Shown in pieces: positions 1-64,000 of a DNA stretch of 64,000 nt. Position numbers and translations under genes: made by a program. The notes under the pieces are model-generated. The model was not told the DNA's origin, did not search any database, and saw nothing but the letters and a program-made list of their open reading frames with translations. The stretch covers positions 2,080,001 through 2,144,000 of the forward strand of contig CAXXNF010000002.1 of NCBI GenBank assembly GCA_963666365.2, given 5' to 3'. This DNA is from Syntrophales bacterium (GTDB lineage Bacteria > Desulfobacterota > Syntrophia > Syntrophales > UBA2210). The stretch's first letter is position 1, and every line of letters starts with the position of its first letter.

Positions 1-357
1 CATGTCCCGGGAACCAATATGGTTGCCGCCCCCTGGACACCGGCACGTAAGTATGGCGACGAGTCAGGGTATGTCCGGCCGGAATTTATCTGGACGGCGC
101 TGGACTGCCCGGGGGCCTATGCGCTCTGGGAGCTGACTGATAGGAAACCCGGTTTTTTAGGCAGGTTGATCGGCCACATCGAAAGGCCCCTGCGCTGCGA
201 CGAGCCCTCTGTGGTCGCCGCCTGGCCCACCGGGAGCGATGGAAGGAAATTATACACCGGAACGGCCCTGTTCGATGCGAAGGGACAGATCGTCGGCCGA
301 TCGCTGGCGACCTGGTTTCTCATGCCGCCGGAAATGATGCAGTTAATTGCGAGCTGA
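1..357 (+). CDS. Hotdog-fold/thioesterase-like protein, 5' truncated by the window edge
   Basis: Frame is open from base 1 (HVPGTNMVAAPW...); WTALDCPG motif and a C-terminal GRKLYTGTALF...ATWF strand pattern typical of hotdog-fold proteins. Confidence 0.55.
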   Translation, partial: HVPGTNMVAAPWTPARKYGDESGYVRPEFIWTALDCPGAYALWELTDRKPGFLGRLIGHIERPLRCDEPSVVAAWPTGSDGRKLYTGTALFDAKGQIVGRSLATWFLMPPEMMQLIAS

Positions 358-405
358 TGGGTCATGTCGTATACGTGTTATAAGGCTTAGGGAATCCTGT
401 TAACG

Positions 406-536
406 GAGACCGTTGCAGAACCTCATAAAATCAACAATTTCGTCATACCGGCGAAGGCCGCTATCCAGTTTTTCAAGCACTTTCTGGATTCCGGGTCAAG
501 CCTGGAGTGACTGAAAAGGGAACTATGCCAGGTCTC
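406..536. mobile_element. Degenerate MITE/REP-like element with imperfect terminal IRs and an internal palindromic pair
   Basis: Ends GAGACCGTTGCAGAA (406) and CTATGCCAGGTCTC (to 536); internal GTCATACCGGCGAAGGCCGCTATCCAG (442-468) and CTGGATTCCGGGTCAAGCCTGGAGTGAC (484-511). Confidence 0.5.
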
Positions 537-570
537 TAATGGGCTTTCGCCCGTCGAGAAAGGATACATC

Positions 571-2055
571 GTGGAAATCATCCTTGCAGGCGTCAATATC
601 GACTGGAACACATTGAAGGAGCTTGAAAAGGGGAACGCTCCTGTCCAGGACAATAATCTGACCCCGGAAACGATCTCGGCGGCCTATGCACGTATCAGCC
701 GCAATCCCCGTCCTGTGAACGAACTGCGTGAAATCGCCCGGCGGGAGGTTGAAAAGGCCCGAAAGTCCAACCAGTCCATCGTCTTCGATATGGGACACAG
801 TTCCATCGCCGAGCACGCCGTCTTCAATGTGGACATCCTCGGCGTCTCACGCCTGATTGTGGAAGAAATCGAAAAGTTCCGCCTTGCCTCCTATACGGAA
901 AAATCACAGCGCTATATTCGCCTTGAGGACGATTTTGTCATTCCCGAAGAAATCAGGAACTCCGATCTTGAGGATCAGTTCGTTGCAGTCATTCGCGAAC
1001 AGAACGCCCTCTACCACCGTCTCTACAAGGCGCTGCGGGCAAAGGTGTTTGAAATACATAAAGAACTCGCACTCGAAAACGCGAATGCATCCATGCTTGA
1101 GGGGTGGGCAAAAGAGGACGCCCGGTATATTGTGTCGCTGGCGACGGAAACACAGCTGGGAATGACGGCGAATGCGCGCACGCTGGAACTGATGCTGCGG
1201 CGCATGGCATCACACCCGCTTCACGAGGTTAACGAATTCGGCATAAGACTTTACGATGCCATAAAGACTGTCGCCCCCTCGCTGATCCGCTATACCGAGG
1301 CGACGGCCTTCGACCGCGACACACGATCCGATCTTACGCATGCGGCACGTCATATAATGGAAACGCACCGTCAAAAGGCCGCCCCACCGGAAATGGCGCC
1401 GGGCGCAGATGAATCCGTCGCGCTCATCGATGCAACGCCGGACGGCGATGAACGCATTGTCGGGTCTCTTCTTCATTCCGCATCACATTGTTCCCTTGCA
1501 GAATGTCGCCGCCTTACCGGAATGTTGACGCCCGAAGAAAAGGAAGCGATCGTCAAAACCGCCTGTCGGCGCATGGCCTCTTATGATGCCCCGCTGCGGG
1601 AATTCGAGGCAGCGGATCTGACCTTTGAGGCGACCATCAGTGCCTCCTGTTTCGCCCAGATGAAGCGCCATCGCATGGCTACCATTATAAGCCAACACTA
1701 CGATCCCGACCTTGGCGTGACGCTCCCCCCCATGATTCGCGAGGCGGGAATGGAGAAACCTTTCATGGAGGTGATCGCCCGTACCGAGGTGCTGTATCGT
1801 CGAATTGTCCGCCACTCTCCCCAGGCGGCGCCCTATATTCTCACAAACGCCCACCGGAAACGGGTGCTTATCAAGGTCAACGTCAGAGAACTCTACCACA
1901 TATCCCGGCTGCGGGAAGACAGCCACGCCCAGTGGGATATCAGAGAAACGGCGGAAAAGATGGTGCGTCTGGGGAAATCTGCAATGCCCGTTGCCCTCGC
2001 GTTCGCCTGCGGGAAGGATGTCTTTGCAAACATTCAAGAAGAGATGCTTTCCTGA
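571..2055 (+). CDS. thyX: FAD-dependent thymidylate synthase, tandem two-domain form
   Basis: GHSSIAEH, FRLASYTEKSQRY, DARY in the N-domain; KRHRMAT and HAQWDIR in the C-domain; 494 aa; GTG start. Confidence 0.9.
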   Translation: MEIILAGVNIDWNTLKELEKGNAPVQDNNLTPETISAAYARISRNPRPVNELREIARREVEKARKSNQSIVFDMGHSSIAEHAVFNVDILGVSRLIVEEIEKFRLASYTEKSQRYIRLEDDFVIPEEIRNSDLEDQFVAVIREQNALYHRLYKALRAKVFEIHKELALENANASMLEGWAKEDARYIVSLATETQLGMTANARTLELMLRRMASHPLHEVNEFGIRLYDAIKTVAPSLIRYTEATAFDRDTRSDLTHAARHIMETHRQKAAPPEMAPGADESVALIDATPDGDERIVGSLLHSASHCSLAECRRLTGMLTPEEKEAIVKTACRRMASYDAPLREFEAADLTFEATISASCFAQMKRHRMATIISQHYDPDLGVTLPPMIREAGMEKPFMEVIARTEVLYRRIVRHSPQAAPYILTNAHRKRVLIKVNVRELYHISRLREDSHAQWDIRETAEKMVRLGKSAMPVALAFACGKDVFANIQEEMLS

Positions 2056-2068
2056 AAAAAATCGTCCT

Positions 2069-3346
2069 ATGGTTCAATATAACTGGCTGCTTAACGCATT
2101 TCTGATATTTTTTCTCGCTGCCGCGAGCGTTCGGCTCCTCCTATCATGGCTCAATCTCAAAAATCTGAAAACAAAGGGACATCATGTACCCCACCACATG
2201 GCCGGCGAGATCGACGAGGCAACCCTGGCGCGAATGACCGAATATACGGTGGATTCCTCCCGTTTTGGCATCGTGGGCTCGCTTTTTGACGACGGACTTT
2301 TGCTTTTCATACTTTTAAGCGGCATTCTTCCATGGTACGGGAACATCATATGGGCACTCGATTTTCCTTTCATTATTACCTCGATTCTCTTTCTCGCCGG
2401 CTATGGGGCGGTGGAGTGGATCTTCGGAATCCCTTTCGATCTCTACCGAACCTTTGTCATCGAAAAAAAACATGGTTTCAGCACGATTACACTCACACTC
2501 TGGATCGCAGACCTGCTCAAGGGCATGGTGATTTCTATCGTTCTTCTGGGAATTCTTCTCTCAGCCTTCTTTGCCCTCATGAAAGGCGCACCCCGCACCT
2601 GGTGGTTCTGGTCCTGGCTGCTCTTCGCATCGTTCCAACTCGTGGTGCTCTGGCTGTATCCCGTCCTGATCGCCCCACTCTTCAACACATACAAGCCGGT
2701 GGCAGACGAAGCCCTGCGCGATAAAATCATCGCCCTCATGGCAAAGGCAGGACTTGCCACAAAGGCGGTACTTCAGGTCGATGAAGGAAAGCGGAGCCGT
2801 CACTCCAACGCCTATTTCACCGGCCTGGGCAAAACAAAACGCATCGTCCTCTATGACACCCTCCTCTCGTCGCACGACGAGAACGAGATTCTTGCGGTCC
2901 TGGCTCACGAAATCGGCCACTGGAAAAAACGGCATATCATGAAGCAGCTTCTGTTCATGGAAACGGCTTCTCTTATCCTGTTCTATCTCGTCTACCGCAT
3001 CATTGAGTGGCCTTTTCTCTACCGGACTTTCGGCTTCGACCAGACCCTCCCCTATGCGGGGCTCATTCTTTTGTCGGCCTTGGCCGCACCGCCGGCCTTT
3101 TTTCTTTCTCCCCTCCTTTCTTTCATTTCCAGAAAATATGAACGCGAAGCCGACGAATACTCGAATTTTCTTATGGGATCGACAAGGGCGCTTATCAGCA
3201 CAATGAAAGGGCTTGCAAAGGATAATCTCAGTAATCTCCACCCACACCCACTGTACGCCTGGTTTTATTACTCCCATCCTCCCCTGACGGACCGGATCGC
3301 CTCTCTTGAAGCCATGGACGGCAGTCATGCACGTAGAGAACAATAA
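2069..3346 (+). CDS. M48 family zinc metalloprotease (Ste24/CAAX prenyl protease-like)
   Basis: HEIGH (HEXXH), NAYFTGLG..KRIVLYDTL, EREAD, YSHPP, multiple TM helices; start set to ATG 2069. Confidence 0.92.
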   Translation: MVQYNWLLNAFLIFFLAAASVRLLLSWLNLKNLKTKGHHVPHHMAGEIDEATLARMTEYTVDSSRFGIVGSLFDDGLLLFILLSGILPWYGNIIWALDFPFIITSILFLAGYGAVEWIFGIPFDLYRTFVIEKKHGFSTITLTLWIADLLKGMVISIVLLGILLSAFFALMKGAPRTWWFWSWLLFASFQLVVLWLYPVLIAPLFNTYKPVADEALRDKIIALMAKAGLATKAVLQVDEGKRSRHSNAYFTGLGKTKRIVLYDTLLSSHDENEILAVLAHEIGHWKKRHIMKQLLFMETASLILFYLVYRIIEWPFLYRTFGFDQTLPYAGLILLSALAAPPAFFLSPLLSFISRKYEREADEYSNFLMGSTRALISTMKGLAKDNLSNLHPHPLYAWFYYSHPPLTDRIASLEAMDGSHARREQ

Positions 3347-3477
3347 AAACTGCTGTTCACCCGGCAAGAAGGAATTGATTTTATTGTCGCAAATGGTATA
3401 GAAGGAAGTCCAGGATTCAAGGTCTCCAGAAAGAAGAAACACTTGACCCTTGATAAAATGTTTTTAGAGGTAGTCCC

Positions 3478-3969
3478 ATGCCTATTTACGAGTTTTATTG
3501 CACTCGATGCAATACCGTCTACAATTTTTTTTCCAAGACGGTAAATACGGAAAAAATCCCTTTTTGCCCGCGCTGCAAGGAAGTGATCCTCGAACGTCAG
3601 ATGTCGATTTTCTCCACCATATCTGCAGACCGTCAGGAATCGGAGGATGACGATCTTCCGCCCATCGACGATGCGCGCATGGAAAAAGCCATGGAAATAC
3701 TGGCACGAGAGGCCGATCACATCGATGAGAACGACCCCCGCCAGGCCGCTCGGATGATGCGACGACTCGCCGAATCTACGGGACTCAATCTCAACGATGA
3801 GATGGAAGAGGCCCTGAGCCGTATGGAGCGAGGAGATGATCCGGAAAAGATAGAAGAAGAAATGGGCGATGTCTTCGGTGATGAGATCCCCTTTTCCTTC
3901 GATACGAAGACAAAGGGCAAATCGATAAAAAAGAAGCCCCGGATCGACGAGACGCTTTACGATCTGTAA
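3478..3969 (+). CDS. FmdB-family zinc-ribbon protein with an acidic helical extension
   Basis: MPIYEFYCTRC...CPRC signature; RBS GAGG. Confidence 0.85.
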   Translation: MPIYEFYCTRCNTVYNFFSKTVNTEKIPFCPRCKEVILERQMSIFSTISADRQESEDDDLPPIDDARMEKAMEILAREADHIDENDPRQAARMMRRLAESTGLNLNDEMEEALSRMERGDDPEKIEEEMGDVFGDEIPFSFDTKTKGKSIKKKPRIDETLYDL

Positions 3970-4018
3970 GGTAATTTCTTTTTACTGCATGCCTCAAAAG
4001 GCGTGAGATGGGAAATCC

Positions 4019-4804
4019 ATGAAACGTAACCTGCGGACCATAGTAACAATTCTTTTTTTAATCGCCATGCTGGCCGGGTGTGCATCGGTTCCTCACAATT
4101 CACTTATGCAGGTTTCTACCATCGGCGCCCTCCTCGACGGCGATTACACCGGCCACATAACCTGCGGGGAGCTTCTTGAATCGGGCGACTTCGGCCTGGG
4201 CACCTTCGAAAAACTTGATGGCGAAATGGTCGTTCTTGACGGCGTGGTCTATCAGATCAAGGCTGACGGCCGGGTCTACCGTCCGGACAAAGACGTCACG
4301 ACTCCCTTTGCCGTGGTTACTCCCTTTCAGACCGATCATGTGATCGGCCTCTCCAAAACAACCGACTATGCCGGGATACAAAAAATCATTGACTGTGAAT
4401 CGCCCGATAAGGGAATATTTCTCGCCGTCAAAATAACGGGTCGCTTTCCTTTCATGAAAACCCGCAGCGTTCCCGCCCAGGTACACCCCTATCCCCGCCT
4501 GGTGGAGGTGGTAAAGCACCAGTCCATCTTTGAGTTGAAAGACGTTTCAGGAACCGTCGTGGGCTTCCGGTCGCCCCCGTATGTTAAGGGAGGAATCAAT
4601 GTGCCCGGATACCATCTTCACTTTTTATCCGACGACAAAACCGCAGGGGGGCATATTCTGGAGTTTGAAATCACCGAAGGCACAATCGAACTTGATTACT
4701 GCAATCGCTTTACCATGGTAATCCCCGAGGGCGCCCTGGTGGAAGGTCGCCCCGGTTCCTCCGGCATGAGAGGCTCAGACGAACTCGAAAAAGTCGAAAA
4801 ATAG
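4019..4804 (+). CDS. budA: Alpha-acetolactate decarboxylase with a predicted lipoprotein signal
   Basis: QVSTIGALL.G.Y, GDFGLGTF..LDGEM, GYHLHF...GGH zinc ligands; N-terminal lipobox LAGC. Confidence 0.9.
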   Translation: MKRNLRTIVTILFLIAMLAGCASVPHNSLMQVSTIGALLDGDYTGHITCGELLESGDFGLGTFEKLDGEMVVLDGVVYQIKADGRVYRPDKDVTTPFAVVTPFQTDHVIGLSKTTDYAGIQKIIDCESPDKGIFLAVKITGRFPFMKTRSVPAQVHPYPRLVEVVKHQSIFELKDVSGTVVGFRSPPYVKGGINVPGYHLHFLSDDKTAGGHILEFEITEGTIELDYCNRFTMVIPEGALVEGRPGSSGMRGSDELEKVEK

Positions 4805-4805
4805 A

Positions 4806-4914
4806 AAAATAGGGACACTTCCCTATTTAATGAAAAGCGTTAAGAACGCTTTGACACAACGATCTCAACGTTACTAACGATCCTAACGTTTAAATAGGGA
4901 AGTGTCCCTATTTT
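4806..4914. repeat. 25-bp perfect inverted repeat (REP-like doublet) enclosing a hairpin and 9-bp tandem repeats
   Basis: AAAATAGGGACACTTCCCTATTTAA (4806-4830) and its reverse complement at 4890-4914. Confidence 0.85.
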
Positions 4915-4932
4915 ATTCCACATTTAACAATA

Positions 4933-4961
4933 CTGTCACGAAGTTGTCATCATACTGTCAC
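4933..4961 (+). promoter_or_regulatory. Pho box (three PhoB half-sites)
   Basis: CTGTCAC (4933), TTGTCAT (4944), CTGTCAC (4955) at exact 11-bp spacing upstream of pstS. Confidence 0.85.
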
Positions 4962-5009
4962 ACAGAAGGTGTAGGGTTGCAGACATAAAAAATCCTCGGA
5001 GGGTTTACC

Positions 5010-5837
5010 ATGAAAGCAACAGCAAAAGTATTGTTAACCGGTTTCGTCCTTTTACTGGTCTGCGCCTTCGGCACGACCGTCATGGCCGAAACCAAAACCA
5101 TCGTCATCAAGGGATCGACCACGGTGCTCCCTGTCGCACAGGCAGCGGCGGAGGCATACATGGCGGAGCACAGGGATGTGAACGTTTCCATCTCCGGCGG
5201 CGGCTCCGGCAACGGCATCAAGGCGCTTATCGATAAATCGACGGATATCGCCAATTCATCCCGCTTCATTAAGGACAAAGAAGTCAAGATGGCCGTTGAA
5301 AAGGGCGCCTACCCGGTCCCGCATCGTGTCGCCATCGATGCCATCGTACCGATCGTCCATCCTGAAAATCCCGTAAAAGATCTCACTATCGAACAGCTCA
5401 GCCTTATCTACCAGGGGAAAATAACCAACTGGAAGGAAGTGGGCGGTAATGACAAGAAGATCGTGGTCGTTTCCCGCGATACCAGCTCGGGCACCTATGA
5501 GGTCTGGGAGGAACTGGTCCTTCACAAAGCAAAAGTAACACCGAAGGCTCAGCTTCAGGCATCGAACGGCGCCGTTCATCAGGCGGTTTCAAAAAATTCT
5601 TATGCCATCGGATACATCGGTTTCGGCTATCTGAATAGCGAAGTCAAAGCGGTAAATGTCAACGGAATAATTCCTTCAATGGAGACCGCGCTTTCCGGCG
5701 ACTATGCTGTTGCCCGACCGCTGTTTATGTTCACCGCGGGCTGGCCTTCCGGCGCCACCATGGACTTCATCAACTTCCTTTTGAGCCCTAAGGGACAGGA
5801 AGTGGTAAAAAAAGAGGGGTTCATTCCGCTGTACTAG
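5010..5837 (+). CDS. pstS: Phosphate ABC transporter substrate-binding protein
   Basis: Signal peptide, GSTTV, GGGSGNG, SRDTSSGT; RBS GGAGG. Confidence 0.95.
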   Translation: MKATAKVLLTGFVLLLVCAFGTTVMAETKTIVIKGSTTVLPVAQAAAEAYMAEHRDVNVSISGGGSGNGIKALIDKSTDIANSSRFIKDKEVKMAVEKGAYPVPHRVAIDAIVPIVHPENPVKDLTIEQLSLIYQGKITNWKEVGGNDKKIVVVSRDTSSGTYEVWEELVLHKAKVTPKAQLQASNGAVHQAVSKNSYAIGYIGFGYLNSEVKAVNVNGIIPSMETALSGDYAVARPLFMFTAGWPSGATMDFINFLLSPKGQEVVKKEGFIPLY

Positions 5838-5888
5838 AAGCATTGGCATGGGTTCCAAAAAAACCCTTTTTCATTATTTCATAATCAG

Positions 5889-5917
5889 CCGGGAAGCGGG
5901 ATCAAACCGCTTTCCGG
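5889..5917 (+). terminator. Stem-loop between pstS and pstC (mRNA stabiliser or partial terminator)
   Basis: CCGGGAAGCGG-gatcaaa-CCGCTTTCCGG. Confidence 0.45.
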
Positions 5918-5926
5918 TGGAGTAAC

Positions 5927-6832
5927 TTGTATTCGAATACTGCCATGTCGCGTGCACTCAAAGAAAATATTATAAAAAATGTCCTTTTTCTTTTTGCCCT
6001 GGTTTCAATCGTCGTACTTGCTCTTATCATCATTTTTCTCTTCATGGAAGGGGTCCCCATTTTCGGAGTTGTGTCGTTAAAAGGTTTTCTCTTCGGCATC
6101 GAATGGTATCCTACCTACGACCCCCCCGAATTCGGCATATGGCCGCTTATCGTAGGTTCCATAATCGTTACCCTCTTTTCGGCCCTGATTGCAGTGCCGC
6201 TGGGAGTGCTCTCCGCCATCTATATCGCCGAACTGGCTCCGCCTCTTGTGAAAGAAATCTTCAAGCCGGTCATCGAGCTGCTTGCCGGCCTTCCTTCGGT
6301 GGTGCTCGGTTTTTTCGGCATGGCCATCCTGGCCCCCTGGCTTCAGCAGACATTCGACCTTCCCACGGGGCTCAATATTCTCAACGCCTCGTTAATTCTG
6401 GCATTGATGGCAGTCCCCACCATTTCAAGCATCGCGGAAGACGCGCTCTATTCAGTGCCGCAGGAATTCAAGGAGGCCTCCTACGCCCTGGGGGCCACCC
6501 CCTTTGAAACAATCACCAGGGTAGTGGTACCGGCGGCATTGTCGGGCATCTCCACCGCGGTGATTCTCGGGATGGCCCGGGCCATCGGAGAGACAATGGT
6601 GGTCCTGATGGTAGCGGGGGGGGCAGCGGCGATCCCGGAAAGCATATTCGATTCCGTGCGGCCTATGCCGGCAAGCATCGCCGCGGAAATGGGCGAGGCG
6701 CCCTTCCGAAGCGATCACTACCACGCCCTGTTCGCGACGGGAATCGTGCTTTTTTTCATGACCCTGGGCTTTAACCTGGTTGCAGATTACATATCCCATA
6801 AATTCAAAGAGGTAGGTTCCGCAACGCTATGA
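5927..6832 (+). CDS. pstC: Phosphate ABC transporter permease
   Basis: ELLAGLPSVV, EASYALGAT, RAIGETM; alternative start ATG 5945. Confidence 0.95.
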   Translation: MYSNTAMSRALKENIIKNVLFLFALVSIVVLALIIIFLFMEGVPIFGVVSLKGFLFGIEWYPTYDPPEFGIWPLIVGSIIVTLFSALIAVPLGVLSAIYIAELAPPLVKEIFKPVIELLAGLPSVVLGFFGMAILAPWLQQTFDLPTGLNILNASLILALMAVPTISSIAEDALYSVPQEFKEASYALGATPFETITRVVVPAALSGISTAVILGMARAIGETMVVLMVAGGAAAIPESIFDSVRPMPASIAAEMGEAPFRSDHYHALFATGIVLFFMTLGFNLVADYISHKFKEVGSATL

Positions 6833-7683
6833 AATGGCGATATTTCAGACAAACGCTTTTTTTTATCATTGTACGCACATCGGCCTTTTTGATTGCATTA
6901 TCGATCGGCACCTTCCTCGTCTACATTGTTGTAAAGGGAATCGGGGCCGTCAGCTGGGAATTCCTGACGGAAAAACCCCACGATTCCATGACGAAGGGGG
7001 GAATCATGCCGGCCATTCTCGGCACGTTTTATCTGACAGCGGGCGCGATTCTGATATCTCTTCCCCTGGGTGTTATTTCGGCAATTTATCTTACCGAATA
7101 CGCAAAGCAGGGCCCAATGGTAAGAATCATTCGCATCGGCATACACTGCCTTGCAGGCGTTCCTTCCATTGTATTCGGTCTTTTCGGTCTCGGTCTTTTC
7201 GTGGTCTTTCTGAAATTCGGGTCATGTATTCTATCAGGAGCACTGACACTGGGTTTTCTGATCCTGCCGACCATCATCGGGGCCTCGGAGGAGGCGCTGA
7301 AGTCGGTGCCGCAAACATTTCGGGAAGCGTCGCTGGGTCTGGGCGCATCGAAATGGCAGACGACACTGCGGATTGTCCTTCCCAACGCACTGCCGGGCAT
7401 TATGACCGGTTCGATTCTGGGAATCGGCAGAGCCGCCGGAGAAACTGCGGCGATCATGTTCACGGCGGCGGCCTTTTTCACGGCAAAGCTCCCTTCGTCA
7501 ATATTTGACGAGGTAATGGCCCTTCCTTATCATATTTACGTACTGGCCACAGCGGGAACCCACATCGAAGAAACGAGACCCCTTCAATTTGGCACGATCC
7601 TCGTATTAGTGGCGCTCGTGCTGGGGGTTGATTTAATCGCCATAATTATGAGAAGTTACATGAGAAAGAAAAAACGGTGGTAA
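6829..7683 (+). CDS. pstA: Phosphate ABC transporter permease
   Basis: [33 protein letters not shown] overlap with pstC. Confidence 0.95.
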
Positions 7684-7685
7684 TC

Positions 7686-8453
7686 ATGACTGCGCTCAAC
7701 GACATTATCATTGCGGCAAAAAACGTAAATTTTTATTACGGGAGCTTCAAAGCCCTGGTTGACGTCACCATGGATTTTGAGAAACACAAGGTGACCGCCC
7801 TCATCGGCCCTTCCGGATGCGGCAAGTCGACACTCTTGCGCTTGATCAATCGAATGAACGACCTCATCGACGGCACCCGTGTCGAGGGAGAGGTGATATT
7901 CGAGGGTGCAAATATTTACGCGCCCAATGTCGATCCCGTCGATGTCAGAAGAAGAATCGGCATGGTCTTTCAGAAGCCGAACCCATTCCCAAAATCGATA
8001 TTGAACAATATCACTTACGGGCCGAAACTGAATGGCATTTCAAAAAAATCAGATCTTGAAGCGCTGGTGGAAAAAAGCCTGGTGCAGGCGTCTCTCTGGA
8101 ATGAAGTAAAAGACATTCTGCATCAATCGGCCATGATGCTGTCGGGCGGCCAGCAGCAGCGTCTCTGCATCGCCCGGGCACTGGCCATGAAGCCGGATGT
8201 GCTTCTGATGGACGAGCCCACCTCGGCCCTCGATCCGATTTCAACTGCCAAAATCGAAGAACTGATAGAAGAACTGAAAAAAAACTACACCATCATCATC
8301 GTCACCCATAACATGCAACAGGCAGCGCGCATTTCAGATTACACGGGGTTCTTCTATCTGGGAAAGCTCATCGAATTCAATCAGACGGATCGACTTTTCA
8401 CTACACCCGATGTCAAGCAAACGGAAGATTATATTACCGGACGGTTCGGTTAA
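7686..8453 (+). CDS. pstB: Phosphate ABC transporter ATPase
   Basis: [39 protein letters not shown]. Confidence 0.97.
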
Positions 8454-8467
8454 GAAGGGGGGAATCA

Positions 8468-9154
8468 ATGGAAACAAAAATTCATACCAGCTCGCAATAT
8501 GAAAAGGAACTAAAAGAAGTTAAGGAAAATCTCGTCTATATGGGCGCCCTTGCAGAAAAGGCCATTCGTGAAGCCACACGATCGCTTGTGGAACGAGACT
8601 CGGATCTCGCGAGGGAAGTAATTGGCGCGGACAGGGAAATCGACGATATCGACGAGGAAATCGAGGAAAAGTGCATACGGCTTCTGGCACTTCGGCAACC
8701 CACGGCCAGGGATCTACGGTTCATTACCGCCGCCATAAAAATAAACGGCCACCTGGAGCGCATCGGCGACATGGCGGCAAAAATATCCGAAAAGGCACTT
8801 GCGCTCAACGAGGAGCCGCAGTTGAAACCGTACATCGACCTTCCCCGCATGGCCGAGATTGCCGAAGATATGATACGAAAAAGCCTTGACGCGCTTATCA
8901 ACGAAGACAGCGACCTGGCGCATCAGGTTCGCATTGAAGACGAAAAGGTGGATAATCTTAATGAACAGATATTCCGGGAACTGCTTACCTTTATGATGGA
9001 GGATCCCCGCACCACCCACCGGGCGATTTTGATCACACAGGTATCCAAGAGCCTTGAGCGGATCTCCGATCATGCCAGAAGCATCGCCGACACGGTCATA
9101 TACATGATCACGGGAAAAAATGTACGGCATACCGACTCAGACCGGGCGATTTAA
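8468..9154 (+). CDS. phoU: Phosphate transport regulatory protein PhoU
   Basis: QPTARDLR, LERIGD, LERISDHA. Confidence 0.96.
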   Translation: METKIHTSSQYEKELKEVKENLVYMGALAEKAIREATRSLVERDSDLAREVIGADREIDDIDEEIEEKCIRLLALRQPTARDLRFITAAIKINGHLERIGDMAAKISEKALALNEEPQLKPYIDLPRMAEIAEDMIRKSLDALINEDSDLAHQVRIEDEKVDNLNEQIFRELLTFMMEDPRTTHRAILITQVSKSLERISDHARSIADTVIYMITGKNVRHTDSDRAI

Positions 9155-9200
9155 GGACAGAGAATATGACCATATCGTCCCTTCGTCGAGGTATACACAC

Positions 9201-10955
9201 ATGAAAATCAATCTTTTTTATAAACTGTTCGTCACCTATGTGGTGATTGCGCTCGTCGCCGTCATTATCATTAATCTTCAAATGGGAACACATATAAAAG
9301 CCACGATTCAAGAACGCATCGAACAGAATCTGTTGACCAACTCCCACCTTATCACTCTCACATCCTCTCTTGCGGATTTGGAGAAAACCGTCGATCGCAT
9401 AGCCGCCATCGCCGATGCACGGGCAACCCTGATCACTGCAGACGGCCGGGTTGTCTACGATTCGGAAACAACCACGGTTGAAATGGATAATCACCTGAAT
9501 CGAACGGAAATTCAGGAGGCCCGGGTCAGGGGGAAGGGAAGTGCAATCCGCTTCAGCCAGACATTACGAATCGATACCCTTTATGTAGCCATGCCGATCT
9601 TACAGGGGAACACAATCGAAGGCTACATTCGTCTGGCCCGCCCCCTCACTGAAGTAAAACAATCGATACATGAGCTCAATATTGTGCTGCTGCAGTCCTT
9701 TCTCTTTGTCGGCGCCCTCTCTTTTTTGATCGCCTTCATTTTCTCGGCCCGGTTCGTGTCGCCGATTCAGGAGATGGAACAATTTACCACACGACTGCGC
9801 GAGGGCGAGATGCCCGGAACGCTGCTTATCAACTCCGCCGATGAACGGGGAAGACTTGCCAGGAACATCAATCACCTGGTGACAGAACTAAAAGAAAAAA
9901 TAGGCCAGGCTCAGGAAGAAAAGGGGAAGCTTGAGGCGGCCTTTGCCAGCATGACCGACGGAGTGCTTGTCCTCAACAATGCCGGCGCCATCGAGAGCGC
10001 CAATGCCTCTTTTACCCGCATGTTCTCTCTAAATTACGGCGATATTGTGGGCAAAACCCCCCTTGACGCCTTCAGAAACATTGATCTTCAGAAAGCGCTC
10101 GATCGTTTCAGGGAAAACGGGGTTCCCCTTTCGCAGGAAATTTCACTCGAAGAAGGCGACATAGGTGCAGTGGATGTCACCATTTCTCCCATCAGAGGAC
10201 TTCCCAGAAATGACGAAAAGACGATGCTTGTGTTTCATGATGTAACGCGCCTTAAAAAACTGGAAAAAATGCGGGGCGATTTTGTGGCAAATGTCACTCA
10301 CGAAATAAAAACCCCCCTTACAGCCATATTGGGGTTTATCGAAACCTTGAAGGATGGGGCAATTGAAGAAAAGGAGGTCGCGCATCAGTTCTTACAAATA
10401 ATTCATACCCATGCACAACGTCTCAATCGCCTGGTGGATGATCTGTTAACTATCTCCAACATGGAATTGGGAGAAACGGAACTGTCTTTTGAAGATCTTT
10501 CCCTCATCTCGGTGATTGAGAGCATCCTTCCCATTATAGAACAGCAGGCAACAAAAAAAGACATCGTGGTGAAAAAAGAGCTGCCTGATCAACTGCCGCT
10601 TATAAAGGGCGACAGGGACAAGGTCATGCAGATTCTTCTCAATGTGCTTGACAATGCCGTCAAGTTCACCGATAGGGAAGGAACGGTATCCATAACCGCC
10701 CACGATAACGAGGATGGGAGAGTGGCGGTCCGCATCAGCGACACGGGCATAGGCATTCCAAAGGCCGAGATACCGCGTCTGGGAGAGCGCTTCTACCGGG
10801 TCGACAAAACGAGATCGCGCGAAATGGGAGGCACGGGGCTCGGACTTTCCATCGTGAAGCATCTTCTGATAGCCCATGGCGGTTCGATGAGCATAGACAG
10901 CAGGCCGGGCAGAGGCACATCGGTCAGCATTTTTTTCCCTTTTCGCGTAATATGA
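9201..10955 (+). CDS. phoR: Sensor histidine kinase PhoR (TM-HAMP-PAS-HisKA-HATPase)
   Basis: FVANVTHEIKTPLT H-box, NVLDNAVKF, ERFYRVDKTRSREMGGTGLGL; start set to ATG 9201. Confidence 0.9.
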   Translation: MKINLFYKLFVTYVVIALVAVIIINLQMGTHIKATIQERIEQNLLTNSHLITLTSSLADLEKTVDRIAAIADARATLITADGRVVYDSETTTVEMDNHLNRTEIQEARVRGKGSAIRFSQTLRIDTLYVAMPILQGNTIEGYIRLARPLTEVKQSIHELNIVLLQSFLFVGALSFLIAFIFSARFVSPIQEMEQFTTRLREGEMPGTLLINSADERGRLARNINHLVTELKEKIGQAQEEKGKLEAAFASMTDGVLVLNNAGAIESANASFTRMFSLNYGDIVGKTPLDAFRNIDLQKALDRFRENGVPLSQEISLEEGDIGAVDVTISPIRGLPRNDEKTMLVFHDVTRLKKLEKMRGDFVANVTHEIKTPLTAILGFIETLKDGAIEEKEVAHQFLQIIHTHAQRLNRLVDDLLTISNMELGETELSFEDLSLISVIESILPIIEQQATKKDIVVKKELPDQLPLIKGDRDKVMQILLNVLDNAVKFTDREGTVSITAHDNEDGRVAVRISDTGIGIPKAEIPRLGERFYRVDKTRSREMGGTGLGLSIVKHLLIAHGGSMSIDSRPGRGTSVSIFFPFRVI

Positions 10956-11032
10956 ACTAACGTACAATTCCCTCTCCCGTGATAAAAGAGGGTCACTGGA
11001 GTGAGGCAAAAGACAAAAAGAGCTGCATTCAC

Positions 11033-11734
11033 ATGTCCTCTAAAATACTTGTCGTCGACGATGAAAAGGATATAGTAGAACTCATTTCCTATAATCTGGG
11101 AAAAGAGGGGTTTGCCGTACTAAAGGCCTATAACGGCGAGGACGCGCTGAAGGTCGTAAAAGAGGATCGTCCCGATTTGATGATTCTCGACCTCATGCTT
11201 CCGGGAATGCAGGGATTGGAAGTGACCAAGCGCCTTCGAAACAACCCCGAAACCGCACGCCTTCCTATCCTTATGTTGACGGCAAAAAGCGGGGAGGTCG
11301 ACACGATTCTTGGATTGGAAATGGGCGCCGACGATTATGTGACGAAGCCTTTTCGCGTGCGTGAGTTGATGGCGCGCATCCGGGCCATTTTGCGACGGAC
11401 GGCAATAAAAGAAAAGGAATCCGAAAAGGAGACCTTCTCCTTCAAGGATCTTTTTATCGACTTCACTTCCCACGTCATCACCCTCGGAGACATCCCCCTC
11501 GAACTGAGCCCGACTGAATTCAAGCTTTTGAGTTTTTTTGTCCGGCGTCCGGGGAGGGTGTATACACGCAACCAGATTCTCGATCATGTATGGGGCGATG
11601 ACGCCTTCGTCGAGCCGAGAACGGTTGATGTCCATATCAGGCGGCTCCGTTCCCGGATAGAAAAAGACATGGCGAATCCGCGCTACATCATAACGGTTAG
11701 AGGAATCGGGTATAAATTCTCCGACGTTCTGTAA
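11033..11734 (+). CDS. phoB: OmpR-family response regulator PhoB
   Basis: VVDDE, LDLMLPG, GADDYVTKPF, RTVDVHIRRLR; pst context. Confidence 0.9.
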   Translation: MSSKILVVDDEKDIVELISYNLGKEGFAVLKAYNGEDALKVVKEDRPDLMILDLMLPGMQGLEVTKRLRNNPETARLPILMLTAKSGEVDTILGLEMGADDYVTKPFRVRELMARIRAILRRTAIKEKESEKETFSFKDLFIDFTSHVITLGDIPLELSPTEFKLLSFFVRRPGRVYTRNQILDHVWGDDAFVEPRTVDVHIRRLRSRIEKDMANPRYIITVRGIGYKFSDVL

Positions 11735-11869
11735 CACTTCCCTGAAATCAGAACCCCATCAAATATACACCGCCGTGCTTTCCATACAGACAAGCCAATG
11801 GGGAACCACAGCACTACCATCTTCTTCTACATGCAGCGAAACTATGATCAGTCGTAGTCACGACTTCGA

Positions 11870-12592
11870 TTAAAACAACCAGATGTGATCCAGTTCTTCT
11901 TCATGGCGGCCTTCGGTTTTCCGTTCGCGGATCACCTTGGCGGGCGCACCGGCCACTACCGTGTGCGGCGGCACGTCGGCCGTCACCGTGGCGCCCGATG
12001 CCACAATCGACTCCTTGCCCACGGTCACCCCCGGAAGAATCGTTGCTCCCGCAAATATTTTGGCATAGTCCTCAATCACCACCGGCTTATATTCGCGGAT
12101 CATATGCGATGCCTCTGAATGACTGTGGGTGAATATGCGTGCATCCTCGGCAAGAGCGACAGAGTTGCCGATCACTATGCCCCCCTTGCTGTCAAGAAAG
12201 ACGCCGCGATTAAAAAATACATGATCGCCCAGCTCGATACACTGGCCGAAATTGAAGGTGACATGCTCCTCGACGATAAGCGCGGCGCCGCATCTCTTAA
12301 AGAGATGTTTCGCAATGAGCCGGCGAAAGGGAATTGAAAAGGACACGATAAGTCCCAGGGGAAGCCGGTCCAGATAATCCCACAGGAAATGCAGGTACCG
12401 CTGCTGAAGCGTAAAGGGCGTCTCATGCCCCTTGGGCAGCGCCTCGCTGTAAAGCCTGACATGCTCAAGGATCTCAAGGGAAAGCGGCGGCGCCTCCAGA
12501 ATGGAGAGCACTTCCGCTACGGCCTTGGCGCTCAGCCCCTCTTCTACCAGAGGTTCAATTGCCCCAAGCTTTTCTTCAAACACCTTTGCCAT
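11870..12592 (-). CDS. Hexapeptide-repeat (left-handed beta-helix) O-acyltransferase
   Basis: [38 protein letters not shown]. Confidence 0.85.
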
Positions 12593-12737
12593 CGATAGCG
12601 CCTCCTTGCACGTAAGGTGATGTTCTCACTGTCTCCTCGATATTCCTCCTCTGCCGGGAAAAAAGCGGTTACACTTGCATACACCAGGGATCGCACGAGG
12701 GCCAGCATAATCGGCGCTGCATGCCCTGAGTCCTTCG

Positions 12738-13649
12738 CTAGTTGATCAGTTTTTTTCCCTTCAGCCATGCCATGGCAGTTTCGCGCACAGGCCGGTGCGC
12801 CACGTCGACGGCGGCGTTGAGTTTCTGCATTTCTTCCGTGCTCAGTGTGTCGGCGATCGGTCTTAAAATGTGCCTGATTTCCGGATATGCGTCAAGAACA
12901 GCGCTGCGGACCACCGGTACGGGGTTATATACAGGAAAAAATGACTTATCGTCCACAAGATTTACAAAGCCGAAGGCGGCGACCCGGCCGTCGGTGGCAA
13001 ATCCCATGGCGGAATTCACCTGCCCGTCCTTCAATGCCTGATAGGTAAGTCCCAGAGACATTTTTTTGACCTGTGCAGGAGGAAGTCTGAATCCGTAGGT
13101 TTTCATCACCTGTTTAAATCCATCGGGACGCTCCCAGAATTCCGATTCAAGTGCAAATATCAGCTCGTCCGGATGGCTATTGACATACCGGGCAAGATCT
13201 GAGATTGACGTGATTTCCAGTGCATCCGCCTGGGTCTTCTTCATCATCACCGTATAGGTATTGTTAAATTGCACGGGATCAAGCCATATGAGTCCCTTGT
13301 CTTCGTCGGCTTGTTTGACCCATTGGTATACCCTTTCCGGGTCAGTCATGATTTCGATGTTTTTTTGCCTGTAGTAGACGGTATAGGCAGTGCCCGTATA
13401 TTCGAAATAGAGGTCTAACTGCCCGTGCTCAAGAGATTTTCTTGCAATCACGGACCCTACTCCTGTTTTCAGCGTCACCTCGAAACCGGCGCCCTCAAGA
13501 AGGATGCCGGCCAGTTCGGCAAGGAGATACTGTTCCGTAAAATTTTTGCCGCCCACTATGATCTCTTTCTCCCCTGCAGGAACAGACGTCGAAAAAAGGA
13601 AAGAAGCTCCCATAAGCAGGCACAGAAGGATTCCCGCATGTTGTTTCAT
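12738..13649 (-). CDS. Glycine betaine/choline (OsmF/OpuCC-like) ABC substrate-binding protein
   Basis: GKNFTEQ, EYTGT, FNNTY, TDGR, DDKSFFPVY. Confidence 0.92.
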   Translation of the reverse strand: MKQHAGILLCLLMGASFLFSTSVPAGEKEIIVGGKNFTEQYLLAELAGILLEGAGFEVTLKTGVGSVIARKSLEHGQLDLYFEYTGTAYTVYYRQKNIEIMTDPERVYQWVKQADEDKGLIWLDPVQFNNTYTVMMKKTQADALEITSISDLARYVNSHPDELIFALESEFWERPDGFKQVMKTYGFRLPPAQVKKMSLGLTYQALKDGQVNSAMGFATDGRVAAFGFVNLVDDKSFFPVYNPVPVVRSAVLDAYPEIRHILRPIADTLSTEEMQKLNAAVDVAHRPVRETAMAWLKGKKLIN

Positions 13650-13686
13650 TACAGTACCTGTATCTTTCTTGTACCTTCCTCATTGC

Positions 13687-14436
13687 TCACGCGCGCTCAC
13701 TCCTCCAATCGGGAAGACGCAGTCCCTTCGGAATAAGCACACATCCCAGAAGCTCACAGATAAAGTCGGCAATAAGGGCCATAAGCGTAACCGGAATCGC
13801 CCCGGCAAGAAGCTTTTCCGTCTGCATCAGGCTGATTCCCGTGAAGATCAGATCTCCCAACCCGCCGGCGCCGATGAGATAGGCAAGCGCCGCCGTGCCG
13901 ATATTCACAATGAGCGCAACCCTGAAGCCTGCAAGTATCACCTGCATGGCGTTGGGAAGCTCCACCTCAAAAAGAATACGAAACGGGGTCATCCCCATCC
14001 CTTTTCCTGCGTCGATCAATGAAGCCGGCACCGCGCTGATGCCGGCAAGGGTATTTCTCGCAATGGGAAGAATGGAGTAGATTGTCAGCGCAAATATCGC
14101 CGGTTTTGCACCGATGCCCACAACGCTCATCGCCAGTGCCAAAACGGCAAGCGAAGGAATGGTCTGTCCAAGTCCGACAATATACATGACGATGCCTGCA
14201 TATCTTCGAAAGCGCCGCCTGGTAAAAATGACGCCTGCGGCAATGCCGAGCACGGTTGCAAAGCCCATGCTGACCGCCACGAGGAAAAGGTGTTGCAGGC
14301 ACAGTGCAATAATCACCGGGTATTCATAGGGATCGGTCATGTAGGCAATAAGCCCTGTTCGCTCGGCCGTGACACCGGCGACAACCAGTATCGCAATAAG
14401 TACAAAGCGGTATGTCTTCCCCAGCACTTCTTTCAT
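13687..14436 (-). CDS. Osmoprotectant ABC transporter permease
   Basis: QTIPSLA, DAGKGMGMT, IGAGGLG. Confidence 0.92.
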   Translation of the reverse strand: MKEVLGKTYRFVLIAILVVAGVTAERTGLIAYMTDPYEYPVIIALCLQHLFLVAVSMGFATVLGIAAGVIFTRRRFRRYAGIVMYIVGLGQTIPSLAVLALAMSVVGIGAKPAIFALTIYSILPIARNTLAGISAVPASLIDAGKGMGMTPFRILFEVELPNAMQVILAGFRVALIVNIGTAALAYLIGAGGLGDLIFTGISLMQTEKLLAGAIPVTLMALIADFICELLGCVLIPKGLRLPDWRSERA

Positions 14437-15101
14437 CGCATCAGCTTTCTCTGCGCCTTTATTCCTTCCGGGGTAACCAGCCGTTCCAGCAGCGCCATAA
14501 GTCCGTCCACAATTACCGCCAGAAGCGACACGAGAATGGCGCCGCTCAGAATCATCTCTGGATAGACGCGATCGATTCCCTGCTGAATATACACACCCAA
14601 CCCGCCCGCACCAATATAAACGGCAATGGCGGCGATCCCGATATTCATTACGGCAGCCGTTCTCACTCCGGCAACGATGACCGGCATTGCCAGGGGAATT
14701 TCAACCTCCTTCAGCCGCTGCCATGCGGTCATACCCATACCTCTGGCCGCATCAACAAGCGCAGGGGGTACATTTTTGACAGCCGTATAGGTGTTGCGGA
14801 TTATGGGAAGCTGGCTGTAGAGCACCAGGGCGATAATGGCGGGAACCTTTCCCAGTCCCAGATTCACTATGGAAAGCAGGGGGAGCATCATGCCGAAGAG
14901 TGCAATGGACGGAATGGTCATCAGGATGCTGGCCCCATTGAGGACCCGGCCAGCAATCGCCTCGTGTCCCGTGATAAACAGGCCAAGGGGAACGCCGATG
15001 ACAATGGCGATACAAAGCGCCACGCCCACGATCCATAGATGCTCCAAGGAGAGAAACATCACCTGCGAAAGGTTATCCACAATGAATTGCAGCACACCCA
15101 T
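14433..15101 (-). CDS. Osmoprotectant ABC transporter permease
   Basis: TIPSIALFG, DAARGMGMT, IGAGGLG. Confidence 0.92.
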   Translation of the reverse strand: MGVLQFIVDNLSQVMFLSLEHLWIVGVALCIAIVIGVPLGLFITGHEAIAGRVLNGASILMTIPSIALFGMMLPLLSIVNLGLGKVPAIIALVLYSQLPIIRNTYTAVKNVPPALVDAARGMGMTAWQRLKEVEIPLAMPVIVAGVRTAAVMNIGIAAIAVYIGAGGLGVYIQQGIDRVYPEMILSGAILVSLLAVIVDGLMALLERLVTPEGIKAQRKLMR

Positions 15102-15107
15102 GGACAG

Positions 15108-16250
15108 CTACCTCTCTATGGAAATCGATTCTGTACCTTCGGCATAACTTTCCGTAACGACCTTCTGAATATCGGTATAGGCGACAGTCCCGGCGAAGCC
15201 CCCGCTGTCATCAACCACACAGAACGTAGCCAGACCGTGCATGAGCATAAAGGAAAGCACGTCACGAAGGGAGGTGCGCTCCTTGAGAAAGAGCGGATAG
15301 GGTTCCGCCGCATTCCCGACAATGCCCTCTTCGTATTTAAGGATTTTCGGGGTGACATATCCTATCGGCTTACCGCCATCAATGACAATACCGGAACGGA
15401 ACCCCTTTTCACCAAGAAACTTCAACGCATTTTCAGTGGAATTTTTCGCACTGACGATATTTTTTGGATTGCGGTTCACGACATCCGACACCCGCATGAG
15501 TCCCAGTACCTTCAAGGCGCGATCGGCACCGACAAAATCCGCCACAAATTTATTTTTCGGTTGCGTGAGGATGATTTCAGGCACATCGTACTGTATCAGC
15601 TTCCCCTTGTCGAAAAGGGCAATGCGATCGCCCATCTTTATCGCTTCATGAATATCATGCGACACAAAGGCGATGGTCTTGTGCAATCGTGACTGCAGTC
15701 TCAGAAGCTCATTCTGCAACTGCTCTCTGTTTATGGGATCGATGGCACCGAAGGGTTCGTCCATAAGGAGTATATCGGGATCGGCAGCCAACCCGCGGGC
15801 CACTCCTACCCGTTGCTGCTGTCCTCCGGAGAGTTCCGCCGGGTAGCGGGTGCGATACAGATCCGGTTCCAGATTGATCATTTCCAGCAGTTCGTCGACC
15901 CGACGGCGGATGCGTTCCTTTTCCCATCCCAAGAGACGGGGGACCACGGCGATATTTTCCGCAATCGTTTTATTCGGGAAAAGACCGATGGCCTGAATGA
16001 CATAGCCCAGCCGTTGCCTCAATTCCACGGAATCGGAATCCATGATGTTGCGGCTCTCTATGTAAATATTACCGCGGGTAATGGGTTCCAGTCTGTTGGT
16101 AAGGCGCAGCATCGTCGTCTTTCCGCACCCGGACGGCCCCAGAAGCACTGCAATCTGACCTTTCGGGATAGTGAAACTTATGTCATCAAGGGCCGTTACC
16201 GCATCCCTGCCACTTCCGAATATCTTAGTAACCGATTCATAAGTGATCAT
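15108..16250 (-). CDS. Osmoprotectant ABC transporter ATPase with CBS domains (OpuCA/OsmV-like)
   Basis: [25 protein letters not shown]-terminal CBS pair; start set to ATG 16250 (MITYESV). Confidence 0.92.
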   Translation of the reverse strand: MITYESVTKIFGSGRDAVTALDDISFTIPKGQIAVLLGPSGCGKTTMLRLTNRLEPITRGNIYIESRNIMDSDSVELRQRLGYVIQAIGLFPNKTIAENIAVVPRLLGWEKERIRRRVDELLEMINLEPDLYRTRYPAELSGGQQQRVGVARGLAADPDILLMDEPFGAIDPINREQLQNELLRLQSRLHKTIAFVSHDIHEAIKMGDRIALFDKGKLIQYDVPEIILTQPKNKFVADFVGADRALKVLGLMRVSDVVNRNPKNIVSAKNSTENALKFLGEKGFRSGIVIDGGKPIGYVTPKILKYEEGIVGNAAEPYPLFLKERTSLRDVLSFMLMHGLATFCVVDDSGGFAGTVAYTDIQKVVTESYAEGTESISIER

Positions 16251-16272
16251 GGAAGGCCCCACTGTCTTGAGG

Positions 16273-16308
16273 AGGGACACTTCCCCTGAAAAAAGGGGAA
16301 GTGTCCCT
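16273..16308. repeat. 15-bp perfect hairpin with the same core as the 4806-4914 repeat
   Basis: AGGGACACTTCCCCT-gaaaaa-AGGGGAAGTGTCCCT. Confidence 0.8.
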
Positions 16309-16312
16309 TGTT

Positions 16313-17632
16313 TCAGGATTTGCGAGGAGGCTTGGAAATGAGCGTGATGGCCGCCCCGATAAGACAGGCAACACCGGCAACCACGAAGGGCGTCACCCAT
16401 ATGCCGGGATCGCCGCTTCCCTTTGCCGCATCCTTGAAATATCCGGCGATCTGGGGACCGACGACTCCTGCGATACCGTAGGAAACAAATATGAACCCAT
16501 AGTTGAGTCCCACGGTTTTGTTTCCGAAATAATCGGCGGTGATGGCCGGGAAGAGTGCAAAGTTGCCGCCGAAGTTGAATCCGATAATACAGGCGCCGAT
16601 GATCAGTGTGGCCACTGTGCCTCCCATCTTGTAAAAGATGAGCATGATGATGCCCTGAAGCAGACACATGAGAAAGATGGACATTTTACGACCGATCTTG
16701 TCCGAAACGGTCCCCCAAATGATGCGGCCAAGGCCGTTGAAGATGGCATAGAGGGCCATGGCGGTGCCGGCGGCCGCAGAAGCGGCGGCGGCGGTCATGC
16801 CGGCGGCCTTCAGGGAATCGATGCCGAAGAGCTTTATACAGTAGATCACCATCAAGCCGGCAATGGCCGAAAAGAGGAAGGTGAACCATGTCATATAAAA
16901 CTGCGGCGTCTTCATCATTTCGCCCGAGGTAAAATCGGTCATGCCAAGGGCTGATCCGCCCGGATTTGCCGCTGATGCCGGTTCCGGCGGCGTCCATCCC
17001 TCCGGGACATACCCTGCCGGCGGATCTACCATCACAATACTTCCCAGGAGTACCGCAACGAGAAATATAACGCCGTAGAGTAAAAAGACGCTCTGCACTC
17101 CGCCGAGACCGAAGAAATTCAGATTATTTATCAACCCGAACCATGAACCGGCCGATTTAACCCATATCGTTGCACCGAAGCCGAAGCCGGCCACGGCCAG
17201 TCCAGTGACCATTCCCTTCTTGTCGGGAAACCACTTGACCCCGACGGCAATCGGCACCACATAGGCCAACCCGATACCGGCACCGCCGATGATACCGATA
17301 AAAAGCAATTGCGCAAAAAACGAAGATCCGAAGAGTCCGCCCAGTATGTACCCGATACCCAGCACAATGCCGCCAAGAGAGGCGAGCTTCCTTGGACCTG
17401 TCGTTGCGAGCATCCGTCCCGATATGATCATCACGACCGAAAATACCAAAAGCCCGATTGAAAAAATCCATGCCGCCTGAGTTGCACTGAATCCATAGGT
17501 TCCACCCTCAGAAACAGCCAGAGTCAGTTTTGGTGTAAATACCGACCACGCATAGATTGCACCAAGACAAAGCTGAATGAGTATTGCGCCAATAACCACA
17601 TACCATCGATTCATAACCTTTTCCTGAGCCAT
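16313..17632 (-). CDS. OFA/monocarboxylate-type MFS transporter
   Basis: LCLGAIYAWSVF, KWFPDKKG...GFGFG, NGLGRIIWGTVSDKIGR; RBS GGAGG. Confidence 0.9.
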   Translation of the reverse strand: MAQEKVMNRWYVVIGAILIQLCLGAIYAWSVFTPKLTLAVSEGGTYGFSATQAAWIFSIGLLVFSVVMIISGRMLATTGPRKLASLGGIVLGIGYILGGLFGSSFFAQLLFIGIIGGAGIGLAYVVPIAVGVKWFPDKKGMVTGLAVAGFGFGATIWVKSAGSWFGLINNLNFFGLGGVQSVFLLYGVIFLVAVLLGSIVMVDPPAGYVPEGWTPPEPASAANPGGSALGMTDFTSGEMMKTPQFYMTWFTFLFSAIAGLMVIYCIKLFGIDSLKAAGMTAAAASAAAGTAMALYAIFNGLGRIIWGTVSDKIGRKMSIFLMCLLQGIIMLIFYKMGGTVATLIIGACIIGFNFGGNFALFPAITADYFGNKTVGLNYGFIFVSYGIAGVVGPQIAGYFKDAAKGSGDPGIWVTPFVVAGVACLIGAAITLISKPPRKS

Positions 17633-17843
17633 GCATCCTCCTCCTTCGTAATCCTAAAAGTTGTTTACATAAATACACATTCCCAGATTTAGGACGGAAT
17701 ATCAGAATTAACCACATTTTCCAAATAAAAAAAGGAAAAATAATTACATTTGCATCGGAAAGCCTAATTTTATAGGATAGCTGCATTCGTATCCAACCGC
17801 CATACGTTCCCTATGGCCTTAACACTGTAAAAGGAGAACTCCC

Positions 17844-18605
17844 ATGCGTGTAATCGATTTATCAGCTACAATAGAAACAAGCCCCGAGGGCACACCGGAT
17901 TTTCTCAAAACGGAAATTGCCTACCACAGCCATGCCGACGGAGCGGCAAGCATTGAAGCCCTTCTTGGCGTCTCCAAGGAACTTCTCCGCCAGGGAGAGG
18001 GCTGGGCAACGGATACCATTACCTATCTCGGAACCCATTCCTCCACCCACGTGGACGCCCCCTGGCATTACAACACTCTCATTCAGGGCGAAAGGGCGCT
18101 TACTGTCGACGAACTTCCTCTTGAGTGGTTTTTCAGCGACGGGGTCAAGCTTGACATGACGGCAAAAGAGGAGGGAGACCCCGTGACGGTCGACGACATC
18201 AAGAAAGAACTTGCCCGCATCGGCTATGAGCTCAAGCCTTTGGATATCGTACTCGTCAATACGGGACGGGACATCTTTTACGGCCAGCCGGACTATATGT
18301 TTAAAGGCTGCGGGGTCACCGCTGAAGCAACCCGCTGGCTGTACGATCAGGGAATTCGGGTCATGGGAATCGATGCATGGGGCTGGGACGCGCCGCTCGA
18401 TCTCGAGGCCCGACAGGCTCTGGAAAAGGGGGAAACCGGGGTCTTCTGGGCGGCCCATCAGGCGGATATTTCTTACTCTCACATGGAGCGGCTGGTCAAT
18501 GTGAGCGGTCTTCCACCCTTCGGATTCAAGGTCTCCTGTTTTCCTCTCAAAATCAAGGGAGCAAGCGCGGGACCGGCACGAATCGTGGCAATAATTCCTG
18601 AATAA
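17844..18605 (+). CDS. Cyclase family metallohydrolase (kynurenine formamidase-like)
   Basis: THSSTHVDAPWH motif, GID, MERLVN, FPLKI. Confidence 0.88.
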   Translation: MRVIDLSATIETSPEGTPDFLKTEIAYHSHADGAASIEALLGVSKELLRQGEGWATDTITYLGTHSSTHVDAPWHYNTLIQGERALTVDELPLEWFFSDGVKLDMTAKEEGDPVTVDDIKKELARIGYELKPLDIVLVNTGRDIFYGQPDYMFKGCGVTAEATRWLYDQGIRVMGIDAWGWDAPLDLEARQALEKGETGVFWAAHQADISYSHMERLVNVSGLPPFGFKVSCFPLKIKGASAGPARIVAIIPE

Positions 18606-18619
18606 AGAGGTAACAGACA

Positions 18620-19450
18620 ATGCCCTACGAACTGATAAACGATATAAGTCTCCACTACGAGGAGGCGGGAAGCGGAGAGGCCGTCGTCTTCCTGCACGGC
18701 TATACGGGAAGTACCATGGATTGGGCGCACCAGGTTTCGCCGTTGTCGAAGGACTATCGGATTGTCGCCCTCGACTTTCGGGGACACGGAAGATCGAGCG
18801 ACCCTGAGGGAGAGCAGGATTATTCTATACCGATTTTCAGTAATGATCTGTATGAACTCCTGAAAATGCTCTCCATCGGCGCCTGCTGCCTTGTGGGCCA
18901 CTCAATGGGGGGATTTACGGCGCTCCAATTCACCCTCGATCACCCCGACATGGTCCGGGCGCTGGTGCTCGTGGATACTTCGAGCGGGGACTACGATGTG
19001 GCGCCGGGCTACGCCGATCTCAGGAAACGGCTGGATGAACTTGCCTTCGGAGAGGGTCTTGATGCCGCCTTTGAATATGATGCCGCGCACAATCCGGTGC
19101 GAATCGAACGGTTCCGGCGCCATCCGGAGCAGCGCGAAATTGCCAGGCGCAAGGTCCTGAATACCTCAGTGAACGGGTATGTCTATGTGGCGCGGTCGTT
19201 CGGCAAATGGAAGCCAGTCACTGACCGCCTGAAGGAAATTCACGCACCCACACTGATTTTCTGGGGCGAGGAAGACGCTCCCTTTCTCAGGCCAAGCCGC
19301 CTGCTCAATGAGTCCATAGAGGAATCGAAACTTGTCGTCGTCCCCGGTGCGGGACATTCGCCCCACGAAGAGGCTCCGGATCTTTTTAACAGGGAATTAC
19401 GGGCATTCATTGAACGTGTCTACGGGCCCTTCAAAAAAGAACGGCCTTGA
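18620..19450 (+). CDS. Alpha/beta hydrolase
   Basis: FLHG, DFRGHG, GHSMGG nucleophile elbow, GEED, AGHSPH. Confidence 0.92.
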   Translation: MPYELINDISLHYEEAGSGEAVVFLHGYTGSTMDWAHQVSPLSKDYRIVALDFRGHGRSSDPEGEQDYSIPIFSNDLYELLKMLSIGACCLVGHSMGGFTALQFTLDHPDMVRALVLVDTSSGDYDVAPGYADLRKRLDELAFGEGLDAAFEYDAAHNPVRIERFRRHPEQREIARRKVLNTSVNGYVYVARSFGKWKPVTDRLKEIHAPTLIFWGEEDAPFLRPSRLLNESIEESKLVVVPGAGHSPHEEAPDLFNRELRAFIERVYGPFKKERP

Positions 19451-19464
19451 TTACACAGAGGACC

Positions 19465-19947
19465 TTATTGAAACATCGCTCTGATATAAAAGACCAGAAT
19501 CGTGCAGGTAAAGGCTACTTTCATCCCCGTGGCAATCATGATGCCCACGAACACGCCCCATCCTGCACGAAGCGCATCTTTTCCCTCCTTGTGCGAAAGA
19601 AGTTCCCCCAGAACGGCGCCCAAGAAAGCACCTATGAATACGCCGAAGGGAGGAACAAAGAAAATACCCGCCAGCATCCCCAGGGCCGCTCCCAGCACTC
19701 CCAGTTTCGATGCGCCGTATTTTCTTGCGCCGCCAACAGGAAGTACATTGTCGGCAAAGGATACAACCAGGGTGAGCACCCCCATTATCACAAGAAACTG
19801 TTCGCTGAACGGGGTCCAGTCTTTGGCGAAGGATATTACAAGAAGCGAGACGAATCCGATCACCGGTCCGGGAACTCCGGGAATAAGGCAGCCGACGATG
19901 CCGACCAGGGCAACGATAAGTCCGAGAATGCTGAGAAAAATCGTCAT
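19465..19947 (-). CDS. DUF456-family membrane protein
   Basis: IPGVPG, ARKYGAS, GAFLGAVLGEL; hydrophobic; RBS GGAGG. Confidence 0.85.
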   Translation of the reverse strand: MTIFLSILGLIVALVGIVGCLIPGVPGPVIGFVSLLVISFAKDWTPFSEQFLVIMGVLTLVVSFADNVLPVGGARKYGASKLGVLGAALGMLAGIFFVPPFGVFIGAFLGAVLGELLSHKEGKDALRAGWGVFVGIMIATGMKVAFTCTILVFYIRAMFQ

Positions 19948-20286
19948 TCATACCCCTCCATGATCCGGTTGAGACTATGGTCAGCCGAGTGCATCCTCCG
20001 GCCCGTTTACTTTTTCATACCATGTGCCTTTCACGACAGGCGACATACTATACACGATATGCTTATTTCATGCACCGAGATAATACCCTTATGATATTTT
20101 CATCGAAAGAGGGCGTGAAGATTCTCTGAGATGCATCTTCCGATCATTGTCTCCGGTAAAGAGAAAAAATCGGAACGTTCTGAAAAAAATGTTGATTTTC
20201 TCTCTCTTTTCCGGTATGTCACCTTTTCACTCGGCCGATATGCCCCTCAGGGGGCATCTTCAGTAACTCTATGAAATGCCGGGATA

Positions 20287-20315
20287 TTGACAAACAGAGC
20301 TTTTTGTATAATAAT
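20287..20315 (+). promoter_or_regulatory. Probable sigma70 promoter of rplU-rpmA
   Basis: TTGACA at 20287 followed by TATAATAAT at 20307-20315 (spacer 14 or 17 depending on the -10 chosen). Confidence 0.5.
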
Positions 20316-20347
20316 CACGTAACTTCATATGTAAAAGGTAATATATC

Positions 20348-20659
20348 ATGTACGCTGTCATAAAAACCGGTGGGAAGCAGTATAGAGTTTCCGTGGGGGA
20401 TGTGCTTGCATTCGAAAAAATCGAGGGCCAAAGCGGTGATACGGTTTCCTTCGACAATGTTTTGATGGTCGCCGACGATGCGGATGTCAAGGTGGGAACC
20501 CCCATTGTCGACGGAGCGAAAGTCAACGCAAAGATCGTTGCCCAGACAAAGGGACCCAAGATTACCGTTTTCAAGATGAAACGACGCAAGGGATACCGAA
20601 AGAAGACGGGGCATCGGCAGAAACTGACCAGTCTGAAAATAACGGAAATCGTCCTATAG
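20348..20659 (+). CDS. rplU: 50S ribosomal protein L21
   Basis: [12 protein letters not shown]...GHRQ. Confidence 0.98.
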
Positions 20660-20674
20660 GGGAGGAGTAGAGAA

Positions 20675-20929
20675 ATGGCTCATAAAAAAGGCCAAGGAAG
20701 CAGCAGAAACGGCCGCGACAGCAACGCCCAGAGGCGGGGCGTCAAGGTATACGGCGGGCAGCAGATAACCGCCGGCGCCATCATAATCCGCCAGCTCGGC
20801 ACGAGGATACATCCCGGCCTCAATGTGGGCATGGGGAAAGACTTTACCATTTATTCGAAAATCGACGGCGTGGTCAAATTTGAAAGAAAGGACAAAACCC
20901 GCAAAAAGGTAAGCGTCTATGCAAGCTGA
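20675..20929 (+). CDS. rpmA: 50S ribosomal protein L27
   Basis: [16 protein letters not shown]. Confidence 0.98.
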
Positions 20930-20983
20930 GCGGGGAAGCCGAGCGCGGAGGGCATAAACCTGCCTCTTTACATTTGGGAATTT

Positions 20984-21024
20984 AAAAGGTGTTAGTAATA
21001 AGGTCAATGCTAACACCTTTTTTT
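20984..21024 (+). terminator. Intrinsic terminator-like hairpin after rpmA
   Basis: AAAAGGTGTTAG...CTAACACCTTTT followed by more Ts. Confidence 0.6.
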
Positions 21025-21101
21025 CATTCAATGCCTTACCCCTCGGCAAGTGAAGCGACGGGATTCTGAGCAATTGAAGCACGCCAACCGGGGATGACTA
21101 C

Positions 21102-22145
21102 ATGAAGTTCGTCGATGAGGCAAAAATATACGTTAAGGCCGGAGATGGCGGCCGGGGCTGTGTCAGTTTTCGAAGGGAAAAGTTCATACCCCGGGGCGGT
21201 CCGAACGGAGGAAACGGCGGAAAAGGCGGCGATGTGATTATTCGCGCCTCCGCCGGTCACCACACATTGCTTGACCTGAAGTTCAACCAGCACCACAAGG
21301 CCGAACGGGGCAGACATGGCGAAGGGAGTGATAGAACGGGAAGGAGCGGAGATAACCTGGACATTCTCGTTCCGCGTGGCACCATTGTCAAAGACGCCGA
21401 AACCGGTGAAATCCTGGGCGACCTTACGGAAGAAGGACAGTGGGTTGTTGCGGCGAAGGGAGGAATCGGCGGCAAGGGCAACGCCCACTTTAAAAGTGCC
21501 ACACACCAGGCGCCCCGGTTCGCCCAGGACGGCATTCCCGGAGAGGAACGATGGCTCCAGTTGGAGTTGAAACTCCTTGCCGATGTGGGAATCATCGGAT
21601 TCCCCAACGTGGGAAAATCGACACTGATATCCCGCATATCAGCAGCAAAACCACGAATCGCCGATTACCCCTTCACCACGCTGACGCCAAATCTTGGCGT
21701 CGTATCCTACGGCAACGAAGAAACCTTTGTCATTGCCGACATACCCGGAATGATTGAAGGGGCCCATCTCGGCACGGGCCTGGGTATTCAATTCCTCCGC
21801 CATATCGAGCGCACCTTTCTTCTGCTTCATATTATCGATATTTCGAGGGAAGGCTGCCGAAGCGCCCTGGAGGACTATGAGACCATCATAGGGGAGCTCG
21901 AGTCATTCAGCCCCGCCATGGGAGAAAAGCCTCAAATTGTGGCACTCAATAAAATCGATATTACGGAAACCAGAGCTCAGATTGAACATACCGTCGCAGA
22001 TTTCAAGGCCCGCGGAATCACCCTGTTTCCTTTTTCTGCAGTAACGGGAGAAGGCATCAAGGCGCTGCTTGATGAAATTGTAAGGCGACTCACCGAAAGA
22101 AAGGACCTACAACGACAATGGCAGGGGAACGAAGCGACATCCTGA
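21102..22145 (+). CDS. obgE: GTPase ObgE/CgtA
   Basis: FVDEAKIYVKAGDGG, GFPNVGKST, YPFTT, DIPG, NKID. Confidence 0.97.
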   Translation: MKFVDEAKIYVKAGDGGRGCVSFRREKFIPRGGPNGGNGGKGGDVIIRASAGHHTLLDLKFNQHHKAERGRHGEGSDRTGRSGDNLDILVPRGTIVKDAETGEILGDLTEEGQWVVAAKGGIGGKGNAHFKSATHQAPRFAQDGIPGEERWLQLELKLLADVGIIGFPNVGKSTLISRISAAKPRIADYPFTTLTPNLGVVSYGNEETFVIADIPGMIEGAHLGTGLGIQFLRHIERTFLLLHIIDISREGCRSALEDYETIIGELESFSPAMGEKPQIVALNKIDITETRAQIEHTVADFKARGITLFPFSAVTGEGIKALLDEIVRRLTERKDLQRQWQGNEATS

Positions 22146-23263
22146 AGAATGCCAGGAGAATTCTTGTAAAAATAGGCAGCGGCGTGCTTACCGTACCGGG
22201 AGGCATCGATCAGGGAATTATCGAACATCTTGTCGATGAAATTGCCGATCTTTCCTCCAGGGGACTTCAGTTCGTCATGGTGTCTTCCGGCGCGATTGCT
22301 TCGGGAAAAAGCAGAATCGGATTTAGCGGCAGATCACAGAGTCTTCCCCAAAAACAGGCAATGGCGGCCATCGGCCAGGGCAGCCTGATGGAAGTATATT
22401 CGAAGGCCTTCGGAAAACATGGGCTGGTCGTCGCACAGATGCTTCTTACCATGAGCGATCTCACGGATCGTCAGCGTTTTCTCAACACCCGCAATACCCT
22501 CTGCACCCTGATGGAATGGAAGGTAATCCCCATCATCAATGAAAACGACACGGTATCGGTCGATGAAATCAAGTTCGGCGACAACGACACCCTTGCCTCG
22601 ATGATGGCGAACATCATGGAAGCCAATTTGCTCGTGAATCTTACCAACACCGAAGGGCTTTATGACAGAAACCCCCGCTCGTCATCATCAAAAGCAACAC
22701 TGATCCCCCTGGTACGGGAAATCACCGATGAGATCGAAGCAGCCGCCTCATCGGAGGCCGATCCCGTCGGCATGGGCGGCATGAAAAGCAAAGTGATGGC
22801 GGCCCGCAAGGTGACCGCCTTCGGCATTCCCTGTATCATCGCACCCGGCAAAAAACCGGGTGTGCTGCATGATATTTTCGAGGGAAAAGAAACAGGAACA
22901 CTCTTTCTGCCCACAGAACAGCACATGAAGAGCAAGAAATACTGGATCGCCTTTACCCTGCGATCGCGAGGCAAGATTTATCTTGACGAAGGGGCGGTCC
23001 ATGCCATCACTGAAAAGGGGAAAAGTCTTCTCCCCTCGGGCGTCATACGGACGGAAGGCGATTTTTCAGTAGGCGATCCCGTCACCTGCGTCGACATGAA
23101 AGGAATCACCATCGCCAAGGGACTTGTCAATTACAGTGCGCCTGACGTGAACAAAATTAAGGGACTGAAGACCTCTCACATCGCGCAGGTCCTGGGGAGC
23201 AAACCCTACGACGAGATAATTCACCGGGACAACATGGCCGTGACAAAGGCGCCGCGAAAATAA
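22118..23263 (+). CDS. proB: Glutamate 5-kinase with PUA domain
   Basis: VKIGS, SSGAI, INENDTV...FGDND, GGMKSK, KSLLPSG. Confidence 0.96.
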   Translation: MAGERSDILKNARRILVKIGSGVLTVPGGIDQGIIEHLVDEIADLSSRGLQFVMVSSGAIASGKSRIGFSGRSQSLPQKQAMAAIGQGSLMEVYSKAFGKHGLVVAQMLLTMSDLTDRQRFLNTRNTLCTLMEWKVIPIINENDTVSVDEIKFGDNDTLASMMANIMEANLLVNLTNTEGLYDRNPRSSSSKATLIPLVREITDEIEAAASSEADPVGMGGMKSKVMAARKVTAFGIPCIIAPGKKPGVLHDIFEGKETGTLFLPTEQHMKSKKYWIAFTLRSRGKIYLDEGAVHAITEKGKSLLPSGVIRTEGDFSVGDPVTCVDMKGITIAKGLVNYSAPDVNKIKGLKTSHIAQVLGSKPYDEIIHRDNMAVTKAPRK

Positions 23264-23286
23264 GCGACCCGCCATATGAGACGTTT

Positions 23287-24684
23287 TTAACGTTGCCCGT
23301 TGCCGGCGCGGCACGGCTCCATTCTCAGCACAAGCAGGGTAATGTCATCCGCCGGAGGAGAGCCGGCGGCAAATTGATGAACGGCCGTCAGGGTATTATC
23401 CACAATACCTCGCACCGATTCCCCCCGGGCGTCTTCCAGGACTTTCAGAAGCGCCTCTTCAGTAAAAAAGTCCTTCTGCCTGTTCGTTGCCTCGGTCACG
23501 CCGTCGGTATACAGCACCAGGGTATCCCCTTTCGCGAGATGGAGCGTCCCTTCCCCATACTCCATGTCATCCATTGCACCCAGGGGAAGGTTGGCTGTGA
23601 CCTTGAGAAATGCAACAGAACCGTCTCCCTTCATAATGACAGGCGGATTATGACCGGCATTGATGTAGGTGATCTCTCCAGCCTGAATGTCGAGCACTCC
23701 GCAAAATGCCGTGACAAACATGGAGGCATCGTTTCCCTCGCAAAGCATGGTGTTCACCCTGGACAGAATGCGCCCCAGCGCCTCATCGGCCGACTGCATT
23801 GCAGCTTTCATAAACGACCTGGTGACCGCCATGAACAGTGCGGCGGGAACGCCCTTCCCCGACACATCGCCAATCATGAAAAAAAACCTGTTATCTCCTA
23901 CAGAATAAAAATCAAAGAGGTCGCCCCCCACTTCCCTTGCCGGTTCCAGAGTCGCATAGAGCGAAAATTCCTCCCGTACCGGGACGGGAGGGAAGGTCTT
24001 GGGAACCAGACTCATCTGAATTTCCCGGGCCACAGCGAGTTCACCCTCCATCATAAGCGCGGCCTTTTCCAGCGAGCGTTCTCTCAGCAGGTTCATCATA
24101 ATGGCGCCATAGACGGCAATCCCTATGGCGTTGGCGGCAACCATTGGAATGATGACGCTTTTGACTAGTCTGACCGCTTCGTCCTTCGGTTGACTGATCA
24201 CGAGAACGATTGCCATGTGCAGAAGTTCCACGCCGATCATCAGCAGAACAGCCCGGCCGATCCCCACAAATCTGTCCCGCTTCAACAGATATACGATGCC
24301 TCCGGCAAGACCGGCCGCCACCGTTGCAACCCCGCAGCCGACTGCGGTGAAGCCTCCCTGTAAATAGCGGTGTATACCGCCGATTATACCGGCGCCCATA
24401 CCGACCAGGGGACCGCCCAGGAGGCCGGCAACGGTCGGTCCCAGATCACGGATACTGGCAATACCGCCCAGAATGCGGAAGCCGGACAGCGTGCCGTAGA
24501 TGGAAAACAATCCGAATATCAGCACCATGAGCAGCCTGTCTTTACCGGTCATATTCTTTTCCAGCACACGCTGGAAAATCTGACTGCGGGTTAAAAAATA
24601 AGCAATAACAATGATTACCGTTACGCTGTTGATGAGTGACAAGAGGGTGGATATCAATGAATGCATGACCCTGTATTCTCCCAT
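23287..24684 (-). CDS. Membrane PP2C/SpoIIE phosphatase with an N-terminal 5TM-5TMR_LYT (LytS/YhcK) sensor domain
   Basis: IFGLFSIYGT..G...IASIRD..GLLGGP..G..GGIHRY; C-terminal VGGDLFD, IGDVSGKG, NAGH, YTDGVTE, DDIT; alternative start 24666. Confidence 0.88.
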   Translation of the reverse strand: MGEYRVMHSLISTLLSLINSVTVIIVIAYFLTRSQIFQRVLEKNMTGKDRLLMVLIFGLFSIYGTLSGFRILGGIASIRDLGPTVAGLLGGPLVGMGAGIIGGIHRYLQGGFTAVGCGVATVAAGLAGGIVYLLKRDRFVGIGRAVLLMIGVELLHMAIVLVISQPKDEAVRLVKSVIIPMVAANAIGIAVYGAIMMNLLRERSLEKAALMMEGELAVAREIQMSLVPKTFPPVPVREEFSLYATLEPAREVGGDLFDFYSVGDNRFFFMIGDVSGKGVPAALFMAVTRSFMKAAMQSADEALGRILSRVNTMLCEGNDASMFVTAFCGVLDIQAGEITYINAGHNPPVIMKGDGSVAFLKVTANLPLGAMDDMEYGEGTLHLAKGDTLVLYTDGVTEATNRQKDFFTEEALLKVLEDARGESVRGIVDNTLTAVHQFAAGSPPADDITLLVLRMEPCRAGNGQR

Positions 24685-24798
24685 AGTATCATCAGGTTAA
24701 TAACGCACACTACTGAATTCCCCCATAGTCGCCGATCTTGGCTTAAAGGGCGCCTCGCGGTGATCCATGCTACTCACAACGTCGGTCAGAGCAGCGCA

Positions 24799-25869
24799 CT
24801 ACACCCCTTCTTTGCAGATAGCCTCGATGACCGCAAGGAAGCGGTCCATTTCCTCATCGGTACCGATGCTTACCCGCAGAAAATTGTCGATTTTGGGCTT
24901 ATTAAAATAGCGTACGAGAATCCCCTGATCCCGTAATCGCTGGAACAACGAGCGTCCTGCATATGTTCCATGGCTGATAAAGATGAAATTGGCCTCGGAA
25001 GGAATGACGTTGAACCCCATTGTTTCCAGCCCTGCCGACACACGGGCGCGGGTCTTCATGATTTTGGCTCTGGTTTCCTGAAAATACTGATCGTCTTCAA
25101 TGGCGACGCGGGCGCCGATCTGCGCCAGACGACCCACGGTATAGGAATTGATCGAGTCCTTGACCCGGGTGATGCCTTCGATCAGTTCTTCGCTGCCTAG
25201 GGCGAACCCTACCCGCAACCCGGCAAGTGAATAGGACTTGGACAGTGTCCGGATCACCAGCACATTGGAATAGCGCGGAATCAGGCCGACAGCGGACCGG
25301 CCGCCGAAGTCAATGTAGGCCTCATCAAGAATGACGGCGTTGTTCGCATTGCAGCGAAGAATCTGCTCGACAGCATCCAACGACATGCCCTTACCGGTAG
25401 GCGCGTTAGGATTGGCGATAAGTATTCCTCCGTTTTCATTGAAGTATTCCTCAACCGGCACATTGAATTCCTTGTCCACAGGAATCAACCGATAGGGAAT
25501 ATGAAAAAACTCGGCATAGACCGGATAGAAGCTGTAGGTAATTTCGGCAAAAAGCACCGGGGCGCCCGTCGGTTCAAAAAAGGCCAAAAAGGAAAAGGCC
25601 AGCAGTTCGTCGGAACCGTTGCCGACAAACACATTGCCTCTTTTGAGGCCGAAGTATGCGGCAATCGCATCCCTCAGTTCATCATTGGCGGGATCCGGGT
25701 ACAGCCGCAACGAGTCGTTGGCAGCACGCCCTATGGCCTCGAGAGCTTTCGGTGATGGAGGATAAGGATTTTCATTGGTATTGAGCTTGATGTATTTCCG
25801 ATCTTTCGGCTGCTCTCCCGGCACATAAGGGGTTATGTTTTTTACCGTTTTACTCCAGTATATGCTCAT
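24799..25869 (-). CDS. hisC: Histidinol-phosphate aminotransferase
   Basis: PYVPGEQP, KLNTNENPY, NPNAPTG, DEAYIDF, TLSKSYSLAGLRVG. Confidence 0.95.
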   Translation of the reverse strand: MSIYWSKTVKNITPYVPGEQPKDRKYIKLNTNENPYPPSPKALEAIGRAANDSLRLYPDPANDELRDAIAAYFGLKRGNVFVGNGSDELLAFSFLAFFEPTGAPVLFAEITYSFYPVYAEFFHIPYRLIPVDKEFNVPVEEYFNENGGILIANPNAPTGKGMSLDAVEQILRCNANNAVILDEAYIDFGGRSAVGLIPRYSNVLVIRTLSKSYSLAGLRVGFALGSEELIEGITRVKDSINSYTVGRLAQIGARVAIEDDQYFQETRAKIMKTRARVSAGLETMGFNVIPSEANFIFISHGTYAGRSLFQRLRDQGILVRYFNKPKIDNFLRVSIGTDEEMDRFLAVIEAICKEGV

Positions 25870-25946
25870 AGACGCTCACCGGTCTGTTCACTTTCTTACA
25901 ATAAGTGGTTATGGGAAGCTTTTTACGAATCCGTCATGCCTGCACG

Positions 25947-26534
25947 CTACCAGAAAAAACGGCGGCTGACCGCATCGCCCGAGCCGACCTCAACCCCTTC
26001 CAGCAACAGCAAGTCCCGTTTCATATCCACCCCTCCACCGAAGTTGCCCAGGCGGCCGTCGGCCTTGACCACCCTGTGGCAGGGCAGTACAAGGGGAAAT
26101 GGATTTCTCGCCATTACAGTCCCCACCGCACGGGCAGCGCCGGGAGCGCCGGCTTTTTCGGCAAGACGGCCATAGGTCACGACGTTCCCACGTGGAATTT
26201 CAAAGGCCTTCCGCAACACCGTTCGCTGGAATTCATAGCAGCAGTCCCATTCAAGCACATCAAGGCCATAGTGCACTGCTTCACCCCTCAACGACGCTTC
26301 TATCTGATCTTTTATGATCTGCAGCGACGGATGCATCATTTCCTGCGCGCCGGGGTAGCGGGCAACAAGTTTTTCTGCCAGTGATCCATAGTTCATGGGT
26401 AGTTGAATTTCGATCAGAGACGGTTCATTGTCTCTGTAAACCCAGACAAGCGCCGGATCACCCAGGGGAGATGAAAGAATTGTAAAAAAAACGGGTGTTG
26501 CGGCATCGACGCAGCACGGACGGTTTTTTGTCAT
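25947..26534 (-). CDS. ogt: Methylated-DNA-protein-cysteine methyltransferase
   Basis: TYGRLA, ARAVG, NPFPLVLPCHRVV. Confidence 0.92.
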   Translation of the reverse strand: MTKNRPCCVDAATPVFFTILSSPLGDPALVWVYRDNEPSLIEIQLPMNYGSLAEKLVARYPGAQEMMHPSLQIIKDQIEASLRGEAVHYGLDVLEWDCCYEFQRTVLRKAFEIPRGNVVTYGRLAEKAGAPGAARAVGTVMARNPFPLVLPCHRVVKADGRLGNFGGGVDMKRDLLLLEGVEVGSGDAVSRRFFW

Positions 26535-26770
26535 CCCGGTGTTGCTCCTTTCTCCCGCCTGTGGCCGTGACGGGATGTCGAAGTTTTAGCATGGTATCCC
26601 CGTTAACACAACGGATATCTCCCTCAACGGCCGATCATCGCTGACACCCGGTGCGGCAGCAGGGACGATTTCCCTTTGACAGTCATTATATTTTTTTATA
26701 GGCTGAAATTCGTCAGTCACTATAAAGAAGCACATGATATTATAGGGTTCAGTGGAAATAATTGGGAGAA

Positions 26771-27445
26771 ATGAACACCGGGAAAAAACTGAAACATGCC
26801 ATCCTGGAAAGTCCCTTTACGATCATGCTTGTTTATGCGCTTTTGAATCTTTATGCAAAAACGGTGAGAGTACGCATCGAAGAAAAAGAAATCATCTCCG
26901 AACACCTCAACGCGGGCGGTCGAGTGGTGCTCTGTTGCTGGCATCAGCGATTTTTTGGTGGTTTTTATCTTCCGAGGATGCTGAAACGTCCCCTTACGAT
27001 CATGATTTCACAGAGCAGCGACGGTACCCTCGTGTCCAGCGTGGTGGAACGCATAGGGTGGATTACGGTTCGTGGATCAAGCTCCCGAGGAGGACGGGAA
27101 GCACTGCGCGAAATGGTTCGAAATATGAACCGGTATGCCATCGGCGGGCACATCGCCGACGGCCCCACCGGGCCACCCCGTGTCATCAAATCGGGGATTG
27201 TGGTTTTGGCGCGCTTGTCGAAGGCCGCCATATGCCCCACCTATGTTCATTACCGCAACCCTTGGATTTTTAACAGCTGGGACCGCTTTATGGTACCAAA
27301 GCCATTCAGCAGCGTCTGTCTACGTTTCGGCAGCCTGGTTTTCGTTCCTGAGCATGCCTCCGCTGACGACATTGAGGCAGTGCGCATCCACATTGAAAAG
27401 CAGATGTACGATGAATATGAACGACGTGAGGGCGCGCGTGCCTGA
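26771..27445 (+). CDS. DUF374 / lysophospholipid acyltransferase-family protein
   Basis: CCWHQR, ISQSSDG, VRGSSSRGG, ADGPTGP, SWDRFMVPKPF; upstream TTGACA-N17-TAGGCT at 26676-26704. Confidence 0.88.
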   Translation: MNTGKKLKHAILESPFTIMLVYALLNLYAKTVRVRIEEKEIISEHLNAGGRVVLCCWHQRFFGGFYLPRMLKRPLTIMISQSSDGTLVSSVVERIGWITVRGSSSRGGREALREMVRNMNRYAIGGHIADGPTGPPRVIKSGIVVLARLSKAAICPTYVHYRNPWIFNSWDRFMVPKPFSSVCLRFGSLVFVPEHASADDIEAVRIHIEKQMYDEYERREGARA

Positions 27446-27970
27446 TCAGCAAATTCGTTGCATGGTCTCCCGGTAGAGCCGGGCAAGTTCCTGATAGAGG
27501 CGTACACCCTCTGCGGCATAACGGATCTGTTCGTCCGACGCCTTTCTGAGAATTTTTGCGGGGTTTCCGCCTGCAATCATCGCAGCGGGCACTTTCATTC
27601 CCCGGGGAACCACCGCACCTGCAGCAACAAAGGCATCTTCCTCACAGACAACATTAAAGAGAAGTACCGCACCCATGCCGATGACGACACGCGGGGCAAT
27701 CCGCACATCATGCAGGAGTGCGGAGTGTCCTATGATCACATCCCGCTCTATTGCCACTTCCGATCCCGGACTTACATGAATGACGGCATTATCCTGGAAG
27801 CTGACCCCCTGCGCCAGTCCTATGGGACCGAAATCACCGCGCAGCACCGCTCCAGGACCGATGAAACAGCGGGCGCCTATTGCAACATCGCCTATTACAA
27901 CGGCATCGGGATGGACAAAGGCCTCGGGAGAAATCCGCGGCGTCTTTCCTTTCAATTCGTAGATCGGCAT
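27446..27970 (-). CDS. Gamma carbonic anhydrase family protein (PaaY/CaiE/YrdA-like)
   Basis: LRGD, QDNAVIH, IGHSALLH, hexapeptide repeats. Confidence 0.9.
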   Translation of the reverse strand: MPIYELKGKTPRISPEAFVHPDAVVIGDVAIGARCFIGPGAVLRGDFGPIGLAQGVSFQDNAVIHVSPGSEVAIERDVIIGHSALLHDVRIAPRVVIGMGAVLLFNVVCEEDAFVAAGAVVPRGMKVPAAMIAGGNPAKILRKASDEQIRYAAEGVRLYQELARLYRETMQRIC

Positions 27971-28008
27971 GTCACATTTCTTGAACAGGCAAGTCTTTCA
28001 ACTTCCAA

Positions 28009-28983
28009 TCAAAGATTTCTGTCAAGGATATAATCGGCTATCGACAGGAGGGCACTGCGGGATTTCGTATCGGGAAAGGTGTTGATAGCATCTTTGGCCT
28101 GACTGATGAAGCCGGCGGCCTTTTCCCGCGCATAGTCGATGCCGCCATAGGCTTTTATGAACGCGATAATCGTCTTTACATCCTCATCACCGGCGGATTT
28201 CCTGGTCACAATATCCGTAATCAGCGTCTTCTCCGACTTTGATCCCTGGCTCAGCGCCCAGATAAGGGGAAGGGTCATTTTACCCTCTTTCAGATCCATT
28301 CCGATGGTCTTCCCGAAGTTTTTTTCCACCCCCACATAATCGAGGGTATCATCGGTCACCTGAAAACTTACGCCCAGTTTCATGCCGATTTCCCCAAGCA
28401 TATCAATGGATGCCCGAGGCGCTCCCGCCAGTGCCGCGCCAAGAGCGCAGGATGCCGACATGAGAACGGCCGTCTTTTTTTCTATGATGGAAAGATATTC
28501 CGCTTCACTGATCTCCGCATCACCGCTCTTGATGAACTGGATCGCCTCTCCCTCCACCATTGTGGTCGTGGCTGAGGATACAATTCTTTGCACTGTCGGA
28601 TCACCATCTTCCGCAAGAAGCCTGAAGGACGTCGCGTAGAGGTAGTCGCCCACAAGAATACTCGCCGTATTCCCCCACACTCTGTTTGCGGCGGCCTTGC
28701 CCCGCCTGATGTTGGCGTGGTCGATCACATCGTCGTGCAGAAGTGAGGCGGTATGAATAAACTCGATGACCGCAGCCATGGAGTAGCGACGGCTTTCATG
28801 ATATCCAAAGAGATCGGCGCTGATAATCAGCAGGAGGGGGCGCAGCCTCTTTCCGCCGCTCGCAATAATATGTTTTGAGATTTCCGGAATCAGCTTGACG
28901 TAAGAGTCCTGTTCCCTTTCGAGGAACTCCTCTACCATGTCCAAATCTTTTTCATACCTGCGTACTACATCGTCCATTTGCAT
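28009..28983 (-). CDS. ispB: Polyprenyl diphosphate synthase (octaprenyl-type)
   Basis: GGKRLRP, LHDDVID..RRG, KTA, FQVTDDTLD, DLKEGK. Confidence 0.9.
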   Translation of the reverse strand: MQMDDVVRRYEKDLDMVEEFLEREQDSYVKLIPEISKHIIASGGKRLRPLLLIISADLFGYHESRRYSMAAVIEFIHTASLLHDDVIDHANIRRGKAAANRVWGNTASILVGDYLYATSFRLLAEDGDPTVQRIVSSATTTMVEGEAIQFIKSGDAEISEAEYLSIIEKKTAVLMSASCALGAALAGAPRASIDMLGEIGMKLGVSFQVTDDTLDYVGVEKNFGKTIGMDLKEGKMTLPLIWALSQGSKSEKTLITDIVTRKSAGDEDVKTIIAFIKAYGGIDYAREKAAGFISQAKDAINTFPDTKSRSALLSIADYILDRNL

Positions 28984-29056
28984 AAACACATAAACCTTAT
29001 ACCCTTAACCATCCGGACCATATAGTTCAAAGATGTAAAAAAGTCAAAGCTTTTCC

Positions 29057-29758
29057 TTATATTCGGGACGACGATTCCCCGGCGCACAAGGAATGGGAAC
29101 TAACAGGCTGGATACATTTCGGAATATCGTTTTGAGGGGAATTCACCAGCGTTGACACCTCGTATGCCTCCATTTCATTCGCCCTATAGGGTCTCAGCAG
29201 TTCGAAAAGCCTCGATTCACAGGTTTGGGCGGGATCGAGCCACTCGTCAAAAAAAGAAGGAGAAATTATGACGGGCATGCGATGGTGAATCGATGCCGTG
29301 AGCGAATTGGAAACGATGGTAATAATGGCACAGGTCATCGTGACAGCCTCCGACACTATCGATGGATCGTATATGGCGGCAAACCCGAAGGGTTTTTTAG
29401 ATTTGAGACGAATAAAGTAGGGGATTTTCGAACCTGCCCCACCTTTCCATTCATAATAACCGTCGGCAACGACAAGACAGCGTCGTTTCCTGAAGGCTTC
29501 TCGGAAACTGAGCTTGCGCGCCACCGTTTCAGCCCTTGCATTGATAATCGGCCTCACCGACTTTCCTTTGCCCGACCAGACAGGCGCCAACCCCCAGTGT
29601 AGAGTCGCCAGTTTTCTGGCATCGGTATGGAGCACCGCCGTAATCATACTTCCCGGAGCAATGTTGTAGCTTTTCCTGTTCTCGAACCCCTTTCCTTCAA
29701 CGGCACACAATTCTTCAATCTCGGCAAGATCGCTTACCATCACAAACCGACCGCACAC
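29057..29758 (-). CDS. SOS response-associated peptidase (SRAP/YedK/HMCES family)
   Basis: GTG-start MCGRF, YNIAPG, WGL, INARAET, GYYEW, IHHRMPVI. Confidence 0.92.
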   Translation of the reverse strand: MCGRFVMVSDLAEIEELCAVEGKGFENRKSYNIAPGSMITAVLHTDARKLATLHWGLAPVWSGKGKSVRPIINARAETVARKLSFREAFRKRRCLVVADGYYEWKGGAGSKIPYFIRLKSKKPFGFAAIYDPSIVSEAVTMTCAIITIVSNSLTASIHHRMPVIISPSFFDEWLDPAQTCESRLFELLRPYRANEMEAYEVSTLVNSPQNDIPKCIQPVSSHSLCAGESSSRI

Positions 29759-29858
29759 AACCTCTCTCCCCTCCATGTTAAAAATAACACATGTCTTTGA
29801 TTATAGTGATAAAGAGGCGATGAACCCTACAGGTATCGCTTCGAATTTCATTCATTAA

Positions 29859-29887
29859 TTGACTTATTGCGTCCAGTATCTTATAAG
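29859..29887 (+). promoter_or_regulatory. Probable sigma70 promoter upstream of usp and the AOR-ADH fusion
   Basis: TTGACT-N17-TATAAG, flanked by CATTCATT and AATGAATG inverted motifs. Confidence 0.5.
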
Positions 29888-30111
29888 AAATGAATGCTCT
29901 AAGGCAACAGGCTTCTTTGCTTTTTTTCCTGGAGTGAAAGAAAAAGTAAACCGTGACAAATAAAAAGTGTAATCGAAGGTTGGTTCCCTGCCTGCACCAT
30001 GCGCACCTGTGGAAATGACGATGATGCGGGATTTAATTATTGCGAAAAAATTTCATATACAAGAAAATAAGGCTGTCTGACATTTTTTTCACCTTAACAA
30101 AGGAGCATCAT

Positions 30112-30546
30112 ATGTTTGAACGAATGCTTTACCCGACTGATTTTTCTGAGTTGTCAGAGAAGGCCCTCCCCTACGTTCTCACGCTGAAAGAGGCGGGAGC
30201 GCACACGATCATCCTGCTGCACGTGATCGACAGCAGCACCCTTGATGCCATGACTCACTATTCCCCTATCGATCTGCTGGAAACCCGGAAGCGGCTCAGA
30301 GATATGGCAGCGCAAAAAATCGAAGCCCTGGCGGCGCAATTTGAAAGCGCCGGGTTTTCGGTAGCAGTCAGAATCGAAGAAGGAATCCCCTTTCGGGAAA
30401 TCCTCCGCGTTGAACAGGAAGAACAGGTGACGAGCATCGTAATGGCATCCCACGGCAGCAGCAACATAAAGGAAATGCTCCTGGGATCGGTTTCCGAACA
30501 GGTGATCAGAAAAGCCAGGACACCGGTGATAGTGATCAAGCGATGA
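30112..30546 (+). CDS. Universal stress protein
   Basis: YPTDFS, LLHVI, MASHG...LLGSVSEQV; RBS AAGGAG. Confidence 0.93.
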   Translation: MFERMLYPTDFSELSEKALPYVLTLKEAGAHTIILLHVIDSSTLDAMTHYSPIDLLETRKRLRDMAAQKIEALAAQFESAGFSVAVRIEEGIPFREILRVEQEEQVTSIVMASHGSSNIKEMLLGSVSEQVIRKARTPVIVIKR

Positions 30547-30645
30547 CATCTCCGGAATAGGGAATATACAAAGCCGTCTACAGCAAAAAAACACTGAAAG
30601 AAATTGCCGGGATCACGGCATGGTTAAAAAGGAGGAAAGAGTATT

Positions 30646-33495
30646 TTGAAGATACTGCGCGTCGATATGTCACAACTGAGGATGCAAATGGAAGATCTGC
30701 CCGAGGAGTGGAAGCTGATCGGGGGAAGAGGCCTGATCGCCAAAATCATGAACAAAGAGGTGCCGCCCGACACCGATCCGCTCGGACCGACAAATAAATT
30801 AATCATTGCCGCGGGACCGCTGGCGGGAACTATGGCGCCGCAAATGGGGCGCATATCGCTGGGATGTAAAAGCCCTCTGACATTGGGTATCAAAAAATCG
30901 AATGTAGGAGGGCCGACGGCGCAGAAGCTCGACAAGCTCGGCATTCGGTCAGTCATCATAGAAGGGGCGCCGCAAAACGGCGATTTGTATATTCTGAAAA
31001 TTTCCAAAGAGGGTGCGGCACTTGAAAAGGCTGATGGCTACAGGGGAATGAAGAATTACGCGCTTGCCGACGCACTGTACAAGAAGTACGGCGACAAGGT
31101 TACTCTGATTACCCTCGGCATCGCCGGAGAAAGAAAGTATAAAGGCGCCTCGATTTCTCTCGGAGACATCTACGGAGACCCCTCGCGGGCCGCAGGAAGA
31201 GGCGGTATCGGCGCCGTCATGGGGGCGAAAGGCCTCAAGGCCGTCGTGATCGACGCGGGCGACGCCGGCCAGGTGCCCCTTGCCGACCCCGCACGTTTCA
31301 GGGATACGGTGAGAAGTTGGGTAAACGTGCTCAAAAAAGACGTGGGCTGCGGCCTCTTTCACACCTTCGGGACGCCGCTGGCGGTTTCAAACCTCAGCAT
31401 GGTGGGAAGCATGCCCGCGAAGGGAAACACCTCGGGCAGACATGAGGAATTCAGAAAGGTCAGCGGCGATGCCATAAAAAACAATGTCTGGGAGCGGGGC
31501 GGCAAGATGCACGGCTGCATGCCGGGCTGCGTGGTCCAGTGTTCGATCATCTACAACGGACCCGATGGAAAACGACTCTGCTCCGCCCTTGAATACGAGG
31601 CTATCGGCCTTTTAGGAACGAATCTCGACATTGTGGACCTCGACGCCATCGCCCGCCTTAAATTTCTCTGCGACGATATCGGCCTCGACCTCATCGAAAT
31701 GGGCGGTTCTCTCGTCGTTTCAATAACCGGCGGCAAACTCAAGATGGGGGATGCCGAAGGGGCGATAAAACTTCTCGAGGAAATCGAAGCCGGAACGGAT
31801 TTCGGCGAAATTCTCGGGAACGGCGCCATAGCCACGGCAAAGGCGCTTTCCGTAAACCGGGTACCCGTGTTCAAGGGTCAGGCAATCCCCGCCCATGACG
31901 GCCGGGCCGCCAAAGGCATCGGCGTCACCTATGCCACCAGCCCCATGGGCGCCGATCACAACGCCGGTCTCACCTATAAGATGCCGGGATCGAAAACGGG
32001 CCAGATCGAAAATTCACTGGCCTTTCAGATCAGAGCGGCGGCCTGCGACACGATCGGCTATTGCCTCAATTCCGTCCCCGGCGGTCAGACGTCGATCTAT
32101 GAATTTTTTGCCGATCTGCTTAATGCCCGCTACGGAATGACACTGGCTGTAGATGACCTCGTTGAAATCGGCAAACAGACGCTGAAGGATGAGAACATCT
32201 TCAACAATAAATCAGAATTCAGTAAAATATGGGCCCCTTATCCCGATTTCTATCGAACGGAACCGCTGCCGCCGACGAACAGGGTCTTTGACGTGGAGGA
32301 CAGCGAAATTGAAGATATATGGAACAGGATTGATGCGTACAAAGAGCGTAAAAAACACTTTGAAGTGAGGATTCCCCACCTGCCCCACATGGTAATGGGC
32401 GAAGGCGTCTTCTCAAAGCTCGGCAGTGAAGCGAAAAGGCTTGGGATGCACAGGGCGCTCTTTCTCTGCGACCCCATTATGAAACAGATCGGCAGGGCCG
32501 ATGAAGCAATCGCCAATCTGAAAAAAAACGGAATCGATGCCGTACTCTTTACCGATATTGAACCGGATCCCCCGATTTGGGAAATAGAACACCTAGGTGA
32601 ACTGTACAAAAAAGAAGCCTGTGACGGCATCATCGCCATGGGTGGCGGCAGTTCAATGGATGCAGCGAAGGCGGTTGCCGTGAGGGTCACCCATCCCGGC
32701 CACATGTCCGAGTACGAAAGCCTTGCCGGCGGCACGGGAAAAATAAAGGACATATTGCCGCCCCTTATCTGCATACCCACTACCTCGGGAACGGGGAGCG
32801 AGGCCAATACCTACTCGGTGATCACCGATACGGAGCGGGGCATCAAGTTCATCATCATGAGTGAAATACTCGTGCCCAAGGTGGCGATCATCGATCCGGA
32901 CGTGACTAGAACGATGCCTCCGGGACTCACCGCCGAAACGGGCATCGACGCACTGGCCCATTGCATAGAGGGCTACGTGGGAACGCTCATGCCCTACCAT
33001 CCCTATTATTCAACGCTGGCCTATTACGGCGTCAAAATGATCGGCTCAAGCCTGCCTCGCGCCTATCATAACCCCGATGACATGCAGGCACGGACGGATA
33101 TGGCCATGGCGGCCATTTACGGCGGCGCCGCCTTTACCAAGGGACTGGGCATCGGACATAACCTCGGCCATGTCATCGGCGCCCGGTATCACATATCCCA
33201 TGGCAAATCGATCGCCCCGGGACTGCTCTGTTTCGCCAGGGCAAATGAGAAGGCCTGCCGGGAGGATTTCGAAGATCTGGCCTGGACTCTTAATCGCTCC
33301 AGGAACCTGGAAGAGGGTCTTCGCACATTATACGAAGAGGTGGGCATGCCCGCCAGATTCAGAGATTTGGGCGTGCCGGAAGAAGACCTGCCACGCATCG
33401 CTTTCGAGGCATCAAAGGACGTGGTCAACATCGCGGGCAATCCCATACCTTTGGAGGAGAAACATTTTTTGTCGCTGCTTAAAGAATTTTACTGA
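30646..33495 (+). CDS. Fusion of an aldehyde:ferredoxin oxidoreductase (W/Mo-bis-pterin) and an iron-containing alcohol dehydrogenase
   Basis: N-part: KSPLT, GRGGIGAVMGAKGLKA, CMPGCVVQC, LEYE, CDDIGLD, DTIGYC. C-part: GGGSSMDAAK, PTTSGTGSE, DALAHCIE, GHNLGH..SHG. TTG start with AGGAGG RBS. Confidence 0.92.
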   Translation: MKILRVDMSQLRMQMEDLPEEWKLIGGRGLIAKIMNKEVPPDTDPLGPTNKLIIAAGPLAGTMAPQMGRISLGCKSPLTLGIKKSNVGGPTAQKLDKLGIRSVIIEGAPQNGDLYILKISKEGAALEKADGYRGMKNYALADALYKKYGDKVTLITLGIAGERKYKGASISLGDIYGDPSRAAGRGGIGAVMGAKGLKAVVIDAGDAGQVPLADPARFRDTVRSWVNVLKKDVGCGLFHTFGTPLAVSNLSMVGSMPAKGNTSGRHEEFRKVSGDAIKNNVWERGGKMHGCMPGCVVQCSIIYNGPDGKRLCSALEYEAIGLLGTNLDIVDLDAIARLKFLCDDIGLDLIEMGGSLVVSITGGKLKMGDAEGAIKLLEEIEAGTDFGEILGNGAIATAKALSVNRVPVFKGQAIPAHDGRAAKGIGVTYATSPMGADHNAGLTYKMPGSKTGQIENSLAFQIRAAACDTIGYCLNSVPGGQTSIYEFFADLLNARYGMTLAVDDLVEIGKQTLKDENIFNNKSEFSKIWAPYPDFYRTEPLPPTNRVFDVEDSEIEDIWNRIDAYKERKKHFEVRIPHLPHMVMGEGVFSKLGSEAKRLGMHRALFLCDPIMKQIGRADEAIANLKKNGIDAVLFTDIEPDPPIWEIEHLGELYKKEACDGIIAMGGGSSMDAAKAVAVRVTHPGHMSEYESLAGGTGKIKDILPPLICIPTTSGTGSEANTYSVITDTERGIKFIIMSEILVPKVAIIDPDVTRTMPPGLTAETGIDALAHCIEGYVGTLMPYHPYYSTLAYYGVKMIGSSLPRAYHNPDDMQARTDMAMAAIYGGAAFTKGLGIGHNLGHVIGARYHISHGKSIAPGLLCFARANEKACREDFEDLAWTLNRSRNLEEGLRTLYEEVGMPARFRDLGVPEEDLPRIAFEASKDVVNIAGNPIPLEEKHFLSLLKEFY

Positions 33496-33541
33496 AAAAT
33501 TTTTATGTAAGCAGAAACTCTTATACCACCGATTCCGACAG

Positions 33542-33572
33542 GGCGCCTTCGATACTTCTATTCGAAGGCGCC
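33542..33572 (+). terminator. Hairpin downstream of the AOR-ADH fusion
   Basis: GGCGCCTTCGA-N9-TCGAAGGCGCC; no U-tract. Confidence 0.4.
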
Positions 33573-33766
33573 GCCGACCCCTCGCTCCCTTTGCGGATAT
33601 ACTTTTTCAGACGCAACATACCTATGTAATGCAAAACGCAGCTCATTGGCGCCCACCTCCCATATTGTGGGGACCCGATAGTGAAAAAGCGTAGGGAATA
33701 GGGTGAGATATGTATAAAAATATCTCCTATTATTCATAAACGCCACTAAAAAAAGGAGGATTTACC

Positions 33767-35440
33767 ATGAAAGGGAGTACTCGAAATTGGAGACTGTCAC
33801 TTATCGGCCTGGCTGTGATCTGGACACTGCTCATGTCGGCTTCGGTTGTTGCACAGGAGGTCGCCGTCACCGACAAGGGGTACAAGGCTGTTCGTCTTGC
33901 CGCTGACACCCCCTTCCCCGGCGCGAACGGGGCTACAATAGGCGCCGACGGCAATCTCTATGTGAGTCACACCGGCAACGGCACAATAACGAAGATAGAT
34001 CTTACGTCAATGAAGGCAACACCCTTCGTCAGTCCCTATCAGGCGGCATTCATTATAGACGATATTGCGGCAGACGATAAGGGAAACATCTATGCTACAG
34101 GGACCACGCCGCTGGTCGGGGAGGTGTACCGTATCGACAAAAACGGAGTGCGCACGATTATCGCCGACGGCATGGCGGCGCCGAACGGGATCGAATACAA
34201 TCCGCGTACGGGGAGACTCTTTGTCACGGAATGCTTCCAGGGAAACCGCGTCTATGAGGTTGATCCTGCCGGCATAAAAAAGGCGCGACTCCTGATCGAC
34301 AAGGACGTGATTCCCGTCCCTGAAGGATTCGACTACGATCCCGATACAAACGATTTGATCATCCCCGACCTGGGAACGGGGAAAATCCTGAGAGTCCATC
34401 CCGATACGGGCGCGATCAGCACCATAACCGACAAGGTTCCCGCCTGCATCGCACTTGCGATAGGTCCGGACAAAATGATTTATGTGCCGGCCCTTTCCGG
34501 TGTGGTGTACCGGGTCAGTCTGGATGGTTCCAAGGTGGAAAAACTTGCCCAGTTGACTCCCGGTCTGGACAACGTGGCGCTCACCAAAGAGGGACGACTC
34601 TTTGTCACCAGTTACTGGGATGCCACAGTCTACGAAGTTGCCACCGACGGAAGCGGCAAATTCACGCAGTTATTCCCTATGGGACCCAATCAGCCTCTCG
34701 GCGTTGTCGTAAAAAAGGGGGCGATCTTTGTTGCCGATGCAATCATGATACGAACCGTTGCGGATGGAAAATATAACCAGACCAAGCTGAACGCCTGGGC
34801 TGCTCACGGCATGCCTCTGACACTGAGCTTGACTGACGGTCCCGGGGATCAGCTTTTCTGGACCGATTGCATTCACGGCGCCGTGGCCATAGGGAATCCT
34901 TCAACAGGAGAGTTCAAACCTGTGGCGGGTGGGCTGGCACGACCAATCGCTGCACTTATGAGCAGTGACGGATCGCAGCTCTTTGTGGCTGAATTTGCCG
35001 CGGGACAGATTACTGCCATCAGTTTAAAGGACGGTGCAAAAAAGGTGCTCGCACAGGACCTCGAAGGCCCTCTCGGACTGGCGCTCATCGATGGCGCCCT
35101 TTATGTGGCAGAAGCAAAATCGGGGCGCATCAGCAAGGTCGATCCCCTTTCGGGAAAGAAAGAAGTGTTTGTTTCATCCATGGTAGGAAAACCGGTTGCT
35201 CTCGCCAATGATGGCGGCGACACGTTGCTCGTGCTCGACGGCGCCGGACAGAGAATCATCAGGATCTGCCCGAAGACCCTGGCAATGACCCTCATCGCAA
35301 AGGACGTTCCCGTGGGATACAGTCCTATCGGAAGCTACCCCTCTGTGGAGTTTCCTTCTGCCATGACGGTATGTGCCAAGGGAAACATCTATTTTACTAC
35401 GGCGGACCGCGGCCTCATTAAACTTGAAAAAATCAAATAA
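33767..35440 (+). CDS. Secreted tandem beta-propeller protein (SMP-30/gluconolactonase/NHL-like)
   Basis: Sec signal (..SVVA-QE); repeated blades such as GANG..IGADGNLYVS, APNGIEY..GRLFVT, PEGFDY, LDNVAL..GRLFVT, PLGLAL..ALYVAE. Confidence 0.8.
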   Translation: MKGSTRNWRLSLIGLAVIWTLLMSASVVAQEVAVTDKGYKAVRLAADTPFPGANGATIGADGNLYVSHTGNGTITKIDLTSMKATPFVSPYQAAFIIDDIAADDKGNIYATGTTPLVGEVYRIDKNGVRTIIADGMAAPNGIEYNPRTGRLFVTECFQGNRVYEVDPAGIKKARLLIDKDVIPVPEGFDYDPDTNDLIIPDLGTGKILRVHPDTGAISTITDKVPACIALAIGPDKMIYVPALSGVVYRVSLDGSKVEKLAQLTPGLDNVALTKEGRLFVTSYWDATVYEVATDGSGKFTQLFPMGPNQPLGVVVKKGAIFVADAIMIRTVADGKYNQTKLNAWAAHGMPLTLSLTDGPGDQLFWTDCIHGAVAIGNPSTGEFKPVAGGLARPIAALMSSDGSQLFVAEFAAGQITAISLKDGAKKVLAQDLEGPLGLALIDGALYVAEAKSGRISKVDPLSGKKEVFVSSMVGKPVALANDGGDTLLVLDGAGQRIIRICPKTLAMTLIAKDVPVGYSPIGSYPSVEFPSAMTVCAKGNIYFTTADRGLIKLEKIK

Positions 35441-35456
35441 TGACGCCCTTCAAAGG

Positions 35457-35490
35457 CGAATGCTCCCTGCCTTTCGGGCAGGGAGCATTC
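35457..35490. terminator. Strong hairpin between convergent genes
   Basis: CGAATGCTCCCTGCC-loop-GGCAGGGAGCATTCG. Confidence 0.65.
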
Positions 35491-35520
35491 GTGTGTTCAC
35501 AAAGATGTTCATGCCGCGTT

Positions 35521-36039
35521 TTACACATCACTGAAGCTGATATCGGTTTCACCTCTTGGAAGCGGTATGATATACACAGGTTTACGCGTTCTCCGCAATA
35601 CCCGTTCCGCCACGCTGCCCAGAAAGGTATTTGCAATCGAGCCCTTGCTGTGCGTGCCCATGACGATGACATCGCAGTTGCGCTCATCGGCCGTTCGCAA
35701 TATAACCTCCGCCGGATACCCCTCTTCGACGATAATTTCGTCCTCCCGTCCGACGGCATCGGGGTCGTCGGCAAGTTCTTTTTCCCTGATCACATTCCAG
35801 CGTTCCCTGAGCTTCTCCAGGCTCTGCTGAATATTTAGTTCGGCAAATTTCTGTTTGTCCTTTTCGCTCACATAGAGATCCATCCAGACCCGCGCATTCT
35901 GAGGCAACGGTTCGATGACATGAAGCGTCACCACTTCCGCATCATGCTTCTGCGCCGTGTTGATTGCATAGCGAAAGGCATAGGCCGAATTTCTGGAAAG
36001 ATCCGTCGCATAAAGAATCTTCTTTATTCGTGGTATCAT
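35521..36039 (-). CDS. Universal stress protein
   Basis: KILYATDLS, LHVIE, GYPAEVIL, VMGTHSKG..FLGSVAERV; start ATG 36039 with AGGAGG RBS. Confidence 0.92.
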   Translation of the reverse strand: MIPRIKKILYATDLSRNSAYAFRYAINTAQKHDAEVVTLHVIEPLPQNARVWMDLYVSEKDKQKFAELNIQQSLEKLRERWNVIREKELADDPDAVGREDEIIVEEGYPAEVILRTADERNCDVIVMGTHSKGSIANTFLGSVAERVLRRTRKPVYIIPLPRGETDISFSDV

Positions 36040-36118
36040 GGTGTATCCTCCTTTTTTTGTCGATTCATCTGACTGCCGCGTTTCCTTCAGGGGGCTTACA
36101 GGATTGACGCGCACCCCC

Positions 36119-36679
36119 TTATTTGAGCCATGGCTTGCCCGCAGGAACCACGTCTCTTCCGAACACCTCGCCCAGGATAATATGGGCCATGGTATACCAT
36201 GCCGCCAGGGCACAGATCATCAGTTCATATCCGGCCACCTTGGTCAGTCCAGGAAAACCGAAATGTGCGAAATCAAGAAGGATAAATCCCACCAAGAGGA
36301 GGGTAAAGGTCCAGGCAAGGGCGCCGTTGATGCGCATGGCGCCAATCCACATTATGGCCGTGTACACCGTAAATCCGATGAGAAACCACCCCACATCGGT
36401 CGTGCTCGCCTTATAAATCCCGAAGTGGTTGCCCAGGAGGATAAGCGCCAGGGCAATCCAGAAGCATCCGTAGGTGGTAAATGCGCTGTATCCGAAATTG
36501 TTGCCTGTTTTCATTTCCTGAAGCCCGGCAATCATCTGTGCAATACCGCCGAAAATCAATCCCAGCGCCACAACCGGACCTGCGCCGCACCAGCCCACAT
36601 TGTGAAACTGCAAAATTAATGTCGTCATGCCAAATCCGGCCAGCCCAACCACTGCGGGGTTTCCCATTTTCTGCTCCAT
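36119..36679 (-). CDS. satP: Acetate/succinate uptake channel (GPR1/FUN34/YaaH family)
   Basis: NPAVVGLAGFG, FGGIAQMIAG..E, AFTTYGCFW. Confidence 0.9.
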   Translation of the reverse strand: MEQKMGNPAVVGLAGFGMTTLILQFHNVGWCGAGPVVALGLIFGGIAQMIAGLQEMKTGNNFGYSAFTTYGCFWIALALILLGNHFGIYKASTTDVGWFLIGFTVYTAIMWIGAMRINGALAWTFTLLLVGFILLDFAHFGFPGLTKVAGYELMICALAAWYTMAHIILGEVFGRDVVPAGKPWLK

Positions 36680-36789
36680 GTTTTTCTTCCACGCCTCCTT
36701 TTTTTGGAAATAGTGGTTGGAAATTGAACTATATTTTTTCTGAAATTACCACCATTTTCTTATACCATCTCCCGTTTTCGAAACAGCAT

Positions 36790-38313
36790 CTACCCTTTTT
36801 GCCTCAGCTCGCGCTTCAGGATCTTCCCCACGGAACTCTTCGGCAGTTCATCCAAAAACACCACCGACTTGGGCGCTTTAAAACGGGATACTTCCTTTAT
36901 GCAATGATCCATCAATTCCTGTTCCGAAACGTGCGCGCCCGGGCGGAGAACCACAAAGGCCTTCACCTCTTCTCCATACACGGCATCGGGTACACCCACC
37001 ACGGCCGCCTCCATGACGGCCTCATGGCTGTAAAGTATTTCTTCGATTGCCCCGGGGGAAATATTTTCACCACCCCGAATAATCAGGTCTTTTTTTCTGT
37101 CGGTGATAAAGAGATCGCCGTCCTCATCGAGACATCCCATGTCGCCCGTATGCATCCATCCATGCAGCAATGCCGCCTCCGTTTCCTGCGGCTTGTTGAG
37201 ATAGCCCTTCATGACATTCGGTCCCCTGACACAAATTTCACCTTCTTCCCCAGCAGGAACTTCCTCATCACGATCGTTGAATATCTTCACTTCTACGTTT
37301 CGAATGGCGGAACCGACCGATCCGGGCTTCTTCGGTCTTCCGACAGCCTGTCGTGTAATAGTGGGGGACGTTTCCGTCATCCCGTACCCCTCGTAAAGCG
37401 TGCCCCCGAGCGTCTCTTCCACCATGCGCAGCGTTTCCAGACTGAGCGGCGCCGCTGCGCTTATCCATCGGCGGATAGATCCGAGATCATGCACTGTCGT
37501 ATCATAATGCTGCAACAGCATAATATACATGGTGGGAACGCCGACAAACTGCGTTACCTTGTGGGTGGTAATGCTTCTCAGCGCCAGTTTGGGATCGAAT
37601 CCCTTGTGGATGATCAGAGTGGCGCCGGTAATGTTGCACTCGTTTATCATCAACATGCCGTAGATGTGATTCAAAGGAAGAGGAACCAGATAGACATCGC
37701 TTTCGTCGGTCGGCCAGGATGGCAGCCCATCCTCCAGATTTGATCCGATGTTTCTATGGCTGAGCATCACGCCCTTGGGAAAACCGGTCGTTCCCGACGT
37801 ATACATCAGCACCGCCGTATCGTCCGGGTCCATGACGGCCATTTCATAGTCAACGGAGTGTTCGGCAAGAAGCGAATCAAAAGAAAGGGTCCCCGGAACT
37901 GCCTTTTTGTCAGCGATAATAATATGTTCTATCGTCTTGAGCCCCTTCGCGGCCTCCTGTATTTTCGGATAGAGTTCCTCATTGGTGATGATGGCGACGG
38001 CCTTCGAATCTTCCAGGATATATCGTATTTCAGGGGCGGTGAGACCAAAAATGACGGGCAGGAACACGGCGCCCCTCTTGAATATGCCGATAAAAGACAC
38101 GGGAACTGCGGGACCGTTGGGTAAGATCACCGCGACAATATCCCCTCTTCTTACGCCCAGACCGGCCAGGCCGTTGGCGAGCGCATTGGAACGATTTTTC
38201 AGCTCCACGTTGGTAAAACGTTCTTCATGATCCTGCTCTTCATACACAAGAATTTCATACTCTCCAAACTTTTTGATGCTTTCCAGCCCGTAGTGCGCGT
38301 AATTCCAGTTCAT
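36790..38313 (-). CDS. Acyl-CoA synthetase (long-chain fatty acid-CoA ligase-like)
   Basis: YTSGTTGFPKG, EGYGMTETSP, HTGD, DRKKDLIIRGGEN, PKSSVGKIL. Confidence 0.93.
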   Translation of the reverse strand: MNWNYAHYGLESIKKFGEYEILVYEEQDHEERFTNVELKNRSNALANGLAGLGVRRGDIVAVILPNGPAVPVSFIGIFKRGAVFLPVIFGLTAPEIRYILEDSKAVAIITNEELYPKIQEAAKGLKTIEHIIIADKKAVPGTLSFDSLLAEHSVDYEMAVMDPDDTAVLMYTSGTTGFPKGVMLSHRNIGSNLEDGLPSWPTDESDVYLVPLPLNHIYGMLMINECNITGATLIIHKGFDPKLALRSITTHKVTQFVGVPTMYIMLLQHYDTTVHDLGSIRRWISAAAPLSLETLRMVEETLGGTLYEGYGMTETSPTITRQAVGRPKKPGSVGSAIRNVEVKIFNDRDEEVPAGEEGEICVRGPNVMKGYLNKPQETEAALLHGWMHTGDMGCLDEDGDLFITDRKKDLIIRGGENISPGAIEEILYSHEAVMEAAVVGVPDAVYGEEVKAFVVLRPGAHVSEQELMDHCIKEVSRFKAPKSVVFLDELPKSSVGKILKRELRQKG

Positions 38314-38350
38314 ACTCCTCTCCCTCACTTGCATATCAATTAGTAGTGAT

Positions 38351-39931
38351 CTATCTTTTCTCCCAGAGCGCCCGTTTTAATTCGCTCTTCAGCACCTTCC
38401 CCGTTCCCCCTTTGGGAAGGGTTTCCCTGAACTCGATGAGACGGGGAATCTTAAATCCGGCAAGCCCCTCTTCTCTGCAATAGGCAATCAACTCTTCGGA
38501 GGTAAGCTCGGCGCCCTCCGCAAGGACAATGAAAGCCGCCGGCGTCTCCCCCCATTTTTCCGAAGGCGCCGCCACTACGGCTACTTCCGCAACCGCAGGA
38601 TGTGAGGAGATGACATTTTCCACTTCCACCGATCCGATGTTCTCTCCCCCGCTGATAATGATATCCTTTTTTCTATCCACGATCGTAATATACCCATCTT
38701 CGCTGATCGTAGCGATATCGCCGGAATAGAGCCATCCATCGACAACGGTCTTCTTCGTTTCCTCGGGAAGCCCCCAGTAACCGTCAATGATGGTATTGCC
38801 GCGCATGATTATCTCACCCATCTGGATGCCGTCGTGTGTGACATCCTTTCCTACGCCGTCGACGACCCTCACCGACGTTACCATATCTTCGTACCCCTGC
38901 GACCGGAGGAGAACCCGTTTCTTTTCTTCAGGCAGGTCCCGCAGGTGCTCTTTCAGGTGCGCCGTGGTGCCGCAGGATGACGTCTCACTCATTCCATAAC
39001 CGGCATGAATCACGCACCAGGGAAATTTCCGCATTAACGCGTCCTGCGTCCCCTCGAGAAGGGGGGCGCCTCCGATTACAATGCGTTCAAGGCTGCTCAA
39101 ATCATACTTGTCCAGATCCTTGAACTGAGTCAGCGTATCGCACATGGTGGGCACCATCTCCACATAGTTCACCTGTTCCCGCTCAATCAATTCACAGATC
39201 AGGGCCGGACGAAACTGAGGCAGCATGACATGCCTGCCTCCGACCGCGGTAATCATGTGCGCCTTTCTCCAGCAATTCGCATGAAAGAGGGGAATGGCTT
39301 GAAGATACACGGTCCGATCGTTTGCCACGCCGAAAAAAAGATCTTTCGTCGCCGCAAGCCAGAGGGTCCGGTGCGTGAGCAACATTCCCTTTGGATTCCC
39401 TGAGGTTCCGCTGGTATAAAACATCTCTGCGGGATCATGCTCATCCAGACCGAAATCGGCATCCATCACCGGTGACGCCTGTCCAAGCAATGTCTCATAT
39501 CGTTCCCCCTGAATCGTATGGTCAGGCGTCGTTTCTCCTTCAAGCACGACATATTGTTCCACAGTGTTCAGCTGCTCCCTCGGGACGAGATCCACCATGT
39601 CCTCGTTGACGACGAGCAGCCGCGTCCCTGAATCATTTAGCACATAGGTGATTTCCCGGGGAGTAAGCCGTATATTGATCGGCAGGAGAATCGCACCGAT
39701 CTGCGGCACACCGAAGTGCAGCTCAAGGAGGCGATGGCTGTTGGTATCGATCACGGCCACGCGGTCCCCTTTTTTAATACCCATTTTTATCAAGGCATTG
39801 GAAAGACGATTGACCCGCTCGCCGAACCGGGCATAGGTAAACCGTTTGTCTCCGTCGACAACACCTGTTTTCTTTCCATACTGTTGTACCGCTTTTCGCA
39901 AGAAATCGGTGGCTAAAAGGGGAACATACAT
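38351..39931 (-). CDS. Acyl-CoA synthetase (AMP-forming, medium-chain/aromatic type)
   Basis: YTSGTSGNPKG, PLFHAN, GYGMSET, SGD, DRKKDIIISGGEN. Confidence 0.93.
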   Translation of the reverse strand: MYVPLLATDFLRKAVQQYGKKTGVVDGDKRFTYARFGERVNRLSNALIKMGIKKGDRVAVIDTNSHRLLELHFGVPQIGAILLPINIRLTPREITYVLNDSGTRLLVVNEDMVDLVPREQLNTVEQYVVLEGETTPDHTIQGERYETLLGQASPVMDADFGLDEHDPAEMFYTSGTSGNPKGMLLTHRTLWLAATKDLFFGVANDRTVYLQAIPLFHANCWRKAHMITAVGGRHVMLPQFRPALICELIEREQVNYVEMVPTMCDTLTQFKDLDKYDLSSLERIVIGGAPLLEGTQDALMRKFPWCVIHAGYGMSETSSCGTTAHLKEHLRDLPEEKKRVLLRSQGYEDMVTSVRVVDGVGKDVTHDGIQMGEIIMRGNTIIDGYWGLPEETKKTVVDGWLYSGDIATISEDGYITIVDRKKDIIISGGENIGSVEVENVISSHPAVAEVAVVAAPSEKWGETPAAFIVLAEGAELTSEELIAYCREEGLAGFKIPRLIEFRETLPKGGTGKVLKSELKRALWEKR

Positions 39932-39958
39932 CTTTTCATCCTCCCGTCACAGGGCGGC

Positions 39959-41284
39959 CTAACCGCCGAAGATTAATCTCGGTATCCACAGGGATATCTG
40001 CGGAAACAGGGACACAAGTATCAGGCCCACTGCCTGAAGAAGCACAAAAGGCACGATCGCCAGGTATATGTCCTTGATACCCACCCCTGCCGGGGCAATG
40101 CTCTTCAGGTAAAAGAGATTGTAACCGAAGGGTGGAGATATGTAGGCAATCTGCATATTCATGATGAAGATCACGCCGAACCACACGGGATCATATCCCA
40201 TCACATCCACGACGGGCATAATGATCGGCGCCGTGATCATCACGATGGCGCCCGGATCGAGGAGCATGCCCAGAGCGAAGAACATGATCTGAATCAGGAT
40301 GAAGACGCCCCAGTACCCGAAGGGCAGACCAGTCAAGAGGTTTCTGATGAAATCGGAGGCGCCCAGTGCCGTATAAATAGTGGCAAAACTGTAGGCGCCG
40401 ATGATGATCCACATGACCATTCCCGTAAGCCGCAACGTCCCCAGGGACACGCGCTTGAAAGAGCCCCAGTTCATCGTTCCGCTGAAGAGCATGAGCACAA
40501 GACTGCCGAAAGCGCCGATGGCCGATCCTTCCGTGGGGGTGCAGACGCCCCCGAAAATAGATCCCAGGACGACAAGGATGAGAATGATCGGGGGAATCAC
40601 TGTTTTGGTGGCCCGCATCTTCTGTATGAGGGACATCGTATCCCCTTCTTCATCTACCTTGCTCGGACCTAGTTCCGGTTTAATTTTGCAGGCAATCAAT
40701 ATGTAGGCAATGTACAGCAGCGCCAGAAGGATGCCCGGACCGATGCCGCCGGCAAAAAGCTGTCCCACCGAAACCTGGCAGATCATACCGTAGATAATCA
40801 TGACGATACTCGGCGGGATAAGAATTCCCAGCGCCCCGCCGGCGCCGATGCACCCGAGGGCAAGCCGTGTGTTATAGTTGCGGGAAAGCATCGCCGGAAG
40901 CGCAATGAGCCCCATGGTAATCGTACCGGCGCCTCCGATGCCCGTCATGGCGGCAAAGAGGGTACAGACAATGACTGCTGCCACGGCCAGCCCTCCGTTG
41001 ATGCGTCCACCCCATACATGCACTGCGGAGAAGAGCCGATCGGCCATGCCCGATTCCTGGAGCGCCGCCCCCATAAGAATAAACAGGGGAATGGCCAGCA
41101 GACCGAAGGACATCATGGCCTTGCCGAAAATAAGCGTGGGAATGACCCCAAGGGCGTAGGGACCCCAGAGGAATATCGTAAAGAGCACACCGATGGAACC
41201 GAGAATAAAGGCGATGGGGAGCCCCGATATCAAGCCAAGGACCATACAGGCAAAGAGCAGAAAGGTAATAGTGCTTATATCCAT
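39959..41284 (-). CDS. dctM: TRAP transporter large permease
   Basis: LLAIPLFILMG, LGILIPPS, TPTEG, ISPPFG. Confidence 0.95.
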   Translation of the reverse strand: MDISTITFLLFACMVLGLISGLPIAFILGSIGVLFTIFLWGPYALGVIPTLIFGKAMMSFGLLAIPLFILMGAALQESGMADRLFSAVHVWGGRINGGLAVAAVIVCTLFAAMTGIGGAGTITMGLIALPAMLSRNYNTRLALGCIGAGGALGILIPPSIVMIIYGMICQVSVGQLFAGGIGPGILLALLYIAYILIACKIKPELGPSKVDEEGDTMSLIQKMRATKTVIPPIILILVVLGSIFGGVCTPTEGSAIGAFGSLVLMLFSGTMNWGSFKRVSLGTLRLTGMVMWIIIGAYSFATIYTALGASDFIRNLLTGLPFGYWGVFILIQIMFFALGMLLDPGAIVMITAPIIMPVVDVMGYDPVWFGVIFIMNMQIAYISPPFGYNLFYLKSIAPAGVGIKDIYLAIVPFVLLQAVGLILVSLFPQISLWIPRLIFGG

Positions 41285-41790
41285 TATTCATCCACTCCTT
41301 TCCCCGTGACAGCCATATACAGATCGGCCAGGAAATTGCTGATCCCCTGAAGGAGCAGCAACAGGGCGCCGAGAGGGATGGTGAGCTTTACCGGCCAGAG
41401 TGGCGGCGCCCAGTCACTTTGGGATACTTCAAGCACTTTCACGGAGCGGAGCGCAAATTCCCAGCCAAGCCAAAGGATAATCACCGCAAAGAGCAGAAAA
41501 AAAGGAAATGTTATGAGATCAAGTATCGCTTTCCCGCGGGGAGGAAGATGCATATAAAAAAGATCCATATTCACGTGTGCCTTGTAACGCAACGTATAGG
41601 CGCCCCCCATAATCGTCAACGCCGCAAACACCATAATACTCAATTCGTGAGCCCAGACAGTGGGATGGTTGAAGATGTTCCTCAGCACAATTTCCCACAT
41701 GATAATTGCCATCAGTATCCAGGGGAGCCACATAAGAATCATGCCGCTCACCTCGCTGATGCTATTAAGGATATTGATTATTTTTCGCAT
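41284..41790 (-). CDS. dctQ: TRAP transporter small permease
   Basis: EIVLRNIFNHPTVWAHE, HVNMD; 4 TM helices. Confidence 0.93.
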   Translation of the reverse strand: MRKIINILNSISEVSGMILMWLPWILMAIIMWEIVLRNIFNHPTVWAHELSIMVFAALTIMGGAYTLRYKAHVNMDLFYMHLPPRGKAILDLITFPFFLLFAVIILWLGWEFALRSVKVLEVSQSDWAPPLWPVKLTIPLGALLLLLQGISNFLADLYMAVTGKGVDE

Positions 41791-41944
41791 TGAGTCCCCC
41801 TTCTTGCCTCCAGGAGATAATTGCCGTAACAGCCGGTTTATTCCGTACAGGTCCCCTGATTCATCACGCGCCTCCTGACGGGATGGGAGGCGCCCTTCTG
41901 CAAAGCGGGGGGATGACCCGTTGTCATCCCCCCTTTCTGTGTCC

Positions 41945-43006
41945 CTATTTGATGTCGCCCATTGCTCTCAGATACTCTTTGATCATTTTGATAAGCTCGC
42001 CGCACTCGGGAGTCTTTTTCGCTTCCTCGTCCCAAATCTGGAATGCCACTTCTTCCGCCTTTTCGAGATCGGCGCCCTTCAGTGCGTTAATCGTCACACC
42101 GGCTTTTTTCATCTGGTTCAGACCCCACTGCTCGCCGGTCCAGTTCTGGTGATTCGTCATGTCCAGACCCGCTCGTACAATGGCCTGTTCAAGGATTACC
42201 TTGAGGTCGTCAGGCAGTGATTTCCAGGCCCGTTCGTTGACCAGAACGGTAAGATGATTGATCGGATTGACCGGGGGCCAGAGGAAGTACTTGGCAACTT
42301 CATGGAATTTCATGCTGTACATGCCCATGGCGCTTCCCCAGGTAATGCCGTCAATGGCGTTCGTCTGAAGCGCGCTGTAGGCTTCCTCACCGGGGATATA
42401 CACGCCCTGGCCGCCGAGCCTTTCTATCCAGGTAATCATCAGACCGGAGGCCCGGACCTTTTTACCCTTCAAATCGGCAATGCTGTTAATGGGAGAGGTA
42501 AACATGTAGGCAGCGGGCCAGCAGTCAACCCCGCCGGCCAGATAATGGACCCCATGCTTCGCGTAGACCTTTCTCAAAAGATCGATGGCACGCCAACCGC
42601 CGAAGAGATTGGGCAGTTCCTTGCCGTACATGAAGTTATACATCTGGGAGGGCGTTCGAATGCCGAAGGGAACTCCGTATTCAATGCCCGCTTCCGGAAT
42701 CACGCCCTTGAAGTAGATGCAGGGCATGCCGATCATTTCAACGATCCCCGCTTTGACCGCATCAAGGGAATCGGCGCTTTTCACCAGCTCGCCAGCCCAG
42801 AACATCTTGATCTGAAGCCGTCCCTTTGTCATGGCGGGCAGCGTCTTCTCGAACATCTCCTGATAATAGGCCATGCCCGGTTCAGAGGCAATCCGCATCT
42901 GCTGATATTTCCACTTAAACACCTTATCCGCCGCATTGCAGGCAAATGAAGTACTCAACAGCACCGCAACGGCCAGAACCACAATCCCCACTACCTTCTT
43001 TTTCAT
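41945..43006 (-). CDS. dctP: TRAP transporter substrate-binding protein
   Basis: Signal peptide, AGELV, DLKGKKVR, EAYSALQT..IDG, WKSLPDDLK. Confidence 0.93.
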   Translation of the reverse strand: MKKKVVGIVVLAVAVLLSTSFACNAADKVFKWKYQQMRIASEPGMAYYQEMFEKTLPAMTKGRLQIKMFWAGELVKSADSLDAVKAGIVEMIGMPCIYFKGVIPEAGIEYGVPFGIRTPSQMYNFMYGKELPNLFGGWRAIDLLRKVYAKHGVHYLAGGVDCWPAAYMFTSPINSIADLKGKKVRASGLMITWIERLGGQGVYIPGEEAYSALQTNAIDGITWGSAMGMYSMKFHEVAKYFLWPPVNPINHLTVLVNERAWKSLPDDLKVILEQAIVRAGLDMTNHQNWTGEQWGLNQMKKAGVTINALKGADLEKAEEVAFQIWDEEAKKTPECGELIKMIKEYLRAMGDIK

Positions 43007-43106
43007 AACATCCTCCTTCCTTTTGAGTAAAATCTCTTACCAAAAATAGTGATTCAATCGCCCGGATCACACGGTGTGTACCGCGATTCGCCGGATCAGA
43101 TCCGAA

Positions 43107-44327
43107 TCAGACCTCACCGCATCCCGCTACCCCCGACACACAGAGCGTCATGGAAAGCAACGCCTTCAACTCCTTAATTTCCTTAATTTTACTGCGGTAT
43201 TCTCCTTTTTCAAGAAAGAGCCATCGAAATGCCAGATAGGTAAAGGCCCCGGCAAACATAAAACAAAACACCCTGGCGTTTACACTTTTCCGTATGGACC
43301 CCTCCTTTTTGCCGTCTTCAATAATAGTTTTGAGAATGGAATAGTAGCGTTCGAAATACTGAAATGTAGTTGATTGATAAAATTTTCTATTTAATTGCAT
43401 GTGGGCGAGAAAGATTTTAAAGAAGTCACGCTCCATCAAAGCAAGACAACAATGGGAATTGGCAAACTGCCTGAACCTGCTCCAGGCCGTTATAGACCGA
43501 CTGTCCCCGGATAGATCCTGAATCAGCGACTCAAAATGGGCAACAGGAATCGAAAAAAGGAGGTTTTCTTTGCTCTCGAAGTAGTCATACACCGTCCCTT
43601 CGGATACGCGTGACGATTTTGCTATCTCGGTCACCTTGGCATTCAGATACCCTTTTTCGGCAAAAATCCTCTCAGCTTCCTTGAGAATACGGATGGGCTT
43701 TTCAAGTTCTTCCCCCCCGGAGGGAACCAGCATGGGAGAAATGAGGCCCATGATATCCTCCAGATCGTCGGTCCCCTTTTTCCGATAGCCCGACACCCAT
43801 GAATTGATCGCCTCCGAATCGAGAGTTCCCAGTATTATGTCGCGCATAATCGAGGGATTGAGGTCGGAGCGGAACTTTCCCTGATCGATGCCGTCTTTCA
43901 GTATCGCACGCAGCATCCCGGAATAGGCGCGGATGAGACGATAGGCGGGGGCATCGTAAAACTCCCGCAACACTCTGCATTCAAGCAACTGAATGCTCAG
44001 CCAGGCAGGATGGGTGTCGTTATTGTAGAGGTGAAACCATATGACCTTTCTGAGACGGCTTTCCGGATCCTGTATGCCCTGAAGATGCTCGTTCAGACCG
44101 GCAAGAAATTCTTCAAGTCTTTTCTCTGCAGTGCAGAACAGAATATCCTGCTTGCCCTTGAAATACTGGTAGATGACGGAGTCGGCAATGCCGACGGCGC
44201 CGGCAATTTCAGAAATCTTTGTATCTGCAAGCCCTTTGCGCGAGATAATGTCTTCCGCAACGAGAAGAATCTCTTCCCGGCGGTTACGCTCTTGATTTTC
44301 TCTAGGCGACGCGTGCAGTTCGTCCAC
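43107..44327 (-). CDS. Tandem (double) TetR/AcrR-family transcriptional regulator
   Basis: Two HTHs: ISEIAGAVGIADSVIYQYFKGK and VTEIAKSSRVSEGTVYDYFESK; 406 aa. Confidence 0.88.
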   Translation of the reverse strand: MDELHASPRENQERNRREEILLVAEDIISRKGLADTKISEIAGAVGIADSVIYQYFKGKQDILFCTAEKRLEEFLAGLNEHLQGIQDPESRLRKVIWFHLYNNDTHPAWLSIQLLECRVLREFYDAPAYRLIRAYSGMLRAILKDGIDQGKFRSDLNPSIMRDIILGTLDSEAINSWVSGYRKKGTDDLEDIMGLISPMLVPSGGEELEKPIRILKEAERIFAEKGYLNAKVTEIAKSSRVSEGTVYDYFESKENLLFSIPVAHFESLIQDLSGDSRSITAWSRFRQFANSHCCLALMERDFFKIFLAHMQLNRKFYQSTTFQYFERYYSILKTIIEDGKKEGSIRKSVNARVFCFMFAGAFTYLAFRWLFLEKGEYRSKIKEIKELKALLSMTLCVSGVAGCGEV

Positions 44328-44495
44328 AAGGATAACCTGTTATCAAAACGGAGCATCTCATCCTTGAGATTACGCTCATATCATGCTTCTGCCTACAAGA
44401 CTCTCGTATATAGGCGCTTCATTAAGAATACGGCTCATTTATATCTAAGAGAAAAACTGAGTTCTTTTCACCGATAGCAGGGACAGGGGACCAAG

Positions 44496-45845
44496 TCAAG
44501 ATCTTTTTACGGCAAGGACAGTTCCATACAGATCATAGGTGTCGGCGGCGTCGATGCGGCATCTGATGATAGTGCCCACAGTCGCATGGGGCGCATTGAC
44601 ATAGGTAATGCCGTCAATCTCCGGAGCCTGACCTTGAGTGCGCCCGATGTAGTCGTATTCAGGGATATCGGACGGTTCCTGCACCAGCACTTCCTGTATC
44701 GATCCGACCAAGGCCTGATTCTTTTCAAAAGAAATCGGCGCCTGTGCCTCCATTATCACCCTTTTCCGCGATTCCTTCATATGCGCTGGAACCTGGTGCG
44801 ACATTTCGGCGGCTGCTGTCCCCTCTTCTTTTGAGTAGGTGAACACGCCCAGGTGATCGAACCGTGCTTCTTTCACAAACTCCAGCAATCGTTTGAACTG
44901 CCGCACCGTTTCTCCGGGGAATCCGACTATGAGTGATGTGCGAAGCGCAATTTCAGGCATCCATGCCCTCGCCCCTGCAATACAGGATCGAATATGGTCG
45001 CTCCCCACTCTTCGATTCATGGCCCTGAGCATGTCATCATCAATATGCTGTACAGGCATGTCTATGTAGTTGCAGATCTTGTCTTCTTCGGCCATTATTT
45101 TGAAAAGATCATCCGTTACATGCAACGGATGAGTATAGAGCAGTCTGATCCATTGAATATGTTCCAGTGAAGCCAACTCGCTCATTAATGCGCCGAGCGT
45201 GGGTCTGCCCGGCAGGTCATGCCCGTACCACGTCGTTTCCTGCGCGGTGAGGATTAACTCCCTGATCCCCTGCCCGCCAAGTCCTTCGGCTTCCCTGATA
45301 ATATCGTCGGGCGTCCTGCTCCTGTAGACGCCCCTTACCGCAGGGATGACACAGTAGGAACAATGATTGGAACAGCCCTCGGCAATCTTGATGTAGGCAC
45401 TTGACGCCGGCGTGGAGACCACACGCGGACAGGATGAGTCCATAAGAAAATCGGGAGCTCCGATGATGGACCGCACGGTTCCCCGGCCCTGCTCGATCAG
45501 ACAGGAAACATGGGCGGCGATCCCCGGCACTTCTCCCACACCTAAAAAGAGATCCACCTCCGGCAGCTCCTTCTCCAGCACAGTCCCGTAGCGCTGGGGC
45601 ATGCAGCCCGCAACAACAACATGGCTGCACTCACCTCGGTTTTTACGCGCGATCGCCCCGAAAATCTCATCGATGGCCTCTTCTTTCGCATCATCGATGA
45701 AGGTGCAGGTATTCACAATAATCACATCCGCCCTTTCGGATGGATCGACCACACAAAAGCCCTTCTCGAGAAGAAGGGCCTCCATGACTTCCGAATCCAC
45801 CAGATTTTTTGGGCACCCCAGACGTATGATACTTACGGTATTCAA
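44496..45845 (-). CDS. rimO: Ribosomal protein S12 methylthiotransferase
   Basis: LGCPKNLVDSE, NTCTFI, EGCSNHCSYC, VGFPGET, APEIDG, TRAM domain; probable TTG start 45845. Confidence 0.95.
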   Translation of the reverse strand: MNTVSIIRLGCPKNLVDSEVMEALLLEKGFCVVDPSERADVIIVNTCTFIDDAKEEAIDEIFGAIARKNRGECSHVVVAGCMPQRYGTVLEKELPEVDLFLGVGEVPGIAAHVSCLIEQGRGTVRSIIGAPDFLMDSSCPRVVSTPASSAYIKIAEGCSNHCSYCVIPAVRGVYRSRTPDDIIREAEGLGGQGIRELILTAQETTWYGHDLPGRPTLGALMSELASLEHIQWIRLLYTHPLHVTDDLFKIMAEEDKICNYIDMPVQHIDDDMLRAMNRRVGSDHIRSCIAGARAWMPEIALRTSLIVGFPGETVRQFKRLLEFVKEARFDHLGVFTYSKEEGTAAAEMSHQVPAHMKESRKRVIMEAQAPISFEKNQALVGSIQEVLVQEPSDIPEYDYIGRTQGQAPEIDGITYVNAPHATVGTIIRCRIDAADTYDLYGTVLAVKRS

Positions 45846-45846
45846 T

Positions 45847-48072
45847 TTATTTCGGCAGCTTTCCGACAAGCACTTTGCGGGCCTTCGACCCATCGGCCGG
45901 ACCGACCACACCTTCGGCTTCCATTTTTTCGATAATGCGGGCGGCCCTGTTGTAGCCTATTTTCAGATATCGCTGCACCAGTGATATTGACGCCTGTCCG
46001 AGATCGGTCACCAATTCGACTGCTTCATCGTAACGGTCGTCGAACTCTTCTTCGACCTGAACCCCTTCTCTTGTCTCGGGGTTATACTGCGCTATGGACT
46101 CATCATAGCTCGGCGCCGCCTGTTTTTTCAGGAACATCACTATTTCCTTAATTTCCCGGTCCGACACATAGGCACCGTGTATGCGGACCAGCTGCGATGT
46201 CCCCGGGGGGATAAAGAGCATATCTCCCGCACCGAGAAGTTTTTCGGCGCCGAGCTGGTCGAGAATTGTGCGGGAGTCGACTTTCGAAGACACCTGAAAG
46301 GATATTCTTGTGGGGAAATTCGCCTTGATAATTCCGGTGATAACATCAACGGAAGGACGCTGAGTAGCCAGAATAAGATGAATCCCGGCTGCTCGCGCCA
46401 TCTGAGCAAGCCTTGCAAGCGAGGATTCCACATTCCGCTGGGCCACCATCATCAAATCGGCAAGCTCGTCGATCACAATAACAATATAGGGAAGGTGCTC
46501 CCTGTTCTCAGGCGCCGTCTCTTCCTGAGAAACCGGACGGGTTCCCTTCCGTTGATGGCCCTCTTCCGCTTTTCGTTTCTCCATCAGACGATTGTACTTC
46601 TCGATGCTTTTCACCCCTTCGCAACTGATAAGTTCGTAACGCCGCTCCATCTCGTCAATCGCCCATTTCAGCACCTGGGCCGCCTTTTTCGGATTGACGA
46701 CAACGGGATGAAGCAGGTGCGGAATTCCTTCATAGGCGGACAATTCCAGTCGCTTCGGATCGATCATGAGGAATTTCACATCGTCGGGACGGGCCTTGAA
46801 AAGTATGCTGCAGATCATGGCATTCAAGGAAACACTTTTCCCCGAACCGGTTGTGCCGGCGATAAGAAGATGGGGCATCTTCACAAGGTCCGCGGCCACG
46901 GGGTTTCCCACGATGTCCTTGCCGAGTATGATGGGAAGCCGGTATTTCGACTCCAGAAACACGTCAGTATCAAGTACGCTCCTTACATAGACATAATCGC
47001 GTTCCTGGTTGGGTATTTCGATGCCGATTGCCGCCTTTCCCGGAATCGGGGCAATGATGCGCACACTCTGTGCTTTCATGGCCAGGGCAAGGTCATCGGA
47101 TAAATTGGTAATGCGATTGATTTTAACTCCCGATGCTGGTTCCAGCTCATACATGGTAATCACCGGACCCGGTTTTATTTCAACAACCTTCCCCTCCACC
47201 CCGAAATCAGCCAACTTCTTTTCAAGGAGCCTGGCATTCATGACAAGGCTCTCTTTTTTCATTCTTGTATCCTTTTGTTCCCCCTCCTCCAGAAGAGTAA
47301 AGGGTGGAAGCCGAAACCCGTCATCCGATGCAACAAAATCGAAGGAAATCTGTTCAACTTTCTTTCTGGATGGCTTCGCTTCCGAGGCCGGGGTCTCCTC
47401 GGAAATACGGGGCACGTGCTTTTCCGGTTTCCGTTTTTTCGGCCTCTCCACTTTTTTCTTGCGCCTCATCCGTTCTATCCGGATCACCACGGCAACGCGC
47501 ACCTTTTCGAATATCTTCATGGCAACTGTTCGTATGCGCTTCAATATCACTATGAGGGATATATCGAAGGTTGCAATGAGCGATATCAGAAAGATGACAA
47601 TGAGAAGAATATAGGTGCCCGCGGAATTGAGATACTGGACAAGGGTGCGTGACGCGACAGTCCCCAGGAGGCCTCCGGCGGCAATGGCAAATATTTTGTG
47701 CGCGCCATATCTGGTCCCTATGAAGGCAGCGGCGGAAAACACAATACCTATAATTCCGAGCATCTTCACGACTATCCTTATAGGACCTGTCACCTTTGTT
47801 TTTCCTAAAAAGAGCTTTATTGAGGCAAGGGCAAGGGCAAAGGGCAGAAGATAGGCCACAACCCCGAAAAATTGCAGGAGGCCGTCGGCAAGATAACTGC
47901 CTATTTTACCGGCAAGGTTATGAACCTTCGCCTTGCCGGCGACAAAGTGCATCCAGGATGGATCCCGGGGGTTGTATGACAGAAGTGCGACGATCACAAA
48001 GAGGGCAACTGCAAAAAGAAGTATCCCTAGTATCTCCCTGGATCGTTTATTGTTGTCTTCCTGTGTGTTCAT
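45847..48072 (-). CDS. ftsK: DNA translocase FtsK
   Basis: 4TM N-terminus, MPHLLIAGTTGSGKS, IDELADLM, ATQRPS, gamma domain QRYLKIGYNRAAR. Confidence 0.97.
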   Translation of the reverse strand: MNTQEDNNKRSREILGILLFAVALFVIVALLSYNPRDPSWMHFVAGKAKVHNLAGKIGSYLADGLLQFFGVVAYLLPFALALASIKLFLGKTKVTGPIRIVVKMLGIIGIVFSAAAFIGTRYGAHKIFAIAAGGLLGTVASRTLVQYLNSAGTYILLIVIFLISLIATFDISLIVILKRIRTVAMKIFEKVRVAVVIRIERMRRKKKVERPKKRKPEKHVPRISEETPASEAKPSRKKVEQISFDFVASDDGFRLPPFTLLEEGEQKDTRMKKESLVMNARLLEKKLADFGVEGKVVEIKPGPVITMYELEPASGVKINRITNLSDDLALAMKAQSVRIIAPIPGKAAIGIEIPNQERDYVYVRSVLDTDVFLESKYRLPIILGKDIVGNPVAADLVKMPHLLIAGTTGSGKSVSLNAMICSILFKARPDDVKFLMIDPKRLELSAYEGIPHLLHPVVVNPKKAAQVLKWAIDEMERRYELISCEGVKSIEKYNRLMEKRKAEEGHQRKGTRPVSQEETAPENREHLPYIVIVIDELADLMMVAQRNVESSLARLAQMARAAGIHLILATQRPSVDVITGIIKANFPTRISFQVSSKVDSRTILDQLGAEKLLGAGDMLFIPPGTSQLVRIHGAYVSDREIKEIVMFLKKQAAPSYDESIAQYNPETREGVQVEEEFDDRYDEAVELVTDLGQASISLVQRYLKIGYNRAARIIEKMEAEGVVGPADGSKARKVLVGKLPK

Positions 48073-48078
48073 CGGCGT

Positions 48079-48903
48079 CTATTTTATGAATGCGACCACA
48101 AAGGTGATAAGGGCAAGTGTCCAGCAGTAATAGGCGAAGGCACGCAATTTGCGCTTTGATATCACGAACAGAAGCAGTCTCAACGTTAAAAAGCCCGTGA
48201 TACATGCCACCACCATCGACACGCCGTAGATTATCATCGTCGCTGCGGGAACCATTGCGGCGTACCTCAGTTCAAGAATTGTCGCCCCCAGCACGGCGGG
48301 CATTGAAATAAGAAATGAAAAACGCGCCGCCGTTTCGCCCTTCAAGCCCCTGAATATTCCCACGGCAATTGTCGATCCCGATCTCGATATTCCGGGGATC
48401 AACGCCAAACCCTGAACCAGCCCGATGACTGCACCGTCGAAATACGTTATTTCACCTTCGTCCCGTCCACCTTTTTTGACCCTATCCGAAAAAAAGAGCA
48501 GAAATCCTGTGATCACCAGCATGACGCTTACGGTGCGCACCGATTGAAACAGATCATGAATTGCATCTTCGAAGGCAATACCAATGACGCCTGTCACAAT
48601 TGTGGCAATCACAATAGAAACAGCGAGAGTCCTCGCGGCCCTCACACTGACGAATTCGTTTCCTTCCGATCCCCCCCAAGTACGAGGCACAAGCGATTTC
48701 AGAATGGCGACGACCTCTTTGCGTAAAAAAAAGAGTACCGCCAGCAACGTTCCAAAGTGCAGCATCACATCAAAAAGGACTCCCGGTTGCTCGAATCCCT
48801 TAAAAAGGCTCTGCACAATCACCAGATGCCCTGAGCTGCTCACCGGAAGAAATTCCGTGAGCCCTTGCACAATTGCCAACACAATGCCTTCCCAAAGACT
48901 CAA
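48079..48903 (-). CDS. uppP: Undecaprenyl-diphosphatase
   Basis: QGLTEFLPVSSSGH, PGISRSG, ARFSFL. Confidence 0.96.
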   Translation of the reverse strand: MSLWEGIVLAIVQGLTEFLPVSSSGHLVIVQSLFKGFEQPGVLFDVMLHFGTLLAVLFFLRKEVVAILKSLVPRTWGGSEGNEFVSVRAARTLAVSIVIATIVTGVIGIAFEDAIHDLFQSVRTVSVMLVITGFLLFFSDRVKKGGRDEGEITYFDGAVIGLVQGLALIPGISRSGSTIAVGIFRGLKGETAARFSFLISMPAVLGATILELRYAAMVPAATMIIYGVSMVVACITGFLTLRLLLFVISKRKLRAFAYYCWTLALITFVVAFIK

Positions 48904-49153
48904 CTGTAAGGGGTCCTCTGTTTCGATGGTATCCGAGTGCGCCTTCGCTCGTTCTATGGTTTTTACTGGATCTTCCTGGTGAAGTCAACCGTTATCCATG
49001 GAGTTTGCAGGCATCCTTCCCTTCGATAAGAAACAATGCACTTCCTGCCCTGCACTGGGATAAAATTTTGCGGTACATTTGATTTGCCAAGAATCATTCG
49101 AACATGCTATAGTTCCACTATCAAATTCGGAAAATCAATGCTTGGGAGGGTTC

Positions 49154-49573
49154 ATGATCAACAAGGTCATTCTTGTCGGAAGGTTGGGTGCGGATCCTGA
49201 GGTACGGTACACCCAGGACGGCACCATGGTAACTAATCTGCGAATAGCCACAAGCGAGCAATGGAAAGACAAAAACGGCGAACGGGTGGAAAGGACCGAA
49301 TGGCATCGCGTGGTGACCTTTCGCCGACTTGCCGAAATATGCGGCAACTATCTGTCAAAAGGAAGTCTTGTCTACATCGAAGGAAGAATTCAAACAAGGG
49401 CCTGGGATGACAAAGAAGGCAATAAACGCTACACTACCGAAATTATCGCCTTAACGATGCAGATGCTGGACAGGAAGAGCCAGGATGGCAAGACCGGCGG
49501 CGGAGACGGAGACATGGAAAATATCACCCATGCCCCAGGACCCGACACCTACGAGGACGATGTCCCGTTCTGA
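49154..49573 (+). CDS. ssb: Single-stranded DNA-binding protein
   Basis: [20 protein letters not shown]-terminal DDVPF; ATG 49154 with GGAGG. Confidence 0.97.
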
Positions 49574-49576
49574 GCA

Positions 49577-49771
49577 TTATTTCTTCTCTTCAATCTTTTC
49601 TGAATCCTTTGCCTTTGACTCCGGGAGGTCATCCTGCTCCTGAAAAGATTTTTTGAAGTTCTTTATTCCTTTGCCGACGGCGCCCCCTATTTCAGGAAGT
49701 TTGCCGGCGCCGAATATGATAAGGATTATTACCAGAATAATCAGTAATTCGGGCATTCCGATTCCAAACAT
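49577..49771 (-). CDS. tatA: Twin-arginine translocase subunit TatA/E
   Basis: [32 protein letters not shown]. Confidence 0.95.
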
Positions 49772-49879
49772 TTGATTTCACCTCATGCCATAAGGGGCGC
49801 TCCCCTTTTAAAAGTTGCCGACTCAAAAAAAGTCAGTGAGAAAATCTAATTCATTCTTCAAGGTATGTCAAACAGATCT

Positions 49880-50926
49880 TTATCGCGTCTTCACATCGTC
49901 AGGAAGGGTCAAAAAGACAACCTCCCCCTTTTTGCCAAGAACCCCCAGCGACTTCCCCTGAAATTGCACCTCAACGCCGCCTGCGTTTCCCACAATGATA
50001 TCGAATTTTTTATCCCCATCCCTTGTCACGGTTTCCCCTGCCTTTAAAAACAATTCCTCCGGAAGTTCGCTGTCCTTTATAATTTGAACCCATGACAGGT
50101 CAGTGGCGCGTATTTCCACAGTCATTTTTGACGGGACCTCGGCAGCACTCTCCGTTGTCGCTGTCCTTGATTGGCCGGACAACTCTTCCGCCGCCTTGAC
50201 GTCAGTTCCTTCAGGACTATCCTCACCGGGGGTTGCATCGGCGGTTTCACCCTTTTTCTGTAATCTGTCCTCATTGCCTGATTCAGTTTTCTTTTCTTCA
50301 GCGGGCAGCGCGTGGGTTTTTTCCGCTTCAGCCGGCGCTTTCTTTTCTTGTTTTAAAGGTTCGGAAACTCTCAAGTTTTGAGGTACATTGGGGATATCAA
50401 TTTTTTCAGCAGGCGTTCCTCCTCTGAATTTATCAAAAAGGAGGGTGATACTTTGCAACTGTTCCAACCAACCACGTTCTTTCGCTCCCCGGTTGTCCTG
50501 ATGCATAAAATAGAAGACGGCAAAAGAAAGAACACAGACGAAAAGCACTATTAAAAGAACCAATCGCCGATGAGAAGGCCTTCCCTTTTCTTCCGGAGAG
50601 GGCTCGGAAACCAGCTCATTCAGCTGACTTTCAGCAAGATACGTTTCATATCCGGCAAGTATCTCCTCACTGTCTATGTTGAGAGCGCGGGCGTAGGCCT
50701 TTAAAAAGGCTCTTGTATACACAGGTTCAGGGAGCCTGTGAAAATCTCCCGTTTCGATCGCCTCAATCATTGAGGGGCTGAGCTTCGTTTTTTCGATAAT
50801 GCTCCTGAGGCTTACACCTCGAGATTCTCTGAGCTCCTTCAAGCGCTTTGCAGGTTCCTTTTTCTCATTCTTCTCTATTTCGGGATCAATAGACGTCCTG
50901 TGTTCTTCCATGTTGAAAAATACCAT
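49880..50926 (-). CDS. rodZ: RodZ-like protein (HTH, TM, DUF4115)
   Basis: LKELRESRG..IETGDFHRLP..YTRAFLKAYA; TM helix; SWVQI...GNAGGV. Confidence 0.85.
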   Translation of the reverse strand: MVFFNMEEHRTSIDPEIEKNEKKEPAKRLKELRESRGVSLRSIIEKTKLSPSMIEAIETGDFHRLPEPVYTRAFLKAYARALNIDSEEILAGYETYLAESQLNELVSEPSPEEKGRPSHRRLVLLIVLFVCVLSFAVFYFMHQDNRGAKERGWLEQLQSITLLFDKFRGGTPAEKIDIPNVPQNLRVSEPLKQEKKAPAEAEKTHALPAEEKKTESGNEDRLQKKGETADATPGEDSPEGTDVKAAEELSGQSRTATTESAAEVPSKMTVEIRATDLSWVQIIKDSELPEELFLKAGETVTRDGDKKFDIIVGNAGGVEVQFQGKSLGVLGKKGEVVFLTLPDDVKTR

Positions 50927-51047
50927 TTTAGTAAAATTTAGAAAGGCTTAGCACTTATTGAATCATAAAACAACATAAATCGTCTCGTTTTTTGGCTTCA
51001 TTAATGATAAGAAATCAGCATATCATGTGAAGGAAAGGCAATAACCA

Positions 51048-51848
51048 ATGAAGGATCTGAAAGATTTTACCGTTTCGATTGCACGCGAGGCGGGAGCGCT
51101 CCTCAAGTCACGATTCAATGACAGGCACACTATAGATTTTAAAGGTGAAATCGATATTGTGACAGAGGCGGACCGGCTCTCCGAAGACCTGCTGGTCGCA
51201 AGAATCAGTAAGGCCTTTCCCCACCATGACATCATGGCGGAAGAATCGGCTGCAACAAAACGGGGCGCCCATTCGCGATGGATCATCGATCCTCTCGACG
51301 GAACCACCAATTATGCCCACGGGTTCCCCTTTTTCTGCGTGTCCCTTGCCCTTGAAGAACGCGGTGTGGTGGAACTTGGTGTCATCTATAATCCCATCAT
51401 GGATGAGATTTTTGTGGCCCGACGCGGGCAAGAGGCCACCCTCAACGGCTTGGCCCTCAAAGTATCCGACACGACGTCACTGGGTCACAGCCTTCTTGCA
51501 ACGGGGTTTCCCTATGATATACGCGTCAACCCCGACAACAATATCGCCTATTTTATAGAAATGGCGCTTCGGGCACGGGCTATCCGGCGGGCCGGATCGG
51601 CAGCGCTGGACCTGGCGTATGTTGCGGCGGGAAGATTCGACGGATTTTGGGAGCTGAGGCTCCACCCCTGGGATATCGCGGCCGGCCAACTGCTTGTTAA
51701 GGAAGCAGGCGGACTCGTTACCGATAGTGAAGGTAACGAGTCCTCTCTTGACGCACCCGTCATTGTAGCGTCTAACGGTAAAATCCATTATGAGATAATA
51801 AAAGTGCTGAAGGGAACGAATCCTCGGCATGAGTTCAGCCACAGGTAG
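51048..51848 (+). CDS. suhB: Inositol monophosphatase family protein
   Basis: VTEAD, AEE, WIIDPLDGTTNY, RRAGSAALDL, WDIAAG. Confidence 0.92.
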   Translation: MKDLKDFTVSIAREAGALLKSRFNDRHTIDFKGEIDIVTEADRLSEDLLVARISKAFPHHDIMAEESAATKRGAHSRWIIDPLDGTTNYAHGFPFFCVSLALEERGVVELGVIYNPIMDEIFVARRGQEATLNGLALKVSDTTSLGHSLLATGFPYDIRVNPDNNIAYFIEMALRARAIRRAGSAALDLAYVAAGRFDGFWELRLHPWDIAAGQLLVKEAGGLVTDSEGNESSLDAPVIVASNGKIHYEIIKVLKGTNPRHEFSHR

Positions 51849-51924
51849 AATCGCCGCTATAAACGGAGAAGCGAGATCAGACAGCAATTTGAAATATCGC
51901 AGCTGACAAAAGGAGGATCTGTCG

Positions 51925-52179
51925 GTGACACAATCAGTAAAACTTTACAGCTTAAGCACATGCAGTCACTGCAAAGCCGCAAAGAAATTCCTGAGTGACC
52001 ATAATATTCAGTATGAATTCATCGATGTCGATCTGTTGGATACGCTGGAAAGGGCATCGGCAATTGCCGATGTGCGCGCACTGAATCCGGAGTGCACCTT
52101 TCCCACGATCCTCATTGGAGAAAAGGTGATCGCAGGAAACAGAGAAGACGCCATAAGAGAGGCGCTGGGATTGATATGA
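51925..52179 (+). CDS. Glutaredoxin-like (NrdH-type) protein
   Basis: LYSLSTCSHC, NP..TFPT; GTG start with AGGAGG. Confidence 0.88.
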   Translation: MTQSVKLYSLSTCSHCKAAKKFLSDHNIQYEFIDVDLLDTLERASAIADVRALNPECTFPTILIGEKVIAGNREDAIREALGLI

Positions 52180-52200
52180 AACCGGCGCGACAGGCGCCTG

Positions 52201-52491
52201 TCAGTCGAAATTTTTTTCATCTTCAACGTGAAGCTTGTGCATTTTGCTGTGGAGGGTATTGCGGTTTATCCCCAGAAATTGCGCCGCAGCTGTTTTCACG
52301 TTGTTTGATCTCTTCAATGCAATTCGAATAAGAATTCTCTCAACCATTGAAAGAATGTCTTCATAGACTGCACTCTTGCACGGCGCTTCCGAACTGAGTA
52401 TCGTCACAATTTCCTCAAGTCTGCGCTCTATGATGCTTTCAACGTTGGGAAATGAGGCGATACTGATATCTTCCCTTTCCTGGGCATTCAT
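52201..52491 (-). CDS. Stand-alone Fis-family HTH protein
   Basis: VERILIRIAL..NVKTAAAQFLGINRNTL. Confidence 0.85.
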   Translation of the reverse strand: MNAQEREDISIASFPNVESIIERRLEEIVTILSSEAPCKSAVYEDILSMVERILIRIALKRSNNVKTAAAQFLGINRNTLHSKMHKLHVEDEKNFD

Positions 52492-52653
52492 AGCTTTTCA
52501 CACCGATCCTTTCATGCAATGCTAATCCAACAGTAATTATGAGCGCACCTGCGGATAAATCTCAGCACGTTGCCTTTGACGTAAAGCTTCTCCGAAGGAT
52601 CATCTTCAACATATCGGCTCTTAACTCGAAGAAGACCGGACAGAGCTTCACAG

Positions 52654-53214
52654 TCAATGAATAAGTTTGAAATACACGACTCCCGCCAGAAGGAGTGCCG
52701 CAATCCAGGTCGCCACCACATCGGCGACCCTCTTCACCGGATTTTGAAAAAGTTCTCGAACCCCCCCCTCGACCTTGTCACCTTCTACTCCTTCCACCTT
52801 AACACTCTCCACTCCTTCAACAACATCGCCAACGAGCGCCGTAAAATTGCCAAAGGCGTTTGAAATGATATGGAAGCCCTTCGTAGAAGTCAGCAGCAAA
52901 TACACTTTCTTGCGCACAATCATGGAACCGACGTGAGTAATGTCACCCCACTGCAATTCCTTTTTTCTCAAAAACTTTTTTATCACAACCCCTTCCGGTG
53001 TAATAATCGCTTCTCGAAAAAGTGCTTCAAAAAAGAGCCAGGCTAAAGGGACAAATACAATAACCAGCACAATTGTTTCCTGAGGGGCGCCTCCGATCGC
53101 GAGGGATATTATGATAAGCACGAACAGCAGCGCCATGTCAACGGCAAAGGGGATTAAAAAACTTTTTCTTGTTTTATAGGTGCGTGTCGACAGTTCCCCG
53201 ACTGAATCTTCCAT
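52654..53214 (-). CDS. Hypothetical membrane protein (possible bacterial PH-like domain)
   Basis: Two N-terminal TM helices, soluble beta region (ITPEGVVIKK..LQWGDI), C-terminal TM helix. Confidence 0.65.
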   Translation of the reverse strand: MEDSVGELSTRTYKTRKSFLIPFAVDMALLFVLIIISLAIGGAPQETIVLVIVFVPLAWLFFEALFREAIITPEGVVIKKFLRKKELQWGDITHVGSMIVRKKVYLLLTSTKGFHIISNAFGNFTALVGDVVEGVESVKVEGVEGDKVEGGVRELFQNPVKRVADVVATWIAALLLAGVVYFKLIH

Positions 53215-53358
53215 TTAATAGGACCCTTAAATTATTGGATGACCTGGCATATACCATTCGGCACATCGCAATGTTACCGTCGGTAAAATTTCTCTTTCCG
53301 TGAAATTTGAAAGGTTACAGCCCCGAGCAAGCGACTCTGTGCGCGAAACGACCGCTTT

Positions 53359-53841
53359 TTATTCTGTTCTTTCAAAGGTTCCGCTTTTACCGCCGCTCTT
53401 TTTCATCAGTCTTACATCGGCAATCACTATTTCCCTGTCGGCAGACTTGCACATATCATACACGGCGAGCGCGGCAACAGTTACCGCCGTCATGGCCTCC
53501 ATCTCGACACCCGTTCTTCCCACCGTCTTTACCGTGGCATCTATCGTGATCTGCCCCTTTGCACTGTCGCTTTCAAAAGTGATTTCAATGCCTGTCAGCT
53601 CCAGCGGATGACACATGGGGATGAGATCGCTTGTTCGCTTCGCCCCCATTATGCCGGCAATCTTTGCCACGCCGAACACGTCGCCCTTCAGCACCGCTCC
53701 CTCTTCAATCACCCTTACGGTATCAGGCTTCATTAAAAGTCGGCCCCGCGCAACGGCCTCCCGCACAGTGGCGCCCTTCCCTGTCACATCGACCATTCGT
53801 GATCCGCCGCCGTATTCATCAATGTGAGTAAACCGCTTCAT
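53359..53841 (-). CDS. moaC: Cyclic pyranopterin monophosphate synthase
   Basis: RMVDV, KGDV, LIPMCHPL, TGVEMEA, YDMCK, KSGGKSG. Confidence 0.97.
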   Translation of the reverse strand: MKRFTHIDEYGGGSRMVDVTGKGATVREAVARGRLLMKPDTVRVIEEGAVLKGDVFGVAKIAGIMGAKRTSDLIPMCHPLELTGIEITFESDSAKGQITIDATVKTVGRTGVEMEAMTAVTVAALAVYDMCKSADREIVIADVRLMKKSGGKSGTFERTE

Positions 53842-53948
53842 CCTGTTCGCGTCATCCTGCTATCGGGGTTGTGTACTGATTGAGGGTTAGAAATGTAACA
53901 CAGCGGCTTCCCTTCGTCAAGATGATTGAAGAGAAGAATGGCCTACGC

Positions 53949-54758
53949 TCACTCCAGGGCAATGAGCTTTGAAGTTACTGATGTGCCGTAAAATATTCGG
54001 GCAAGCCGGTCGAACTTGTCACAATCATCGGTAGTAAAAAAAACTCTTTCACCCCGACGGGTGACTTTTTTTTCCATTTCCCCGTGCCGTCGGAAATAGT
54101 CTTTCAGCTTCTGTGCCACGATGGGCCCCTGATCGATAAGGGCAACCCCTGCAGGAAGGTGACGTTCAATCGTCCTCTTCAGAATCGGATAATGGGTACA
54201 GGCAAGAAGAATAGCATCAATGGAACCATTGTGTGCAAACAGTCGTTCCAGATAATCCGCCACGGCCACATCTGCTATGTGTCGGTCCTGCTCGCCTGCC
54301 TCGACAATGGGCACAAGCAGCGGGCATGCCTGCTGCACGATGGCTATGGCGGGATCGAGCTTGCCGATTTCCGCAAGATAGGCCCCGGACGCAACAACCC
54401 CTTCAGTAGCAAGAATCCCTACCGATCGGCAGCCGCCCTCTACAATCGCCTCCGCTGCAGGGCGCACGACACCGAGCACGCGGCGCTCGGGAAAGGCCTC
54501 CGGCAGATATTCCTGCTGAATTCTCCTCAACGCATTCGCCGATGCGGTGTTACACGCAACGATAATAAGCGGACATCCTCTGCGAAACAAAAAATCAACA
54601 GCCTGTCTGGTAAACTCGTACACCCGGTCGGCTGAACGGTTTCCATAAGGCACCCGAGCACTGTCTCCCAGATAAAGATAATCGTACTGCGGCAATAGTG
54701 CAACCACGCACTTCATTACTGTGAGCCCGCCAAAACCGGAGTCGAAAAAACCTATCAC
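53949..54758 (-). CDS. murI: Glutamate racemase
   Basis: FFDSGFGGL, PYG, ACNTAS, LACTHYP; GTG start 54758 after GGAGG. Confidence 0.95.
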   Translation of the reverse strand: MIGFFDSGFGGLTVMKCVVALLPQYDYLYLGDSARVPYGNRSADRVYEFTRQAVDFLFRRGCPLIIVACNTASANALRRIQQEYLPEAFPERRVLGVVRPAAEAIVEGGCRSVGILATEGVVASGAYLAEIGKLDPAIAIVQQACPLLVPIVEAGEQDRHIADVAVADYLERLFAHNGSIDAILLACTHYPILKRTIERHLPAGVALIDQGPIVAQKLKDYFRRHGEMEKKVTRRGERVFFTTDDCDKFDRLARIFYGTSVTSKLIALE

Positions 54759-54913
54759 CGCTCGTGTCCTTCCTCCGTCATATGCACGTGGATAGATGTG
54801 CGGAAAATTAATTCGGCAAGTGTAGCAGCTTGCCTGTCCCATTCTCAACAAAATTCTTGCCATTATGACGCCGATCCCATAGAATCAGCCGCGCACAAGG
54901 GGGGAGTGCGAGA

Positions 54914-56443
54914 ATGATTGTAAAGGTGGCCACAGGCGCCATAGTCGGCATAGATTCCTGTCCAGTTGATGTTGAAGTGGATGTCTCTTCGCAGGGACTT
55001 CCCCAGTTTTCCACAGTAGGTCTGCCCGATGCGACCGTAAAAGAGAGCAAGGATCGGGTCAAGTCGGCGATCAAAAATTCGGGATATTTATTTCCCAAAC
55101 ATCGGGTGACGGTCAACCTGGCGCCGGCGGATCTCAAAAAAGAAGGGGCTTCCTTTGATCTCCCCATAGCCGTGGGAATACTTGCGGCCCAATCGATTGT
55201 CAACGCAAATAATCTTTACAATTATAGTATCATAGGGGAATTATCCCTTGATGGAAGTGTAAAACCGGTAAACGGCGCCCTGTCCGCCGCCCATCAGGCA
55301 AAGCAAGACGGACTCAAGGGCCTGGTGCTGCCACGTCAAAACGCCCGTGAAGCGGCCATGATTGATTCCATCGATGTCATCGCCGTCGACAATCTCTGGG
55401 AAGTGGTAGAGTTTTTAAACGAAACCCGACCCATCGAACCGACCGCCATTGATGCGTCGGAACATTTTTGTCAAAGCCTCACCTACCCCTTCGATTTCAA
55501 CGAGGTGGGAGGACAGGCGCAGGCAAAACGGGCCCTCGAGGTCGCCGCGGCAGGCAATCACAACATCCTGATGATCGGTCCGCCGGGATCGGGAAAGACC
55601 ATGCTGGCGCAACGCCTGGTCACGATTCTTCCATCCCCTTCTTTTGAAGAGGCCATAGAAACCACAAAGATACACTCCGTCGCCGGCATTCGTGATAATG
55701 AACAGGCACTCATGGAAAGGCGCCCCTTTCGCGCACCCCATCATTCCGTTTCAGATGCGGGACTGGTGGGGGGTGGACATGTTCCCCGGCCGGGGGAGAT
55801 AAGTCTCGCCCACAACGGGGTGCTTTTTCTCGATGAACTTCCCGAATTCAAAAGAAACGTGCTGGAACTGTTGCGGCAGCCCCTTGAAGAGGGCGCAGTA
55901 ACGATTACCCGCGCCTCCGCCACGGCGCGTTACCCGGCGCGCTTCATGCTTGTGGCGGCGATGAACCCCTGTCCCTGCGGATATTTCACCGACCCTCATC
56001 ATACATGCCGCTGCACTCCCCAGCAAATCCGTCAATATCGGGCGAAAATATCGGGACCCCTCCTCGATCGGATTGATATCCACATCGAGGTGCCGTCAAT
56101 TCGATACCGGGATTTGGCAACCACAGGCGACAATGAATCTTCGGATTTGATAAAAGGCCGGGTGGAACGGGCCCGGTCGATTCAAAATACCCGCCTGGAA
56201 AACGGCAGCGGGTGCAATGCCCACATGACCAATCGGCAGATACGGACACATTGCGTCCTGGACGGACAATCGAAGCAACTGATAGAAATGGCCATAGATC
56301 GTCTGGGTCTCTCCGCCCGGGCTTACACCAAAATAGCAAAGGTGGCCCGCACTATTGCCGATCTTGAAGGTGAAAAAGCAATCGCGCCTCACCATGTTTC
56401 AGAGGCAATACAGTACAGAAATCTTGATAGAATTGTCATTTAG
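54914..56443 (+). CDS. comM: YifB/ComM Mg-chelatase-like AAA+ ATPase
   Basis: VGLPD..KES, NLAPAD..K.G..FDLP, GPPGSGKT, FRAPHH, NPCPCG, ARTIADL. Confidence 0.92.
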   Translation: MIVKVATGAIVGIDSCPVDVEVDVSSQGLPQFSTVGLPDATVKESKDRVKSAIKNSGYLFPKHRVTVNLAPADLKKEGASFDLPIAVGILAAQSIVNANNLYNYSIIGELSLDGSVKPVNGALSAAHQAKQDGLKGLVLPRQNAREAAMIDSIDVIAVDNLWEVVEFLNETRPIEPTAIDASEHFCQSLTYPFDFNEVGGQAQAKRALEVAAAGNHNILMIGPPGSGKTMLAQRLVTILPSPSFEEAIETTKIHSVAGIRDNEQALMERRPFRAPHHSVSDAGLVGGGHVPRPGEISLAHNGVLFLDELPEFKRNVLELLRQPLEEGAVTITRASATARYPARFMLVAAMNPCPCGYFTDPHHTCRCTPQQIRQYRAKISGPLLDRIDIHIEVPSIRYRDLATTGDNESSDLIKGRVERARSIQNTRLENGSGCNAHMTNRQIRTHCVLDGQSKQLIEMAIDRLGLSARAYTKIAKVARTIADLEGEKAIAPHHVSEAIQYRNLDRIVI

Positions 56444-56513
56444 TGCTACACAAATCAAGTTTATTCATACCTTCGATCAGCTAAAATTTCTACCTGAAGA
56501 GAGGAACATAGTC

Positions 56514-57590
56514 ATGAAAATAAAAATAACTCAAATCGCCCCGGATTGGATGAAAACAAAGCCTGCAGATGAGTCGACCCTCGGGTTCGGCAAAAGACAG
56601 ACCGATCACATGTTCATCATGCATTATACGGAAGGAACGGGGTGGCATGATGCCGAAATCATTCCTTACGGCCCGCTTACGCTGGATCCGGCAACCATGT
56701 GCCTTCACTACGGACAGGAAATTTTCGAAGGCATGAAGGCCTATCGGGGTAAAGACAATTCCATCTATCTTTTCAGACCGATGGAAAACATCAAAAGGAT
56801 GAACGTGTCGGCCGAACGTCTCTGTATGCCCTCCATCAATCCGGAGCTGTTCATGGATGCGGTGAAAAAACTGGTGCTTCTCGAAAAAGACTGGATACCC
56901 CGCGGTCAGGGAACAGCGCTCTACATCCGACCGACGATGATCGCCTCGGAAGTCGCCCTGGGGGTGCATCCCGCTAACGCCTTCATCTTTTTTATCATTG
57001 TCGGGCCCGTGGGCGCCTATTATCCAGAAGGATTCAGCCCCACGAAAATATACGTGAGCGACAAGTACGTCCGCGCCTGTCCCGGCGGTGTGGGAAACTG
57101 CAAGGCGGGAGGAAACTATGCGGCAAGCCTCTACGCCAGCAGAGAGGCCAGCAGCATGGGATATACCCAGGTGCTCTGGCTCGATGCCATAGAGCGCCGC
57201 TATATCGAAGAGGTGGGGACAAGCAACATCTTTGTCGTCATCGACGGCGTGCTCATTACCCCGCCATTGGGAGGAAGCATCCTTCCGGGCATTACACGCG
57301 ACTCTGTGATTCAACTTGCCCGTTCATGGGGTCAGCCCGTTGAGGAACGGCAGGTCTCAATGGACGAAATGCTGGAAGCCCAGGGAAAAGGGACGTTGAC
57401 TGAAGTATTCGCCTCGGGAACAGCAGCCATTGTGTCCCCGGTAGGAATGGTTCACTTCAGGGGAAAGGAGTATCCCATCAATGAAGGCCGCATCGGATCG
57501 CTGACGGAGCGTCTTTACAACGAAATACTCCAAATTCAGTATGGTGAGAAGGAAGATCCCTTCGGATGGCGGGTAAAGATATCCTCATAG
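56514..57590 (+). CDS. ilvE: Branched-chain amino acid aminotransferase
   Basis: LHYGQEIFEGMKAY, LYIRP, KAGGNYAAS, ILPGITRDS, GTAA; start ATG 56514. Confidence 0.95.
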   Translation: MKIKITQIAPDWMKTKPADESTLGFGKRQTDHMFIMHYTEGTGWHDAEIIPYGPLTLDPATMCLHYGQEIFEGMKAYRGKDNSIYLFRPMENIKRMNVSAERLCMPSINPELFMDAVKKLVLLEKDWIPRGQGTALYIRPTMIASEVALGVHPANAFIFFIIVGPVGAYYPEGFSPTKIYVSDKYVRACPGGVGNCKAGGNYAASLYASREASSMGYTQVLWLDAIERRYIEEVGTSNIFVVIDGVLITPPLGGSILPGITRDSVIQLARSWGQPVEERQVSMDEMLEAQGKGTLTEVFASGTAAIVSPVGMVHFRGKEYPINEGRIGSLTERLYNEILQIQYGEKEDPFGWRVKISS

Positions 57591-57597
57591 GACATCC

Positions 57598-57640
57598 TCA
57601 TCCACAACCCTGTTGACAGGGTTGTGGATTACCCTGTGGG
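57598..57640. promoter_or_regulatory. 14-bp perfect hairpin carrying DnaA-box-like motifs
   Basis: ATCCACAACCCTGT-tg-ACAGGGTTGTGGAT (57600-57629); TCATCCACA and TGTGGATTA are each one mismatch from TTATCCACA. Confidence 0.45.
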
Positions 57641-57760
57641 CATCTCATGTAAGTTCGCTCGGGAAGATGGATTATTGCTGATTGCATATACTTTAAGCAT
57701 ACAGCAATAATCAATATTATCAGTTACATATGGCTTAATTCACTAATTTTGGCGGTTATT

Positions 57761-58441
57761 ATGCCCTCATGCCCGGTAAAATATCTACTTATCCTCTTCC
57801 TCGCGGCCTCCCTGGTGCTGCTCTGCGGAAACAGGGCGTTCTCCAAAGATGAATCCCTGGACGACCTGATCGCAAAGGTACAGAATCTCTACGACAGCAT
57901 ACAGGATTTTCGGGTTTCATTTATACATAACGTGCCGGTAAAAATAACGGGAACAACACTGACGGAGCGAGGGATATTCTATTACAAGAAGCCGAAACGG
58001 ATGCGCTGGGACTATTCGGAACCTCCGGGCAAACTGCTGATCGTCAATCCGGATTTCATGTGGTTTTATGTGCCGGAAGACAATCGGGTCTATATCCAGA
58101 AAACCGACACCGCCCTTAAATCACAGCTTGCGGTAAAATTCCTGACAGGCCTGGGAACCCTGAAAGATGATTTCACTATGTCCTTTGCCGATCCTTCCCC
58201 GACTGACGACAAGGGGAATTATTTCATCACCCTCAGGCCGAAAGAACAGACCGGCGGCATTCAGGATCTTACACTCACGATCGACAGAGACAACTACTAC
58301 ATAACAGGCTACAGGCTTACCGACATGTACGGCAGCAAAAACAGCTATTTCTTTCAGGACATCACCATAAACAACAACCCGACAGAGGACCTTTTTCACT
58401 ACGACCCGCCACCGGGGGTAAAAGTGGAAACCCTTCCCTGA
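57761..58441 (+). CDS. lolA: Outer-membrane lipoprotein carrier protein
   Basis: Signal peptide, G.FYYKKP.RMRWDY.EP, W.YVPE, F.YDPPPGV. Confidence 0.88.
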   Translation: MPSCPVKYLLILFLAASLVLLCGNRAFSKDESLDDLIAKVQNLYDSIQDFRVSFIHNVPVKITGTTLTERGIFYYKKPKRMRWDYSEPPGKLLIVNPDFMWFYVPEDNRVYIQKTDTALKSQLAVKFLTGLGTLKDDFTMSFADPSPTDDKGNYFITLRPKEQTGGIQDLTLTIDRDNYYITGYRLTDMYGSKNSYFFQDITINNNPTEDLFHYDPPPGVKVETLP

Positions 58442-58611
58442 CCGGGACATGAACGCCTGTGGGGACGGACAGCCCCTCACTCCATGGCGTACTGCTCGCT
58501 CCTGCTGAAAAGTATGGTTTATCGCACTGCGGATTCGGATTGCAAATACTGGACTGTAATAAAGAAACTGCAGAAACTGAACAATTATATGGCGAAGAAA
58601 GGACTGCGGCT

Positions 58612-59370
58612 ATGTTCGATTTAAAGGGAAAAGTGGCAATTATTACGGGAGGAAACGGGGGAATCGGCCTTGGGATGGCCCGCGGGCTTGCCCGGGCCGG
58701 CGCCTGTGTCGTCATCGCTGCGCGAAACGAGGCAAAATCGGCTGCGGCGTTGAAAGAGTTGCAGCTTCTCGGTTCAGATGCGCGTGCGCTGCCCGTCGAT
58801 GTGAGCGATGAGGAGTCCGTCGGCGCCCTGATGGTGGAAACGGAGCAACAGTGCGGCCGAATCGACATCTTGGTGAATAATGCCGGCATGAGCATCCGGA
58901 ATCCCGTTCAGGACCTCCGCCTGGAGGACTGGCAAAAAGTTCTCGATACGAATCTGACAGGCGCCTTCCTCTGTTCCCGCGCCGTATATCCCTACATGAA
59001 GAAGACGGGGCGAGGCAAGGTCATCAATATCGGCTCGATGCTTTCAATTTTCGGCGCCTCTTTTTCACCGGCATATTCGGTCAGCAAAGGCGGCATTGTT
59101 CAGCTTACGAAATCGGCGGCCATAGCCTGGGCGCCCGACAATATTCAGGTCAACGTGGTCCTTCCCGGTTGGATAGATACGGAACTGACCCGTCAGGCCC
59201 GCACGCACGTGCCCACGCTTCATGATGCGGTCGTGACGCGCACACCCGCCGCACGATGGGGAACCATCGATGATCTTGCGGGCGTCGCGGTTTTCCTTTC
59301 AAGTCCGGCATCAGACTTCATCACCGGCGCGGCGATTCCCGTCGATGGCGGCTATTCAGCCTTCGGTTAG
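58612..59370 (+). CDS. Short-chain dehydrogenase/reductase (KduD/gluconate 5-dehydrogenase-like)
   Basis: TGGNGGIG, NNAG, YSVSKGG, PGWIDT; start ATG 58612. Confidence 0.92.
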   Translation: MFDLKGKVAIITGGNGGIGLGMARGLARAGACVVIAARNEAKSAAALKELQLLGSDARALPVDVSDEESVGALMVETEQQCGRIDILVNNAGMSIRNPVQDLRLEDWQKVLDTNLTGAFLCSRAVYPYMKKTGRGKVINIGSMLSIFGASFSPAYSVSKGGIVQLTKSAAIAWAPDNIQVNVVLPGWIDTELTRQARTHVPTLHDAVVTRTPAARWGTIDDLAGVAVFLSSPASDFITGAAIPVDGGYSAFG

Positions 59371-59404
59371 CAGCCCCTGCGATGTGTGGTGGACAGGCTG
59401 CTGC

Positions 59405-60370
59405 TCACTTCCACTGAAACGGACAATCCCTCTCAAAATCGGGAAGCAGCTGTTCTTCGTCGACATTCTGCACAAAGAGGTATTCGAAGCCCAGATTCAT
59501 GGCCTCGTTTACTACCTGTTCATATTCTTCCTTCGTAATTCTTCGCCCCAGGAGGGCATGGTCCATCATCGGCGTCGCCGGCGTGTACTGCGACATGATG
59601 CTGAGGGGGATCGATGTGGAAAGATTTTCCCCTATTGTCCTTAACACCTGAAGGCTGTTCTCAACCATTCCCGGAAGAACAAGATGGCGGATTAACATTC
59701 CCGCCTGAGCAATCCCTGCTTCCACCTCAAGTGTGGCGCCCACCTGCGAAGCCATCTCTCCTATTGCATCGAGCGCACGGGCGCCGTAATCCCGCACCCC
59801 GGACAGAGGATAGGAGTACTCTTCCCTGGCATATTTGAAATCGGGAAGATAGACATCGACAATTCCTTCAAGATGCCTTACGGCTTTAACGCTTTCGTAT
59901 CCGCCGCAATTGTATACGAGAGGAATCGCAAGCCCTTTATCGACGGCATCGATTATTGCACCGATCAGACCGGCAAGATGAGGCGTTCCCGATACAACCT
60001 CAATATTATGGCAGCCCTGTTCCTGCAGATTGAGCATCATTCGGGCACAGTCGCTCTCGCGCGCCGGCCTGCCGAGCCGAGAGTGACTGATCTGATAATT
60101 CTGACAGTAGATGCATTTGAGATTGCAGGAAGAAAAAAAAATGGCCCCGGCTCCTCGGACCCCCGAAAGAGGCGGTTCCTCTCCAAAATGGGGTAGAGCC
60201 TGTTGAATGACCATTACATCGTTGAGATTACAGAACCCCTTTTCGCCGTTTAATCGGTTGACGCCACACTCCCTCGGGCAGAGAGAACAGGCCGTCATCA
60301 TTTCCAGAAGGTTTTTTTGTCGTTCTTGCAGAAGACCTTTTTCGTGAAGTGTGCGATACCCGGGTTTCAT
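59405..60370 (-). CDS. pflX: Radical SAM protein, PflX family
   Basis: CSLCPRECGVNR, HFGEEPP, CNLKCIYCQN, YLPDFKY, RHLVLP, MSQYTP. Confidence 0.88.
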   Translation of the reverse strand: MKPGYRTLHEKGLLQERQKNLLEMMTACSLCPRECGVNRLNGEKGFCNLNDVMVIQQALPHFGEEPPLSGVRGAGAIFFSSCNLKCIYCQNYQISHSRLGRPARESDCARMMLNLQEQGCHNIEVVSGTPHLAGLIGAIIDAVDKGLAIPLVYNCGGYESVKAVRHLEGIVDVYLPDFKYAREEYSYPLSGVRDYGARALDAIGEMASQVGATLEVEAGIAQAGMLIRHLVLPGMVENSLQVLRTIGENLSTSIPLSIMSQYTPATPMMDHALLGRRITKEEYEQVVNEAMNLGFEYLFVQNVDEEQLLPDFERDCPFQWK

Positions 60371-60371
60371 T

Positions 60372-61442
60372 TTACAGCTTGATCACTGCATCCCTCAGCT
60401 TGTCCCCCTGAAGAAGCTCCAGGAATTCCTCGCCCAGATGTTCTGATGCGCGCACGACCTCCCACCACCGCTTCATCCGCTCGGGTGGGTGAGCGGCATA
60501 TTCATAAAAATCTTCACGGGTGGGAATTCTCCCCCCGGGCAGTCGTTTCACAAATTCTTCCGTGGGATGTATCATGAGGAGATTCTTTGTCATCACCGGT
60601 GAAGGCCCCCGATAGCCGAGTCGGCGATCGAGCCAGCTCGGGATAAGACGCGCCTCGTGGTGAAACATCAGCGCGATTTCGCCTTTTCCCGCGCCCCCGT
60701 AGTGCTGATTGAGGTGATAATCTACAAGTCCGCCGTCACGATACACTCCCCTGGGGGCGCCGAAAATGTTCTTTACTCCGGCCACGGCCAGAGGCACTGC
60801 CGACGATGCCAGAAGGGCCGACTTAAAATTGGCCTCGTTCAGCGGCAGTGCAATGCCGACAAAATCACCATTGAGACACATCGGCGGCGGCATGATTCCG
60901 CTGTGAAAGACGACCCGCTGAAACATGGCAGAAAGCCACGAAGGTTTGCAGGCGTTCAGAGCGAAAGCCGTCGCCAATCCGGATGCCTGAATCAGCTTCA
61001 TCTCCGATGCGGCAAGGTATTTTGCCCGGGCCGCAATAATAGAAAGGCGATATTTTTTATTCGCCAGGGCAAAGGGAACCGCGCTGTCTTCCACATAACT
61101 GTCAATGACCCACTGAAGGGTGCCGAGGATATTTTGAGGAGTATCCTTCTGCGTCAGCACCATAGAAATATAGGAATCGAGGAGCTGATAATACCTCTTC
61201 TCCGGTTCCGGCTGAATCCATGCGGCAAACCGGAGGGCGCCCGCCGACGAGCCGATAAGCTGAACCGGCCGGCGATTGCCCAGAACTCCCGAAGAGAGAA
61301 GCGTAAGATCAAAACCGCTTGCCACCAGCCAGCGCGGCCCTACCGCCGGCCCCACATAGGTGGTAATTCGATCGGGATGCAGCGTTCCGTTCATGATCAG
61401 TTCATAGGCATTTTCGCCCGCACGAACGGCTATATCAGACAT
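60372..61442 (-). CDS. Patatin-like phospholipase domain protein
   Basis: GSSAG nucleophile elbow, ASSAVP, YRDGG. Confidence 0.75.
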   Translation of the reverse strand: MSDIAVRAGENAYELIMNGTLHPDRITTYVGPAVGPRWLVASGFDLTLLSSGVLGNRRPVQLIGSSAGALRFAAWIQPEPEKRYYQLLDSYISMVLTQKDTPQNILGTLQWVIDSYVEDSAVPFALANKKYRLSIIAARAKYLAASEMKLIQASGLATAFALNACKPSWLSAMFQRVVFHSGIMPPPMCLNGDFVGIALPLNEANFKSALLASSAVPLAVAGVKNIFGAPRGVYRDGGLVDYHLNQHYGGAGKGEIALMFHHEARLIPSWLDRRLGYRGPSPVMTKNLLMIHPTEEFVKRLPGGRIPTREDFYEYAAHPPERMKRWWEVVRASEHLGEEFLELLQGDKLRDAVIKL

Positions 61443-61649
61443 TGTTGTCGTACCAGAGTACTTTCTTCAGATTTATGCTATTGATGTGCCGAAAAAACCC
61501 CTTGTTGGTTTTTTCCCTTCTTGCCGCCCCATCAACCTTGACAGACAATTTCATATACTATAAATTACTTTCCTTCAATGGAAAAGACCATTCTTTACCG
61601 GAAGACTTTTCGAGAGTTTTTTGACTTCACTATACGCTGAGGGGAAATC

Positions 61650-62909
61650 ATGTCAGAACTATCACAACAGGTTATCGCAATAGCAAAGGGCGCGAAGGAA
61701 GCGGCCTCGGTCCTCGCACACATTCCCACGTCAACGAAAAACCGGGCGCTTTCCGAAATGGCCGAACGGCTCATGGAACACAGCGGCGCACTCATCGCCG
61801 AAAATGCAAAAGACTTACAGGCAGCGAAGAAAAAGGGGATTTCGGGCGCTATGCTGGATCGTCTGACCCTCACCGAAAGGACGATCCAGGAAATTGCACA
61901 GGGATTGAACGAGGTAGCGGCCCTTCCCGATCCCGTGGGAAATGTGACCTCCATGTGGAAACGGCCGAACGGCCTTATGGTAGGACGCATGCGCATTCCC
62001 CTGGGCGTGATCGGCATTATTTATGAATCACGGCCCAACGTGACGGCCGATGCGGCAGCGCTGTGCCTCAAATCCGGAAACAGCGTCATATTGCGGGGGG
62101 GCTCGGAGGCAATCAATTCGAACCTTGCCATTACCCGCATTCTGCAGGACGCACTGCGTGCGACGGGCATCCCCGACACCGCCATTCAGGCGGTTCCCAT
62201 CACGGACCGTGCCGCAATCAACGAGCTTCTCTCCCTTGAGGAATATATAGATCTCATCATTCCCCGGGGCGGCGAAGACCTCATCAGGACGGTGGTAAGC
62301 CTCTCCAAGATCCCCGTTATCAAACATTATAAGGGGGTATGCCACGTGTTCGTCGATGCCGACGCCGACATCGACATGGCACTCGACATCGCCCTGAACG
62401 CAAAGGCACAGCGTCCGGGCGTCTGCAACGCCATGGAAACGCTTCTTGTTCACAAGGATATTGCCGCATCGTTCCTCCCTGTGCTGGCGGCAAAGTTCGA
62501 AGAGATCAACGTTACCCTCAAAGGCTGCGAAAAAACCCGGGCAATCCTGGGTAATATTGAGGCGGCGTCGGAAGACGACTGGTATGAGGAGTATCTTGAT
62601 CTGATCCTTGCCGTACGGGTGGTCGACGACATGGATCAGGCCATGGCCCATATCGAAAAATACGGCTCTCTCCATACGGAATCCATTGTAACCCGCGACT
62701 ATAAAAACGCACACCGATTCATCAACGAGGTGAATTCCTCAACCGTAATCGCCAATGCCTCCACACGATTCAGCGACGGCTTCCAGCTCGGTCTGGGGGC
62801 GGAGATAGGCATCAGTACGACGAAACTTCACGCCTTCGGACCGATGGGGCTGGAGGAACTGACCACGACAAAGTTCATCATTTACGGTGACGGACAGTTG
62901 CGGACATGA
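61650..62909 (+). CDS. proA: Gamma-glutamyl phosphate reductase
   Basis: [44 protein letters not shown]; upstream TTGACA-N17-TAAATT at 61538-61566. Confidence 0.97.
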
Positions 62910-63550
62910 AGCTGGGACTCTTTGGAGGAACCTTCGACCCGATCCATTTCGGACACCTGAGATGCGCCGAAGAGATCCTCGAACTGTTTGATCTGACACA
63001 GGTCGTCTTTATACCGGCGGCACAACAGCCCCTCAAGGCGGGTCGGAAGATTGTTCCCTTTCACCACCGTGAGAGCATGATCAAACTCGCGATCGCCGAC
63101 CACCAGGGATTTTCATGTTCAAACCTCGAAAATCAGCGCAGCGGCTACTCCTATTCCGTGGACACGGTCGCCCACTTCCTTGACCATGATTGCGACAGTG
63201 GGAATCTTTATTTTATCGTGGGAGAAGACGCCTTTCAGGAAATTACCCTGTGGAAGGACTGGCACACCCTGCTTTCCATCTGCAACTTCGTCGTCATGAC
63301 CCGTCCCGGCTATACGATCACAGGCCTGGAAGAAATTCTGCCGCCTGATGTGGCGTTGCACTACCACTATGATCGGAAGCATGGGGGGTTCCATGGACCG
63401 GGAATGCCTTTTATTTATTTCAGACGCCTGACCCTTCTCGATATATCGTCGACGGACATCCGCACCCGCCTGAAAGAAGGACGCTCAGTTCGCTATCTCA
63501 TGCCCGACACCGTACACCGGTACATTGCCATGCACAGGCTCTATCGCTGA
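62906..63550 (+). CDS. nadD: Nicotinate-nucleotide adenylyltransferase
   Basis: [28 protein letters not shown]. Confidence 0.96.
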
Positions 63551-64000
63551 AGCCCTCTCCTTCAACACAGTGCGGAGGAACTGGCCCGTAATCGATTCGG
63601 CGCAATGCCGCACTTCTTCCGGCGTCCCGCAGGCGACAATCCTTCCTCCTCCTTCCCCTCCTTCGGGTCCCATATCGATGATATAGTCGGCGCATTTTAT
63701 CACATCGAGATTGTGCTCTATCACCACCACGGTATTCCCCATATCCACCAGCCGCATGAGGACGGAAAGCAGCTTCGCGATATCGGCGAAGTGCAGGCCG
63801 ATAGTGGGTTCGTCGAGCACGTAGAGGGTGTTGCTGGTCTGCCGCTTGCCCAGCTCGCGGGACAGTTTGATCCGCTGAGCCTCCCCCCCTGAAAGGGTCG
63901 TGGCCGACTGGCCGAGTCTGACATAACCGAGCCCCACATCCGCCAAAAGCTCCAGCTTGGTGTTGATGACCGGGATATGCGCAAAAAATGCCTGGGCCTG
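63485..64000 (-). CDS. uvrA: Excinuclease ABC subunit A, C-terminal part (5' end outside the window)
   Basis: [45 protein letters not shown]; frame open to base 64000. Confidence 0.95.

Follow-up and report, generated by a model that had tools for sequence, protein, structure and literature searches.

The two-enzyme route of Pelobacter ethanol oxidation, as given in the account in PMC4275255, combines an aldehyde:ferredoxin oxidoreductase (AOR) with an NAD-dependent alcohol dehydrogenase (ADH), and acid reduction by an AOR and an ADH is described for P. furiosus, Thermoanaerobacter and acetogens in PMC12096430, PMC6365974 and PMC10816221. That AOR and ADH normally act as separate proteins in the acid/aldehyde/alcohol route, as an earlier note on the DNA analyzed here had stated, is established by such examples (PMC4275255, PMC12096430, PMC6365974). 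Among known enzyme types, AOR is described as unique in its ability to reduce non-activated carboxylic acids (PMC9295118), and work is under way to engineer AOR and ADH pairs into acid-to-alcohol routes for biofuels (PMC12096430). In the WOR classification of Putumbaka et al. 2026 (PMC13328260), a Class I WOR is a single WorL that has one [4Fe-4S] cluster and is encoded without adjacent WorS, WorN or WorABC genes. A WorL is recognized by the presence of both an AFOR_N and an AFOR_C domain, and the active-site residues are Thr243, Glu313, Tyr427 and His448 in PfAOR numbering. Here we describe a gene, located in a window of 64,000 nucleotides from a Syntrophales genome, that joins an AOR to an iron-type ADH (Fe-ADH) and whose single product probably carries this known alcohol-aldehyde-acid route.

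Architecture and authenticity of the fused gene

Pfam analysis confirmed the earlier description of an uninterrupted 949-residue AOR and Fe-ADH reading frame, revealing consecutive AFOR_N, AFOR_C, Fe-ADH and ADH_Fe_C domains (Table 1; cut-offs of 29.8 bits for AFOR_N, IPR013983/PF02730, and 27 bits for AFOR_C, IPR001203/PF01314). The AFOR_C match spans profile positions 6-345 of 385, and the corresponding region of the protein holds the pterin motifs, E318, H438 and C473. The nucleotide-binding domain of the Fe-ADH contains GGGS and PTTSGTGSE and was aligned to 8zwd, 4fr2 and 8zrl, while the metal ligands D768, H772, H838 and H852 lie in the C-terminal helical domain. All of the motifs that had been named from the sequence (CMPGCVVQC, DTIGYC, EYE, DxxGLD, GGGS, PTTSGTGSE and the ligands D..H, H, H) were found. 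The ADH fold starts at approximately residue 581, and the linker that precedes it, in which W572, E573 and R575 are 98-100% conserved, agrees with the previous junction estimate of 32350-32390. The start codon is TTG; we favor it over the ATG at codon 8 because the homologues start at the same position.

Table 1. Positions of the fused gene, its domains and its neighbors in the window.
Feature	Position	Strand	Basis or remarks
Fused AOR-ADH gene	30646..33495	+	949 codons plus stop; single ORF, no internal stop
Shine-Dalgarno-like AGGAGG	30630..30635	+	Read from the sequence; 10 nt before the TTG start
AOR N-terminal domain, residues 2-203	30649..31254	+	PF02730 AFOR_N, 201 bits, 2e-59; aligned to 1AOR
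AOR domains 2 and 3, residues 225-542	31318..32271	+	PF01314 AFOR_C, 168.7 bits, 3e-49
[4Fe-4S] cysteine motif CMPGCVVQC, C291/C295/C299	31516..31542	+	C-x3-C-x3-C spacing
Junction/linker, residues ~562-580	32329..32385	+	Alignment of fused and stand-alone proteins; stand-alone short AORs end here
Fe-ADH nucleotide-binding domain, residues 581-751	32386..32898	+	PF00465, 167 bits, 3e-49
Fe-ADH C-terminal helical domain, residues 762-948	32929..33489	+	PF25137 ADH_Fe_C, 128 bits, 5e-37
Usp gene	30040..30546	+	Pfam Usp, 2e-29; 100 nt upstream of the fused gene, same strand
NHL/SGL beta-propeller protein	33767..35440	+	Pfam; downstream of the fused gene
Second Usp gene	35521..36213	-	Pfam Usp, 3e-33; convergent with the fused gene

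The same fused architecture was present in all 120 of the best database relatives listed, at 59-100% identity and a length of ~949 residues, with source names that include Deltaproteobacteria, Dehalococcoidia and Chloroflexota MAGs. Fused orthologues were found in 10 of 41 related genomes, counting the one studied here. The gene is also covered by one identical contig and by contigs of three further studies without indels; the X3 and X5 run contigs bridge the junction and the X6 contigs tile it. A stop or frameshift at the junction, or close homologues that are all split genes, had been named beforehand as outcomes that would speak against the fusion. The contigs of the other studies contain no such stop or frameshift, and the listed relatives are fused instead. 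One related genome (G022) does have the two halves on separate contigs and as separate proteins at NCBI, as would be expected had an assembly or sequencing error joined two adjacent genes in the others, but both pieces abut contig ends, which indicates an assembly break rather than a split gene. Together with the many independent sources of the fused relatives, the indel-free contigs and the conserved linker residues, this makes the probability of such an artefact practically negligible. We conclude that the AOR-ADH fusion is real and conserved. In another relative (G037) the copy ends after approximately residue 803 and lacks the His ligands. Decoding of its in-frame TGA as selenocysteine was rejected, since homology stops there in all frames; the copy is therefore truncated.

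The short-AOR clade and its alcohol dehydrogenase partners

The AOR half is a member of a distinct "short AOR" clade of ~570-residue proteins, which was separated from four canonical AORs with 100% SH-aLRT support. It lacks the canonical C-terminal tail, and its C-x3-C-x3-C cluster spacing is common to the short-AOR rows of the alignment shown, whereas the four canonical outgroups have C-x2-C-x3-C. Among the 97 other short-clade rows of the tree alignment, C295 is present in all, whereas C291 and C299 are each present in 92. With C473 these residues provide the four cysteines for one [4Fe-4S] cluster. The equivalents of Pf Glu313 (Glu318) and Pf His448 (His438) are kept, as is, nearly invariantly, that of Pf Thr243. 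The position of Pf Tyr427 is taken by His417 in 9 of 9 query-clade rows, by Tyr in 81 of 97 other short AORs and by His in two of the four canonical AORs compared. With the genome's three canonical AORs, the AOR half shares only 25-29% identity. Since the protein combines the AFOR_N and AFOR_C domains of a WorL with one cluster, and no WorS, WorN or WorABC genes are adjacent, it falls into Class I of the WOR scheme, in which an appended ADH domain is not foreseen (PMC13328260). The protein has both pterin motifs, DDIGLD and DTIGYC, and its metal is probably tungsten. MoaC is encoded elsewhere in the window (53359-53841).

The ADH half has the features of group III enzymes, namely the Fe-ADH and ADH_Fe_C domains, GGGS (G666-S669) and the four metal ligands. 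None of the named Fe-ADH equivalogs in NCBIfam reached its cut-off; the top match was the regulatory protein ErcA (260 of 550 bits), and 4-hydroxybutyrate dehydrogenase (256/500), choline dehydrogenase GbsB (255/550), lactaldehyde reductase FucO (222/523) and EutG (190/556) were likewise below theirs. The fused protein has no Pfam match to the CoA-acylating aldehyde dehydrogenase domain (PF00171), and the AdhE model NF010378 scored 198 bits against a cut-off of 951, its match being limited to profile positions 480-748, in the ADH half. Identity with AdhE was rejected on these grounds, and the distinction from AdhE drawn in the earlier note holds. An Asp follows the second strand of the ADH half, as in the NAD-dependent members aligned, and may point to NAD dependence.

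Pairing with an ADH is a recurrent property of the short-AOR clade. Of the 14 stand-alone short-AOR genes examined, 5 have a same-strand Fe-ADH gene as a direct neighbor; these pairs come from three lineages, and either gene may stand first. Fe-ADH fusions appear at three places in the AOR tree, where a single clade of such fusions was rejected (delta lnL 406, AU p 2.3e-7), and the ADH halves of the fusions likewise fall at three places. There is also a rare fusion of a short AOR to an unrelated Zn-ADH (P0292, 951 residues; partial P0262). The clade is widespread in sediment and subsurface genomes of Deltaproteobacteria-type and Chloroflexota lineages.

Several candidate origins and fusions were discarded. 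In the genome itself, one canonical AOR gene has a canonical Fe-ADH gene 11 nt ahead of it; a recent fusion of this pair was rejected, because the halves of the fused protein share no more than 25-31% identity with the other AORs and ADHs that the genome encodes. A peptide-pattern scan of genome contigs kept 80 loci, nearly all of them stand-alone Fe-ADHs at 30-39% identity; the pattern is a generic Fe-ADH peptide, so these loci are no taxonomic census of the fusion. Among the loci that at first appeared to cover both halves, three proved to be adjacent gene pairs (L013, L016, L025), one consists of two genes separated by a gap of ~600 nt (L069), and one of two tandem ADHs (L029).

Certain of these observations would also fit a protein with one catalytic half, in which the Fe-ADH half is structural or regulatory, comparable to ErcA, a regulator that resembles ADHs, or the substrate of the AOR half is not the ADH product. 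The top NCBIfam match is to ErcA, although far under the cut-off; the AOR half is divergent, with an AFOR_C score of 169 bits versus 364-401 bits for the genome's three canonical AORs; the truncated relative lacks the end of its ADH half; and no member of the short clade is characterized. We nevertheless consider a single catalytic half very unlikely. In 119 aligned fused homologues, reaching down to 59% identity, the catalytic and cofactor residues of the AOR half (C291/C295/C299, H438, D468, C473, E316-Y317-E318 and D343/G346/D348 of DDIGLD) and the NAD- and metal-binding residues of the ADH half (GGGS 666-669, PTTSGTGSE 711-719 and D768/H772/H838/H852) are invariant. The short AORs are, moreover, fused to or found beside two unrelated kinds of ADH, which points to shared chemistry rather than to a fold-specific structural role.

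Predicted docking, proposed function and gene neighborhood

An AF2 model of the fused protein had a pLDDT of 93.2 and a pTM of 0.90, with pLDDT falling to ~72 in the block 571-580. When the halves were folded as two chains the ipSAE was 0.79, compared with 0.00 for the best of three controls; in the benchmark, 116 of 157 solved complexes versus 2 of 215 mismatched pairs reached the ipSAE mark, figures that hold roughly here because our own alignment was used. The docking runs had at least 86% of contacts in common, with a partner pLDDT of at least 90. The two halves are thus predicted to be docked against each other. Conservation of the contacts above the average had been expected and was rejected: the contact residues fall below the average conservation in the AOR half (0.62 vs 0.78) and in the ADH half (0.64 vs 0.74), and 99.9% and 98% of random residue sets, respectively, were at least as conserved, although the comparison includes buried residues and is weak either way. 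In a Foldseek search, no PDB chain covered both halves (best query TM 0.55). The AOR half matched 1AOR (TM 0.85 on target, 31% identity) and the ADH half matched iron ADHs (TM 0.90-0.92 on target).

On balance, we think it likely that the gene product is an alcohol/aldehyde/acid oxidoreductase with two docked, catalytic halves, which works independently of CoA and uses NAD(H) and ferredoxin. The C-terminal Fe-ADH half would interconvert alcohol and aldehyde with NAD(H), and the N-terminal pterin-type, probably tungsten-containing, AOR half would interconvert aldehyde and carboxylic acid, its single [4Fe-4S] cluster passing electrons to a separate ferredoxin-like carrier. With the halves docked, the reactive aldehyde would be produced and used on one protein. 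Alcohol oxidation would yield NADH and reduced ferredoxin, and in the reverse direction acid would be reduced to alcohol. The substrate is probably a short-chain alcohol or diol. We infer these activities, and likewise the metal, the electron carrier, the substrate, the direction and any channeling.

The earlier note had proposed an AdhE analogue that could channel the aldehyde. Channeling aside, the analogy gains indirect support from the recurrent ADH partnership of the short-AOR clade and from the predicted docking. A bolder version, which we regard as possible but doubtful, is that the short-AOR clade is specialized for physical partnership with ADHs and that the fused active sites face a shared closed path. 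The protein would then be a channeling, CoA-independent counterpart of AdhE, taking alcohol to acid with one electron pair at ferredoxin potential, or acid to alcohol without ATP activation, and would have arisen independently on no fewer than three occasions with iron ADHs and on one with a zinc ADH.

The fused gene is surrounded by genes for Usp, an NHL propeller, SRAP and a polyprenyl synthetase, with no gene for a 4x[4Fe-4S] or FAD subunit among these neighbors. A same-strand Usp gene lies directly upstream in 5 of 7 loci with upstream DNA (the present locus, G001, G009, G020 and G019, all of one taxonomic family) and is missing from this position in the other two (G016, G025); co-transcription of the upstream Usp gene with the fused gene is possible. 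G001 and G019 likewise have a convergent Usp gene after the fused gene. The NHL/SGL gene probably lies outside the unit, because it is absent beside the orthologues examined. Neither a ferredoxin or other carrier gene adjoining the fused gene nor conserved alcohol-specific catabolic genes, transporters or regulators beside it were found at the present and orthologous loci examined. Promoter and terminator scans of 29700-36300 yielded 6 and 12 hits, close to the 5.4 and 7.1, respectively, that chance would give, and Rfam gave zero matches across the window, which therefore contains no Moco/Wco riboswitch at the gathering threshold.

This neighborhood bears on another reading, in which one toxic aldehyde is the substrate of both halves in parallel, the AOR forming acid and the ADH alcohol, and the gene is switched on with neighboring stress genes, without a catabolic alcohol-to-acid role. 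The Usp genes that flank the fused gene in one family, the Usp gene after a split AOR-ADH pair (L110) and the lack of conserved alcohol-specific genes would agree with such detoxification or dismutation; so would the growth of Pelobacter on acetaldehyde disproportionation to ethanol and acetate, as the account in PMC4275255 has it, and the role as aldehyde detoxifiers proposed for gut-bacterial WOR enzymes in PMC13328260. The Usp linkage is, however, confined to one family and a single further instance and could simply reflect synteny, and parallel and sequential action look the same at the sequence level. Dismutation, moreover, requires electron transfer from reduced ferredoxin to NAD+, and RnfD was not found in the 94%-complete genome. 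We judge this reading unlikely and retain that of a bifunctional alcohol-aldehyde-acid enzyme. The syntrophic setting suggested for it earlier is conjectural: the same 94%-complete genome has one [NiFe] hydrogenase only, and [FeFe] hydrogenase and dsrA, like RnfD, were not found.

Comparison with known systems

The earlier note knew of no characterized example, and our literature searches likewise found no paper describing an AOR-ADH fusion. The main text of the WOR classification makes no mention of one, and Fe-ADH InterPro or Pfam accessions were absent from those of its supplementary files that were searched, the gene-neighborhood dataset aside (PMC13328260). New here are the traits of the short-AOR clade, its recurrent pairing with ADHs, the Fe-ADH fusions at three places, the Zn-ADH fusion and the predicted docking. 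At present these genes are labeled only "iron-containing alcohol dehydrogenase" or "aldehyde:ferredoxin oxidoreductase". A natural single-chain AOR-ADH with a fixed interface would offer a ready-made design for AOR and ADH cascades, a test case for CoA-free aldehyde channeling and a first functional handle on the large, uncharacterized short-AOR clade. It would also alter the way in which metagenomes are interpreted with respect to alcohol and acid turnover.

The fused protein shares both enzyme families, and presumably both reactions, with the two-enzyme AOR and ADH route, with NAD(H) serving the ADH and a low-potential carrier serving the AOR, but it is one polypeptide with a predicted fixed interface and a divergent AOR of the short clade. 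With P. furiosus AOR (1AOR) and the Class I WORs it has in common the AOR fold, the four cluster cysteines, both pterin motifs, the equivalents of Thr243, Glu313 and His448, and the lack of adjacent WorS or WorN subunit genes. Compared with P. furiosus AOR, its cluster spacing is C-x3-C-x3-C rather than C-x2-C-x3-C, the ~40-residue C-terminal tail with its YYxxRGW motif is missing, the loop that follows the catalytic His is shorter, Pf Tyr427 is replaced by His, and an ADH of 370 residues is appended. The group III ADHs B. methanolicus Mdh (8zwd, 8zrl), 1,3-propanediol dehydrogenase DhaT (3bfj, 4fr2) and FucO (1rrm) are ~31-34% identical to the ADH half and share its fold, GGGS and metal-ligand motifs, although in the fused protein this domain sits behind an AOR. 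AdhE likewise combines an N-terminal aldehyde-oxidizing module with an Fe-ADH module, with a reactive aldehyde between the two sites, and AdhE structures are homologous to the ADH half at 1e-37 to 1e-45. The N-terminal module of AdhE, however, is a CoA-acylating aldehyde dehydrogenase, whereas that of the fused protein is a pterin/[4Fe-4S] AOR, so that its product would be the free acid instead of an acyl-CoA, and one electron pair would pass to ferredoxin instead of NAD+.

Reading frame and integrity of the fused gene

The earlier note described an uninterrupted 949-residue frame joining an aldehyde:ferredoxin oxidoreductase (AOR) to an iron alcohol dehydrogenase (Fe-ADH), and the reading frame and the ordered Pfam domains bear this out. 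Every motif listed there is present in the protein, and the junction lies where it had been placed. The observation is thus confirmed; its interpretation as an AdhE analogue is partly supported. We favour the TTG start over an ATG at codon 8 because homologues begin, with Met, at the equivalent residue.

Coordinates of the fused gene, its domains and other loci discussed
Feature	Location	Strand	Remark
Fused gene	window 30646-33495	+	single open frame, 949 codons
Start codon			TTG; AGGAGG 10 nt upstream
AFOR_N	residues 2-203		first in order; Pfam
AFOR_C	residues 225-542		second; Pfam
Fe-ADH	residues 581-751		third; Pfam
ADH_Fe_C	residues 762-948		fourth; Pfam
AOR/ADH junction	residues about 562-580; nt 32329-32385
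Canonical ADH-AOR pair, own genome	contig C1:1174493-1177602; L093:6493-9602	+	gene order opposite to fusion
ALDH/Fe-ADH fusion, own genome	C1:244131-246929; L094:6131-8929	-	932 aa
Truncated orthologue, relative G037	L114:5706-8261	-
Short-AOR paralogues, relative G021	L109:4995-12350	-
Short-AOR gene, relative G029	L115:about 5001-6734	+	one in-frame TAG
Acyl-CoA synthetase/TRAP block	window 36790-44327	-	~3 kb downstream of fused gene
Alpha-acetolactate decarboxylase	window 4019-4804	+	acetoin formation
Glycine-betaine ABC transporter	window 12738-16667	-	OpuA type
MoaC	window 53359-53841	-	pterin cofactor synthesis

Among 5.8 billion clustered proteins, 8000 candidates were scored and 2390 reached E <= 0.001. 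All of the best 120 listed (59-100% identity, 885-1005 aa) have the four-domain architecture, the lone 885-aa entry being labelled partial. Public assemblies compared over window 30400-33700 also cross the junction. An identical 29.7-kb contig from sequencing run X1, probably the source, spans the whole interval, contigs from X3 (32149-32572, zero differences) and X5 (30403-32528) bridge the junction, and X6 contigs tile it. Across the four runs, indels were reported only in the upstream spacer (30601-30607). The AOR and ADH halves lie on different contigs in one relative (G022) and are entered in NCBI as 'partial' AOR and ADH; since both pieces stop at contig ends, this is an assembly break and not a split gene. 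Uniformly fused homologues and contigs across the junction exclude an artefact for practical purposes, and we assign that explanation a negligible probability.

A short-AOR clade and its alcohol dehydrogenase partners

The organism's own genome (4.0 Mb, 94% complete) encodes three further AORs of 608-625 aa, which share only 25-29% identity with the fused AOR half and score 364-401 bits against AFOR_C, compared with 169 for the fused AOR. With the AOR half as query, 1.84 billion representatives yielded 6803 matches at E <= 0.001. The best 150 include a few fusion representatives (P0123, 950 aa; partial P0122 and P0145), one 568-aa protein with 52% identity (P0124), and approximately 90 proteins of 557-594 aa and 33-46% identity, here called short AORs. 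Short AORs and the fused half have a one-residue insertion in the cluster motif (C-x3-C-x3-C-S versus the canonical C-x2-C-x3-C) and a shorter loop after the catalytic His than canonical AORs, and stop near residue 562, lacking the YYxxRGW tail found at the C terminus of canonical AORs. These common features indicate that in the fusion a linker of ~15 residues connects a short AOR to a complete Fe-ADH. The representative library also holds an 832-aa protein (P0265) in which a canonical AOR (AFOR_C 459 bits) is fused to PF00215, an OMP-decarboxylase/hexulose-phosphate-synthase-like domain, which raises the possibility of a connection between aldehyde (formaldehyde?) oxidation and the ribulose monophosphate pathway.

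Ten of 41 genomes (40 related genomes and the own one) carry a fused orthologue. Eight are full-length (own, G001, G009, G020, G016, G004, G019 and G025); the others are the G022 copy broken by contig ends and a G037 copy truncated after about residue 803. In the latter a TGA ends the frame, no homology follows in any frame, and most of ADH_Fe_C is missing, the His ligands for the metal among it; the copy is either decaying or rearranged. The genome search also found a short-AOR gene with one in-frame TAG in relative G029.

Stand-alone short AORs keep similar company. A same-strand Fe-ADH gene directly adjoins 5 of the 14 such genes examined (13 loci of related genomes), with the ADH first in four pairs (L109a, L111, L125, L127) and the AOR first in one (L110), where the frames overlap by 29 nt and the neighbours are a Zn-ADH gene upstream and a universal stress protein (Usp) gene downstream. 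Because L111, L125 and L127 come from one genus, the five pairs represent three lineages. In the G021 cluster one short-AOR paralogue lies behind an Fe-ADH gene and a second beside a TRAP transporter (DctPQM) and a sigma-54/PAS activator, an arrangement suggestive of regulated uptake and oxidation. Further short AORs are fused to Fe-ADH (P0162, 977 aa; P0209, 949 aa; partial P0199), and two proteins from a separate list of 120, each known from a single JGI contig, are fused to an unrelated medium-chain zinc ADH (ADH_N + ADH_zinc_N): P0292 (951 aa, all four domains) and P0262 (628 aa, partial). Canonical AORs are likewise found beside Fe-ADH genes. In the own genome a 423-aa Fe-ADH gene is followed after an 11-nt gap by a 608-aa canonical AOR gene; adjacent pairs occur in Bacillota (L013), Oligoflexia (L016) and Aerophobetes (L025), and in Mediterraneibacter (L069) the two genes are ~600 nt apart.

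A quick LG+G4 tree of AORs was built from 110 rows: the query, 6 of its clade, 6 short AORs of relatives, 3 own canonical AORs and 94 representatives (those of the 150 with a match of at least 500 residues; 56 shorter ones were excluded). Support for the short clade against 4 canonical outgroups is 100% SH-aLRT. The 12 fused rows, a grouping fixed in advance from domain architecture, fall at three places, and forcing them into one group costs 406 log-likelihood units in the best such tree (AU p 2.3e-7). When ADH halves were placed in a tree of 90 rows, the fused rows again needed three changes, one placement carrying a long-branch warning. The trees cannot separate gains from losses; repeated fusion is the simplest reading because the fused rows fall in separate places for both halves and there is a second, non-homologous ADH partner. 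The same two observations argue that the association is driven by shared alcohol/aldehyde chemistry and not by structural accident.

Active sites, predicted arrangement and proposed reaction

The AOR half aligns with P. furiosus AOR (1AOR; E 8e-62, query 3-543 on chain residues 8-562 of 605) and keeps the cluster cysteines, the pterin motifs DDIGLD and DTIGYC, Glu318 (P. furiosus Glu313), His438 (His448) and Thr243. Among 119 aligned fused homologues all of these are invariant except Thr243, which is nearly so (90% or more). According to PMC13328260, four active-site residues are conserved: Thr243, Glu313, Tyr427 and His448. At the Tyr427 position all nine rows of the query's clade carry His (His417), as do 2 of the 4 canonical AORs in the comparison; Tyr is present in 81 of the 97 remaining short AORs. 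In the ADH half GGGS, PTTSGTGSE and the ligands D768, H772, H838 and H852 are all invariant. An Asp follows the second strand, as in aligned NAD-dependent enzymes. No NCBIfam equivalog reached its cut-off against this half (score/cut-off: ErcA 260/550, 4-hydroxybutyrate DH 256/500, GbsB 255/550, FucO 222/523, AdhE 198/951). That one half is non-catalytic, or that the halves are functionally unrelated, appears very unlikely.

AlphaFold2, run on the 119-row alignment, predicted the full protein with a mean pLDDT of 93.2 and a pTM of 0.90, the only dip (about 72) being at residues 571-580. Submitted as two chains, the halves gave ipSAE values of 0.80, 0.72 and 0.79 versus 0.00 for the best of three controls, with at least 86% of contacts in common between runs and partner pLDDT of at least 90. 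Of 157 solved complexes 116 attain this mark, as do 2 of 215 mismatches, counts that are only rough because our own alignment was used; memorisation by the model is an unlikely cause of the pass since no like complex has been solved. The predicted patch comprises residues 230-241, 248-253, 270-282 and 444 of the AOR side, flanking Thr243, and 688-694, 728-733, 780-783 and 920-935 of the ADH side, including a loop 8-11 residues past D768/H772. The cluster loop (291-299) falls outside it and would stay free for ferredoxin. That both active-site faces meet at this predicted interface is only a lead. Conservation of the contact residues is below that of the average position (0.62 versus 0.78, and 0.64 versus 0.74), which speaks against a strongly selected interface.

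We propose that the protein probably carries out two consecutive half-reactions. The Fe site would interconvert alcohol + NAD+ and aldehyde + NADH, and the pterin site aldehyde + H2O + 2 oxidised ferredoxin and acid + 2 reduced ferredoxin. With standard potentials of about -197 mV for acetaldehyde/ethanol and about -580 mV for acetate/acetaldehyde, each half-reaction would pull the other in either direction, and an aldehyde kept on the enzyme would be less toxic. It is rather unlikely that the halves instead act in parallel on aldehydes, for detoxification or dismutation.

Genomic setting and comparison with known systems

A same-strand Usp gene lies directly upstream of the fused gene in 5 of the 7 loci with upstream DNA, all of one family, and three of those have a second, convergent Usp downstream. 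The conserved neighbours at orthologous loci include no ferredoxin, WorS/WorN-type subunit, transporter or regulator, and the downstream NHL propeller is not conserved there. Two acyl-CoA synthetase genes, a TRAP transporter (DctPQM) and a double TetR regulator downstream in the window suggest organic-acid uptake and activation; this block is not conserved beside the orthologues examined. Searches of the own genome (94% complete) found one [NiFe] hydrogenase, and no dsrA, [FeFe] hydrogenase, RnfD or AdhE above its cut-off, leaving the syntrophic setting suggested in the earlier note as a possibility only.

Named relatives of the fused protein are all from MAGs or metagenomes (Deltaproteobacteria, 'delta proteobacterium MLS_D', Dehalococcoidia, Chloroflexota), and carry no annotation beyond 'iron-containing alcohol dehydrogenase', 'aldehyde:ferredoxin oxidoreductase' or hypothetical. 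No description of a natural AOR-ADH fusion was found in the literature searched, which lay outside subscription journals. None appears in the available portions of PMC13328260, PMC12096430, PMC6365974, PMC10816221, PMC6491731 and PMC4275255; the terms alcohol dehydrogenase and fusion are both absent from the main text of the first, which has one unrelated 'fused'. Foldseek returned no solved chain spanning both halves and no solved structure within the short-AOR clade; the best match was 1AOR, with a TM of 0.85 on the target. The fused protein is thus probably the AOR + ADH route in one natural polypeptide, its AOR drawn from a clade with no characterised member.

The own genome also encodes a protein in which a non-acylating ALDH is joined to an Fe-ADH; its gene adjoins a divergent sigma-54 activator gene. 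The ALDH half scores 519 bits against PF00171, and of the NCBIfam models betaine-aldehyde DH matches it best (493 bits, below cut-off). The genome therefore has two different fusions of an aldehyde oxidiser with an Fe-ADH, without a true AdhE. Halomonas BdhE (9ldl), a solved ALDH-ADH fusion, is a possible known counterpart of the second.
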